Assembly (NCBI GenBank): GCA_036172245.1
Contig: JAYWIR010000047.1
Location: 186,001-250,000, forward strand
DNA: 64,000 nucleotides
Direction: 5' to 3'
Source: Raillietiella orientalis
Lineage: Eukaryota
Below the pieces are notes generated by a model. It was not told the origin of the DNA, did no database searches, and saw nothing but the letters and a program-made list of their open reading frames with translations. Below, piece after piece: positions 1-64,000 of the stretch. The number at the start of each line of letters is the position of its first letter. Positions within the stretch are counted from its first letter, which is position 1. Position numbers and translations under genes: made by a program.

Positions 1-232
1 TGGCGGCGTGCAGCGTCTTTACCGCTTGCCAGCCGTCGAGGAGTTGTTCTTCAGCACTGCTGTGGTGCAGGGAAGCTTCCATCCCGTAGCTAGCAACTGC
101 CGTTTGTACCTGCGCAGTGAGCGAACACGCTGCGGCAAGAGGTGAGGCTACTGGATGGGACTTGCAGCTCCAGTCCTTTAGGACGTCATTCAGAAGGCTG
201 AACGTGAGGGTTCTCAGGAGGCGAGGCTTTTC

Positions 233-425
233 CGGGGACGCAACTCCAGGTTGTCATCCCGAATCCCGACCGCCTTCCGCAACCAGACGTTTCGGTTCAC
301 TGGGGGGCAGTCGTCCTCCCTGAGCCTCAGCACTCCTTTCGATGGCCCCCGTCGGAGGCCGTGTGACTGCTGAGATTCCCACGCGTGGCACCACCTAGCG
401 TCGCGGGGAGTTCGGGCACTCGAGA
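233..425 (+). mobile_element. 5' fragment of the same SINE-like family
   Basis: GTCGGAGGCCGTGTGACTGC...CGCGTGGCACCACCTAGCGTCGCGGGG is nearly identical to 2259-2316. Confidence 0.65.
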
Positions 426-1344
426 AAGGGTGGAGGGCTCTCGAGAAGATGCCTCCCAACATTTCAAAAGGTGCGGAAGAATAGAGGGCGAGGGACAGGC
501 CACGATGGCTGCTGATCACAGAAGGGGGGAAGCAGAACAGTGGTCAGTCCGTTGAAGACGGGCGTCACACATGCGCACACATATGTACACATATCGCCTT
601 CTCGGCCTGTTGGCTAAGATCAAAGTGTACACATATACATGTGAAATTTAGTGTGTTGATCCGTGTTTCACTGTAGGCTGCCAAGAAAACAGAGATGCTG
701 AAAGTGCAAGATGAGATAAAGAGCCTTATCTCGGAAACATGGGGGCGCAATCTTCTGTTGAAGGATGGGAGGAGAGTGCTCGATGAGGGTTTCCTGCTCC
801 AAAGGGAACTCTGAAGGGAAGCTGCTGACCCGTCTGGATCAAGGTCTTGTTTCAGAGCTGCTGACAGCCTTATTGGCAGCACCTTCTCGGTCTCGTGTAC
901 GTCTGCAGCAAGGCGGCACTTGCTCTGTCGGCAAAAACGACGGAGAAGATTCGATGGAACGGAGGCGAATGCGACCCCGAATCCAGCGCTGGATGAACGT
1001 CCATCTCGCTCAGCAGAGGCTCTGGCGTGAAAAGAGGAGCCTCTGCCATTCAGTGATGCGGCGAAGAGCGAGAGAAGTGGGTTGCTCCCGTTTGGGGTGT
1101 GTCCTGTGGACGTTGGTGGGTGACTGCGTGCGGAAATGCGCGCGTGGCATTTTCGAGTCGGTAGGGAGGGAAGAAGGAGGAGTATGGTTACAGCAACGCT
1201 GCGATGGCAATGGTCGCGGAGCACAAACACTTCCAGGGCACTCAAAAAGCTGCTGCGAAGAGCTGGATGTTCCTGGCCGCCGGGGAGTGCGCGGACTCTC
1301 GTGTCTCGCTGGCCGAAACGGCAAGTAGCAGAAAGTTCGCAGCA

Positions 1345-4300
1345 TCACTGATTTCGGCTGCCGAAATCACTGATCTGGAGCAGCAGGAGCTCGATCTTTT
1401 TCTGGAGACGGTAAGGCGCGATCCTGACTTCCAGGTTCTCGAAATCCACGGCTTCGATTTCGTTCCTCCACACCTTGGCGCTCCCGTCGGCACGAGACAG
1501 CATCCTTTCGAAGAGGCTCGCAACTCCGCAGAACTCCCTGAAGGTCAGGCAACCTTCGCGTTCCAAGTCGGTCAGGGAGACGATTTCCTCGACGCAAGCG
1601 CCAGAGACCGATCTTCCCGCAATGCACGAAAGTGCCGTCCCCAGTCTCTGGAAAGATAGCGGGTCGCTTTTGCGCGCAGTACCGTTCATCCACCCCACCA
1701 CTCCGAGAAGCGCGGATGCAGTTGTTCTCAGCTGCCCCCAACCCAAGTCGTCTTTCCTGTTCCTTCACGTGAGACCGAAGCGGGGAATAGAGTTCGTCCG
1801 CTCCGGAGGCGCAGAAAGCGTGCCATTTTTACACGCATACGCGCTTAAATCCAAAAACGTCCTTCATCTCTACTTCCTTACACAGCTGGGAAGGAAGCCA
1901 AGTACTGCCGTCATCGACTTCGCGACCTCCTTGATCGGCCGACCCACGCCGGCCGAGACGATGCTTGCGGACCGCGCTACCTCCATGTCTTAACCCCAGG
2001 AAGTTTTCTGTTTGCTGTCGGTAAACAGCGCTGCGCTGTTCTTCTCACTAGAACGCGCCTGGTTCGTTCCTCCGACTACCAAACTCAGACACGGGGGACG
2101 TCCCGAAGAGGGTGGGAAGTTCCTTTTCTCGATCAGCTCCCGACGGCAGACGTGAGCCGGGGACCTCCGTTACCGACGGCGGTTGCGCGTGTACGCCAAG
2201 AACGCACGCTGTTCGCCAAGCTCGCTAGCGCGTCAGCGGACGGGTTCCTCCTGTCCGCGTCGGAGGCTGTGTGACTGCTCAGGTCTCCGCGCGTGGCACC
2301 ACCTAGCGTCGCGGGGGGTTCGAATACTCGGCAAGAATCGACACCGAGAGATGGGGGTGCGTCGCGGGTTCGAGTTCCTCCCGCAAGATGACGCTTGGCC
2401 TACATTCATTTGGGTGCCACGCCGGTAGTGGTTCAAACTGGATGCCCCGATGAGTGGCCGGGATTGGGAGTCGGCCTCCGAGTCCTTACCGGAATCAAGG
2501 AGTGGGGTTCCCTTCCGGTGGTGCAAAGGAGCAGAGCCCCTTGAGTGTGGGGAGCCCCTCCGGTTCGTTCAGATGGAGTAGGTGTGTAGCGACCTCTCCA
2601 GAGAGTGCCAAGAAGCGTGCCTCTCCCTTGGGGGGAGCGCCCTACAGAGAAAATTCGGAAGCGTCCCTTCGGGGTTCCCTTCAGAGGAGTAAACAGGAGC
2701 TGTTCCCTTGAAGATTCCCTCCGGAGAAAACAGCATGGAGCGGACCCCTTCGGGGGTCCTTCCGGAGAGAGTAAGGAAGAGGAGATTCCCTTCGGGGTTG
2801 GGAAACAACCAGGGATGAAGGTTTCCTTAGGGGATCCCCTCCCCAGGAGTGAGAGGCGAGCCCCTCCCGGGTACCACCCTATCTTGAAGAATTACACGTA
2901 CCCTCGGGTGGCGTGGAACAGTATCAAAGAGCTGCGTGGGCCGCCGTCAGGAACGCGACGGTTCTTGAGGTGCCCAGCAAACCAAAAAAAAAAAAGCTGA
3001 AAGGAACAGCGAAGACAGAAAGAACCCGAAAAGGTTTCCATCGTCCTTATGCGCTCCGTGATCTGGAAACAGTTGGTCACGTGACCTTTATGGTTCTTTC
3101 CCCCCTTCCCCGTTTTGCTAATTGGAACACCACCGGTTGTGCCGTCGAAATTTTTCCGCTTCGCCCTCGGTGCATCGGCGCCGTCGCGCGCTCCCGCAGC
3201 TGCACGGAGCCCGGCGCTACCCCTCCCTCCCCACGCCCTCCTGGTTGCCGCGGCGTCTCCCGAGAATCGCTAGTTGGAGTTTTCGCGTTTGTTCCCCGGT
3301 CGCCGCTCCACTCCTGCTCCACAAAGTCCCTCTGGAATACCCCCAGGGTGCTTTGCCGAGACGAAGACTCTTCCAAGAGGCCGCGAGGATCCTGCAAGGT
3401 CACCCCCGGAAATTGGTCGCACGGCAATTGGTCCAACCAGCCACGTGGCTGGAGAACGCTTGGAGGTAGCATCCTCCCGCGCGCTCCACATGCGTTGAGG
3501 TTGTATTCCCTTCGCAGGGACACGCGAACCTCTTCCCGACCTCCCTGACGGAGGGTCGATCTCGAGGCAGGGCTGGCATTTCGCCGCTTCCGACCTCGTG
3601 CCACTTCCCTGACTCCCCGTCTCGGGACAAATGCGAAGGTCACGTGCTTGGTTCCGTCAGGATGGCTTCCGGAGGTGGCGGCGGCGACTTCAGGAGGACC
3701 GAACGGAGGGAAACGCGATTTTCCCTGGAATTCTTCTTCCCGTAACGCTAGGGAGTTGTGGAACCTGCACCTGCGCGCTTTCGCTCCCAGCATCGAGCCG
3801 CACGTGCCTTTCCAGGGCAGCAGGAGCCCCCCACTTCAAGGGCGGCGTCACCTTGCGCCCACATTGGCTGGCGAAGGACTGGAGGTAGTATCAAGAGAGC
3901 AAATTGCGCTCCTGGTTGAGTCGAATGGGGGGAGGGGCGAGCCAGCTGGGTAGGCGCTCGCCCTTGCAGCTTTCCTGCCCATCCCCCAGTCCCGAGCCGA
4001 ATCCAGTCCTGCAGAGCTCTGAGCTTGGGGAAGGAGGAGGGGCGCCCACCCTCGGACGACATGTCCGGCAAGGTCACGGCCGTGTAGGATAATCGGCGAC
4101 GACACCTCTCTGAGCCAGTTCGCAGCCATTCTTGAGATTACCACGTCTTGCGGGAATTCCCCGGGGGCACCAACGAGCAGGCATCGCAGTCGTGCGCTGA
4201 AACGGGGACGCTTTCGACTCCGCCCGCTTCCGAAGAAAGAAACGCGCGGGTCCTCCATCCTGCGGTCTGCGTGCGACCGGGTCAGGGGAGGCAAAGGTGA

Positions 4301-7300
4301 CCGTGGAAGCTTGGCTCTTCCTTAAGGGTGTGTGCATATCCTCGAGGGAAGAAGAGCTCTCACCCTTCTCTCTACCAGAAGAGTAGGTGGTGCGCATTCA
4401 AGGAGGAGGCGCTGCAGATCCAGATGTCTCCTGACGGGCGTGGCTGCTGCCAACCTCAAGCATGATGACCTCCTCTGAGATCTCGCAGCTCCTGGAGGCG
4501 ACGGAAATGAGGATCGGACGCTCCAAGTCTTTCTTCCAGGTCTTCCAGGCTGGTGGCATCGCGGGTAAGGTGGGTGGGACCTTGGGAGCTGGGCGCGTTT
4601 GACCCGTAGGGAGGGGGAGTTGTAAGAAAAAGGGGAGAAAGAATGGTCAAGGCGACGGAGGTCAGGGAGATCGGATGGGTGACGGAAGTAGGATCGTTAG
4701 TAGGCAGTTCAGGTCATCTGTTGCGGAGAGGCTGATGCTGAGAGGGGCACGTGCTGCTCTTTCCGGAGGCATCGCTGGGATTCGAAGGAGGGTGGACGAG
4801 GAAGCAGAGGGGTAGGAATCGAACTAGAGGAGACTGAAGCTCAAGGGTGCTGAAGTGGGGGACCCAGCAACCTGCCGGTGCTGTCCGCGGCTCGAGGTGA
4901 GGGTGAGAGGGACAAAATTCGTGACACTAGGGGCCGCTTGGGACGGAGGAGTTCCTTTCGTGCCAAGCGATCCAGGGAAAAGCATCTCTCAAAGGAAGTG
5001 GTTTCGGGGACCTTTGCGAGAAGTGTTCACGGTTCTCTTAATTGGGAGGGGAGGAATAGGTGGGATCAGCAGCGACTGTAGGGCGCGGCGAAAGAAGAAA
5101 GAGGGAGAAGATTTTCAGGAGCCACTCTCAGTTGCCCGGGTTGCTCCGGGCAACGATGAAATGTCATCTCGAAGCGCATTTCCGAGTGTCTCTTCGCAGA
5201 TGCAAGGAACCCGCCAGTCCCGCGTATCTCATCCATGTCTGCAGGCACTCCAGAGAGTTCTTCCTCCTCTCGCGGGTTTCCGGCGGGACGTCCGTCTCCT
5301 CGATTTTCGACGGATGCGTTCCGACCATCGCGGCTATCTCCGCGCCCCACCTGCGGTTGGGTGCGCACGCCACCTGCGCCTATCATCTTGGAAATCGCAA
5401 GAATCTCGGGAGTTGCGCCAATTCTCCGGGGCACCTGGGCACACGGCTCTCCCACTGATGACACTCGGAGACAAGACCGTCCCGCATTTCCCGTTCTTTT
5501 CGAATTCGATGGTGGATGGTAGCCGCGAGCGCCAGGTGGCCTGGGAGACACGGTAGCCATTTCCTGGAAGTCTCCGGAACGAAATGAGTCTTGCCGGGTG
5601 GTTGGTTTCCTCGAGGCGATCCTTCATTCCTGGAGGCTTGCACTTGGGGCGCGCATCCTGCGCCATCATCTCAGGGCTCATGGCAACGCGCTCTTCCTTC
5701 CTTTTTTTCGGAAAGTCGCCCGCCGCCGCTGCGACGTAACCTTGCACGGCCGAGATCAGGGAGGCGACCTTTCGACTGATTGCGTTATCACACGCAGGAA
5801 ACACCCTCAGATAGTGAGTCGCTTGAGAGGTCGCCTGAGGCGTCTCAGGGTGAAGGTTCTTCCCCTGCCAGCGACCGGAAAAGCGTCCTCTCCGGAGGAG
5901 CAGCGCGCTCCTGACACTCCAGAGAGGCAATCTCGGAGAGCGGGGTATCAAGCAGCCCAGGGTGCTGTTCCATTTTCACAGCCGGAGCGAATCCCGAAAG
6001 GCTCTTGATTCCCGGACTCCGGAAGGTCCACTTCCAATCCTGACCAGTCGACGGGGGCATCCGGCTTCCGCTAGTGCCGCATGTGGGCCAGCCAGCGTCA
6101 TCTTTTAGGGGGGGGGAAGGACTCGAAACCCACGCGATGCACCTCCATCCATTTTCGGCGTCCATTCTCCTTGTGGGGGTTCGAAAACGCGACGCGCGGA
6201 AGCCGCAGCCTCCCGGCCGCCAACGCAGGTAGGTCGCACCGCAGCTCATCTTCCGGGGCCATGGACCACCATGATCTCATTTCTGCCTCGAGACGAACGT
6301 GATCCGCTGCCCACGAAGCTCCCGCTCAACGATCGATCCGCCGCGCTTCTCCCCCTACCCCGGGTCCGTCCGATTCCGCCGCTGGGGCGGCGCGGCTCCT
6401 GTCTGCCTCTTTCCCGCTGACGTCCCGAGTCCGTTCCTCGCGAGGCGCCCGCGAGCGCCCAGCCGTCCCGCAGAAATGCCGATCGCCGTGTTCTTTCGCA
6501 GCGGCGGCTGCCCCTCTTCTTCATCCTCCCTTCCCCAACACCTCGAGGAGCGACTCAAAGGGCGAGGGCCCGGGACCCCGGAGGCTTCGCTGCCTCTTCC
6601 GCATCTCGCCTAGTGCTTTTGTGTCACCGCGCATCCTCCTTACTGGAAGTCCCCCCCCACCCACTCCTATTGCGGGCTCGGATGACCCGTTCCGGGAGTG
6701 ACAGGGGGACGCCGCGATGTGGCGCGTTCCAAGAAAAACAGGAAGAGGAAAAACCTCCGGCGAACGAGAGGAATCCTGCGCTGGAGAGTGGGCGGGGGCG
6801 GAAGGCACCCCGGAAGGGGGACCGGTGAAGCGTGCTCACGAGGAGGACCCCGGACGTTCAGAAGAACACCTGGGCTACGTGGTTCGTTGACGCGGCACGG
6901 CCCAACAAATTCCCTGCACGAGCAGCAGCAGCACCCACCGTAGCATGGCGCGCATCGCAAGTTCAGGAGGCGCGCGGCACGGGAAAAATCCTTCTGCCGT
7001 TCCTCCAGTCCCTGCACCAGGACGGTCTGGGTCCGACTTCCGGATGATACGGAGAGGGCTGTCCAGAAGCATCGGGAGCTGATTGCGGGAGAACAGATCC
7101 TAAGCTGGGAACATCAAGCGCTCCATGGAGACGAAGGAGCCATCTTGTCGAGCGTCGCTCTCCCCACGTATCGTTTCGATCGTGGTTCGAGAGGTGGCAG
7201 GGCAGTGCAGAGGGATCGAGGGCCGAGGTCATGCCTCGCGAGAGGGCGAGGCACGTCACCCCTCCCCTCTACATGAGCCAGCGCAGTGAGAGGTGTCGGC

Positions 7301-10300
7301 GCAGCGGCAGGACGCGCGTGCTTGCGGGCTGGAGGTATTCCGTGACTCCTGATTGAGACCCCCGGGTCATGCGCGTTTTACGCCGTTCATTTGGCGAGGA
7401 GTCCTGAAGCCCGGGTTGAATCTCCTCCCCCCACCTTTCCCGTGATCATCGCTGGGATCGCGTGGGGCTTGGGGTGAAGGGAGGGAGGGCACATGCCAAG
7501 TTTGGAGCTGGCGCGGCAGCAGCTCTCTGCGTGGCGCGTTGCCATGGCTTTCCCTCACGGTCCCTAGGGGGGGGGGAGGTGTGGGCGGAGGAAGCGACCC
7601 GCCTCTGCTCTTCCATGATGGTTCGTTTCCGTGGCAACGGTCCTGCCGCGAGGCGGAATTCCAGAGAAAGGCATATACCCCCAGGAGGCAGGTGGTCCCG
7701 CGAAGGGAAGTGCCCGGGGTCAGGGAGATGCCCATCACGAGCGCTGCCTCCTGGTGCGCGCCTCCTCTCAGGGCAAGGAAGTGGGAAGAGGGACGAGGGC
7801 GGAGTCTCGCCTCGCCTAGGGGGTGGGCAGTGGCAGGGCAGCGCGTAGTGGACGCACATCCTGGGGGCAAGCGACACCTCCGCGAGTCATGCCCGGCGGT
7901 GAGACGGAGAAGTTGGTGAGAATTCCTTTGTGGCACGCTCACACCGGGACTCCTTCGAAGGCCCCATGATGCATCACGTGTCGTTACGTAATGTCGGTAC
8001 ATAATGTGTCGGCGGCTGGCGCATAAGATGCCAGTACATGAGATTCTGGCCGCCTAAATGCCCACTGAAATAATGGCATGTTCCCAGGATGTGCTACTTA
8101 GGATGTAACAGCCATCCGAGTTGAGCCACTTAAAACCGGCCCTCCTTCATGTGGCGCAGCGTGGGTAGGGCCGGTTTCAAGTGGCTCTCCTTGTAGAACG
8201 TGCCTGAGTCATGCAGGGCGCGCCCATGGCCGCTGCCAGCTGATTCACGCTGAATGCCACTGATTGATTCCTGCATGCCTGAAGCCAAACACGCTCGAGT
8301 AACTCGACAGTGATAGTAGCAATTATAGTAACAACGGCAATGCTGCTTTTCTTCATGCCATCCGCTCGGCAGAAGATTTGGGATTTGATCCCGGGACTTG
8401 GGGAGGGTGAGGGTAGGGTGTCTCGTTCCTTCTCAAGCCGTTCTGCTCGCGTCCGCAGCGACCGAGGACCTCGCGGCCCCTCTTGGTGCTGGGAGGCGGG
8501 GTCCCTCCGGAAGGAGAGACAGAGGCGTCACGCGCCCAGATCCTCCCCTTCTTCCCGGGGATTTCCCTCTTCCCTTAGCTTCCGGGTGATTGACCCACTC
8601 ACCCACAGGGGCAGGCTGCTCTTCCTCTCCTCCTGGCACATCCTGCTGTAGACGATCTTGTGAGCGAACGCCGACTCCGGGGACGCATGCGTGTATCTCT
8701 TCAGGTACTCCAGGGGCGTCATGCCTGGAACGGCACGGGGGAAACTGAAAGGCGGCGAGATGCTGGTGGTTGGGTGGTGCTAACCGCCTCCTCGCCTGAA
8801 CGGAGGGGGCGGCGGAGGAGAGTGGTTGGTCCTCTCGCTGCCTCGCACCCCACCCAGCCTCACCTCGCAGCCAGCCTTCGAGTGGAGCCGCGCCCCAGCG
8901 AGATGAGAGTGACGGTGGCGAACTCGTGCGGTGCAGTGGGGGGGAGAGCATCGCAAGCCTTCTCTCAGAGTCCAGTAGACGCGCCAAATGCTCGCGAGCT
9001 CTGCCGCGTGCCCAGGGCATTCGCCGCTGCTGCTGCTCGGGGTGCTGAGATGGATGACCTCGCGCTTCTTCGTCACCCCCGTCGCCCCCCCCCCCATCTA
9101 AGGTCCTGACGCCTTCTCACGCTTCTCATGGAAGCAGGAAGTCGATCCATACCGGTGGTGGAGGAGACGAGGGACCCCAGTGTAGTCTACGGCCCTCCTT
9201 CCGACCCATCTCTCCCGGAGCCGCTAGAGGAGCGCACCGAGAGAGCAGGTGAAGGCACTCCTTGGTCTCTCGTTCTTGCGCGCCGGACACGGCCGCAATA
9301 GTCGAATCGTGCGACTCCCGGGCGTGACAGGAGGGTCGCGGGACTCCAACCTCCGCTGCACCCCTTTTCATGGGGCCTGCCGGGCTGTCTCGCCTCATGG
9401 AGACGCGTCCGAGGTTTCCCGCGCGACGGCTGGTGGCGCGTGGGAGAAGCGACTCCTCCCGAAAGTTCCCGATCCCCTCCTGCCCCTTCCAAGTGACGGC
9501 CAGGGTGGGTTGCGAGAGGACCTTCCCTCGACGCTCCCGCTGCCGCTTCCCGTGAATCCGTCTTCTCCCCCTCCTTCAAATTTCCTTACTCCTCAAGAGC
9601 TCCAGATTCATCGGCAGCTCGAACCTGGTTGCCAGGGTGGTGTAGTTCCTGGGAAGTTCCATCCACGCGTTTTCCCTGTGAGGCTGCTTCCTGAGATCAA
9701 AGAAGTTTTTCAGGGACAGGAGCTCCTGGCTTTCCTCCTCCGCTCGTCCTTGACCAGCGTCGCCGTTGCCGGCGGGAGGGCGGCGGTGATGACCCTGCGG
9801 GGAGAAGCAAACGCGAGTGGTAAGTGATGACGTTCCTGTGCCCTTCGTTGCGGGATCTGGGAAGAAAGATTTTCAGAGTGAGCCGTTGAGACGGTAACCA
9901 TATCCCCGCGGGTCGTCATGCAGCCACACCTCCGATTCCTCCTCTCTCCATTTCTTTCCTCTTCTTTTGAGAAGAAGAAAAAGACTTTCATCTTGCGGGA
10001 AAGTGCCTCGAGAAGGGGGGAACTGTGCCCATGGGCAACGGGAGGGGACTTCTTCCTCCCCTGGAAGAGCTCGCCTTCCGCCTAAAAGGACGGTTCCTTC
10101 CTGTGTAGCACCGAAAGTCCCCATTTAGGGACAGTCCGGGATTCCCGGAAAGCTCCGTCCCAGATGTCTAGTCTTTGATGCGATTCCTTGAACGGTCAAG
10201 TTGGGACGAGATGCTGACCATTTGTAGCACCTTCCCTCCGGCGCTCTCAGTGACGCGATAACTAGAGACGGCAACGGAGGAGAAGAGGCTTCCTGCAGTC

Positions 10301-13300
10301 GGTCTATCTCTGGGGTGGAACTCTTTCAGTATCTGACACTGTGCGAGCAGAGAAGAACGGCCATCCTAAACGTTGCCCGCCTGCCCCTTCGAGAGCACCC
10401 CTGAGGCGTTCAGAAGCCGCTCGAGAAAGGAAGGAGACCAAACGCGGAGAACTCGCTGCCTCCCTGCTGACGGCCGACGTTCACATGACCGTCCGAGTCC
10501 CAATAATCAGCTCTCTGCACGCTCCTGATGGAGGAACCTCCCATAAGGCCCAAGAAGAACTGGTACCAACTAGAACTGTCGTAGGCGGAGGATTTTCGGA
10601 AATCGTCTGCCTACATCGATACCTTTGATCTTCCAACTTCATTCGGGAAGAACAAGTAGGTGGACATGAAGACGGCGAGGATAGTGAAGATTTTTATGAC
10701 CCCTTCATTCTACACGATCCCTCCATTCATTTTATGAACTCGCGTGCCTTTTCTGGAATTTTCAGCTCTTGTAAAACATCGTTGTTCCTGGAATCCTAAC
10801 GAACCAGCGATGAATGCTCCAACCGACTCCTGGATCCCTCTTGAGGGTGAAAAGACAAACTCATGGTTCCTGCTAATGGTTTCCTCCTTCTCCCGTCTTC
10901 TGGAACGCCTCCGAGTGGCTTTAAAATCAGCAGGATGTGACCAAGTGTTCGTGGCACCAGTCTCTCGTTTTTCAGAACGAGGTGAGGTAGCAGTGAGTGT
11001 TCCAGGCTGAATGGACCCTTGGCTGGCGGCCAGGATCTCCCAGTTTCCCTACATGACTTTCCTGATGTGGCTCGACCAAGACTTTGTGCCTCCCTCTGCA
11101 GAGTTGGAAGTGGCGCCCTGCATGCACCGTGTGGCATCGCTTCTTCCCAAAAGTGGCATCCACGGCAAGATCTTCTTCCCGTTTCCCAGATGGTGCCCGG
11201 ATAAGTAGGCGACTAAGCTTTTTTATCCAACTTCTTGCTGTGATCCACTGTTTTTTTGCCTACCATTTTTTCCTCCTTCTTCCTCTATTCGATAAAGAGT
11301 TACAAGAAAAGACACTCTGGGATTTTTTGCAACCCAATCTAACCAAGACAGCTAATCGATTGGTCTCAGCAGTGGTTCCAGATTTAGCAGTTTCATTCCG
11401 AAACTCCGTGCTGTGCTGCCGTCCACTCTTGTCGATACAACCTGCTTGCGCGACAAGCGGGACAAATGGGCAATGAACCTCAGAGTACAAGCGTGTAGTC
11501 GCTAATTGGTTGACCCTAGCAGACACATTTGTTCAGCTTTCCGTGCGAATACCGAGATGGTGTTTTCGTGTATCCAGGAAAGGGTAAAGGGAGGAGGAGG
11601 GGCAACTCATTTCTTAGGAGGCCAAGATACCTTGGCAATCCAAAGCTTTGCGGTTCAGACAGGGTTGTTCCAGAAGCGATCAACCCACCGTCCTCTTCAC
11701 GTTAATGCTCTTTGATCTCGAGATGATGCGGAAGAGCCGAAACTCTTGGCTTCTTCCACGTGAGCTGTTCAGGCCGCTCCTGTAACCCTCGATGGGAAGA
11801 TCCAGCCGGTGAGGCGAAGGTACATCGTCCACAGGGCTCTGTCGAGATTCAATCTCGGTCGTTCCATGGGTCAGCTGACTTGAAGAAGGCTTCGGGCTGT
11901 CCCTCCTCTTTGCTCCAAGTGACAGTGAACCTACTGCAATGCTGGCTGTCCTCCAGAGTGACGTATGAAGGAACACTGGTTTCTTTTCTTTCTCAGAGTC
12001 GGTGCTTGAAGTAAGCCATCACGTTTCTCGATTTCTTTTCTCTCTTCAAAATACTGTCGGGAGTGAATGCCGCTGACTTATCTTTCGACAACTTCCAAAT
12101 ATCGAATCCCTTGATTCAATTCCCGTGATCGGCAGGAGCTCATGATGTACGTCGCTGCATGCGTACACGCACAGAATCGCAATGCGAACCGCGAGGAAAC
12201 GAAAAGAATTTCTTCGCAGTTCCATCATCCAGTCCAGCGCTCAGACAGCAACTGATCTGCATCGGTGATAACCGCGGTTGCAACCTGCGGGATGTAACTG
12301 TGAAGCGATCGCCTGGTATTCTTGACGATAGCCAGTGCTGGATCTGGATGTTCAAAGCGCTTCTAAAGGATCAGGAAGCGAGGCGAACTCCAGGAAGCAC
12401 GGAAGTCTTAGCCCACGTTCGTTCCGGTTTCCGAACGTCCATCCAATGTCAGTGGTTGCCACCAGCAACGTTGAGTAAAGAGAGTCTCCTACGCCTGAAA
12501 CAAGAACGCGAGCAGCCTCGAGTGATCGAGTGATTTCTCAAGGAAACTGATCTATCGCTGACCTAGAGATGGGATCGAAGAGTTCCTTCACAGTCGGGCA
12601 TTTGCTTTAGTGTAACGAACGATCACGCTGTGTACTCGCAAAGTCTGTTGCCTTGAACTTTTGCTTCCGGCACGGCACCGCACGATGGCACCTCTTATCG
12701 GCTTGAGGATTCCAGGCAAGCGAAGACGGACGCATGATCCACGAAGGGTAACAGAAACGTGATCGCAAGGGAAAACTGCAAAGGCAGGGAGGCAGGGGAA
12801 ACTTTGGAAGGAGACGCGGAAGTGGCGCACGGAAATTCAGATGATCCTCTCTCAGAATCAGCCTGCTGTCCGTCAGTTGCAAAGCAAGGAAGCGCACGGA
12901 GGCTTGGCGGGAGAAAGGATGACAAGTTCGGAAAGTGTTTATGCAAGTCCAATAGAGGTGGGCATCAAACCGTCTCCATGGTGCACACCAACATCGAAGA
13001 TGGCGAGGACGCAAACAGTTTCAGAAACTTTGGAGACGGAGAGAAAATGCGCGTTTCTTGCACTCCATCAGTGGGGTAAGCTGATCGTGCAACCGACCAG
13101 ATGACCTCCGTTCTTTCCGTTCGAGCTGCGCGAGGAACGAAAGGCAAGCAAATTCTTTACCTCCGATTCTAAATGGTCCAGTTCGCATTTCAGATGCTCT
13201 GCTAACCCCTTTTCTGACTTGATCAGTTTCCTGCGGATTTCCTTTTTCCAGTGACTCCTAAGGTAAAGGAGATCTTCGCCCTCCAGTTTTGGACCATATA

Positions 13301-16300
13301 CAAGACCCGTTTTGGTAAGCGCAGAGACCTGAAGGTCACTCACTGCATGAGTATTGACTCACCAAGTGATGTGTCACCTGCGTAATGGCAGGATCAGTCA
13401 GAGCTTGGAGCTTGTATGCTCTTTCTGGTGAATGGTGAGTCTTCTCCCTTTTCCCCTTAAGAACCTTCTTGTTCTGCTTGTGAAACGTGCGAGGACCACG
13501 GTGCTTCTTTTCCGAGAAGAACCCAATCGGTTGGTAGCGGGAGCGTGTCTGAGAAGATGAACAGATTTTAGTCTTCAAATCAATGGGCATTTCTCCTGAA
13601 TGTTTTCGCATCAGTCCGTGGAGATTTCCCGGCATCATCTGCTTCCTGGACCTCTTTCCTGCTAGCATTTCGAAATATCAAACATCAAATTCAGTCTGCA
13701 TACAGAACAACCCGAATTTTCAGATGAGATCAGTCTAATCTAAGAACAAAATGATTCGAATAGATTCGGGGCAAAAGTTGTTTTGCAGCGAGAAGTGGGC
13801 AAACTGTGACGAGGGAATGGACCCATTTATGGCTCCATACCAGCATGCGGTTCGGAGGAGTAGGAAATCGGTGCCAACGCCACTATCCTGAAGATTTCCA
13901 AAGGGTAAGCAGAAGAAAAAAAAAAGCCGTCCGTGGAAGCAGATCTTGAAAAAAACGGAAACACTTCTCAAAAGACTTCATTCTTTGATTTTCCCAGTTG
14001 ATGCCTGGGGATCAACTAGAAAGGAAACGCGAAAATTGCAGAACCAGGGGTGAGCTAGAACGGTCGTGCTCCTTGCAAATCTCTCGCATCTTTGGTACAA
14101 GGTATCTCGAAATTCCTTCACCTCCAGACCCTTTGGGGGCAATCCTGGAAAACGAAAAAGGTTCATTCATCCTTCGTACTGGTTCCTCTTGCAAAAGAAT
14201 GACTGACCAGTGGTCCCTTTTAATTTTCAGGTATTCCGTTTCTTTCTCTTTCCTACTTTGAAAATTTCTGTTCCGAAAAAACACACATAAAAAAAACAAA
14301 AACAAATATCACTTGCAGCCCAAGCTCGAGAGAGCACAGTCCGCGACCTCAGAATTGCTTTTGAGGAGGAGGCATTTGCATTTGACATTGGCGGTCTTTC
14401 TGATTACAGCACAACCATAAGCACGAGGAAACAGATTTGTGCTGTGGTGGAGCCGGATCGAACGTTCCACCGGTCGAACGTCAGGGGAAATAGCTGGATA
14501 AGAAAACATTCGATCCGAGAAGCATCTTTGCATTCAGTCTGGGGACCAGGGATGTGATAAGTGAGTCCGATGAAGAGGAAAGCTTTCCAGAGAGGAGTTT
14601 TTTTCGAAAACCAATTTGCGTTCGATGCAGTGAGCGAACCGAAATTGATAAGAAAACGCTGATGACGACCATTATCGCGAGTTGCACGCTATTCTTCTTC
14701 TGCTGGACCATGTCCACAATACTTTGGAAAAAACAAAACAAAACAATAGGCTGATGATTTTAATCACAATAGTTTGGATTCTCGTCTCTCCTTCCCCAGT
14801 TTTCTTCTTAGTTGTTCGAACCTTCTATAAGGGAAAAGAAGGGTTTTTTACAAGAGGAGCAGTACAGTAAATCCCCAGCTCGAGGTAGGCTGAGACGGGC
14901 CGTCGTGTCTTCCGTGTAACGAATCTCGATTCTTTGTCTTGACAGCCTCCGGAAGCAGCATCCGGTCCAAGAATGAACAAGAATTCATGTTGGCGCCCTT
15001 CAGATCTGCACCTTGCGATTTAAATCTTTTAATGTTTTGGATTGCTACTCAATGCTTCGATCTAAATGAAGGTGGAAGACGGAGAAAGAGTCGTGGCTAA
15101 AGTCCAGCCTCCATTTTTTGAAAGGATCGTAGCTTTTACTTGTATGCGGAGGCGTGTTGAGTGGCTGAGTGTATGATGTGTATTCACGGAAATAGGTTTG
15201 GAAAGGTGTACGTATACACCTGTTTTTCAGGAACACTGCTTAATTCCATCAATGAGCTCCTGCTACTGGAATCCTTTAGCCATTTCCAAGGTGGCATGCA
15301 GACACCGAGCAACTTGATCCTCCTTTTCCAGCAGCCTCTAAACGGTGCCTTGGATGCAATGCAATCCCAGAAGCAGAGAGCCGCTTTCAAGCACTTTCTT
15401 GGAAGATGGGGTCGTTCGGTCTAAAGATTGCCCCTTCGGACTCGGCTGCTTGTGAATTCTGTTCTTGAGTCCCTGCTCTCAGGGATACTTTGGAAGTTAC
15501 GGCAAGTTCGAGAGGAGATGGGCGGCTGAAAATCAGCTCTGAAGATTCTCTTAGGGTCCTCAATCTTCCCGGATAGGAGCTTCCCAAGACTCTTTGGCTC
15601 GGATAATGCAAAAGCGCGAGAGGTTCCTTTCAAGTCAGTCGGCAATGAAAAGCATGAAAAAGGAAAACAACAACAACGCATCTTCAGGTCTTCCAGCGTC
15701 CGAGCAGCCCAAAGCTGCAAGCACCGAAATCCCAACGTCATTGCTACAGCGCACTTGATTCTCGTTTCGAAAGCACATCGTTTCATTTCTTCGGCCCTTC
15801 CTTCCTTTGTGGTTCGACTTTCTTTTCACGAAGAGAAAGAATCCTCTTTCGACGGAATCGACGAAATCAGATTGATCGCCACCGTTTCCTCCAGTCCGCA
15901 AGCAGTCGTAGAGGAATTCGCCGCTCACTCGTCTGAAGAAGGGGGATCCAGGCACACGAGAATGAAGGAGGTCCCCGAAATCAGAAATCTGATTCGGCCC
16001 AAACCTAAGTCAGGACAGTAAAGCGAAAGGGATTGATCGTTCCTTGGCGATCGGAGTGGCATTCCGAATTCTGAAGAATCCTGCATCTTCCATGATCCCC
16101 TCTCTCGATTTTCGCGGACGGGTGATTTTGACACTTGGATGCGTCTGCACCTGCTGGATGCCTTGCAGCTGCGGTCTCTGCGCGTGGAACCAAGAGTTGC
16201 GGGTTCGAATCCCGCCCGGAGGAAAGGACGGACGTCGAGAAATGGGTGCGTCGTGGGTTTCGAGTCGCGTCATCCTGTCGCACAGGATGACGCTGGTTGG

Positions 16301-17802
16301 CCTATTTGGGTGCGGCACTGGTGAACTCCGGAAAATACCCGGATGCCCCTGTTGACTCTCTGGGATTGCAAGTGAACCCTCCGGGGTCCTTCCATTTGCT
16401 AGAATGGAGCCGTTACGATAGATCTGTTCGTTGTCCTTCTCGGGGGTTCCCTCTCCAGATTGTCTGAATCGAACTGCTTTCTCCGTGGAGTGCCCTTCAG
16501 AGAAATATGAAAGGATCTCTTCGGGGTTCTCTTCGGAGGATTTAACAAGGAGAGGTTCCCTTGCGGGTTCCCTCCGGAGCAAGGGTTCCAGGAGCACATC
16601 CTTTTTGGTTTCCCTTAGGATAAGAAACGGAGAGTGTCCCCACCTTCGGGATTTCCTCGCAAGAGAACAAGGAAGAGGTGGTTCCCCTCCCGAGAGCAAG
16701 AGAGGAACAGACTTCTTCTTCCAGAGCCTTCTTGGATTCATAGAGTGGTCCCCCGTTGAGATACTCCCTAACTTGAAGAGTCCTACGAGCCCTCGGGATG
16801 GCGCGGACAGGCTGAAGGAGCTTCGTGAGTCATCCTCACAGGGAAGCGAACGGCTCCTCAGCACCCTTCGGAGACCAAAAAGACAAAAAAGATCTGCAAG
16901 GCGCATGAACCGGAGGGATTCTGGATCAGGTGTGACGGAAGAATGGGCCGGTTCAAAGGCAGGCGAACCCTGAGATGGATCCCATGGTAGCAGTGCTGCA
17001 GCTCGCCTTCGCGATGAGGAGAACGCACTCTCTCATATCTACCTGGTTGCAGTCGAATACGGTTATCTTGATTTCCTCGCGAGCGTGGATGGGGGATCGG
17101 CAGCTCGGCAGATCATCCACGCAGCCGTCGTCCTCCGCCATTCTGCTGGGAACGGGCTCGGCGTCTGTCGCCGACGGTAAGCTGAGAACGATGGGCTTCC
17201 TGGGTCTTTCGCCGACGTCCCGCTTGCGGTCAGCAGCCCCGCTGGATGCAGCAGGGGAGCCGCCATCTCTCGAATCGTGGAACGGAAGCTGGCAGAAGAG
17301 ATACCTCTTGTGCGCTTCGAGGGAGCCGCCTGGGTCCCGTCTTTCGCGGCTCTGAGTGAATTCGACCTCTGGAACCGCGTCCAGCCTCACCAGACACCTC
17401 TCCTCGTTCGGAAAAGATGCGGTCTTAGGGTGGTTACAAAGGTCGGAACAGGCGCGGCCGTAAGGCTTGAGTTGCACTCTTCGCACTCTTGGCGGGGAAA
17501 CGACGAAGCCTTGGAACCTCAGGGCATCCTGCGGAAGAAAGAAGTGGTGGTTCAACCCGTGCGACCGCCGCAAGCAAGACGACTTGCTTGCATCGGCTGC
17601 TGCAGAGAGGAGGCAGCTCACCTGCCGCCATTCTGTATTTCTCTCGCAGCAGAGCCATTCTGAGCCTCTCCAGGAAACAAAAGCAAAAAGACGCACGGAA
17701 GAAAGATGCAAGAAAAATCGATCGAGAGGAAGAAGGGATGCGGAGCGTGAGATGTGAGTCTGTGAGATGACGAACCTGCAGGACAACCGTTCTCCTACGC
17801 AT
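1345..17802 (-). CDS. Spliced conserved-looking uncharacterised protein (~493 aa) with degenerate EF-hand-like C-terminus; first exon uncertain
   Basis: Manually assembled exons, all GT-AG and phase-consistent: 17802-17776 (tentative MRRRTVVLQ), 17528-17043, 13548-13378, 13328-13161, 9794-9590, 8724-8603, 1647-1345 (stop). Joined protein reads ...WMELPRNYTTLATRFELPMNLELLR|SMTPLEYLKRY...SSLPLW|RLGTALSCIAG...DLEREGCLTFREFCGVASLFERML...EIEAVDFENL. I recall this motif pattern from an uncharacterised metazoan family (unverified). Confidence 0.8.
2094..2997 (+). mobile_element. Second long copy of the same SINE-like family
   Basis: Two B-box-like GGTTCGA motifs (~2317, ~2367), same body as 16287-16390, tandem CCCTTCGGGGTTCCCT units 2625-2850, shared CCCTATCTTGAAGAA...CCCTCGGG segment, and an A-run at 2984-2996. 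Confidence 0.7.
5140..5373 (-). pseudogene. Decayed death-domain-like coding fragment inside the last intron of the minus-strand gene
   Basis: WGAEIAAMVGTHPSKIEE...RKNSLECLQTWMRYAG...L resembles the death-domain helix pattern (W..LA..LG....I..I.....L..W....G); frameshifted, no flanking exons found. Confidence 0.35.
5880..6450 (-). mobile_element. Inverted partial copy of the same SINE-like family
   Basis: Reverse complement contains TGACGCTGGCTGGCC...TGCGGCACT...CCGGATGCCCC...GGATTGGAAGTGGACCTTCCGG, colinear with 16287-16390 and 2388-2500. Confidence 0.65.
8123..8187. repeat. 21-bp inverted repeat (long hairpin)
   Basis: GAGCCACTTAAAACCGGCCCT and AGGGCCGGTTTCAAGTGGCTC, 1 mismatch, 23-nt spacer. 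Confidence 0.85.
14640..14830 (+). pseudogene. Possible class A GPCR TM6-TM7 remnant
   Basis: KKTLMTTIIASCTLFFFCWTMSTIL followed by a frameshifted LMILITIVWILVSPSPVFFLVVRTF. Confidence 0.3.
15931..16890 (+). mobile_element. Interspersed SINE/retrozyme-like repeat, best-preserved copy
   Basis: Hammerhead-like core 15933-15995; perfect tRNA T-arm GCGGG-TTCGAAT-CCCGC at 16199-16215; shared body TGACGCTGG...GGATGCCCC...GGATTG; ~40-nt degenerate tandem units; A-rich end at about 16876-16890. Confidence 0.7.
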
Positions 17803-20522
17803 TCCGTGTGACCTGAAGCATCTGGATGATCTACTTCTGAACTTAAAAGCGTGAACCGAAATTCGGGACGCGCAGTACGCAGGATCGTTCGGCTGGGCTT
17901 AACGTTAGACAACAACGCAGTACGCGAAACAACACGCGTTGTGCTCATATGGGATCCCTGTGCCGCCGAATGAGCAGCACAAAGACCGTAAGAAACCAAT
18001 CGAATGACAGCATTGACAGAGCTGAAGGACTGTGCTATGTATTCATAGAGGAAGCCCCACTGACAGATGGTGTCTACATGTGGAGACACTTGCATCGCGT
18101 AAACTGTATGTGTCATCGACGGTCCACACTTGTCAGTGGCTCAAGCTGGGCATTCAGGTTCCCTTGTCCCGTTATGTTCGGAATTTTCTCTGTCATCTCC
18201 TCACTGAATTTTCCCGTTTCATTTTTTCCTTCTCTTTAGTCAAGCAGTTTACACTTCCATAGGTGTACTCTTGGCTACGCGTCTCCACAATGCGGCAACG
18301 CTTAGATGCCATTTATTCGTTTTACTGGGGCAAGTTGTTTACGATGATAAATGGTGCTTTACTCTAGATTTCAGATCGATGCTGAAAATCTGTGACATCA
18401 CGTGATTCTCTAAACGTTCAGAGGTCTCGGAAGCATGGTGTCCTGAAACGTAATCCTGGAAAATGATCCGAAAGCCAAGATTTCATGCTTCCCCATTCCT
18501 GGATTTTCCTTCGAATCCTTCCTCAGAGAAGTGGTCCTAGATTTCGAACCAAGGAGATATTCCAGAATTCCGCATCAGCTTATTGATTGTAGCACGGCTT
18601 TTAGAGCACCTTGTGCCAGAGAAAGTTACTAAGCCAGGTATTATCTTCGTTAAGTATTGGATCCTTGGAAGCTCCGTTACGCTCCAGGTGTCGGAATTTT
18701 CTGAAAACCTCGATCGGAATCTGAATGATTACATTTCCAATGTCCTCCTCGATCTACATCCGTGGATATCCGTTCGGATTTGTGATCAGTCAGCCCTTTT
18801 GGTTCTTTTTTTTGTGTGTGTGTCCCAAGTCGAAGAGCGAAAACAATCGTTGCCCGGTTACACCTCCAAGTAGTAACTTTTGGTTGCTGAATGCTCCTCC
18901 GCTTTTTTCTGTTGCTCCTGTCAAGCATACTCGTACGCCTTTGGAACAGTTCCCAAGACATTCGGCTTTGGAAGGGTTCTTAGCTAAATTTCTGCCTCTC
19001 GTCATGCAAACATGCAAAAAAGGCTGCCGGTTCGTGTCTTAGTCATCTCTGGACTGATAGTCCTTCACCATCAGGCTTCTTGGTTTCGTCTTTTTCCTGT
19101 TGATCAGAACGCGCCTTCGTTTGTCTTGTCTCGAACCTTGTGGAGTCACTCTGCTTTCTATTGCACCCATGTACGGTTCCTTATCGCGTACTCAGTTCTC
19201 TGCAAATTTCTCCCTTGTTCACAACAAGCCCACCAAAACTGCTCTCTAGCTGGAAATTCCCGAGTTCTAAGCATCTTGGGCACGCCCAATCAATCTATTC
19301 GGATCCTCAGCATAACACCTCTGTATGCTCAACCACTATACCAACCGTACCCCAATCGCTTTACAGAGTTGCGCTGAAATCCCAACATTCCGCCAACCCT
19401 CTCTTTCCCTTTTCAACTAATGGTCCCAAGAATCCTTGCCAAACTTGCCGTTTGGCTCAAGCTGCTCAGCTAACCTTAGAATGATGCTCGGTGTTTTCCA
19501 AGTAGTGGGTGAAGAGTACATGAAAGTACTGGTAAGTTGAGCAAAGGATCGCTGATGTCAAGAACGAAAAATTTCTTCTGCCTCAACTCTCAGATTATTT
19601 TCTGATGGAAGGTCTTTTTGGAATGGGAGTGTTGTTTGAGAATGTTACTCTATAATCTTCTGCAGAGGAACAATGCATTCTATGACCGTTTGATTAGGGA
19701 GCTCTGTGAAAGGCACCTTGAAACTTTCACGAGTTCATGACATCAACCAGACAACCGAGACTGTCACTTTCGTTATCTGTGCTCAAAAGAGAAAGGAACC
19801 TTGGAATTCATCGTGATTTCTGAGGGAGACAGGCAGAACAAGAAGAGTAATTCAAGGCATGTTCGAATGTATCCCTTGGAAGATCACTTGCATTTCTTCC
19901 AAATGCACCAAGCAACAGTCCCTGCGCTTTTCATACCCTTTTTTCCTCCTCGGTGGATAAAATTTTTTGCGAGTTGCTTTGACGAACGACGAGCGTCCTT
20001 TGAAAACCTGCGAGTGCAATACACGCGCCCATAGGAATGGACCATCAGTCCCTTCTGTGGCATTAAATAGATTTCTATAATCTCCGATCACCCTACGCAG
20101 CTACGGAAGCTCGCGCTGCGAAGCTCATTCCCGCAGTGGAATTGGGATTGGAAACGTGGGATTTGAGAATTTAGATCTTGCGAAGGTCGAAAGCAGTGCC
20201 ATTCCGCAGCGGGAGATGCTGCGTTTGTTCAAACAGCTCTGAAGTAGTCCGCAACGGGGAATATCTCTAGTAGATTGCAAAAAAGCTCGACCCCCAAGCT
20301 TCTACGGTTCCCTCTTTGTGATAGAAGACTCTCTAATGCAGCCATGGCTTAACGAACAGACATGTCGAGGGCACGGCGGACGCGTCTACTCGCAATAGAA
20401 TTTCGCTTTCTTCATTCAACACCCAAGGCGGAAACACCACCGTGCTTCCCACAACTGGCATATGCAATTCCTTGTGTGTTCGATGATTTGCGGCTGGGAA
20501 AAGAACACGGCAGTGTTCACAT

Positions 20523-20536
20523 GTTGCCGTAGCAAC
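20523..20536. promoter_or_regulatory. RFX X-box-like motif
   Basis: GTTGCC-GT-AGCAAC fits GTNRCC-N0-3-RGYAAC; it lies inside a perfect 12-bp inverted repeat (20519-20548). Confidence 0.4.
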
Positions 20537-21586
20537 ACGGCAACATGTTCCGGCCCGAACCGGCGTCTACCGGTCGCACGTGCAAGAAAAGAAGCAGAAG
20601 TTTGGAGCGCACAAGAACCAACTGCCTGTTTCGTCAAAACATTCTGTAAATCCCTTGAAGATCACTAAAATGCACGAAATAAACTGCAGAACAAAAAATG
20701 GGGAAAAATCCCATCATCACACACACTTTTCTTTTTTTTTTTCTCTAAAGCATACGATGGAACTTACCTAAAGAATGTCTAATCCAGGTCTCTCCTTCTA
20801 AAGAATTTGTTTCGTTGAGAAACACCCAAAGCTACAAAAGCACGCGTTCCATTTCAAGCACAGCTTTTTCCTGTTCGTTTCACCAAGGCAACCAGAGAGG
20901 TTGTCGGAGAAAATAGAGGGAAGCAGAACATACGAAGGCACAGGTGAAAATCCTTTTTTGCAGCTTTCGTTGGTACTTTCCTTTCAATTGCAGTTGAGAG
21001 TGTGATGCTATTCTTTACACGCTGCGAACGTTCGCGCGGCAGCCTCCCTTTGAATGGGAGCCTCGTTATGATGGTTGGCATGGTGTCTTTTACAAAAATA
21101 AGTGCTGCATCCCTTCCGTGAGGCTGTGGAAGAGATGTTGTTCTGCTTCAAACACACTCTTGGTGAAACTCGGGTTCCCTCTATTTTTCCTCTATACTTG
21201 ATGGGTTTTCTTCGGTCCTATTTTCTCACATGCTTCGCCATCGGCTCATATCCGAACGTTTCTTCTATGTGCTGCGAATTATTTATGTATCCTACCGAGG
21301 TATGTATGTGTAGTGCACAAGAAAATTCAGCGACTTCGTCGACACCTTTAGTTGCAGCGCGGATCTACTCTACTTCTGTTCTGGGATTGCGCAGGGATGC
21401 ATAGGGTTTTGTTGCTCAGAAGAGATTTTCATCCTGAATGCTTGTTGCCTGAGGCGTTTCTTCACGAATTTATTGGTAGAAAAGTTCATGATGCTCCTCA
21501 ATTTGGTTGCAGAAAATCGGCAAGTGTGTGATCGCAACAGTCATCCATTTTTTGGTTTCTTCATCGAAAGAGATGCGTGCAATGTG

Positions 21587-21630
21587 GAATGGCATTGTGT
21601 ATTAGAGAATGGCATTGTGTATTAGAGAAT
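21587..21630 (+). repeat. Perfect 20-bp tandem duplication
   Basis: GAATGGCATTGTGTATTAGA x2 plus GAAT. Confidence 0.9.
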
Positions 21631-24600
21631 CTACTGCTCAAAGACGCCATTTTCTACAGCAAAACACTTCATTTTCTGGGAGAGTCGGTTGAAACTGAGT
21701 TGAGAGGCGGGTCTTCGCTTTCCAATAGAGAACCACACAGCACGCTGGATTCTCACCTCCTCATCTCTCTTTTCATCCGGCTGTGTCCTGAATTCGTTGA
21801 TATCTTGCCGAGTCGTGTTTTCAGATATGGATTTTCAAAAAAAGCTGAGGATGGAGTTTTCATATCTGATTTTTCCAAAGGGAACGAAGCGCCGTTCTAT
21901 CTCTGCCATCCGTTCTGGCACTCTGCTGCGTTGCCCTTTCGTGAGGAATGCTGGGCGTCGTAGCAACGACGGCCCTACTCAGACGGGAGCTTGAGCCCTT
22001 GTTCCCCCAGGCAGATTGCCAGAATGGAACAGATGCATCTCCAGCAAGAAGGAACACCTTTCGGGTCGGCTGTGGAAGAGTTTGGAGTCGTTCTGGATTT
22101 TTGTTGCTGTGGGTGGCTTTCAGGTGCGTCTGCCACCCCAGGAGGAAGCGAGTAGGCGAGGAAGGCGAAAAAGGCGCACGTCCCTCACATTTTTGTTTGA
22201 GGTTTCTTGACTTTGCTGCGTGCCTAGTGTGACTGTGGGTGGGCTTGTGCTGCCATCGTGCAAAGGTCAGACCTTGAGAGTATCTGAAAGAAGATGGCTG
22301 TGATTCATGCGTCTGCAAACTCTTGAAACTTGGAACGGACAATGCCTCAAGCAGCTTTGCATCGTGGCAACAAACGCATGCATGAGTGGGTTGGTGGATC
22401 TGCACTGAAATGCAATGCTGGAGTCTGCGTTGATTCAGGATAATGTGGCTGGAATAATGGGGGACAGGCGGAGTGCCGTACGGTGGGCGTTGAATACCAA
22501 CAGTTGCCATGCAGATGCAAAGATCAGCATTATCTTTGCAGCGGATGTACGTGCAGACACATTGCGAACGAAGATTTTTAAAAAAAAAAAAAAAAAAACA
22601 GGAAGAATGACGGCTGAAATTGCTGGCGGCACCGCGTTTGCAAAAATCCAAACGGATTCCAAAGACCCCCATTCCTGAAATTTTCCTTCCCCTCCTACCA
22701 AGAGGATCCGTTACCAGTTTTTCCTCGGGAGCTCCAGATGCGAATTGCCGTACCTTGCTCCGTACCAGACCAAGGAACACATATTCACTAAATATGGCAA
22801 ACAGGTTCATCGTCACAAGTGGGCTTACAATCGATACGCTCACATGTTGATCACAAGAAGCTTGTTCCCAGTTAATGAAGAACTCCTAAGAAATCCTGCG
22901 GCCAAACATCAGGAAATTAGGGTGTACGACTACAGCGATCAAAAACCATTCGTATTTTCCAGAGGTCGCTGCCATAGGATGCTACCATTCCGAATATCCT
23001 ATCATCCTGAGGATTGTTTCGAGCTGCAAGTGATCAGCCTCTCAGCCATGAGTTGCAATAATTTGATGTACTTAAACTCCATCTAAGGCTATGTGCTTGA
23101 GCGATCTGAACTGGTCCACAAACATATTCAAGGCTTCATCGCCGATATTAATGATTGGTACATTGCAGTGATGGATGAATCCCATTTCCATTTACGTGTG
23201 CTCAACATAATATATTTAATGCATTAATAGATGGGCGGAGTTCATTCAATGGTGTGACACGAAAAGATCCTTTCTTCTGGATCGCGAAATCGCATTTTTA
23301 GGAGGGAACTTTCTTGAGGGATGTACTGATGAAAAAATGGGTTTTTGCTTGCTTTCCCCTTTCTCTGAACTGGGAAGACGACAATTCCTACGTAAGTAAC
23401 CGATAAGAGTGTGCAGTTTCCATGATGCTGCTGGAACCTCAACATCCTTCTCTCTCAAGACGATCCTTCGTTTCCTGTCATGTCCACTGATTTAAATCAG
23501 AGCTCATTTCAATATAACTTGAGAAGAAATTCGTCCCTGGACGCCGCAAAGATCCGAATCGCAGTCGCAATGCAAAGAATTAGCGGGCACCGAAAAGTAT
23601 GGCTGCTTTTCCATCGAGTCAGCTGCAAGAACCAACGTGGTTACCACGTAGTCACGGCAGAAAATGTGTAAAGAGTACAGTCAAGCAAAAAAGCACTTTG
23701 CTTTGCCACAGATATTCAAAAAAAAACTGCGATGTACACATTAGACCGTAGCATTTTACATAATATGCTCACAGAACTCATTTCTTGCATGTGTGAGAAA
23801 AGAGCTATAAAAGATTTTGTATAAAAAGGCTTCTAATAACCTATGAAGATATTATTGAATACCCCTTTTGCACCTTTTGGTCTGGATATTTGTAAAGTCA
23901 GCGCCATTTTCTAAACTCAGTCTTATTTCAAGCCTATATTGAGAGAAAGGAGAAACGCAGCGTCTTTAGAAGCTCTGGATTAGATATACAGAACCTGTTC
24001 TTCGGTTCCAGCCTCTACTGTATGCAAATGCATTGCAGTTGCAACTTGTGTGCCGGCACTCACCTTCGCTGCGTGCAGAGGAATTTTCGAGCTCTTTGTA
24101 CTCACAAAATGCAGGTATTCTATCAATTCGGACACAGTGGACAATCCCCACCACCAATGAATTCAAACGTCCTCCTCGCAATTCCGAACGAGTGAACTAT
24201 TCTTAGTTTAAAAGTGGATGTGAGGCAGCGATCCTGTATGCAACATTTCAAAAGCAGGCTGCCGTCGCTTTCTTAGAATAAGGAAACACAAATTCCTCTC
24301 AGCGAGTTTATCCCGGAGACTCTCAGCCAGATCGGTGGACCCAGCTCTTTTTCCCCACTGCTACGGATCAAGGCTAAAGACAAGCGAACAAGTGTAATGC
24401 ACTTTTCCATAAATCGAAGACGACCTCGCCGAGTTATTCTCGATTATCGGGACTTATCAATAAGAAGGAGGGATGCCTGCTCAGATCTTATCTCTCTTAT
24501 TAAAATGGCCGATGCGTGATAATCACATAGTAGTAGCAAAGACCTTCCAGCTTCACAGTATGTTTTCGACTGTGAAGGAACGCTAAGTGTTCGATGGAAT

Positions 24601-25289
24601 CGTTTCAAAATAAGGAAATTTTTTCGTTTTACCTTTTTTTGCAGAGCGATGTGCCTCCTGTAATTGGGTTTGACACACAGAAGACCAGTGCTCGTGAATT
24701 CGCTCATAAGAAGGATCCGCTGCAAACATTCAGTACAGATGAAAACATCCCGAACGTTTGATCGATGCATCTTCATCCAGCATGCTGTCCTTCCAGTCGT
24801 GCGCGACCTTTCAGCAAGTGTCCTCTCACACAGCCAGTTTTCCTCAGACGTCTCTTCTGATCGTGTGTTTGATTGCTTTTGGCTGGAGCGTATACCGCCA
24901 ACTCTTTCCGAAAGTGGGATGAGGCACTCTCCAAATAAAAGTACCTGCAGCACAAGAATCAACCACGATGATAAATCGTGCGAACAAGGAATTTTCGTAT
25001 CCCGGTTGCCACTTTTCCTGCATTGAATGAAGTGCTCGGTAGAAGGAGAAGGAAAAAAAAACAAGGCGTCCGATTCAGCGAGTGGTAGATGAAATCAGCG
25101 TGACTTTGAATTAGGAAATTCTGGGAAATGACCTCAAGGTCGAGGAGGGAAACATTGAGGCGATTTGATTCTTTTGAGGAAAACTTTCCAACTAAATGCT
25201 CTCGACCTCACATTCGTTTTCTGATTTGTTTTCAAATGAATTCCACAAAATAATCACAAAATCCCGGAAGCGGAGATCACCTCCTCAGG

Positions 25290-25372
25290 CGTGAGAGGAA
25301 CGGACTCCGAGTCCTTCCTGGGTTCATAGGGCGGACCTTTCCCGGGGTACCCCCTATCTTGAGGAATTACCC
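25290..25372 (+). mobile_element. 3' fragment of the same SINE-like family
   Basis: GAGTCCTTCCTGGGTTCATAGGG...GGGTACCCCCTATCTTGAGGAATTAC matches 2850-2895 and 16725-16780. Confidence 0.5.
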
Positions 25373-28300
25373 ACAAATTACCCACAGAATTAATAATCAT
25401 ACTCCATTAATCTATCGTTCACCTTCTGAAAACACATAAGACTCTTTCAAATATGCAGTGTGTAAGTAGTAGCTTGTTTCATCAATTCATTTCCTTATTG
25501 TAAATTCTTCCTAAATGATTTTCAAAGCGGTGGAATCCTAATCCTGAATTCGAAATAGTTCTTGAATCTCAATTTGTTGTGCTTCATCGAAACCACTTGG
25601 AACGAAAAACTTCAAACGACGAGAACTGAATGCGGGGTGGCTTTTTAACCACACCTACGAACACGCAAAAATTCGTACGTTTGAAAGATGCAGCTTCCGA
25701 ACCAAGCTGGTCTCTCTCTCAAGGTGCAAAAGTAGTTCATTCGGTCGAGTGCGACGGCTACCAGCGATGGTTGCGCGGAGATCGTGCAGAGCACAGCTCC
25801 TTGAATGGGAAGCTGCTGAGGCCGGAGCAGAAAGTGATGCTGGGTAGCGATACATGATGCATATTTGCCCTGGAAACATCTTGCATTCTGGAGACTTGGA
25901 GAACGAGCCGAGTTTTGGCACAGGGCAAACTGCTTAAAGCGGGTGGACCCAGCAATCCTTTGGGACAAAGACAGCAGTTCTTTGAGGCAGCCCGGAGAAC
26001 GGTAAACAAAGACAGGGCCAACGCTCATTACATTAAAGGTGAATTCGTTTCTGTCGTCAGAATCACCGAATTTATCGTCTGGCATTGGAGCGTTTCAGAT
26101 CACAAGTGTTCGCTGACTCATTAAAGTATAACAACTTCACACGTGGTCGTGCATTCTCACTACCACGCATGTAATTTCTGTTGTCCTGAATGATGGCATT
26201 CAATACTTTCCTGCTTTTCTTCTTTTTTTCCTCCTCTCTTCCGAAGGCAGAATACAAACCACCATCGGAATCGTTTGAAGACACGGACGAGTTTTCGAAA
26301 TTTTTCCTCATTTATATTTGTGTTTTCCTCATTTTTTCCCTTTTCCTTTTTAGCTTTTCAAAGTATTTTTTTTTTTTTTTAAAAAAAAAAAAAAACACAA
26401 CATTTATGTTTTCGGGCTTGAATAAATATATATATATATTTTCCAATGTGTACTCGTGCATTTTCTTTTATGGAAACTGAATAAAAGCAATACCAGAAGA
26501 AAACGCCATTTTCCTTTTAAGTTCCAGAAAGAAAAGACAAAAGAAAGTATGCCTGATAATACAGAAATTCACATTCAAAAGGAGCGGTTTCTCGCAAGTT
26601 GGTATAATCGATTATGATGAATGAATTTGCTCTTTCATGCCACACCACCACCACCTTATGTGCATTACTCTAACGACTTCCTTCCCCCCCCCCCTCCTTT
26701 CGACCAAGCCTCAGTGCTCTGTTTCTGGAAGCGATGCAATAACAGTGCCTTAAGAAGCTTTGCATGTACCAGTTTGATGAATGAGGAGAGCCGCATGTGA
26801 TTTCCTCCCTTTGACGATCAGAGCGTTCGTGCTTTAATCCGAGGAATTCTTCGAGACAGGATCAGTTGCGGGAACATTCTTCGGGGGTGTTTCACTCGGT
26901 TCACAGATAGCTGAAAACGAAATTTGCTCCCGAAGAAAGTGCGGGAGAAAACAGAAAGCCGGCAGCACTGGCACAAACGGGAACAGGATCTTGAAGAAGA
27001 ATTCAACACACGCAGATCTAGATCAATTTTCTCTTGACTGCGGGCAGTATCCGGCATTTAGGACGGAAAGTGCCATGGCAGAGAAGAATGAATTCACGGG
27101 TGATTCCGAAATTAGCGCAGAGCAGGAAGTTCGAATGGCAAGCGAACATGGCAAGGCAGAAATCCTCGTTGCCAGGGAGCCTTGGCACATCCAAGCCGAG
27201 AGAGATAATATTTCTACAAAGGGAACACGAAGAATTTCCATTTTCCATCCCAGTGTGTCTTCCCCGAGCCGGGGAAAGTTTCATCCAGAGGATGCGTGCA
27301 TGGCAACCCACCCCTCGTGTGCAGGGCACACTTTCCCATACATCCACTATCATCTTACCTCACATCGGAGCCATGGCGATCAGTACTCAACCATTCGCGG
27401 CATTCCATTCATCTTCCTCTCATCCAATTCACATCCAATCAGCTAATTCCAGAATAAACTCGCTCGCCATGAATCGTTAACATTTCACAGGTTAACATTC
27501 GTTATAAATAGTTCACATTGCACGAGGTCGCTATATCCAGTTACTAACATCTCTTTGGTTAAAAGCTGCTTCTTGATTAAGGCTTTAGAGTATCCTTTAG
27601 TCAGGAAATTAGCGACCTTTATATAGTCCAAAAAATAAAAAATGCAAAGAAATAGAAAAAACACGAATTTCCTCGAGGATTGTCAGTCGCTAAGAATACT
27701 CTCTTAGTAGCAGTGACCTCCGTCAAATCATGCAGCTTTCCAGGCTCGCATCTATGAACTGCCTATGCTAGAGGCCTCAATATCTTTTAAGGCGGCCGTC
27801 GTTGGTAATCATTCATCTTGGGTATTTTGCAATGAATTCTAAAATGCACCAACTAATTAATTTCATTCTTGTTTAATCGCTGCTCCTGCCGTGAGATCAT
27901 CCAAGGTTCACGATGATCACCTATTCGAATGATTATTACATCCTGATCGAATGTCCTTCTGTAAATACTTCTGGGACTTTTCGTACGGCATGTCGCAGAA
28001 GGACACGAAAGACCTATCGACAACTTCCTGAAAAGTGGCCCTAATTTAACTCACATCTTGGAAATGTTGGCTCAGCTGTTCCATGTTCCACAAACTCTCC
28101 ACCGTTTGCTTCCTATGGAACGAAATGTCCTATTCGGGCTGATTCCTACTCTTCCTTTTCCTTCTTTCCTTTTCAAAAAAAAAAATCAAAGTCTTGCCTA
28201 ATTAACGATTTGATGGAATTTTGACCGTTTTCGTGAAATCGCTTGAATTTTATCATATGAATATTATTTGTGTACAAAATTATCTATCTGTAAAATATTC

Positions 28301-31300
28301 TGAAACCGTGCCTGTTTCAGAGTGTTCTACGAACAGTTAGCCCTAATTGTCATGGGAACGACGAGCACATCGCAGATGCCTCCAAACACGAACACCATCG
28401 CTGAGTCTCTTTCCACGACCAAAGAGGAATCTGTCAACGCGAGAACGCCCGGCATCCAGGTCCAGGGATACGCATGCAGTGAAACCAAACGGGAGCTTTG
28501 TCCATTGTCCAAGGAACACGCTTGAGAGTGCGAGCCAAGGCGCCGAACCCGAAGGAAAGCCCTCGTGGCTGATGAGTCTTCGGGGTTGAAGCTACTTTTT
28601 GCCGAAAACCCTTTACCGCTCGGAATCCGAAACCCTGAGGAAAAGCTATCTTTCGCTTCTTGCATTAGCAATCTGAGCTCTGCATAGGTGGCCTTTGAAG
28701 TCTGCTCTGTGTGCACGTGGAAAAAATACCTGGGGCTGGGGAGGGTGAGTAACAGTGGAGCGAGCGAAAGAGCAAGAAACGACTACAGTCCCGTTAAGAA
28801 AGAGCAACTCAGCCGGCGAGGGAAAAATTCGCAGCACGGGAACAAACGCAAGCTTCGATTCTATCGAAGAAACGAACCGATTTACACGAAGATGCTTCGG
28901 AAACTGGGTGAAAACGAGACGATGTTCGACAGGGGAAGTTTTGCAGTTCGGCTGCTTGCACGGCAGCACTCCGACAGAAGGGGTAATCGAACCTCGAAGG
29001 CAGGGTGATGCCATCCAGAGACGGAGCACAACGAATGCAACGCAACCTTGTTACAAGAAAGGGGGAAACCACAAGTAAACAAATTCAATAGATAGACTCG
29101 TTCTTTTGGATTCTCCTGAAAGATGTCACTGATCTGTTGTGTATTAATCGCCGCCAGGAAAGTTGCAGAACTGATCCTCCCACATCGCAGTGGCACAGGT
29201 CACAAGAGCTGATGGAACAAACACCTCTTCTTCACGGCCCTTTACCAGGAGGATGTGATAATCCGTCTGCGGGGTTTGCCACAGGAAAACCCTGCGCTTC
29301 ATTTGGTGTCCGCACTGGTACTCGTTTATTGCAGAGCTTCGCAGATCATAGCGGGTGCCAGTGCTATCGCAATTAGGTGCTTTTTTTTCCCCCCCCTCTC
29401 TCCTCTCCTCTTTCCAAAAAGTGAGTGCTGATCTTGTGGAGAGTGAGGAAAGCTGTTCACCTACGTGTGCTCTCGCGTCAGGAAAAGGAACGGGAGGAGC
29501 ATTCCATGTTCGATCAGTCAACTGATGGATGAAATTCAGCTTTTTCCGAGAGAGAGGAAGAGGAAGGCAGAGCATCAAGGACCTTCTCTTGCAAAGTAAG
29601 GGAGAATCGATATGATGTTAACCTCTGTGGATTCTTTTGGAAATTTCCGAGACGCCGGGGTCGAACGATGCTGCGTAGTGCAATGTACTCTGAACAAGAA
29701 TTCGCTTCCATTATGCTTCCCCGTTGCGCTCTGTGGACTCGGATGTGAGCTCATCAGCTGTTTGAGCCGCCTCCTTATCTCACAATCGATGTCTCATTCT
29801 GTTCATTTTTGGCAAGAGGCTTCTTCGTTTGCTCAAGGGATCCCTTTCGGCAACCTCACATTTAGAGAGCCACAAGCACGCTTTACAGGGTAGTTACTAC
29901 CTGTGAATTGATCTTGATCATGGCTGCCTTGAAGTACGCCGACGTAACTTCGAGGCAACTCTTAGCCTTACTTTGGCTTTTCTCTCTCTTTTTTTTCTGT
30001 TTGGCAAACATGAGGTCACCCCTTTTTTCACGAAGTGGATCCCGCATTCACCCCCTTGAAACAGCACTTTGAATTCAGATTGTCGATTCCGAGGATCAAA
30101 GCCAACACGCAGCAATGCTGCTTTATTTTTTCCACGTCAAGAACTTGCAGTTGAAATTTTCAAATATTTTGTTACAAAATGGAAAGCACTAAACTGCAAA
30201 ATTCTGTGTGTCGATCTTAAAAAGGCGTAAATTGGCCGAGCACTCAAGGAGGGGGGGGGAGGATCTTTATTATGGAATCGCGATGGAAGTCATGAAATGA
30301 TGTATGCGCAGTTGCAGATTTTTGATAAAGTCGTGAACCTATTAGAAAAAAAAAAGTATAAAAAAATTCCGTCTTTAGTTTGAGAAAGTTGCAACTGAGT
30401 CGTCGTCTTTTTTTCTTTTCTTCCCAGGATGCATCCAAAACACACGAAACGTTTCATTTTGATGGAACGTTTCCTCACGATCATAATGATTTCTTAAAAA
30501 AAGAGAGCAATTTGTATTAAACAGCCATTCATAAATTAATGACTCGTGTTTTTTTCATTTTCTTTTCGTTTGTATCTTATGCAATGGCATTATGAATTCA
30601 GTGGTTGCATTGTATTCCTGCGCAGTAACATCAACATGCATTTCGACAAAGCTCTCCAAAACAAAACTGCTAAAATCCATTCCATTAAAAGGAATGAAAT
30701 TTCCAGATTTTGACCGAATGCTTTGTGGATTGATCAAAGAGCAGCATCAGGTTTTGTTTGCGATTTTCTTTTCAAGTGCTTTCCCATTCAGTAGCCACTC
30801 TTTGGATCAGCACCTTAGCTGCATGGTATCCCTGCTTTCTTAAGGGAAACTGTAAGCAAACAAATGGAAAACCTCACGACTTTGCTTGCAATCCCGATCC
30901 TGGAGCTCACATCATAAACAGTGGAGCCAACTTTCAAGCTTTTCAAAGTATTCAGCACGATGATTCCACATACATGTGTGTTGCTGTTCATTTGTTCCTG
31001 GACTTCAGTTTGCCGGAGTCTGTTGCGGTTTTGCACAGGTCCAGAATCTGATCTGCTCTCATGATAAAACAGGAAGTATAACTGCGAGTTTTTTTTTTTT
31101 TTTTTCGAGAAATTGATGGCAGTCTCAATTTTCCAAGACGTCGACCTGATGGTGCACTCAAACGTCGTCCCAATTTATTTATTTTTTTTAATTCCATAAG
31201 AATTAATGGAAATTTGGAGCCATTTCCCTGAAGCAGTTCCTAATAGAAGCAAAGATCTGCAATTAAGAAAAATGAAAATCCTATAAGTTACAAGATGAAC

Positions 31301-34300
31301 GCTTTTATAATTTTGCTCCTTGACATGTGTTTTTGCTTTGTAAAAATATGGTGAAAAGTTGTGAAATCTTTGTCGTTTTCTTATTATTGATATTTGAGTA
31401 TTTTTGAAATGCTAATGGTAGGAACAATACTTCAATCGATAATATTTTCGCAAAACAAATTTATCATCCTCTGCTGACTTGTAACACTATGGATTACCTT
31501 TGCATTAATTCTTTAGTTTTCCTCAAATAGATTTCAAAAGACTGTCTTACTATTACTTAGAATCATTCTTAACGCACGCAAATGATGTGACTGAGTGGAA
31601 GCTATTCCTAACTGAAGGATTAGTTACGAGGCACTTGTTCAGAATTAAGGTTTTCTTATTTTGTGCGTCTCTTCATTAGATCATTTCTACCTTCTCATAT
31701 CTCCAAGGGTTCCTTAGAGCACTAAACGATTAGTGAAGTTGACAACCCACTGAGGTCCCAAGTAATAATAGAAGGGATTTTTATGAGAAGCTTGTCTTTT
31801 CTGCTCAACACAACCAGACTTATCTGGTAAACCTATCCGTTTATCTATCTTTGTATCAAGAATACACCGGTTACAAATTTCTCAAGTTTATTAACCAAAG
31901 ATCGCAAAAATGCTTTGCATTCTTCTTTCCTGAAAAACCCAAGTTCACAAAGCTGCATTACGATGCTTCCATCCTTGCCTCAAATCAGTTTTTTTTGGAG
32001 ATGGGTAAAACCTTCAGTGTTACAAAAATCGCATTGTAATTTTCATAATTCAAGTCTAACTTTTCAAAGTTCGAAAATCCTTTTCATTTTACTAGATCAT
32101 AGAACAATATTGTACCGAAATATTGCATCATATGGTATATGGACGACGTGCACATGGTTGCATATAATGGAATGATTGCAAACGAAGATGCATTTAGAAT
32201 GGTTATTTAACTAGAAGAAGTATTTAGCTGAAGACATGAATTTATGCTTAACATGTTATGAATTACAACGAAAGTTACGGTTAAATATGATTGGCTGTAG
32301 CTGAGATACAGCTGTAGCTTCTAGATTGTTTTCATCCTACATAATTAATAACGTTCATTTGAATTTTAAAAGAAAATATGAGAAAAGGCAGAATTTGTGT
32401 TTCAGTAGTACTCTTTGAATTCACAAGTTTTGCTTTTTTCGTCGATAAATGTCTGATTTTCACAACGCTCTTGGAGCTCTTGAAGTAATGATTATTCATT
32501 TAATCTCCAAGGATCTCTTAAAATTTACAGTACATTAATTTTAAACAGAACAATTCTAGAAGATTTGAAAACAGTCCTATTTGAAATCAGAGTTATCTTA
32601 CAAAAGTGTTTTTTAGAATGTTTGCTTTAAATTTCAGTATATTCGATTTTTCCCTAATTTTCCGTAATCTGTTGGTACTCAATTCTTGAGATTAGTGTAG
32701 CAGTATTCATTGTTTAGATTTACAAATACCTAAATACTTTAATAGTTGTGCTTTTAGACTGTACATGTGAATTGTAAAAGTTGTGACGTGAAAGATAGGC
32801 ATAATTTATCATTTTTTTGATATCGTCATAAATAAAGCCATGGAAATCAATTGTGTGATAGTTGAATCTTAGTGTCCAAGACAGAAAAAAACGAGAACAG
32901 ATTCACAGTTAAATTTGTGTAAAAATGTAGTTAAAATTCAGTTCCGTTCATGACAGGAAAAAAGGAATATGAAATTTCGAGTTTTGGAAGCAGATGAGAT
33001 TTGAGCATTAAATGCAGTCTTATGTTTTTAGGAATTACAGCACTCGTGAAATATGTGGTGAGTTATTCGAAGATTTCATCTGATAAAATTTTGTCATGTT
33101 CTTGAGATATTGTGCTTTTTATTTTGAGTGAAAATTTAAATAACAATTCAGACATGCAACGATAGAAATGTTCGTGGTCTATGTATAAGTCATGTATGTA
33201 ATAGAATGTTTTTTGCACGAAGTGTGGCCTTGAGTAAAATAGGTCTCGATAGAATTGACAAACATCGCATTTATTGTAGAAAGGTTTGCAATCGTAGAAA
33301 TTTTCAAGTGAAGATTCCTCCGTAAGATGCATGTTAGTAAATGCAAGTTCGTATTAAGCTATTTAAACTAATAATAGGTGTAGACATTTTTCATGAGGGT
33401 TCAAGGCACTAAACCCAGGAGGATTTAATTCAGTAATGATGAAAGAATTTGTAAATGAGAAGTCTGTTAATTACTATTGCCTTCGAAGATCAAAATAAAA
33501 AGCATTTTTTTACTCCTAGTTTGGGCTCTCGTTGTATAACTTAGTGTAGTATGTAGTTGCATGGAATGCATGTAAACAAAATTGCAAAGTACATACCCAT
33601 TTGCTCATTACGATGGATATTTTTGGAAACATGACTCAATGTAGGTAATATTGTGAAACTATAAACAGATCCATAAATTGTAATTTAAAATCATATGAAA
33701 GACACAATGGATGTATATTCCAGACAAAATTTAAGACTTTATGCTTTGCATGATGAAGTGCAAGTGATTATGCTCATCTGCTGCTATTAGAAATTCTGTG
33801 ATCATATGTTTCCGAAGGTAGACACCTAGGTATTGTTGAAATCTTTAGGACGCATTTGTTTGAATTTCGAGCAATAAGATTTCTTGCTAGCATCTGCCCT
33901 ATTGATTTGAAAACAGCCAATTCAAGTTGAGAGGACATGTGATGAAATAATGAACTGGCGATATAAGATGAAACACTTAAATTAGCTCTCACTAATTCCC
34001 AGCAGACTGTTTATTGTCTTCCAGGGGAAAATAATGTATGTGATACATTGTTTTTTTGGCTTCATGTGATTGTGTAAAATGCAGTTCTGTGAAAAAGTAT
34101 GGTAAAATACTTCCAGAGAAACAGTGAATAAAGACATTTTTAAAAGTTGTTAAACACCAGTGCATTTTATTGTCATAATTTACAGAATTTTTATTCATAA
34201 CAGGGCAACTCACTAAATCCATAGGAAATTTGGAAAGGTGATTAAATAATATGTTGCTTCAAAAGATAGTTTCTAAATGAACATCAAGTAGCAAACATTT

Positions 34301-35179
34301 GTGTTATAAAAGGAGAGTGCTGCTCAAAAAGCCATCTGATTTTCAAGGGGAAAAAGTTGTTTCTGGATTCAGAGTTTCTTTTTTCAAGTTTGTATTTGAA
34401 GATTTGTTTAATGTTGCCAATTACAAATCAAAGACTGAATGCCAGTTAGTGTGTTGGTTCATTTTCAAAGCTCAGTTCAGTGAAATTTCTGATACTTAAT
34501 TTCATTCATGTTATGTTCAGAGATTCTTTTCAAGTGTACTATTATTGATAGCATGATGTTGGATCAGGAAAAAGAAAAAAAATTGATTTAAATAATTTAG
34601 CTCCAAGACTGAGAAATTAGCTTGGATAAGTTTGAAACAAATCTTTGCACATGTAAGGAAATGTATTGGTTTTTGAGAACAGATTCACAGTGAAAGTTAG
34701 TATCATCCATTCCAGAAAGGTTTCCAAGTTTAGTGTATATTATTATTTGTAAATGATGAAAGGCAAAGAAATGTGCCTCCACTTTTGTCATTAAGGTTTT
34801 CATTTACTTATCAAATTTCTTAAACTAATATTTAATGCAAGCACCTGTTACTCTGCACAAATTAACTTTTTCTCGATTCATATTATGAAAGTGTGCTCCA
34901 TGGTCTTGTTATGTGGAGTACCAACAATTCATTGTGTGTTCATTGAATAATTACTAAAGATTTTCTATTATGAATATTGTTGATGTATATTTAAAATTAG
35001 TGTTTTATCTTCAAGGCTAAGTCGTAGGAGATACTTTCCATCTTCTTTGTTTATGTTTGGCATGTTTGCATGATTGCAGTATTTGCAAAATAGTGAACAC
35101 AGCTGATGAAATGTACTTTGTTTACAGAGAAGGACATGGCTTTTCCAAAGGTTGATTGACTGAAATAAAAGTTTTTAGA

Positions 35180-38100
35180 ATGTCGAATTCTAATATTGCT
35201 GTGGACTTCAAAAACTTATTACAGAATACAAAAGATGCTACAGCTGTAAGGTAATTGTTTGTTTATTCATCACTGAATGATTTCATTTTTGAATCAAGCA
35301 TTAAGCCCAAACAATAAATTTAAATTTATCCATGATGAGTTTTCAATTTTTTTAATTTTTTGTTTTAGCATCTCCTGTTCAGATGCCATGAAAGGCCCAA
35401 GATTGAGTCATTTTGGGAAGAACATTATCCGTAAAGGTGGAAATAATAATAAATTGATTGAAGATACTCCTCGTAGTCCAAGTCCCACAGAATATTTAGA
35501 ATCCCAACCAAGTTTATCGCAAGTCAGTTTGTCAGAATTTCTGTTGTGCAATGGATTCCTGAGTTTCCAGATTGAAGAAGAAATTTTATTATGCAAAAAT
35601 TTATTTGAACAGAGCATTAATAATTTAAAGAAACTTCTAAACAGAAAGGTTTCATATGTGATAAAGGGTGAAGAAGATATGTTATTGAAACCATGTGTCT
35701 TCTTAACTGAAAAGCATAATAAAATTAGTGATTTATCATCTGAGCCTAAAATCATTCCTTTAGAAAGGTCAGTAGGAAGAAGTGGAGTTATCGGAAAGCT
35801 TAATTCAAATAGCCCAACAGTTATTCAAGAAAGTGATCTAATTTCTGATGACGATTTTGAGAACACTGGATTAAATTCAGAATATCAAGTAACATTACCC
35901 AATGAAAGTAGACATCTCCGTGACACAGAAAAGTCGGATATTGATGATGGCTTTCTAGCTTTGACTAAACCTCCCCTTTCAGAAACGGATTTGGTTAGTT
36001 TAATTTCTGATGAAACAGATTCTAATCAGAAAGACAGAATTGAGAATTCTCTTTTATCAGAAGAAGAAAATTCAGGCTTTGGAAACGTTTATGATGAAAT
36101 GAATGCAAAATATGATTCACGAAAAACAAGTGGCATAAGAAGTGTTCCAAGAATTCCTTCTTGGAAGAAAATCGCTTTAAAGAATTGTGCAGAAGACGAT
36201 AAAGATCCAAAAGTAACGAATTCAGATTCTCTTGAGAGTAGAAAACTACTTGCATTGAAACAGCAAGAACGAAAGATGCGAGTAAAAATGTTGCGTTCTA
36301 AGTTCATGAAGGAAATTAGTTCTGTTAACAAGTTAGGAACTCCTTTGGGTACTGGATTTTTGAAACAAGCAGAAATGCTTACATCACGAAACACAAAAGA
36401 TGATGGAGATGATTCTGAGCAAGGTGAATTACGTGATGGTTGCAATTTAGAAGCCCGACAAGAAGTTTTAGAATTAAGTAATGACATTGATAATGTAGAA
36501 CGAAGCACAGAAAATAATGTTACTAAGCCACAGTTACGTGAAAAATCGAGAGGAAACAAAAAATCTCTAGCACTTGATAAACATGCATCTTCCAATAAAA
36601 GTATTGAATCTAGTGAGAAATTGAATTTAAAAGCAGCAATAAAAAAAGTAAATGGAAAGAGTTTAATTCGTTCTGTTGCAAAAAAGACAGCACAGCCGCT
36701 CCAGATTGGTTTCGTAAAAAACAATCCAAGTCTTGCATCACAGAGCAGAAAAATAGGTGCTCTGATCCCATCACGTGAAACCTACCGAAACATATTTTCC
36801 AATTCAGAAAACATGAAGGCATTTAAAATTCCCAAAAAGATGCAAGCAACCAAAGAAGCAAAGAAGCAAACTATCTTAGTGGTAGCAGATAGTCAGCAAC
36901 TTGAGTCTAATGATGAAGTCAGTAAAAAAGTGGTATCCAAAAAAAATTCGACTCCTAAGCTAAGAACAGGCAAGCGTAAAAGATCATTAGTGCTGGAGAG
37001 AAAAACAGGCAAAAGATTAAAAACTGCAGTTAAAGAGAAAAAGAAAGATCAATTCAATACCAGTGCTAAAGAGGAAAAGATGGATTTATCTTTAAGTCAG
37101 AGTGGAGAAGGTATATGTAGTCTTTGTGGCTTGTGTTGCAAAAAATTGGTTCATCATTATGCAATATTCCATCATGGATCAGAACCTCCAGTTACAATAC
37201 CTGTTGAAGATCTTTACGGGGCATTGCTTGAATTGGAGAAACTTCACGATGCTCCAAAAGAAAATTTGTCTCTTGTTTCAAAAACAGTTTCATTACCTGA
37301 TAAACTAGATTGCAAATTCTGCACCACAAGCCCCCTAGAGCCTGTGATATACGTACAACATATAAGTGTGCACCGACCTGAGGGAGGATGTCAAACATAT
37401 TGCTGCCGTATATGTTTGTGGAGTTCCAATTCCTTACAAAATTTTGTAGACCATGTAACATCACATACTGGAGAATATAGGTATTCTTGTGAGTACTGTG
37501 GCTATAAAGGATGCTCGGCAGCTGATGTAGAAAGCCATATCACTGTTAGTCATCAGGAGCAGAATTATAGCATTCAGGCTGAACCTATGGATACTGCAAG
37601 AGATGTTAACATATTTGTGTGCAGCTATTGTTTATTTTTCCAATTATCTCAGGCTACTGTTCAGAACCATTTGGCTAAGCATGCAAATGCACATCTTCTT
37701 AAAGTTAATGTTTCCTATCCATCATTTCCACCATCAGCATCAGCATACAATGTAAACCATGTATCAATGGAGTATGAATCAAATGAAATAGAAGCAACTA
37801 TTGAAGACATGAAATTTGATCCAGCAGTGTTTGTAGGTTCTGAGGAATATGATGTCATTCTGAATCCAAATGAGATTCCAATAGAAAGCAGATGTCACAT
37901 GCAGCCACAAGAAACTTTTACATCTTCAAGAAATCTGTCAACAGTATTGGCTAAACTTTCTGAAAAGCTGTCTCCTATTATAGAAAATCCTATTCTGAAT
38001 AAAGATAATATAAATACACCATTGTCTTCCAATATTGAAGCAGATGAAAGCTATTCAGGTAAAAATTATTTGACGGCTCGTATTTGTGGGTCTGAGATTT

Positions 38101-41100
38101 TCTTGTTCCAATTGTTTGTGTTAGAAATTTAACTCTATGCCAATATTTTATAATGAGTAGGATATGAATAATACATTTTCTGATTTGATGATGTCTTGGC
38201 TACTAAACCATTATTCTCATTTTAGAGTCTCTTCAGAATGAAATATTTCCAATTAAAATCGAAACAGTCACAAGCCTTACTGCACAGGTGAAACTTGTTA
38301 TCATCGAGCATTCATTGCATAAAAATACTATTTTAGGATTCTGCAACAAATACATCTTTAGAGCTCGAAAATGAGAACACGTTGCCAGGTCCATTGCTTG
38401 AAGAAGAAAAAGATCAGCAGGCAGTGACGTCTTCAACAAATTTTGGTAAAGAACATATTTTTTTATCAGGTGTTTATTATGTAATGTTTAAGCATACGAT
38501 GGAGATGGCTTGGCATTATCAGCAATGAAGCAGAAGTTAGGATACCATAAAATACTGGAACAGCTCAAAGTGCCTTCTGTTTTATCAAATATGCTTGCTG
38601 TTGATAAATTAAAGCATTTATTCAAGTGTATGCAAAAAGACTGCAGTTTCACAACTGATGCACAATGTTTATTTTTGGGCCACATTAAAGAAAAGCAGTT
38701 TATTGATTCACATTCTTTGATTTGTTGCTACTGTCTGTATTGGTGTTGCAATTCCGAGAGTTTGGTCCAACACGTCAAGGAAACTCATCAGAGGTCATGT
38801 TATCAGTGCCCTTATTGTTTTTATAGAGCAGTAGAGGAATTTTATGTATTAGAACATCAGGTAATTTTTCCTGTTCGTTCTTTTACCTGTGGATCATATT
38901 GTTTAGCATCAATTTCATACGGATGAAGACTCCACAATTATTTTTGGTATTGACAGTGCAGTATCATGTGAAGATCCTCCTACTGATTTATCCTTCTTGA
39001 AACCTTTTACATGTTGCGTTGGTAAGAATTCTTATCTAGTTATATGTTTTCCGTGAAATTGGTGTTTGGATCATGAGTGAACTGGGATAATCGAACTTTT
39101 CAATGCTGCCAAGTTTCCGGTTTTGACATCTTGCATTCCTAATGAAAAATGTATAAGTTTTATAGTAAGGGAAAGCATTTCTGAAATTAAAGTGAAATCT
39201 TTCTATCTAAATGACGTTTGCATTCTATAGGGAAGATAATGTGTAATTCTTTTTTCAGTCTGCCTATGCTTTTCTTAGCATAAACAAAACGTTTGTGTAA
39301 TGTTTTGCCAACTTGTTGCATAGATAATTTACAGTTAGCCTGTGTTGTCTTCCTTAAAATGAGTAAATAAATTTAAATTTTCTTTGGAAAGTTGAATGTG
39401 CAATGTATTTCTGTGTTAAAATTTCCCAAATTTTCTTGGATTTTGTTTGTTGTCCATGGAATAATTAGTTGTATGTGCTTATCGAGATGTTGGTACTGAT
39501 CACATATTTCCCTGAAATGTTCTTTCAATAGGCATGTAATGATAATAGCAATATATCAGTAATAATGATCATAATAATTGTAATAAGTGAATTGTGTTCA
39601 CGTGTTGCGTTTGAAGTTTCTGCTGTTATACAGATGAAAGGAGTCAAAAATCGTCATTCTTCTTTTAAATAATAATTAAATAATAAGTGTAAATAGAGTT
39701 TAGCAGATTTAATTAGTAATAAATTAATGGAAACGTTACTATAACTTCATGGTGAAGACATATGCAAACATTGACAGGAGAGCAACAGGAATATTAGAAC
39801 ATTGTATGGAAAAAATATTAGAGTAAGGATGAAGCTTTAAAAAAATGAAAAACATGAAAATGTTTAAAAAAAAAAAAAAGTAAACAAAAGGATGCTTACT
39901 AGTAACAATAATTTGCTGTACACGATCTTGGAGTTTTTGATTAACAGTATTAGCATACTAGCAGTAATTTAAGCTGGTATTCTATTATTTTGTAATATAT
40001 TTGCTTAGTAAGGTTCATTATCTCCAGTTCAAAGAAGACAATAAATCCTTTCTGTTCTTGAAAAACCCTCTTTTTGTTAATGTTGTTCGTGATTATTTCA
40101 GAGTCATTCTTAGTGTGCTTCTCATTGATTCATGTTTTTCAAATTTGTGCTTTCAAAATCTTGTAAAAATTTTAATGTCATTGTTTCATTTGCATTATTT
40201 TGTGGAACCTTTTTTGGGTTTGTTTGCAAAGATTATTATGAACTCGTCATAATCATTTGAAATTTCCAATGGAATAACAAATGTATGTCGTGTCTTCATT
40301 TTTGTTTTAGTGGTAATAGATGCTGATTATAATATAGCAGTTATTCAGAATTTGAAAATGAGTGCATTTCATTTAGTATTGATTGTTTTTGAAAGAATCA
40401 TATAATTGGTTAACTTTCCCATTATGCATTGATTCAGTACTCATACCTGCCCCCTACGTATTCAAACATGTTAAAGATTGAAGTGTTTACATTATCTAAT
40501 GCTCTCCATTTTTATCAGTAGGAAAGTTTTGCCAGTTAACCATGGTTCTTAATGAGTATTTTTGCACTTGTACATATTGAGCACTTCAGAGAAAGACTAA
40601 AATATTTCGATAAATTCAAATAATTTGGAATGAATCTCGATACAAAACTTCTAATAGTTCTTGCAAAATATTGATTGAGGTTTTTGTATTAAAAGAAGTC
40701 ATTATCATTTGAGAAAGACATTAGCCCAATTTTTTTGTAGCATGGCAGATTTTTTTTAAGCATACATCCATGCTACAAAGAAATTTGGCATCTGTTATTA
40801 TAATAATTTGGCTAATTGCTTTGCACAGTTTCTTTGTAACAAGTGTTGTTAGGTAACGCACTTAATACAAATTCATGATTTTTGTCGTAAATTAATTAAT
40901 ATCCACAAATGTAAACGCTCAAGAAAATTAGGAAAAATTCATGCAGTAGTGGTCATGTTTTAAAATGATTTTATTTGGAAATGAAAAGTTCATATTTTAC
41001 TTACAGCAGAGATGTGAAAGGTACATAAGACTCATTTTGATGTTTCCGTTGTAATGATAATTTTCGATTACTCACGAGATTTTTATTTTTTGCAGCTTCT

Positions 41101-44100
41101 TGCGATTCTAAAAAATTTCTAAGCAACATTGAGTTTTTGAATCATATGATAACGCAACATAATGATGAGTCATCCTTCAGTTGCTACCTATGCCCTGAAA
41201 CCATCACTTCAATGGAAATACTACTACAAGTATTTTTATAAATCTCTGTTGACTATCGAATGACATATGCTTTAGCACTATGAAATATCTCATCAATACA
41301 GGACTCTTCAGTGTTGTTATTGTATCTCTTCATTTGATCTGGAAGATTCTTTGCCAGCTTTGTATCATCTTGTTAATGAACATCCAGATTTCAAACCCAA
41401 GTTGTTCTGTCGTTGGAAAGTACCATCAGAGGTAAGTTATTGTTATTATTATTCCTGTTATTATTATTAAATTTTTCTCATAGGATTTCAGAAGCTTCCT
41501 TAATCCTGTTTTGGAATCCACTATTCAGTTGGTCCCTCAAATGCTGGTTCATTCAGATCTGCAAGAAACTATATTCTTGTTGTGTCTCAGTTTTGATCAA
41601 GAGTATCTCAATTCTAATGTTAAACATTTGAATGCTAATCAGGACTCTGTCAGTGCCAGTGAAACATATGAGTATTCTTTGAAAGAGGAACCTGAAAGCC
41701 CAATTAAAAATTCTGCCAGTTGTCAGGAGCTATGCCATTGTTGTTTTTCGTTTTGTAACTATAGAGCATCTCATCCATCTGACCTCCAGGAACATTTTTT
41801 AACATGCCCATTTTCTCATGATTCTTGTGTTGTGTGTCCATCTTGCCGGTCATCATTTCCGTCTTCACAGGATTACTTGGAACATGTGGGAGAATCATTG
41901 CAAAAATGTGTGGATAGCAATAATGGCAATCAATCAGTCAGATCAGTTTCCATTTCAAGCACACAGACATGCATGGATCCACCTAATAAACAAACTAATG
42001 ACTCAGAACAGTCACAGCAACCCTTAGATATCATGGTCAGCAGCATTGAAGACTTGCCATCTCAGAGTATACTTACACAATGCTTGCGATGTTCAAGATG
42101 CATGTATAGTACTAAAGTGCGCATGAACATGATTTATCATTTGCAGTTGCATGGTGAAGAAAGGAAGGAATTACCGAGCACTCCGTGCATAAATCCAATA
42201 GTAAGAAATGAACAGGATCCTTTGATGTTTGATCAGATGAATAATTGGGCTGAAAGTTCAGTTCGAAATCAGATTCAAGAAGAGGAACAGATTCTTAAAT
42301 ATATCACTGAAGAGAAACGATTTGTATGTTCTTTAGAAGGATGCCAGTATATTACTGTTGATGAAACTATGCTCAAGTATCATCTGAATACCTTTCACTC
42401 ACAACTAAACAGCTATCCATGTCCACATTGCAAGATAGTTTCACTTAATATTGATAAGTTCATTTGTCATCTCCGTCTTCATGGAGATAAGTTGTACAAG
42501 TGTTATTATTGTCAGTATTATCATTGGCAGAGAAGAGTTCTAGAAAAGCATGTCATGGATAAGCATTCACCACTGCCTAACAAACAGCTTGTGATACGGG
42601 ATTCAGATCCCTTGTCACTTGCCAAAGATGGAGAAAGGAAGAAAAAAACTTGGACTTGTGGTTTATGTGATTTCACATGTGAAGGTTACAATGAAGTTAT
42701 TCAGCATGTTAAACGCATACATCAAATGGGCAGTCAGTATCGTTGTTCATTATGTACCTATAAGTCATCTAATTTGAAGTCATATGATGCTCATTTTCAT
42801 CGCAGTCATCCCAACCAACCTATAAATGTAGTAACTGTGTATCGCAGAACAGACCGTGTTTCCTCATTAGCTGCAAAACCAGTGATCACTGCCAGTCCTA
42901 TCTGGAAAAAAGATGTATCCAAACCAAAGTACATCCGGAATATAGTAGTGGATTTGGAAGAAGATAATTGTACAGCAGGTTCTCTTTTTCCAGAAATTGT
43001 TTCTCCTCTTGGAAACAATTTCCTTTGTCCCAAATGCAAAAAGTATACTAGTAAAGTTGCAAAAGAAATGCAAGAACATTTATATGGAGAACTGAAATAT
43101 ATGCGGTAAACAAACCCCTTTTTTCTTTTTGTAGGCAATGACTACTTAATTCTTTATTTTTTCAGATTTGTGTGCACACACTGTGATTTCATGGCAAGTA
43201 GTCTAATAACGTTGAAAAATCATTCAAGTAAGATGCATGAGAATCTGCCCGAATCAATATCACCGTTGAGTCCCGATGCTGAAATGGAAAGTTGGGTAAG
43301 GTTCATCACTTATTGTTTTCGGCGTATTTAAGAAAGCCATGTTTGTGCACATGATGTGCATGTGCAACTTCATGTCCATAAGTATACATACATTTCAAGT
43401 ACCGTTTCCCGTAATTATTATGAATGTTTCATAGATAAAATATGGCGATATGGATTCTTATTATGTAATAAATAATCATTTGTACACATGTTATGTGCCT
43501 TGTAATTGTACAACTTATTGCCGGTTCTTTCTTGTCTTTGATGTTTATTTTGTGTCTCTGAACGTTTTGTCTGAAAGTTTTTTGGCATGTTCAAGCTTTG
43601 GTAGTCAAATTTGCAATATAAGTTGGAACACTGAATGCCTTTGTCATATGCTTAAGAAATGATGATACCATGTTGTATTAGTAGTGAGTATACTATCTTA
43701 AGTTTTCAGTTGAAGAATAATAACAAGAGATAAGGGTGATAGATGTACTGTGCTTAACATAGTGGTTATTTGAATACATGAGTCAATTTGATGAGTAAAG
43801 TAATTTTGAATTACATCTTTCAACCGTGGAATTTTTCTTGCCGATTAACAGTCATGAACCATCCTGAAATTTGCAAAATTATAGCCAAAGTTAAAAAAAT
43901 TTGTTTACGAAGAGACGAGCACAAATTACAGAGTTGAACACGATTCCACGACGAATCAAAGGCGCGGGCAACTTGGGAAGAAATGAAAGCGAGAAGTTCG
44001 TCATTCGTTTCTCAAAGGTTTGAGAAATACGATTTTGACGGTTGTACGAACGCACGCATCCATTCATTTTTTGAATATACAGTCGGCTTCACATGAAGAA

Positions 44101-47100
44101 TTCCCTGATGAGTCTATTTGTGCGTCCAGGTTTCTTTCTTTTAAAACTTGGCGTAGGTAGTTAACGAAATCACTTGTCTAGGGCTTAGCGCCTCAGCAGT
44201 AAGCCTTTGTGGTGGTTTGGTGGGCGGGGATGCAGACTTTCAAAGCACGCCGTGTGCGAGGACCACAGCAGCTTCAGCAACCTGCGCGATCCGTCCGGTT
44301 CTTCATCCGTGCGGCGGCGGTGCCACTGGTGGTGATCCATCAGATTCCCAAGAGGTCGTTCGAGACGCGGATCGCGCGAATGCCACTGTGTGCACCATGC
44401 CTACCTGTGTTTTTCCTCTAGTTCGAAAGAATGTCAGGAGGATGTTGAACAGAGCCGCCACCGAAACCTGTTTATGGTACGCAGCAGGTGGTGATCCCTG
44501 GCTCCAAGCACACGTTTGGTATTCGGGATCTATTCCAATTCGGATCCATCCACTATTAATCATCGTTTTGCATTCGGAAGAATTATTGTAATAAATTCTC
44601 GTCAAAAGCTCGCGTTCACATCTGATTACGTTGTCTCCCATTCTGTTTAAGCTTACCGTCTAACATTTCGCTCGCTCGGATTCCTGAACGCCGCTTAGAA
44701 GCTGTTTTAATGCCGGCGGCCGTTTATTAGAAGATTGATAGCTCCATCCGTCTCCCGAGAGTTGCTGGTTACCGTTTTTGTTTTTGTTTTTGTTTTTGTG
44801 ATTTGTTCGATTCTTGCATGCAAAGGTGGCGATTTTCTAATGACGGCACGTTCTCGTGGAACTGGACCAGCTGCTTCTGAAGAGTTGTTGTTTCTTTCCA
44901 ACTCTCGCGCCACCACCAGTGATTTTATTGCACTCTTTGTTTTCAGTTCCAAGTTTTGATTCTTTTATTGGAAATGTGATGCAAGCTTGGCTTTCAAGTG
45001 TGTGTTATCATTTAAGTGTTTTCCTAGGTCACCAAAGTGCTTACGCATCAGAAGGAAATGATGATTAATCGATCCCTGCCGGAAAGTGTGTGCGTAACGT
45101 CGAATCCACAAGCAACTTCAGATGCATGCCCTCAAGGTTAGAATGTACTTTTGTTTTTCTTTGTTTTTGTCTCGCTTCTGGAAGTGTGCAATTTCCTTTT
45201 CCTTCGGGAAATAGTAATACCAATAGCTACTATTTTCAGCATGCTTATTATTCTATTTGCTGATCAATTTCTCTGTCACGAATTCGAATTGAATTCTGCA
45301 CATCATCCCTGAGTACCACCATTTTTTTGCATCCTTACGAAAGCATTCGGGTGAAGAATGCCTCCCTCCACGTTCTCCTTTCGAGACGGAGTTTTGGATT
45401 TCCGGTGTATTTGTTAGTGTATCATCTTGGTGTTGGGTGTTCAGCGGATGGATGTTCTGTTTGCACGAGGATTAGTGTGTTCGCGTGTTGCGGCATGGTG
45501 AGCAAGGGAAATTTAGGTTTTCGAGAAGTAGTTTTGGTCGTTTCTGGACTCTTGAAGTGCATTTCAGAGATTGTTTTCTTGTCCTCCCCCCCCCCCCCCT
45601 CCCGCCTCCCATTTAGTCTGATTCACATTTCACTCCTTCGTTTCCGGGTACATCTCAGTAGTCTTAGAGTCAAGTCATGCAGGTTCCCCCCCATGTTTCA
45701 GTGGTTAGGCTTCGCGATCCTCTGCGATCCCTTGTCTTCCAGGTTTTTTTTTTTCCTGTAACTTCTTGCGTTTCTCTCTGCAGGTGCTGTGCCATGTTTC
45801 CAACGTGATGCATGAAATCATACGCTTGTTGTTGTTGCATTCACTGTTTAATCTTGTAGTAATTTCCTTTTCAGGATCACAGAATGACTCGGTTCCTTCC
45901 AAGTTTAAAAGCGCCGGTTTCCCCGGCGTCCGCAATTTAAAACGACGTGTCAAGGCGACACAGGACACCCCCAACCGTTATGGTTGTTCTCAGTGCGATT
46001 TTACGTCAAACGTGAAATGCAATGTTACTCAACACTGCAAAACCAAACACCCCAATATTCCGTGCCAAATTTTGCTTTTCGACGCCAATAACACCAAAAA
46101 GATCGTTGGGAACACCAACCAGTTGTACAAATGCAGATATTGCTCTTACAGCTCCAAGTGGAAAGCGTATCTGGGTCAGCACGAAAAGCGCCACGAGATG
46201 CAGAAAGATTGTGGTGCCCTGGCTGCGAAAGAAGTGGCGCAAGCAGACGTGAAAACGAAAAGCCCCGTTCCGAATCCTTTCGGTGTAGAAATAAAGACAG
46301 AACCGGAGGAAAACATTACCACTTTATCCGTTCCTTTGGAAAGTGAATATTCCACAACGAACAATCATCTGGTACCACTGGATTCTTCAGACGTGGTTTA
46401 TAAATGTGTGTATTGTGCTTACCAAAGCAATTCAGTTGAAGGAGTTCACGCTCATTGGATTGCGAAACACCAGGTTCATTTTCTCACCGGTCGTGATTTA
46501 GCTTTCCAGTACAAAGTATTGACCATCTCATGTCCAGACAGACAAACTAAATCGTACAAGTGCTTTTATTGCGCGAAAAAAGGCCCATTGAAAGCTCTTA
46601 AGACTCACATTAAGAAATTTCATCCTGAGATGGAGATGAAAGTTGTTCTCCAGAAATGCGCTAATGTGGCACCGCGAAAGCACAATCAGGAAATGGAACG
46701 AAATCCTCCACGCTGTAATTCGGTGTACGTGTGCGAATGGTGCAAAGAAAAGTTCGACTCTGTGCAGTTGGCGCAAGCCCATCACACCATGTTTCATTCT
46801 CATCTGAATTTCCGAGTATCCCAACAGTCAGCAGCAGCAGCAGCAGCAGCAGCAGCCCAAGCATCATCGCCGCCCGCCGAAAAGCAACCCATGAAAAAGT
46901 GGTACTTTTGCCCAGTTTGCACTCACAAGACTCACCGCCGGCACTACCTGTACAACCACATAAAGATTCACCTCCGTAATCTCGTTTGCCAGGAATGCGG
47001 GGAAAAATTCACCAACAAGTTGGTAGCCAAAATCCACTTTCAGAAGTACCACTCAGACAAGGAAGTGCTTTTATTAGAAAGTTCCGCCATGAAGCAAGAT

Positions 47101-47535
47101 ATACGCACTTTGATGAAGCAGATTCGATGCGAAGTCGTGACTCAGAACGAAGAGGAAGTAAATGATCTCAGTAAGAATGGAGAAACCAGGAAAAATGATC
47201 TTGCTGCCAATGTAACCCATCAGGAGAACCCGGGCGTGTGTGAGTTGGAGAAGAGGGTCGGCTCGCAGGACAAGCCGCGGGCCGTCGGCCATGCAAAAGA
47301 GTACGCAAATGTGTCGAAATTGAATTGTAGAAGTGTCGCTAAAAAGTCTACCACGTGTTTGCCTTCTGCTGTACCTGTTCATCGGAGATCTCGATATTCG
47401 GAAAGGAGTTTTGACGATTTAAGCGTGTACGTAATGTTAAATAATGCATTTTGTAAGATATCTGTTGGAGAACTTGCTCAAATGATGAATATTTATCCTA
47501 CTGTCCGTTTGCAGAAAATGATTTTTTCCCAATAA
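35180..47535 (+). CDS. Large multi-C2H2 zinc-finger protein (~2,390 aa), probable chromatin/HP1-associated factor
   Basis: Exons: 35180-35250, 35369-35522, 35571-38058, 38226-38287, 38337-38445, 38493-38860, 38907-39021, 41096-41229, 41276-41431, 41484-43105, 43166-43295, 45028-45136, 45875-47535; GT-AG and phase-consistent. The 48-nt intron 35523-35570 is in frame and tentative; the start codon is also tentative. Many CxxC-x12-HxxxxH fingers (e.g. CRICLWSSNSLQNFVDHVTSHTGEYRYSCEYC). AATAAA at 47540-47545. Confidence 0.9.
46831..46857 (+). repeat. (GCA)8GCC coding microsatellite, poly-Ala9 in the zinc-finger protein
   Basis: Direct sequence within the last exon. Confidence 0.9.
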
Positions 47536-47569
47536 GATAAATAAAAGATTCGTTGTATTCTCAAAAGCC

Positions 47570-47602
<33 letters not shown>
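47570..47602 (+). repeat. (TA)n microsatellite just downstream of the zinc-finger gene poly(A) signal
   Basis: Interrupted TA run. Confidence 0.9.
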
Positions 47603-47603
<1 letters not shown>

Positions 47604-50600
47604 TTCTGTCGAGTTTGTGAAGCTTCATGTATGTGACACACACACGACACAAGCATTGTGTTCGTGGATACCTTGCGTCCTCTACATAACGAGTGCGGAT
47701 CGCTCGCGTACGCACGGACGCGTCATTGATCATCATCAGTGCAGAAAGGGAATTCATGAAAGTGCAGAGTGGTTAGCGCGAACTGTTTCAGTGACTGATG
47801 CAAAACACAAGTTGTCGTGCAACACTGGATGAAACGTTCCATGGAAAGATCTCACCGGATCCACTTGTGTCCAGAGTGCATTTTAATCAGCAAACGTGGC
47901 AGTTTCTATGATGAGTTTGCTTGACGTGCCTTCCGAGCAAAAAAGCAGTTGCCTCGTTTTGCATTGAGCAGAGCTCACTGAGCAGCGTGGTCTTTATTTT
48001 TCCGCTGCCAATCGATAGGAACGGGAGATCGAGACCGGGGGGGGGGGGAGGATGGTAAAAAAAAAAAAAAAAATGAAAAATATGAGCCAAACAAAACGAA
48101 GCAACCGTCTCCGTATCACGTGAAGGCTCCTCCTACTACAAGACTGAGTTGAGAAACGAACGGGCTCAAAAGGCATCATCACACTGTTTCAATGTGGTAA
48201 AACTGTCCACGCCAAAGCACCGCCGTGGCTCATCGCTGAGGATGGTCCGAGCGGTCTGCGGTGTCACCAGAAAGCGGCGGTAGCAAAGCGGTCCGCGGGC
48301 TGCTGAGTTGCGTGCAGTCCGTTGCCGAAAGACCCCCATAAACTGCTCGTGGAGCAGATTGCAAACGTAGGGTAGGGCAATCCAACCCTACGGGTTTTCA
48401 GATTAATTTAAAAAAAGAAAAAAAAAAGCAGGAATTTTTGAAGAGTGCTCACAAGAACACCTTTGCGGGTCATGAGCATCCCTCAAAGATCATCTTTTAA
48501 AAATTCCGGATCCCGAAGTTTTTTGACGGAAAATGTTAGCTAAATCTAACATTCTCATTTTTAGTAAAGGCAAGGCTTCCAAATTGGCAGATGTTGCATT
48601 TGTGGTTGATGAAGTATTCCGGACAAGAAAGTACAATCAGTACAATCTAGCTGAGCATAGTCGATGATTGCAAAGCACTAAAGGTATGTTGTGGAGAGTC
48701 GAAAAGGGGGAAGATTGTTTTGAATCATGCAGAATTCCTTGCTTTCTAAAATTCCAAAATATGAAAAGCAATCCACTTTCGAAAATGCAGGTCAACATAA
48801 TAATTTTAATGATTCTATAAAAAAAAAAAAAGGTGCTCAGTTTAAAGTAATTCGAAAGTCATTCTCAACATTTCAAAGTTGGCAAGTCGTGAAATTATTG
48901 AGAAGATTCCCACCTCAGTGACAAATGCACACACCCACTGGGGTCTGGGAGATTCCCCCGGGGAATAGAAAGCCCAGTGCACAACTGGCATCGGCAGCAT
49001 GGCTTTCGGTCAACCTTTCCTTTCTCCTACAAGTACAAATCAAAAAGGTCTCGAGTATGCCTGGTATGCCTCGAAGTTCTGTGTGTACGTGACGAAATCA
49101 TAGCCGTCGTCCCGTTCCTGCGAAACTTCCTGCAGTCAGGAACGGAAACCACAACAACCACTGCTGCTCCGCTCCTTAAAGTTGGGACTGCGCCTGGCAG
49201 GGCGCGGTCACAACTCCCCAAGACGGACCGTCGAAGACGTGGGAGAGAAGCGGAAGCCACCAACTGTGTGTGTTTGAACATTGGGCGCCGAGGGGAAGGT
49301 TTTGAATTTCCAGTTTTTCTGGAGCCCGGGCATGAGCTCTACAGGGGAGAAAAGATGAAGGCATCAGTGCCTTTTTCCCTCCACGTGTGCGTTTTATAAG
49401 TTACGTGCTTTGCGGTGTGAAAAAATTCATACTTTACCCTTTCCATGCCAGGTCTTTGAAGATGCGTTTTTTTTTTTTTTTTATTTAAAAGTCCTGCGTG
49501 TATTTTTTCTCTGTCCTGCTGCAATGCTTATCCAAAGCCTTGATGTCTGTGGAACCGATTGGTGTTCAGCCATTTTCAGGTTGCAAACTTGAAATATTAA
49601 GAGCATCTCTACGCTCTGCGGCTACCTATGATATCACAAATTTGTTTGCATGCACTTTTTTTTTTCTTCTTCTTCTTCTTCCGACCACCATAGTTTGTCT
49701 TCTCTTATACGTTTTCATCAAATGAGCAATTCCAAACATCTATGTCATTTTTGTTTAGTGATCTCAATCTCAAAGCGGGGGAACCGTGTCTCAAATCAAT
49801 CCATCATTTAAAGTCCTTCAAGTTGTTTTCCCAGTTGGTTGCTTTATGAGTCGTTTGTAAGAATTGCTTATTGCTCGTATTTTATTGCTGCAGAATATCG
49901 TTTTCTCCCCCCCCCCCCTCACACACACACACACACACACAGCATATTTCCCCACAAGCCCCAGGTTCATGTTTCATTGTATGTTTGGTGTTAACCTGTA
50001 CTTACTCCTCACCTCTTGATCAGCTTTCTAAAAAGCAAAGAATTACACGAGACTGCTGAGTGTTGAGGTTTCCTAAAGAATAATCGCAATTTGAGCGTAG
50101 ATTTCTCGGTGAACCTCCGGTCCTCGTGAAAGGAACCTTTCCCATAAAATCTCAGGTGAAACGAAAGCTCCGAAATTCCCTAATTTGCCCCAGGAATCAC
50201 AAGAGGAAAGCCAAGTTTTTCGTTCGCGCTAACATATGGAACAAGCGTCTCGTTTTCCCGCCCGTGCTCTCAAAAGTTTGCGGTGGCTGCGCTGCTGGAT
50301 GCTGTGCGGAATGTGTGAAATCTTCGGAAAGAGGGAACACCGTTACGCAGTGTGGTAGCAGCCGTTTTCCGGGACTTCGATCGACACGATGCTGAAAGCA
50401 CCGAGAAGAAGCACACGTGGAATACGTCCCAGAATCCTCAGGGCTGAGAAGCGAGTTCGACCGTAGCGGAAAATCCACGAGGTCATCGACGTTGCGTGAA
50501 GACTGGTCCATGCGGATGACCAGTGCCACCGTGTAACTGGGTTGGTTGTTTTTCGTCAGCCAAAGTTGCAGCCCGGGTTCGCTCTTATCAGATTCCCCAT

Positions 50601-53600
50601 GTCGATCAAGAGAGATATAGACGAAGGCCAGGCTGACTGTGGAAGGCGCAAGAAGTGACGCCGACAGTCCCGAGGACTGTCGGAGTCACTCACGAGCAAG
50701 TGGAACTCCTGCTTCCAGCTGGGCGTCTCCACTGTGGAGCGAGATGTTCAATGCGTGCGGTAGTGCTTGCGCAGACAGAAGACTGCGGACGGTCTCTCTT
50801 GTGCCCGATTCTGGTTCTTTGCGAAAGCATTCGACTGGGGAAGGAGACTCCGAGCAGCTGAGTAAGTCCTGCGCCCCCCCACCCCACCCCACAGTGGACG
50901 GCGGGCATCAAACAAGCGGAAGCCAAGCAAAGATGGCTGCTCCTCGATCGAACAGTGAGCGTTTCCCTGGTGTGATGTATTCAGAATTGCTTGTAATACG
51001 TGATGGAATTCGAGTATGAAGGAAACTGAGGACGAATCGCTATTCCGAAGCCAGAAAAAAAAAAAAAAAAAAAAAAGGAAGAAGAAGAGGGCTCTGGAGG
51101 CACAGGATCCCATTACAAAGATGCGTTTGTCACTTTTGTAGCACATTTTGCCCATCCGTCCCAGGAAGTCTCTCGTATAAAAGGTATCTCATTCTGATAC
51201 AAACATTATTTGGTGTAGATTAGTAGGGTCTCGAAAGTTATGGGAATCCGAAAAATGCTGGCGAAAGAGCCGCACCGCCAGTGCCTTCGAAAGCGCGTGC
51301 AGGAAATCGTATTAAGCGGTACTGTACACGTCAGCTCGCCTATTTGTGCGTAACCATTTAGAAAAGGTCCACTACAACAACATACTCGGTGCCAGTAAAT
51401 TCACAAACACTTCGCGGTGCCCATTTCACAGCACGTGACTCTCATCGATTTCTGTTACTTTCCACGTATTTTATCACCATCAGCGTTATGTTCCGTGTGG
51501 CCATGCCGCCCACCCACAGTCGTAGCCATTCGATTTCGGTTTGATCAAAATTGGACTCAGTTCAGCCAATTTCAATTTATGTACACGCATATTGTTCCAC
51601 AGGAATCTGTATAAAAAGCAGACGGTAGTGTGTGAAAGGCGCTACTGCCAGATGCACCTTTCCGCCTGGATCTCACCTATTTGATGGTGGCAGTTTTGCT
51701 CGTCTGCGTAGGCATTTGCGATGGTCGCCTCGGTGAAGGATACGGTCCAACTCTTCTTGCTGTAACCTCCCAGATTCGTGAACACGAAATGAAAAGTTCG
51801 ATGTTTTCAGATAAGGTGCACCGAATAATCGGTTGCGAATGGCTACCGAGCACCATCTCGCCGGAAACAAAAATCAGCAATGCACCTCCGATTCCAAATA
51901 AAGGAGTGGCAAAAGATTAAAAAAAGAAAGAAAGTAACAGTAAGAAATTTTCCGGAATGTCTCTCAAACCCCAAGAAGTACCTGAAAAGAAGAAGAAGAA
52001 GACGAAAAAAAACTTTCATCGTATGAGGTGTGTTTTTCATTCCACATGCATTGTGTGGGAAAGGGCGAGTACTCTCTCCAATGCGGAAAAGCACGGGCGA
52101 AACCACGAAAGTTTGTCGTCTGGTTCTTCGGGACCATTCCTCCTGGACCGTTTTCATTCCCTTTCACCGAATGTGGTGACTGGGTGGGTGGTGGTAGGCA
52201 GAAGGTAGGCAGATGCAAGACCGCGTGGCAGCGAGAAGAGGGCAGCAGCACTTCGTGTGCTTTCCGTTCCCTCATTACGCGAGTGCACCATCTGAGGGAG
52301 GGAACTTTTTGTCCGAGGAACTTTCTGCCAAGCGGCACCGGTTCCTCCCAAGTCCGGATGCAGGTTTCCTACCAGGTGACCATCAAATCAGAGCGGTCGA
52401 CGAAAAATTCAAATTGGCAGTCTCTTCCCCCCGACTTGTACAACGAAAACAGAGTGGCGGAACGTGGTGCGTTGTCTTGGGAGGAAAGGGAGCACCTGCC
52501 TCTGGTTCTTTCCATCTGGCCAGTGTAACAACAGTGTTTCTTGCGACATCAGTATGTGAAAACGTGCTTTTTGTTTTAGCAGTCATTGCATCTTTCGCTT
52601 GTAGAAGTGATTCCTGTTTTCTTCTCAGCATTTTCTGCTGAACCTAGACCTTTGGATTAATTTTAAAGGCAGTCCCTTTGATGCATTGCTTTCCTCGTTC
52701 CCGTTGGATATTTTCCCAGGGCAATGTAACGGCCTTTCTCAGGATTTTTGTTTCACTTGGTCCTACCGAGGATGAGCGTGATCTCGTTTTATCTAAGTAT
52801 TCAGGAGACGAATTCTGGGATATGACACGCCGGAAAGCAGCAGGCACTGGTGAGCCCAACAGAGAGGAAATGGTGTACACAAGTTCCGCGGTTAGCATCC
52901 GCAAACATGCATACACCCCAGAACTTGACACCATCAATACGCAAAAGACAAAACAAAAAAAATGCTTGGTAGTGTTCCACGACAAGAGCTTATCCATCTG
53001 AATGCCTAAGCGTCATCTCCGTTATCTCCTGACCATTAAGAAATGTGAAATTAAACATCTTAGTAAATCACAGTGATTGCAAGCTGGCGCTGGTAATTTT
53101 AGAGGACCTGATGATTCACAGCATCCTCATCACGGCTCACCCACCCTTGGTGCTGAATTGTTTTCATGACATCTGGGGAAATTGCACTCCCGGTTGTCAG
53201 TGGATGGGTTACTTATCCCGGGAAAGGTTTAGCCTAGATTCGAAGGCTGATCACTTCGATGATCACCATGTACATAATGGGGTGGTCTCAAGTTCTGATT
53301 TTTTCGATGGTCGCTTCACTTTTCGAATCAGTGAAAGCTGCTACTCTTTCTTTTCCATGCAGTATCTTCGGATGCACGCACGCAAAAGCCATTAGACGTA
53401 ATGCATAAGCTTAGTACCACTTTTTGTTACTGTGATAAATAGTGCCACAGTCATAAATACCTTGTATATACATAAACATAATGGTATGCCTATACATAAC
53501 AATTAAGGCGACAGTTCCTTACGTCTCTTTATATCGGCGCATGTTTTTCGAGCCAGATGGAACTTGGGTCATTGTAATGACCTTCATAGGGCTGATTTGG

Positions 53601-53638
53601 TAACACTTTGTAGCATCTTCATCTTATGCATTCATCTA

Positions 53639-54720
53639 CAGGTAACCCTTGTATAACGCGGAGGTTAAGTTCCAGAAATACCACGCGTTATAGAAATCGC
53701 GCGTTATATGAGGTCCAGGTTTCATACAAAATGTAGGATCATGTTCCATAGTTTTTTTTTTTAATTATAAAAACAACAATGACATTAAAGAAAAAAAAAC
53801 ATATTTTATTCGTTCAAGAATTCACATAATTGAAAGAGCATGAACTACGTAACTAACAAATACATAGCATAAGATTATACAAATTAGGAATTGTAGATAA
53901 AATTCATTGTACATAATGCATATATTGCAAAATTAAAGAAATGAATATTCTAATCATCATCACGCTGTCTTCAGAAAAAAGCGTTTCCTAGGTATTCTTT
54001 ATTTACGAACGGCCTGATGTCGTTATCACTTGAAATCTCTTCGACATCATCTGTGTAATTCTCACTGGATGCTTCAGCTGGTTTTTTCATCAAAAAGTCG
54101 GCAATAAGACCTTCCTTACTCACCACTGTGCTGCAATTTTTTTTGTTCAGTTCGTGATATGGAGCCACGCAACTACCCCGTTGTCTTCCGGCTTTCCCAG
54201 AGCGCTCTGTTGAAGGGTCACCACAACAACCTTCTAACTTTTGTGCCAGATTCAAGCCTTCTGCTAATTTTTTTAAACTGAACTCTTCAACGGACTCAGC
54301 ACAACCAGAATCTTCAGTAGAACTTTCCTCGCCAATTCGTCCTCATTTAAATCTGTTTCTTCGTCAGATATATATTCACGAATTTCATGTTCAGCCACAT
54401 CCCTCGCCACCACATATGTGTGCCAGGTTTGTTATACGACTCCGTCCACCATCCACAGGAGGTACGAAATTTGGATTAAGGACGGCGCCAGGCCACATAT
54501 TTTTTTCCAGCAAACTTTCCGTGTATAAATGGTTTCAACTCCTTTACACAAGAGAGAAACAGTTTTTGCACAGTTAAGTATCGAAAACTCTTTCCACACT
54601 TCTGGCGGTGTCATATTTGGATTAGGTTCCGTTTTTTTCCAAAGTCAACTCCAATGTTCGACGAATATAATGCGCTTTAAATGCTGAAATTTGTGGACCT
54701 CGTTGTACGAGGGTCACCTG
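53639..54720 (-). mobile_element. Tigger/pogo-type (Tc1/mariner superfamily) non-autonomous DNA transposon, internally deleted
   Basis: TA on both flanks (53637-53638, 54721-54722). TIRs CAGGTAACCCTTGTATAACGCGG and, reverse-complemented, CAGGTGACCCTCGTACAACGAGG. Minus-strand broken transposase C-terminal fragments ISAFKAHYIRRTLE and EVWKEFSILNC...CWKKI. Confidence 0.9.
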
Positions 54721-56858
54721 TATGTTCTGTATATTCGTAAAACCTTTGGCTCCGCATGAAGACAACACATGCAAGCCCTTTTTGCCCATTACCCTCCGGT
54801 GGACAAATTCTTACCGTTTCTTCAGTCGTCAATGAAAAATATGGAAGATACTGAATACGTGGGCATTCTCGGGAATGCGCCTATTTCTTTTATTAGTGGA
54901 CATTCCCTCATCCTGGTCCTAGTCCCGTGTGAAGCAAGTAGAGCAGCACAGAACACTTCGTCCATCGACCCATCCATCCTTTATTCCCATGAGTTTCCGT
55001 GACTTCAATAATCTGAACAGTTTTCAATGATTGAGTAGTAATCAGTGAAAGCCGGCGAAATTTTTGAAACCATAACGCTGGACGAAACTCATGCAAAGAC
55101 TGGACATGCATCTCGAACTGCTGTTTTATGAGCCAAACTGTCTGCAGGACACTCGGACCCCGTGCTTCATAAGGCTCATAACTGAGTTCGCTTTATCAGA
55201 TGGACTCATTGGGGCAAAACCGAAACACGGTTTTGTGGCTTCCTAAACATAACAGTAGCACGGAAGCATGAGGGCTTCTTCTTACACTTTTCATACAATC
55301 CGTAATTCTAACCGAGGATTTTGGGGCACGTTTCCATGAAAAAAAGAGATTCCCATTCCAATCATTCCATCAACCACCATTACGATTTCCAAACCTTACT
55401 GTCACAGGAACGACAGAAGGTTATATTGAAATGAGCAGTAGAATCATGTTCTTATCACATCCATCCAGTGGTACACTGAGGTTGCAACCACGTGCCTGGA
55501 TGACAAGGTCCAGGCTAGCTGGATGGCGTTTTTCTTTTGCAAGGTTTTCGGGAATTACTTGCCTTAGGATTTTGCGCAAATTTCTATCTTTCATCCTCAA
55601 TAGCTTCGATCTTCTCATGTGATTCCTTCGCAGGCATGACGAAATTTTCAGAATTCAGTGTTTTCAATGATTCAAAATTATTCCGCTAGCAGAATTCTTG
55701 GTTCTTTGTTCTGTTCCTGTTCAAACTGTTGCTTTAAGCACGAAATTGACATGCACGCTCGGGTCTTTGTGATCTACCGATGATTTGAACGTTTTTTGTT
55801 CTAACCAAACATTTCCTCCATTGCAAGAAAACTCTCATATTGCTGCCATATCTGGACAGCTCATTTTTTTCCCCTCAGACTTTGTTTCAGAACTAACTAC
55901 TGCAGTGTTTGCATTCGGCATTGCATGCTGCAATGAGAAGGCAATCTGTTTCCAAGGCCATCACTGCCTAGTTCCAAAAGGAGATCCAACGAAGGTACAT
56001 GCTTACATCCAAGTGGAGTCTTTCATTTTCAATTTCATCTCTGAGTCAACTCCCTATTAATATTCACCTTTTTACAATGTACTAAATTCTTACAAGAAAA
56101 GCTATTCACTTAGATATTCGACTAATCTGTGTTTTCATTACCTAAAAGGACATGAATAACCGGAATAATCAAACGCTGAGCCACTTGAATCCTGCTTTCA
56201 TACCAAAATTTTGATCCTCGCAATTAGAAAATTTTCACGAATCACTAATTTGGCATTGTGCTTAGTACATTAACCTAACCATTCAAAGTTTTGATGTGCT
56301 TATTTTTTCATCTATAGAAATGTCAAATTTTGATTGATGTGGAGTTGGCTACAAAACGACGGATTTTTGGAAATGCTCAGAACACTCTCAATGCATCCAC
56401 TCGAAACAAGTGAATTCTTTCTTTTATTCACTTGGTGGCAGTGCAGAAAAGCACAACAAAAGTTAATTCTGCCACTGCTAAGTGTGCACGAGTACACGTA
56501 TATGTACGCAGTTTCAAAAATAATTACCAAGGTGCGTAAGCACTAGAATTTTTTGCCGAGTCAAAAAATTTAACACCTACTGAAACTTGGCAGCACTGCA
56601 AAATATCACACACAAAATCCGGACATCGAGTTTTTTAAGCGTATGTGATGAAAAAAAAAAAAAGCTCATCAGATCAATTATAAAAAGATTTATTTACCAA
56701 AAAACATACAAACACATTTATTTATTATTAATCTCCGTCAAAATTCAGTATATCAGCTTTGAAATGTGTTAACACATCACTCATTTTATATTTTCCTATT
56801 CCAATGCTTCTTTATTACTGAGTGCATAAATACTGTCAACGAAAGAACCTTCACACAT

Positions 56859-58047
56859 TCATAACAAACTTGCAGAATCTGCATCTAGCAACCAGGTAAC
56901 AGTTCCTTCATCTGGTTTCACCAAGTTTGCTGGCATTGCAATCTTATCTTTAAGGAGATTCTACATATATTATCAACACCAATTATTTTGAACACATTTA
57001 TCATATTTACCTTAACAACCACTGCTTTTTCTTTTCCACTGACTAAAAATATAATACGCTTGGCTGCATTCAAAACTGGAAAGGTTAATGTGGTCCTTTC
57101 AGGAGGAGGTTTAGGAGACTTTGTAATAGGAAGTACCCATGCTTTTCTCTCATTTAATGATTCATCACCAGGGAAAAGGGAACACGTATGCCCATCAACT
57201 CCAATGCCCAGGAGAACCATCTCAAAACGAGGAAATTCTTCATCCGGGAACTCATTTCTTAACAAACTTTCATAGCTTTCTGCTGCCTTGTTTACTAAGG
57301 TTAAAAATGCCAATACACCAGTACAACACTTTATTCATATTGCAGTATTCTCACCACTGAAATGCGTATCAACAGGATAAAAGTTATTGCGGTTGAGTAT
57401 ACCTTTATCGATCAGTTTCGACTTATACTGACCATATGTGGATTCTTTGTCATCATAAGGAACACATCTTTCATCACAAAAAAATATTTTCCAGTGTTCA
57501 GTAGGTTTAGCATTTGATTCTAATGCCAGCGATAGGTACTTCAAAACAGTACCTCCTACATTGACAGACCATTAGTATTACAAAACACTGTCAACTTTTT
57601 TAAAAAGCACATTGCATACATTTGGTTACGATCGTGAACGTCTCTTATTACGTACACAGACAGCAAATACTTATACAGGCCCTGCTGCACACCAACAAGT
57701 CGAAAATGCCCCCCAAACAACCGAACGTATTCCATAACTTGTTCTCCTGATTTAACTATCCATTTCAGTTGTGACCCATTACAACGGTACTTTCGCCTGA
57801 GGCCATGCAATGCATTCATTCTTCAAAACCTCAATGGTGCGCGAGTTATTATCCTTACATTGAAACGTGCACATAAGAAAAATCAAGGACTGCTTTACAC
57901 GTGCTTTGAATGTCCTTACTATTTACCTGAGACTGCCAGAGTGAAGTTCCCAGACGACGACTTTCCATCGGTAGAGCTTCGACTTAATTCACCCAATAAT
58001 CTTTCGGTTATTTCATTATCGTCCTTGCACACAATTACTTCCACCAT
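56859..58047 (-). CDS. PGLS: 6-phosphogluconolactonase (235 aa)
   Basis: Exons 58047-57927, 57555-57355, 57294-57011, 56960-56859. Motifs FTLAVSGGT, IFFCDERCVP, LLGIGVDGHTCSLFP, SPKPPPERTTLTFPVLN, WLLDADSAS are typical of 6PGL. Confidence 0.95.
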
Positions 58048-58328
58048 GATTGCATTCGAAGATCTTCAAGTACTTTTTGCACGCATCCACACAACATATG
58101 ACGTGTGATCAATGTTTTTCTTCTTTTTCCGTTCGTTGGAGAGCACAAACGATCAACAGCACACTGCCCGGATACTTGCGACTCGCCACTGGTCGTTTAT
58201 TGCTCCAGGTGAAGAGTCACCGACTGATGCGTGATGGTCACGTACGTGCCCTCGAGGAGGAGGCGCGACCTGGCGCACCTCGCAGCTTCCCGGTGGCTCC
58301 GGCGGAGGGCCTGCAACGCGGCGGTCGG

Positions 58329-58359
58329 CTTGCATCAGTAGGTTTCCCGGATTGCGTCA
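58329..58359 (-). promoter_or_regulatory. Two C/EBP-ATF composite (ATF4-type) sites
   Basis: Reverse strand TGATGCAAG (58329-58337) and TGACGCAAT (58351-58359), adjacent to the ERSE. Confidence 0.55.
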
Positions 58360-58381
58360 CGGACGTTCGCGATGACGACAG

Positions 58382-58400
58382 CCAATCAGCGAGTTCCACG
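58382..58400 (+). promoter_or_regulatory. ER stress response element (ERSE) upstream of BiP
   Basis: Exact CCAAT-N9-CCACG: CCAATcagcgagttCCACG, about 195 bp upstream of the BiP ATG. Confidence 0.9.
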
Positions 58401-58594
58401 AAAGCCCGAGTTGATGTTCTGCAACGTGTATGCTCCGAATTGCATGCGTTCGGGCATTAATAAGGGCCGTGGAGGGTGTGCGAGCCAAAGTGAGGTGTTC
58501 CATGCGCCCGGAAGCGTGTGCGGTGTAAAGTGTATATGTCGTTCGACCACATTTCTGGTGCAGGACATTTTGTGATCAGGAAAAGAAACGGGAA

Positions 58595-60870
<2,276 letters not shown>

Positions 60871-60960
60871 TATCCCTGTATATGTTCCCTTCTATTTATA
60901 AGTCAATCAAGAATATCATGTCAGATGTATTTTATTCCCTTTATGTAAATTGTCAATAAA

Positions 60961-63387
60961 TCAAAAAATCCTTTGATTTTGCAATTGTACTTCCATCTCA
61001 CATTGGAAATATAACTCCTCTGAAGTCTTGAATAGTGAATGACTCTCGCCAAGAACTAACTGGAGAAGTTTGTGGGCTGCTTTCAAGTTACTTTGTGCAT
61101 CAGATAGATGCCCCAAATACAACTGCAATTTTCCCAACTGTAGATGTGTAGCTCCAACAAGTGGATGGTTTCCCATATACATACTAAGGTTAATATGTTT
61201 TTTTGTTCAATGTAAAAATGATACTGTACCAATAAAGTGGTATAAGCTTTTTTCCAAGTTCCAGTGCAGTCGCCCACTTCTTTTGTCTGATGTTTTCATG
61301 AAATGCAGCATCCATTGCTTTCATCAACCATATGTTTTCTGTCAAACAGTACATACTTAACTGCTTGATAATCAAATGTAAATCTGATACTAGGAGCATT
61401 TAAGAATTACAATATAATATGCATATTATACTGCAGAATAAAAAACGAGAACTGATTTTTAAGTCTTAGAAAATTACTAAATTTTTGTTTAAAATTGAGA
61501 TTAATGCACAAACACTGATGTCATGCCTTTTGCTTTACAAAGCACAGGTGGGTGACACAACCGCTACAAATCAAGTCCTCATCATTTATGATTCTAATAA
61601 TAATATAAAAAAAAAATCACTTTGTTGACTTCTCAACAAAGTTGCATAAGTTCATTCTCATTGATTCTAAAATAGGGCTGCATTACAGTTAAAAATCAAT
61701 ATCTCTTCAATTAAATAAGAGGATAGATCAGTTGACCAATTTTGCATTGTCTTGCAAGTACCAAGGATACAATTCTTGTCTTTAACTTGAGTCAGTTTTT
61801 CACATGTATGCTGTAAACTATAAAAGGTTTTCAACTGCTCTGCATTCCAACGGTTGCCACATACATTGCATGCCTGACATGCATCCATAGGTTCCACTAC
61901 TACCATGCTTCCAGAGCATTGGGATTGTACACAGTGCACTCGACACATTGCAGCATCTTCCTCAAAGTTCATACACTGAGGACACTCACACCAAAAATAA
62001 TACTTTTCCCACAATTCTTGACGTCTTTTCCAGCTAGGATTCAACAATTCTATGTAGTGGATTCGGATCTGTTACACATATTTATTGAAATTTGTATACA
62101 CAATTTGCTACTCACTGCTTCAAGATCAGACTCCCTGTTACCTCCCAATGACCTTATAGTTAGTTGTACACCATCGAAAACTGCTACTGCATTAGGTCTA
62201 CATGAATGATCCAATATGGAGGGGCCTAAATACAAACCCAAACCAATTGCTTCAGATAAATCAGCATTCATGATAGCAAATGTATTGATACACAACTAAA
62301 GATAATGACTAGTATCTGTATGCAACACTGTATTTACTTTTCCGTAAATTTCCAATAATTCATCATTTTGGGGAAAATTAGGGAAATCAAAATATTTTTC
62401 AAGTTCCATCTTAACTAATCCAAAATGTTTCATTCTATCCACGTCTTCTTGCATGGCTGCTTGATCTAGAAATGCAAATGTTTTAAATAGTGAACAGGAA
62501 CTAACACAGACTCACGAGACATAAGATCAGAAAAAGATCTTGACTTCCCATTGGGAAGGGTTTCAGAAACATCACCTTCCACCTAAAAGTTGTTCAATAT
62601 TTATCAAAAATTTGCCTAAATTACTTGCAATCTGTAAATGGCCCGAGCCATGTAACATGTAAAATCTGTGGGAATTACTGAAGCATATTTTTGTAAGCTT
62701 TTACATTCTATTCTGTGAAGTTTCCAATCACGTGATTGGCAGGATTTGTTACAGTACCACACATGTTGACACCCCTTGCATGTAAACAGTTTTTCTTTAC
62801 TAGAACATGCAAAACATGGAACTGAAACTTGGTAGATGAATTTGGCAAAATCTACTTGACTGCAGCATTCTATCAAACTGAATAAAGATGCTAACTACAT
62901 TCTTGTTGCTTAAAAAACTTGAAATTTATGATTCCCTAACTAAACAAAACAAATGTACAACAAACAAACGGAGGTAATAAATCTTGGCACAGCTTATTAC
63001 TCTTATCAAATACAAAACTAAGCCCAATTATCAATATTTGGAACAATACGAAGCAATACATCGGTTTGTTAAACGAAATTTTGCAAATTAAGCACGATTT
63101 CACATGGGTAATATGTTTGTCTAGTGGTTCAACCAAATTCAATAATTGCATGCCCGTAAAAAATTAGAAATTATCATTTCCAAATATTTTTCCGTGGTTC
63201 CCGGTGATCAACTCTTAGAATTTTGCCCATTTCTTGGCTCACGATACTTTTATTCCAAAGCTCACTTGCAACGATCACTTTACCTCATGAAACAACAGTC
63301 ACAATATAAACGTTTCCATTCTTTTGTTAGAATATGGAAACAAGGTGTTGAAGACATTATTTGGGAACTTCTATAACTGCTCGTCAT
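60961..63387 (-). CDS. SMYD3: SMYD-family (SMYD3-like) SET/MYND lysine methyltransferase (~442 aa)
   Basis: Exons 63387-63284, 62799-62625, 62582-62516, 62465-62338, 62295-62116, 62068-61771, 61383-61230, 61183-60961. MYND finger (CDCC...CKGC...YCNKSCQSRDWKLHRIEC), SET motif GLYLGPSILDHSCRPN, post-SET YYFWCECPQC, TPR-like C-terminus (YMGNHPLVG). The symbol denotes the family; exact orthology is untested. Confidence 0.92.
61384..61770 (-). other. Probable U12-type (minor spliceosome) GT-AG intron in the SMYD gene
   Basis: 5' splice site GTATCCTT (61770-61763); branch-like TTCTTAAAT (61406-61398) close to the AG; splicing preserves the reading frame. Confidence 0.8.
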
Positions 63388-64000
63388 ATTCTCTGGATTC
63401 CGTGTTTGCTGATCATCAAATAATTGAATCTTCCTAGTTGGTCGAATTGAGCTTAAAGTTTCTGTTCTCCATCACTTAAGCTATGGCACAAGTTTGAATC
63501 CATTACACACTTTCCTTTATAAAAGTTATACATATCAGTGTTATCATTATTGCAGAGAATGCCAGTCACGTCTGCTATTATCTATAATAGTGTTGGACAT
63601 GATTTATAATCATAAATGGGAAGACCTTGGTCAGTCCTATCCATTAACTACAAACCAGCGGTTCAATAACCCCATGCTAAGCTGGCCAGCAATTTCAAAA
63701 ATCGCAAGTTGACGCAACTGAAGGATGACCACTTTGTGTAACAGTTAACTAATGAACTCTGGTGCATTAAATAGCAAAACTTTCATACATACAACTTTAT
63801 TACATGGAAGAAGATAAACAAAGTTGTGATAAAGTAACAGAAATCAGGGAGTCACCTCAGTTGCAGGTAAGAGGTTCTCATAAAAATTCATTCACGACAA
63901 AGCACAAAAAGCTGTTTGATAATTTCGAACAAAAGCATTCCATGGAAAAGTACAGGTGCAATTTTAGGAGATTTTTCTGCAAAACAAGATAACAGTAATT

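Follow-up and report, generated by a model that had tools for sequence, protein, structure and literature searches.

The question raised by this locus is whether a set of related sequences in a 64-kb window (the whole stretch of DNA analysed here) represents an old Pol III retroelement that also carried a self-cleaving hammerhead ribozyme, as an earlier note on this DNA had proposed. In its fullest form the proposal is of a self-cleaving retrozyme/SINE hybrid of ~0.96 kb, starting at position 15931 with a type I hammerhead.

The repeat family itself is real. In a sensitive whole-window self-comparison it supplied the only significant dispersed repeats of the window (all five matches), and a BlastN search with 15701-17100 against the window matched 16168-16901 to 2277-3004 (60.2% over 779 columns, E-value 8e-26), 16196-16389 to 6193-6014 on the opposite strand (67.2%, E-value 1e-14), and 16671-16779 to 25266-25365 (66.4%, E-value 1e-5). 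A fifth copy is represented by 347-422, which is 86% identical to 2255-2330. These comparisons bear out the claim in the earlier note that related copies exist, but over narrower spans than it gave: 347-~470 rather than 233-425, 2255-2995 rather than 2094-2997, and 5960-6229 rather than 5880-6450. The copies (Table 1) are dispersed on both strands, c6k being inverted, and form two or more subgroups by sequence, with 86% identity between c2k and c0.3k versus ~60–67% to c16k and c6k. All five lie within the first 26 kb of the window, with none in 26–64 kb, and three of them lack the 3' end; no significant 3' domain was found in c6k. The collections searched contained no copies from outside the window, but these were prokaryote-centred or protein collections and their silence says little.

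Table 1. Positions in the 64-kb window of the repeat copies and of features in and beside them
Feature	Position	Strand	Remarks
c16k, full-length copy	16150-16892	+	743 nt including tail; script 16150-16896 = 747 nt; GC 0.55
c2k, second full-length copy	2255-2995	+	741 nt; script 2253-2997 = 745 nt; GC 0.60
c0.3k, 5' fragment	347-~470	+	347-422 86% identical to c2k; match past 422 weak
c6k, 5' portion, inverted	5960-6229	-	weak protein-level match extends to 5863
c25k, internal ~100-nt fragment of 3' domain	25266-25365	+	BlastN E-value 1e-5
Hammerhead-like motif in c16k 5' flank	15933-15995	+	not part of family; read as nested palindrome
Possible left target-site duplication, TCTGCA (tentative)	16144-16149	+	
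tRNA-sized 5' head	16150-16223	+	acceptor-like ends, T-arm 16199-16215, B box 16202-16212
Second, degenerate B-box-like motif	16255-16267	+	duplicate of first; in 3/3 copies covering the site
Perfect 12-bp hairpin, c16k only	16267-16293	+	local inverted duplication of conserved block; other copies keep 3' arm only
Best-conserved body blocks	16286-16368	+	GATGACGCT ... GGATGCCCC ... GGATTG
Degenerate ~41-nt periodic array	16444-16700	+	about 5–6 units
3' domain	16740-16876	+	common to c16k and c2k, in part c25k
A-rich tail, c16k	16877-16892	+	A5 GAC A6 GA; aligned with A12 tail of c2k
Possible right target-site duplication, TCTGCA (tentative)	16893-16898	+	directly after tail
A12 tail, c2k	2984-2995	+	

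The limits of the element could be placed from the copies themselves. All four copies that reach the 5' boundary share it as a sharp edge (16150, 2255, 347, and 6229 on the minus strand), with mean pairwise identity of 69% across the first 45 columns inside it and 39% across 43 columns upstream. The 5' end of c16k was taken from this four-copy alignment and its 3' end was set at the A-rich tail, where the similarity to c2k ceases; the A-rich end that had been described is thus present in both full-length copies, at the same alignment position. These two copies are nearly equal in size (747 and 745 nt as measured; ~745 nt each), which replaces the ~0.9 kb suggested originally. The longest copy had been thought to begin at 15931; however, the ~220-nt 5' flank 15931-16149, which holds CTGAAGA...GAAA, had no BlastN match to any other copy, and local alignments of the 5' flanks scored 13, 12.5, and 10, where shuffles averaged 11.2, 10.6, and 11.7 and peaked at 16, 15.5, and 15.5, so this stretch is not common to the family. 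A 6-bp direct repeat, TCTGCA, adjoins both ends of c16k and may be a target-site duplication, a reading weakened because the repeat falls inside an 18-nt local tandem duplication (16136-16172). None was detectable around c2k, and at such divergence most would be expected to have eroded.

These boundaries bear on two readings in which the family is not a retroposon of this kind. The copies might not be mobile at all, being scattered remnants of a local segmental duplication in a GC-rich, gene-poor block; their confinement to the first 26 kb, the reduction of three of the five to 3'-truncated fragments, and the lack of matches in the (little-informative) outside collections would all be in keeping with this. 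We consider it improbable, as the flanks are unrelated on either side of both full-length copies, both of these copies stop exactly at the A-rich tail, one copy is inverted, and at least two sequence subgroups are present. A solo LTR would suit the ~745-bp length and the 6-bp direct repeat flanking c16k, but neither full-length copy has terminal inverted repeats (no inverted pair joins the ends), TG...CA termini are absent by eye, the element ending in an A-run, and the window holds no direct-repeat pair around an internal region. We therefore consider both a solo LTR and a remnant of a MITE-like DNA transposon very unlikely.

The ribozyme half of the proposal depends on a motif at 15933-15995, ~215 nt upstream of 16150 and hence in the flank that is not common to the family. 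CUGANGA and GAAA boxes occur there in the right order (15933-15939 and 15977-15980), near c16k only; none of the other four copies has a CTGANGA on the element strand, within it or nearby, and across the window the box shows no enrichment (51 matches vs 42 ± 6). The motif consists of CUGAAGA, a 5-bp G/C stem II, GAAA, a 5-bp stem III with a tetraloop, and U-U. Stem II requires one extra unpaired base after A9, since otherwise 10.1/11.1 would be A.C, and by eye stem III is a 5-bp hairpin (15980-15993) with loop AAAU followed by U, for which scripts gave a longer-range alternative pairing to 16037. Under the type I layout a script gave stem I lengths of 1, 2, and 3 bp for the three partial cores of the window (at most 2 bp in the core at 15933), and inspection by eye revealed no stem I hairpin at 15933 that would suit a type III layout. 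Rfam found no hammerhead at the gathering score in the window, nor at an E-value of 10 or less in 15500-17300, 1-3300, 5950-6350, or 16100-16320. In the minimum-energy fold CUGAA is paired with UCAGA, which makes a nested palindrome and not a three-way junction, and the stability of this fold was equalled or bettered by 69 of 200 shuffles (z -0.36).

Partial hammerhead-like arrangements are nevertheless commoner than in the shuffle and decoy nulls. A descriptor scan found three partial cores in the window vs 0.15 ± 0.38 in 100 block shuffles; decoy motif pairs, scanned for in the actual sequence, averaged 0.23, with none of 150 reaching three. The core at 15933 is the best formed of the three, the other two (14751 and 53108) having G.U/A.T-rich stems around ~60-nt loops. 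This excess, together with the core boxes and stems II and III, is what speaks for the hybrid; set against it are the missing stem I, the lack of an Rfam match, the palindromic fold, the position of the motif outside the repeat, and its absence from the other copies. The organization of the family also differs from that of metazoan non-LTR retrozymes, which one published account (PMC7229834) describes as tandem 150–450-bp units, each with a type I hammerhead and with GC below 45–50%, expressed as 170–400-nt circular RNAs. The family resembles these in being non-autonomous and non-coding in an animal genome, but it is dispersed and not tandem, ~745 nt long, and 55–60% GC, and it has no validated ribozyme; it does not qualify as a retrozyme. 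We conclude that the motif is a piece of flanking sequence, not a ribozyme, and that a self-cleaving hybrid starting at 15931 is extremely improbable. It is highly improbable, too, that the motif is the eroded relic of a once-active ribozyme in a longer 5' module lost from the other copies, which would make the family a self-cleaving, tRNA-related retroposon of the Sm-alpha type, three times longer and with an internal 41-nt array. The sole observation leaning toward such a relic is the excess of partial cores (three observed, 0.15–0.23 expected).

The tRNA-like features, by comparison, are inside the repeat. The perfect T-arm of the earlier note (GCGGG/TTCGAAT/CCCGC) is present at 16199-16215, and the sole exact B-box match of the window (GGTTCGANNCC) lies at 16202-16212, that is, at +53 to +63 from the boundary at 16150; in tRNA genes the B box lies at about positions 52–62. 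Although degenerate in the other copies, the box is kept at the same column, with a one-mismatch version at the homologous place in c2k. The second, degenerate T-arm box that had been proposed is also genuine, and it duplicates the first: in c2k the same 10-mer stands ahead of both boxes, 53 nt apart, and the second box recurs in c6k. Beyond the T-arm the resemblance fades. ARAGORN predicted no tRNAs at default settings, and a relaxed call (85% threshold) at 16151-16223 is at chance level, the window giving nine such calls vs 4–16 in 20 shuffles. The Rfam tRNA model had no match at an E-value of 10 or less even in a 221-nt search (16100-16320), with nothing beyond partial matches the size of a T-arm, and we saw no convincing A box in the head by eye. 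In favour of the SINE-like reading, Pol III terminators are few, with no run of four or more T in c2k and one in c16k. The element is possibly tRNA-derived, with tRNA ancestry past the T-arm unsupported.

Downstream of the boxes, a pattern of 27 specified bases drawn from the conserved body blocks matched exactly three places in the window, all of them family copies, and had no matches in 100 shuffles. The tandem array, described earlier as having 40-nt units, is better put at 41 nt and is weak and degenerate: lag-41 autocorrelation was 0.395 (16490-16720) and 0.45 (2620-2800) vs 95th percentiles of shuffle maxima of 0.364 and 0.393, and repeat units are spaced 40–41 and 79–81 nt apart, so the periodicity stands, but TRF did not detect the array even at a score of 30.

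The family is non-coding. Pfam matched none of 139 ORFs of at least 90 residues in 1–34 kb (E-value of 0.001 or less), no mobile-element domains were found in the 56 ORFs scanned in 34–64 kb (E-value of 1e-4 or less), protein-level similarity between copies is weak and changes frame, and a long antisense ORF had no protein homologues. There is no reverse-transcriptase or endonuclease domain in the window, and no partner LINE in it. The lack of such domains tells against the most serious competing explanation, that the copies arose by retroposition of a Pol II transcript (as retrocopies of a long non-coding RNA) or derive from a LINE and are non-autonomous (copies of its untranslated part), the B-box-like hairpin being incidental. 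That explanation would account for a length of ~745 nt, which is long for Pol III, for the missing A box and unrecognised cloverleaf, and for the internal 41-nt array, which resembles composite elements such as SVA; an A-rich tail and possible target-site duplication would suit any LINE-mobilised RNA. However, the 5' end is sharp and the B box lies as far from it as is canonical for a tRNA; all copies retain the box, and in duplicate. The shared 5' end of all four copies is also unlike 5'-truncated LINE tails, and is better explained by full-length transcripts made from an internal promoter than by LINEs truncated at random 5' positions. On balance we consider a Pol II or LINE origin rather unlikely.

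The family is probably an ancient, inactive, non-autonomous, non-coding, A-tailed retroposon family of ~745 nt that is SINE-like. Its anatomy runs from the tRNA-sized head with B box and T-arm through the duplicate box, a GC-rich body with the 41-nt array, and the 3' domain to the A-rich tail. An internal promoter in the head would have driven transcription, a poly(A)-dependent LINE may then have supplied the reverse transcriptase that recognised the A-rich 3' end, and target-primed reverse transcription would have inserted the copies, leaving short target-site duplications. What survives of the earlier proposal is accordingly, in outline, an interspersed element that is old, non-coding, and A-tailed and has a tRNA-like Pol III B box; the hammerhead/retrozyme half of the proposal does not survive. 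Several observations run against the SINE-like reading: no tRNA can be recognised in the head, a Pol III SINE of ~745 nt would be a long one, only one of the two full-length copies has a possible target-site duplication (6 bp), and only five copies were seen, all within 26 kb of one window that holds no partner LINE. Later deletions must also be assumed for three of the five copies, because target-primed reverse transcription does not yield 3' truncation.

Among known systems, tRNA-derived SINEs have a type 2 Pol III promoter, are A-tailed and LINE-mobilised, and usually reach high copy number at about 100–600 nt, so that a ~745-nt family is at or above their usual size range. The family is like them in that it is non-coding, its copies occur on both strands and begin at one sharp 5' edge, a B box/T-arm stands at about +53 to +63, the 3' tail is A-rich, and a short target-site duplication may be present; it is unlike them in that ARAGORN and Rfam do not recognise the head, no A box is clear, and there is an internal 41-nt array. 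Its duplicated tRNA-like segment recalls dimeric SINEs. The hominid-specific SVA-type composite retroposons combine a SINE part, a VNTR, and an A tail. The family has a similar plan, in that its head is related to a small RNA gene, tandem repeats lie inside it, and it ends in an A tail, but its array is short and degenerate (about 5–9 units of 41 nt), and we claim no sequence relation. The schistosome Sm-alpha and Sj-alpha elements, the model for the earlier note, are SINE-like and tRNA-related; a published description (PMC2770079) reports thousands detected as tRNA genes or pseudogenes by tRNAscan-SE, with the ribozyme found using the Rfam hammerhead motif. The family here matches neither a tRNA nor a hammerhead model, and its hammerhead-like motif is outside the repeat.

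Because that motif fails as a ribozyme and is no part of the repeat, the finding is an ordinary one, of little importance beyond repeat annotation. A new self-cleaving retroelement is unsupported, and the locus is therefore not to be carried forward as a ribozyme candidate. As the only detectable interspersed repeat in the window, the family adds to its GC-rich, gene-poor first 26 kb. Should it turn out to be abundant genome-wide, masking would benefit from a proper consensus, and the family could serve as a phylogenetic marker in the host animal lineage.

The dispersed related copies described in the earlier note were borne out both by blastn within the window and by self-comparison, and all of our results on this repeat family are drawn from the 64-kb window itself. 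When the region 15701-17100 was searched against the window by blastn there were three significant matches: 16168-16901 aligned with 2277-3004 (60.2% over 779 columns, E-value 8e-26), 16196-16389 aligned in inverted orientation with 6193-6014 (67.2%, E-value 1e-14), and 16671-16779 aligned with 25266-25365 (66.4%, E-value 1e-5). The copy near the start of the window, c0.3k, matches the copy near 2 kb, with 86% identity between 347-422 and 2255-2330. When the entire window was compared with itself at high sensitivity, five matches were returned, all five inside the repeat family, and a conserved-block pattern with 27 specified bases matched the three copies spanning those blocks and nothing else, with 0 matches in 100 shuffles. 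The copies are very diverged, which makes the family an old one. Metagenome scans with the 27-base gapped family pattern and with a 24-mer common to two copies each found 0 loci.

Two copies are full length, c16k and c2k, which by script measure 747 and 745 nt, their spans there being slightly wider than 16150-16892 and 2255-2995; the other three are partial (see table). When the four copies extending into the 5' region were aligned, the 5' boundary was sharp, at 16150, 2255, 347 and 6229 (the last on the minus strand), with a mean pairwise identity of 69% over the 45 columns just inside the boundary versus 39% over the 43 columns upstream, the latter presumably being about the level expected from forced alignment of unrelated DNA. 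Local alignments confined to the upstream flanks scored 13, 12.5, and 10, where the shuffle reference had means of 11.2, 10.6, and 11.7 and maxima of 16, 15.5, and 15.5. At the other end, the similarity between c16k and c2k stops at an A-rich run (16877-16892 in c16k, and a run of 12 A at 2984-2995 in c2k). We rejected the idea that the 6-kb copy also has a 3' domain and tail, because the alignment scores (11, 10.5, and 10.5) were no better than those of shuffles (maxima 15.5, 19.5, and 15). We found no terminal inverted repeats in the element. The 6-bp direct repeat TCTGCA adjoins both ends of c16k, and c2k has no comparable flanking direct repeat; the c16k repeat lies inside an 18-nt local tandem duplication (16136-16172, two copies, 84% matches), which straddles the 5' boundary of c16k and complicates the reading of TCTGCA.

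Partial copies and head of the repeat family, and other annotated features of the window
Feature	Position	Strand	Remarks
Head of c16k, tRNA-sized	first ~74 nt of c16k		contains perfect T-arm 16199-16215
c0.3k, 5' piece	347-~470	+	
c6k, 5' portion	5960-6229	-	
c25k, internal piece	25266-25365	+	100 nt
Large intron-less ORFs (three)	35277-38132, 41484-43109, 45709-47535	+	weak C2H2 zinc-finger matches
6-phosphogluconolactonase-like and MYND-finger exons	56921-57571, 61670-62894	-	flanking BiP
BiP/HSPA5 gene	about 58.6-60.9 kb	+	protein ending in KDEL

The perfect T-arm that had been noticed from the sequence alone is indeed present in the head, together with an exact B-box match (16202-16212) that is the only one in the window and that lies at +53 to +63 from the independently determined 5' end. 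Genes for tRNAs carry their B box at that same distance from the 5' end, and this positional argument, resting on the canonical spacing between the box and a sharp 5' end, is the main one for a tRNA derivation of the head, which is plausible. ARAGORN with default settings found no tRNAs, and its call at 16151-16223 with an 85% threshold was rejected as being at chance, since that setting gave nine calls in the real window and between 4 and 16 in the 20 shuffled ones. The Rfam tRNA model had no match at E≤10, even in a 221-nt search, giving only partial matches of T-arm size, and no A box was seen by eye in the head. The segment preceding the T-arm may resemble a class II tRNA variable arm. A second box (16255-16267) is present in all three copies covering that region and duplicates the first; in c2k both boxes are preceded by an identical 10-mer, at a spacing of 53 nt. 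Among the copies, only c16k has a perfect 12-bp hairpin at 16267-16293. The 40-nt array of the earlier note was borne out as a weak periodicity: TRF found nothing, even at score 30, so autocorrelation was required, and this detected a degenerate 41-nt periodicity in the element body, with lag-41 values of 0.395 and 0.45, where the shuffle maxima had 95th percentiles of 0.364 and 0.393. The array units are spaced 40-41 and 79-81 nt.

The same note had read CTGAAGA...GAAA at the start of the longest copy as a hammerhead-like core, and the family as a retrozyme/SINE hybrid. At 15933-15995 there is indeed a motif of CUGAAGA, a 5-bp G/C stem, GAAA, a tetraloop hairpin of 5 bp, and U-U; however, it has no stem I and no Rfam match and lies outside the shared unit, and the hammerhead/retrozyme reading is not supported. 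A descriptor scan found three partial hammerhead-like cores in the window, compared to 0.15 ± 0.38 in block shuffles and a mean of 0.23 when decoy pairs of motifs were scanned for in the real sequence, where 0 of 150 reached three. Three cores where 0.15-0.23 would be expected from decoys and shuffles count against pure chance. The hammerhead fold depends on stem I, for which the script, in a type I layout, found at most 3 bp (1, 2, and 3 bp among the three cores), and no stem I hairpin in a type III layout was seen by eye at 15933. Stem II of the 15933 core requires an extra unpaired base after A9. For this core the scan reported only a longer-range pairing to 16037 and not the stem III hairpin seen by eye, because among variants it retains the one whose stem I is longest. 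Rfam hammerhead models gave no match at E≤10 in any of the four regions searched. The minimum-energy fold of the 15933 core is a nested palindrome in which CUGAA pairs with UCAGA, and its stability is no greater than that of shuffled sequence (z = -0.36; 69 of 200 shuffles at least as stable). The core is 215 nt outside the shared unit, the CTGANGA box is found on the sense strand of none of the other four copies, and the box is not enriched in the window (51 matches versus 42 ± 6). The other two partial cores, at 14751-14849 and 53108-53194, have the core box, GAAA, and weak stems rich in A.T and G.U, with long loops of ~60 nt and no stem I.

Metazoan non-LTR retrozymes are defined by tandem 150-450-bp units of low GC that each carry a type I hammerhead (PMC7229834), and the repeat family has none of these three defining features. 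Sm-alpha elements (PMC2770079) are picked up en masse by tRNAscan-SE and the Rfam hammerhead motif, whereas our family is recognized by neither kind of tool.

The repeat family has no coding capacity. None of the 139 ORFs of at least 90 aa in 1-34 kb matched Pfam at E≤0.001, and none of 56 scanned ORFs in 34-64 kb matched mobile-element domains at E≤1e-4, the BiP C-terminal ORF having been omitted from the latter scan because it was already scanned separately. Protein-level similarity between copies is weak, with a changing frame. Two unusually long stop-free frames on the minus strand, antisense to and downstream of c16k (16013-17032 and 16956-18140; 340 and 395 codons), were rejected as coding as they had no Pfam match. 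The 340-aa ORF was further weakened as a gene by its lack of homologs (0 among 8000 candidate proteins of 187-595 aa) and by not being preserved in c2k. Its single match among protein representatives, P0001, is a repeat protein of 1990 aa with a bacterial Ig domain as its best Pfam match; it aligns only to residues 15-45, encoded by the 3' flank (16897-16987), and was rejected as chance or low-complexity similarity. Both long frames probably reflect base composition and not genes.

Base composition in the window is uneven, with 57-64% GC in 1-10 kb versus 31-36% in 30-44 kb. Long ORFs are numerous in both orientations across the first 34 kb, which is GC-rich, yet these are the ORFs without Pfam matches, and self-comparison found no repeat there besides the family studied. 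A perfect tandem repeat of a 20-nt unit (2.2 copies) lies at 21587-21630. At 593-630, ~120 nt downstream of c0.3k, there is a near-perfect copy of about the first 36 nt of U2 snRNA (Rfam alignment 593-787; E-value 0.0023; 29.6 bits, where the gathering score is 46). Low-complexity sequence rich in CA/TA flanks the copy, the remaining U2 is absent or unrecognizable, and the copy is probably a fragment of a truncated U2 pseudogene.

The window is animal DNA. Introns 1 and 2 of the BiP gene are about 45-50 nt (by eye from the ORF table), and its best listed homologs are 79-83% identical, 83% being the maximum among the 120 listed, which included no near-identical entry; the named ones are mostly from arthropods. 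Pfam NAD-GH matches at 58772-59068 and 60109-60504 are antisense to the HSP70 coding sequence, which we take to be the known antisense artefact. The 6-phosphogluconolactonase-like exons match Glucosamine_iso (E-value 7.5e-35), and the MYND-finger exons match zf-MYND (E-value 3e-10) and are SET/MYND-like by eye. The zinc-finger ORFs encode, in order, 951, 541, and 608 aa; the third matched a ZNF462-type seventh finger (E-value 2e-8), and a protein-atlas look-up of the first gave only generic C2H2 clusters.

The repeat is best explained as an ancient and dead family of non-autonomous, A-tailed retroposons of ~745 nt, SINE-like and possibly of tRNA origin, with the B-box segment in duplicate and a short array inside. 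Its anatomy suggests that the element would have been transcribed by Pol III and mobilized by a poly(A)-dependent LINE.
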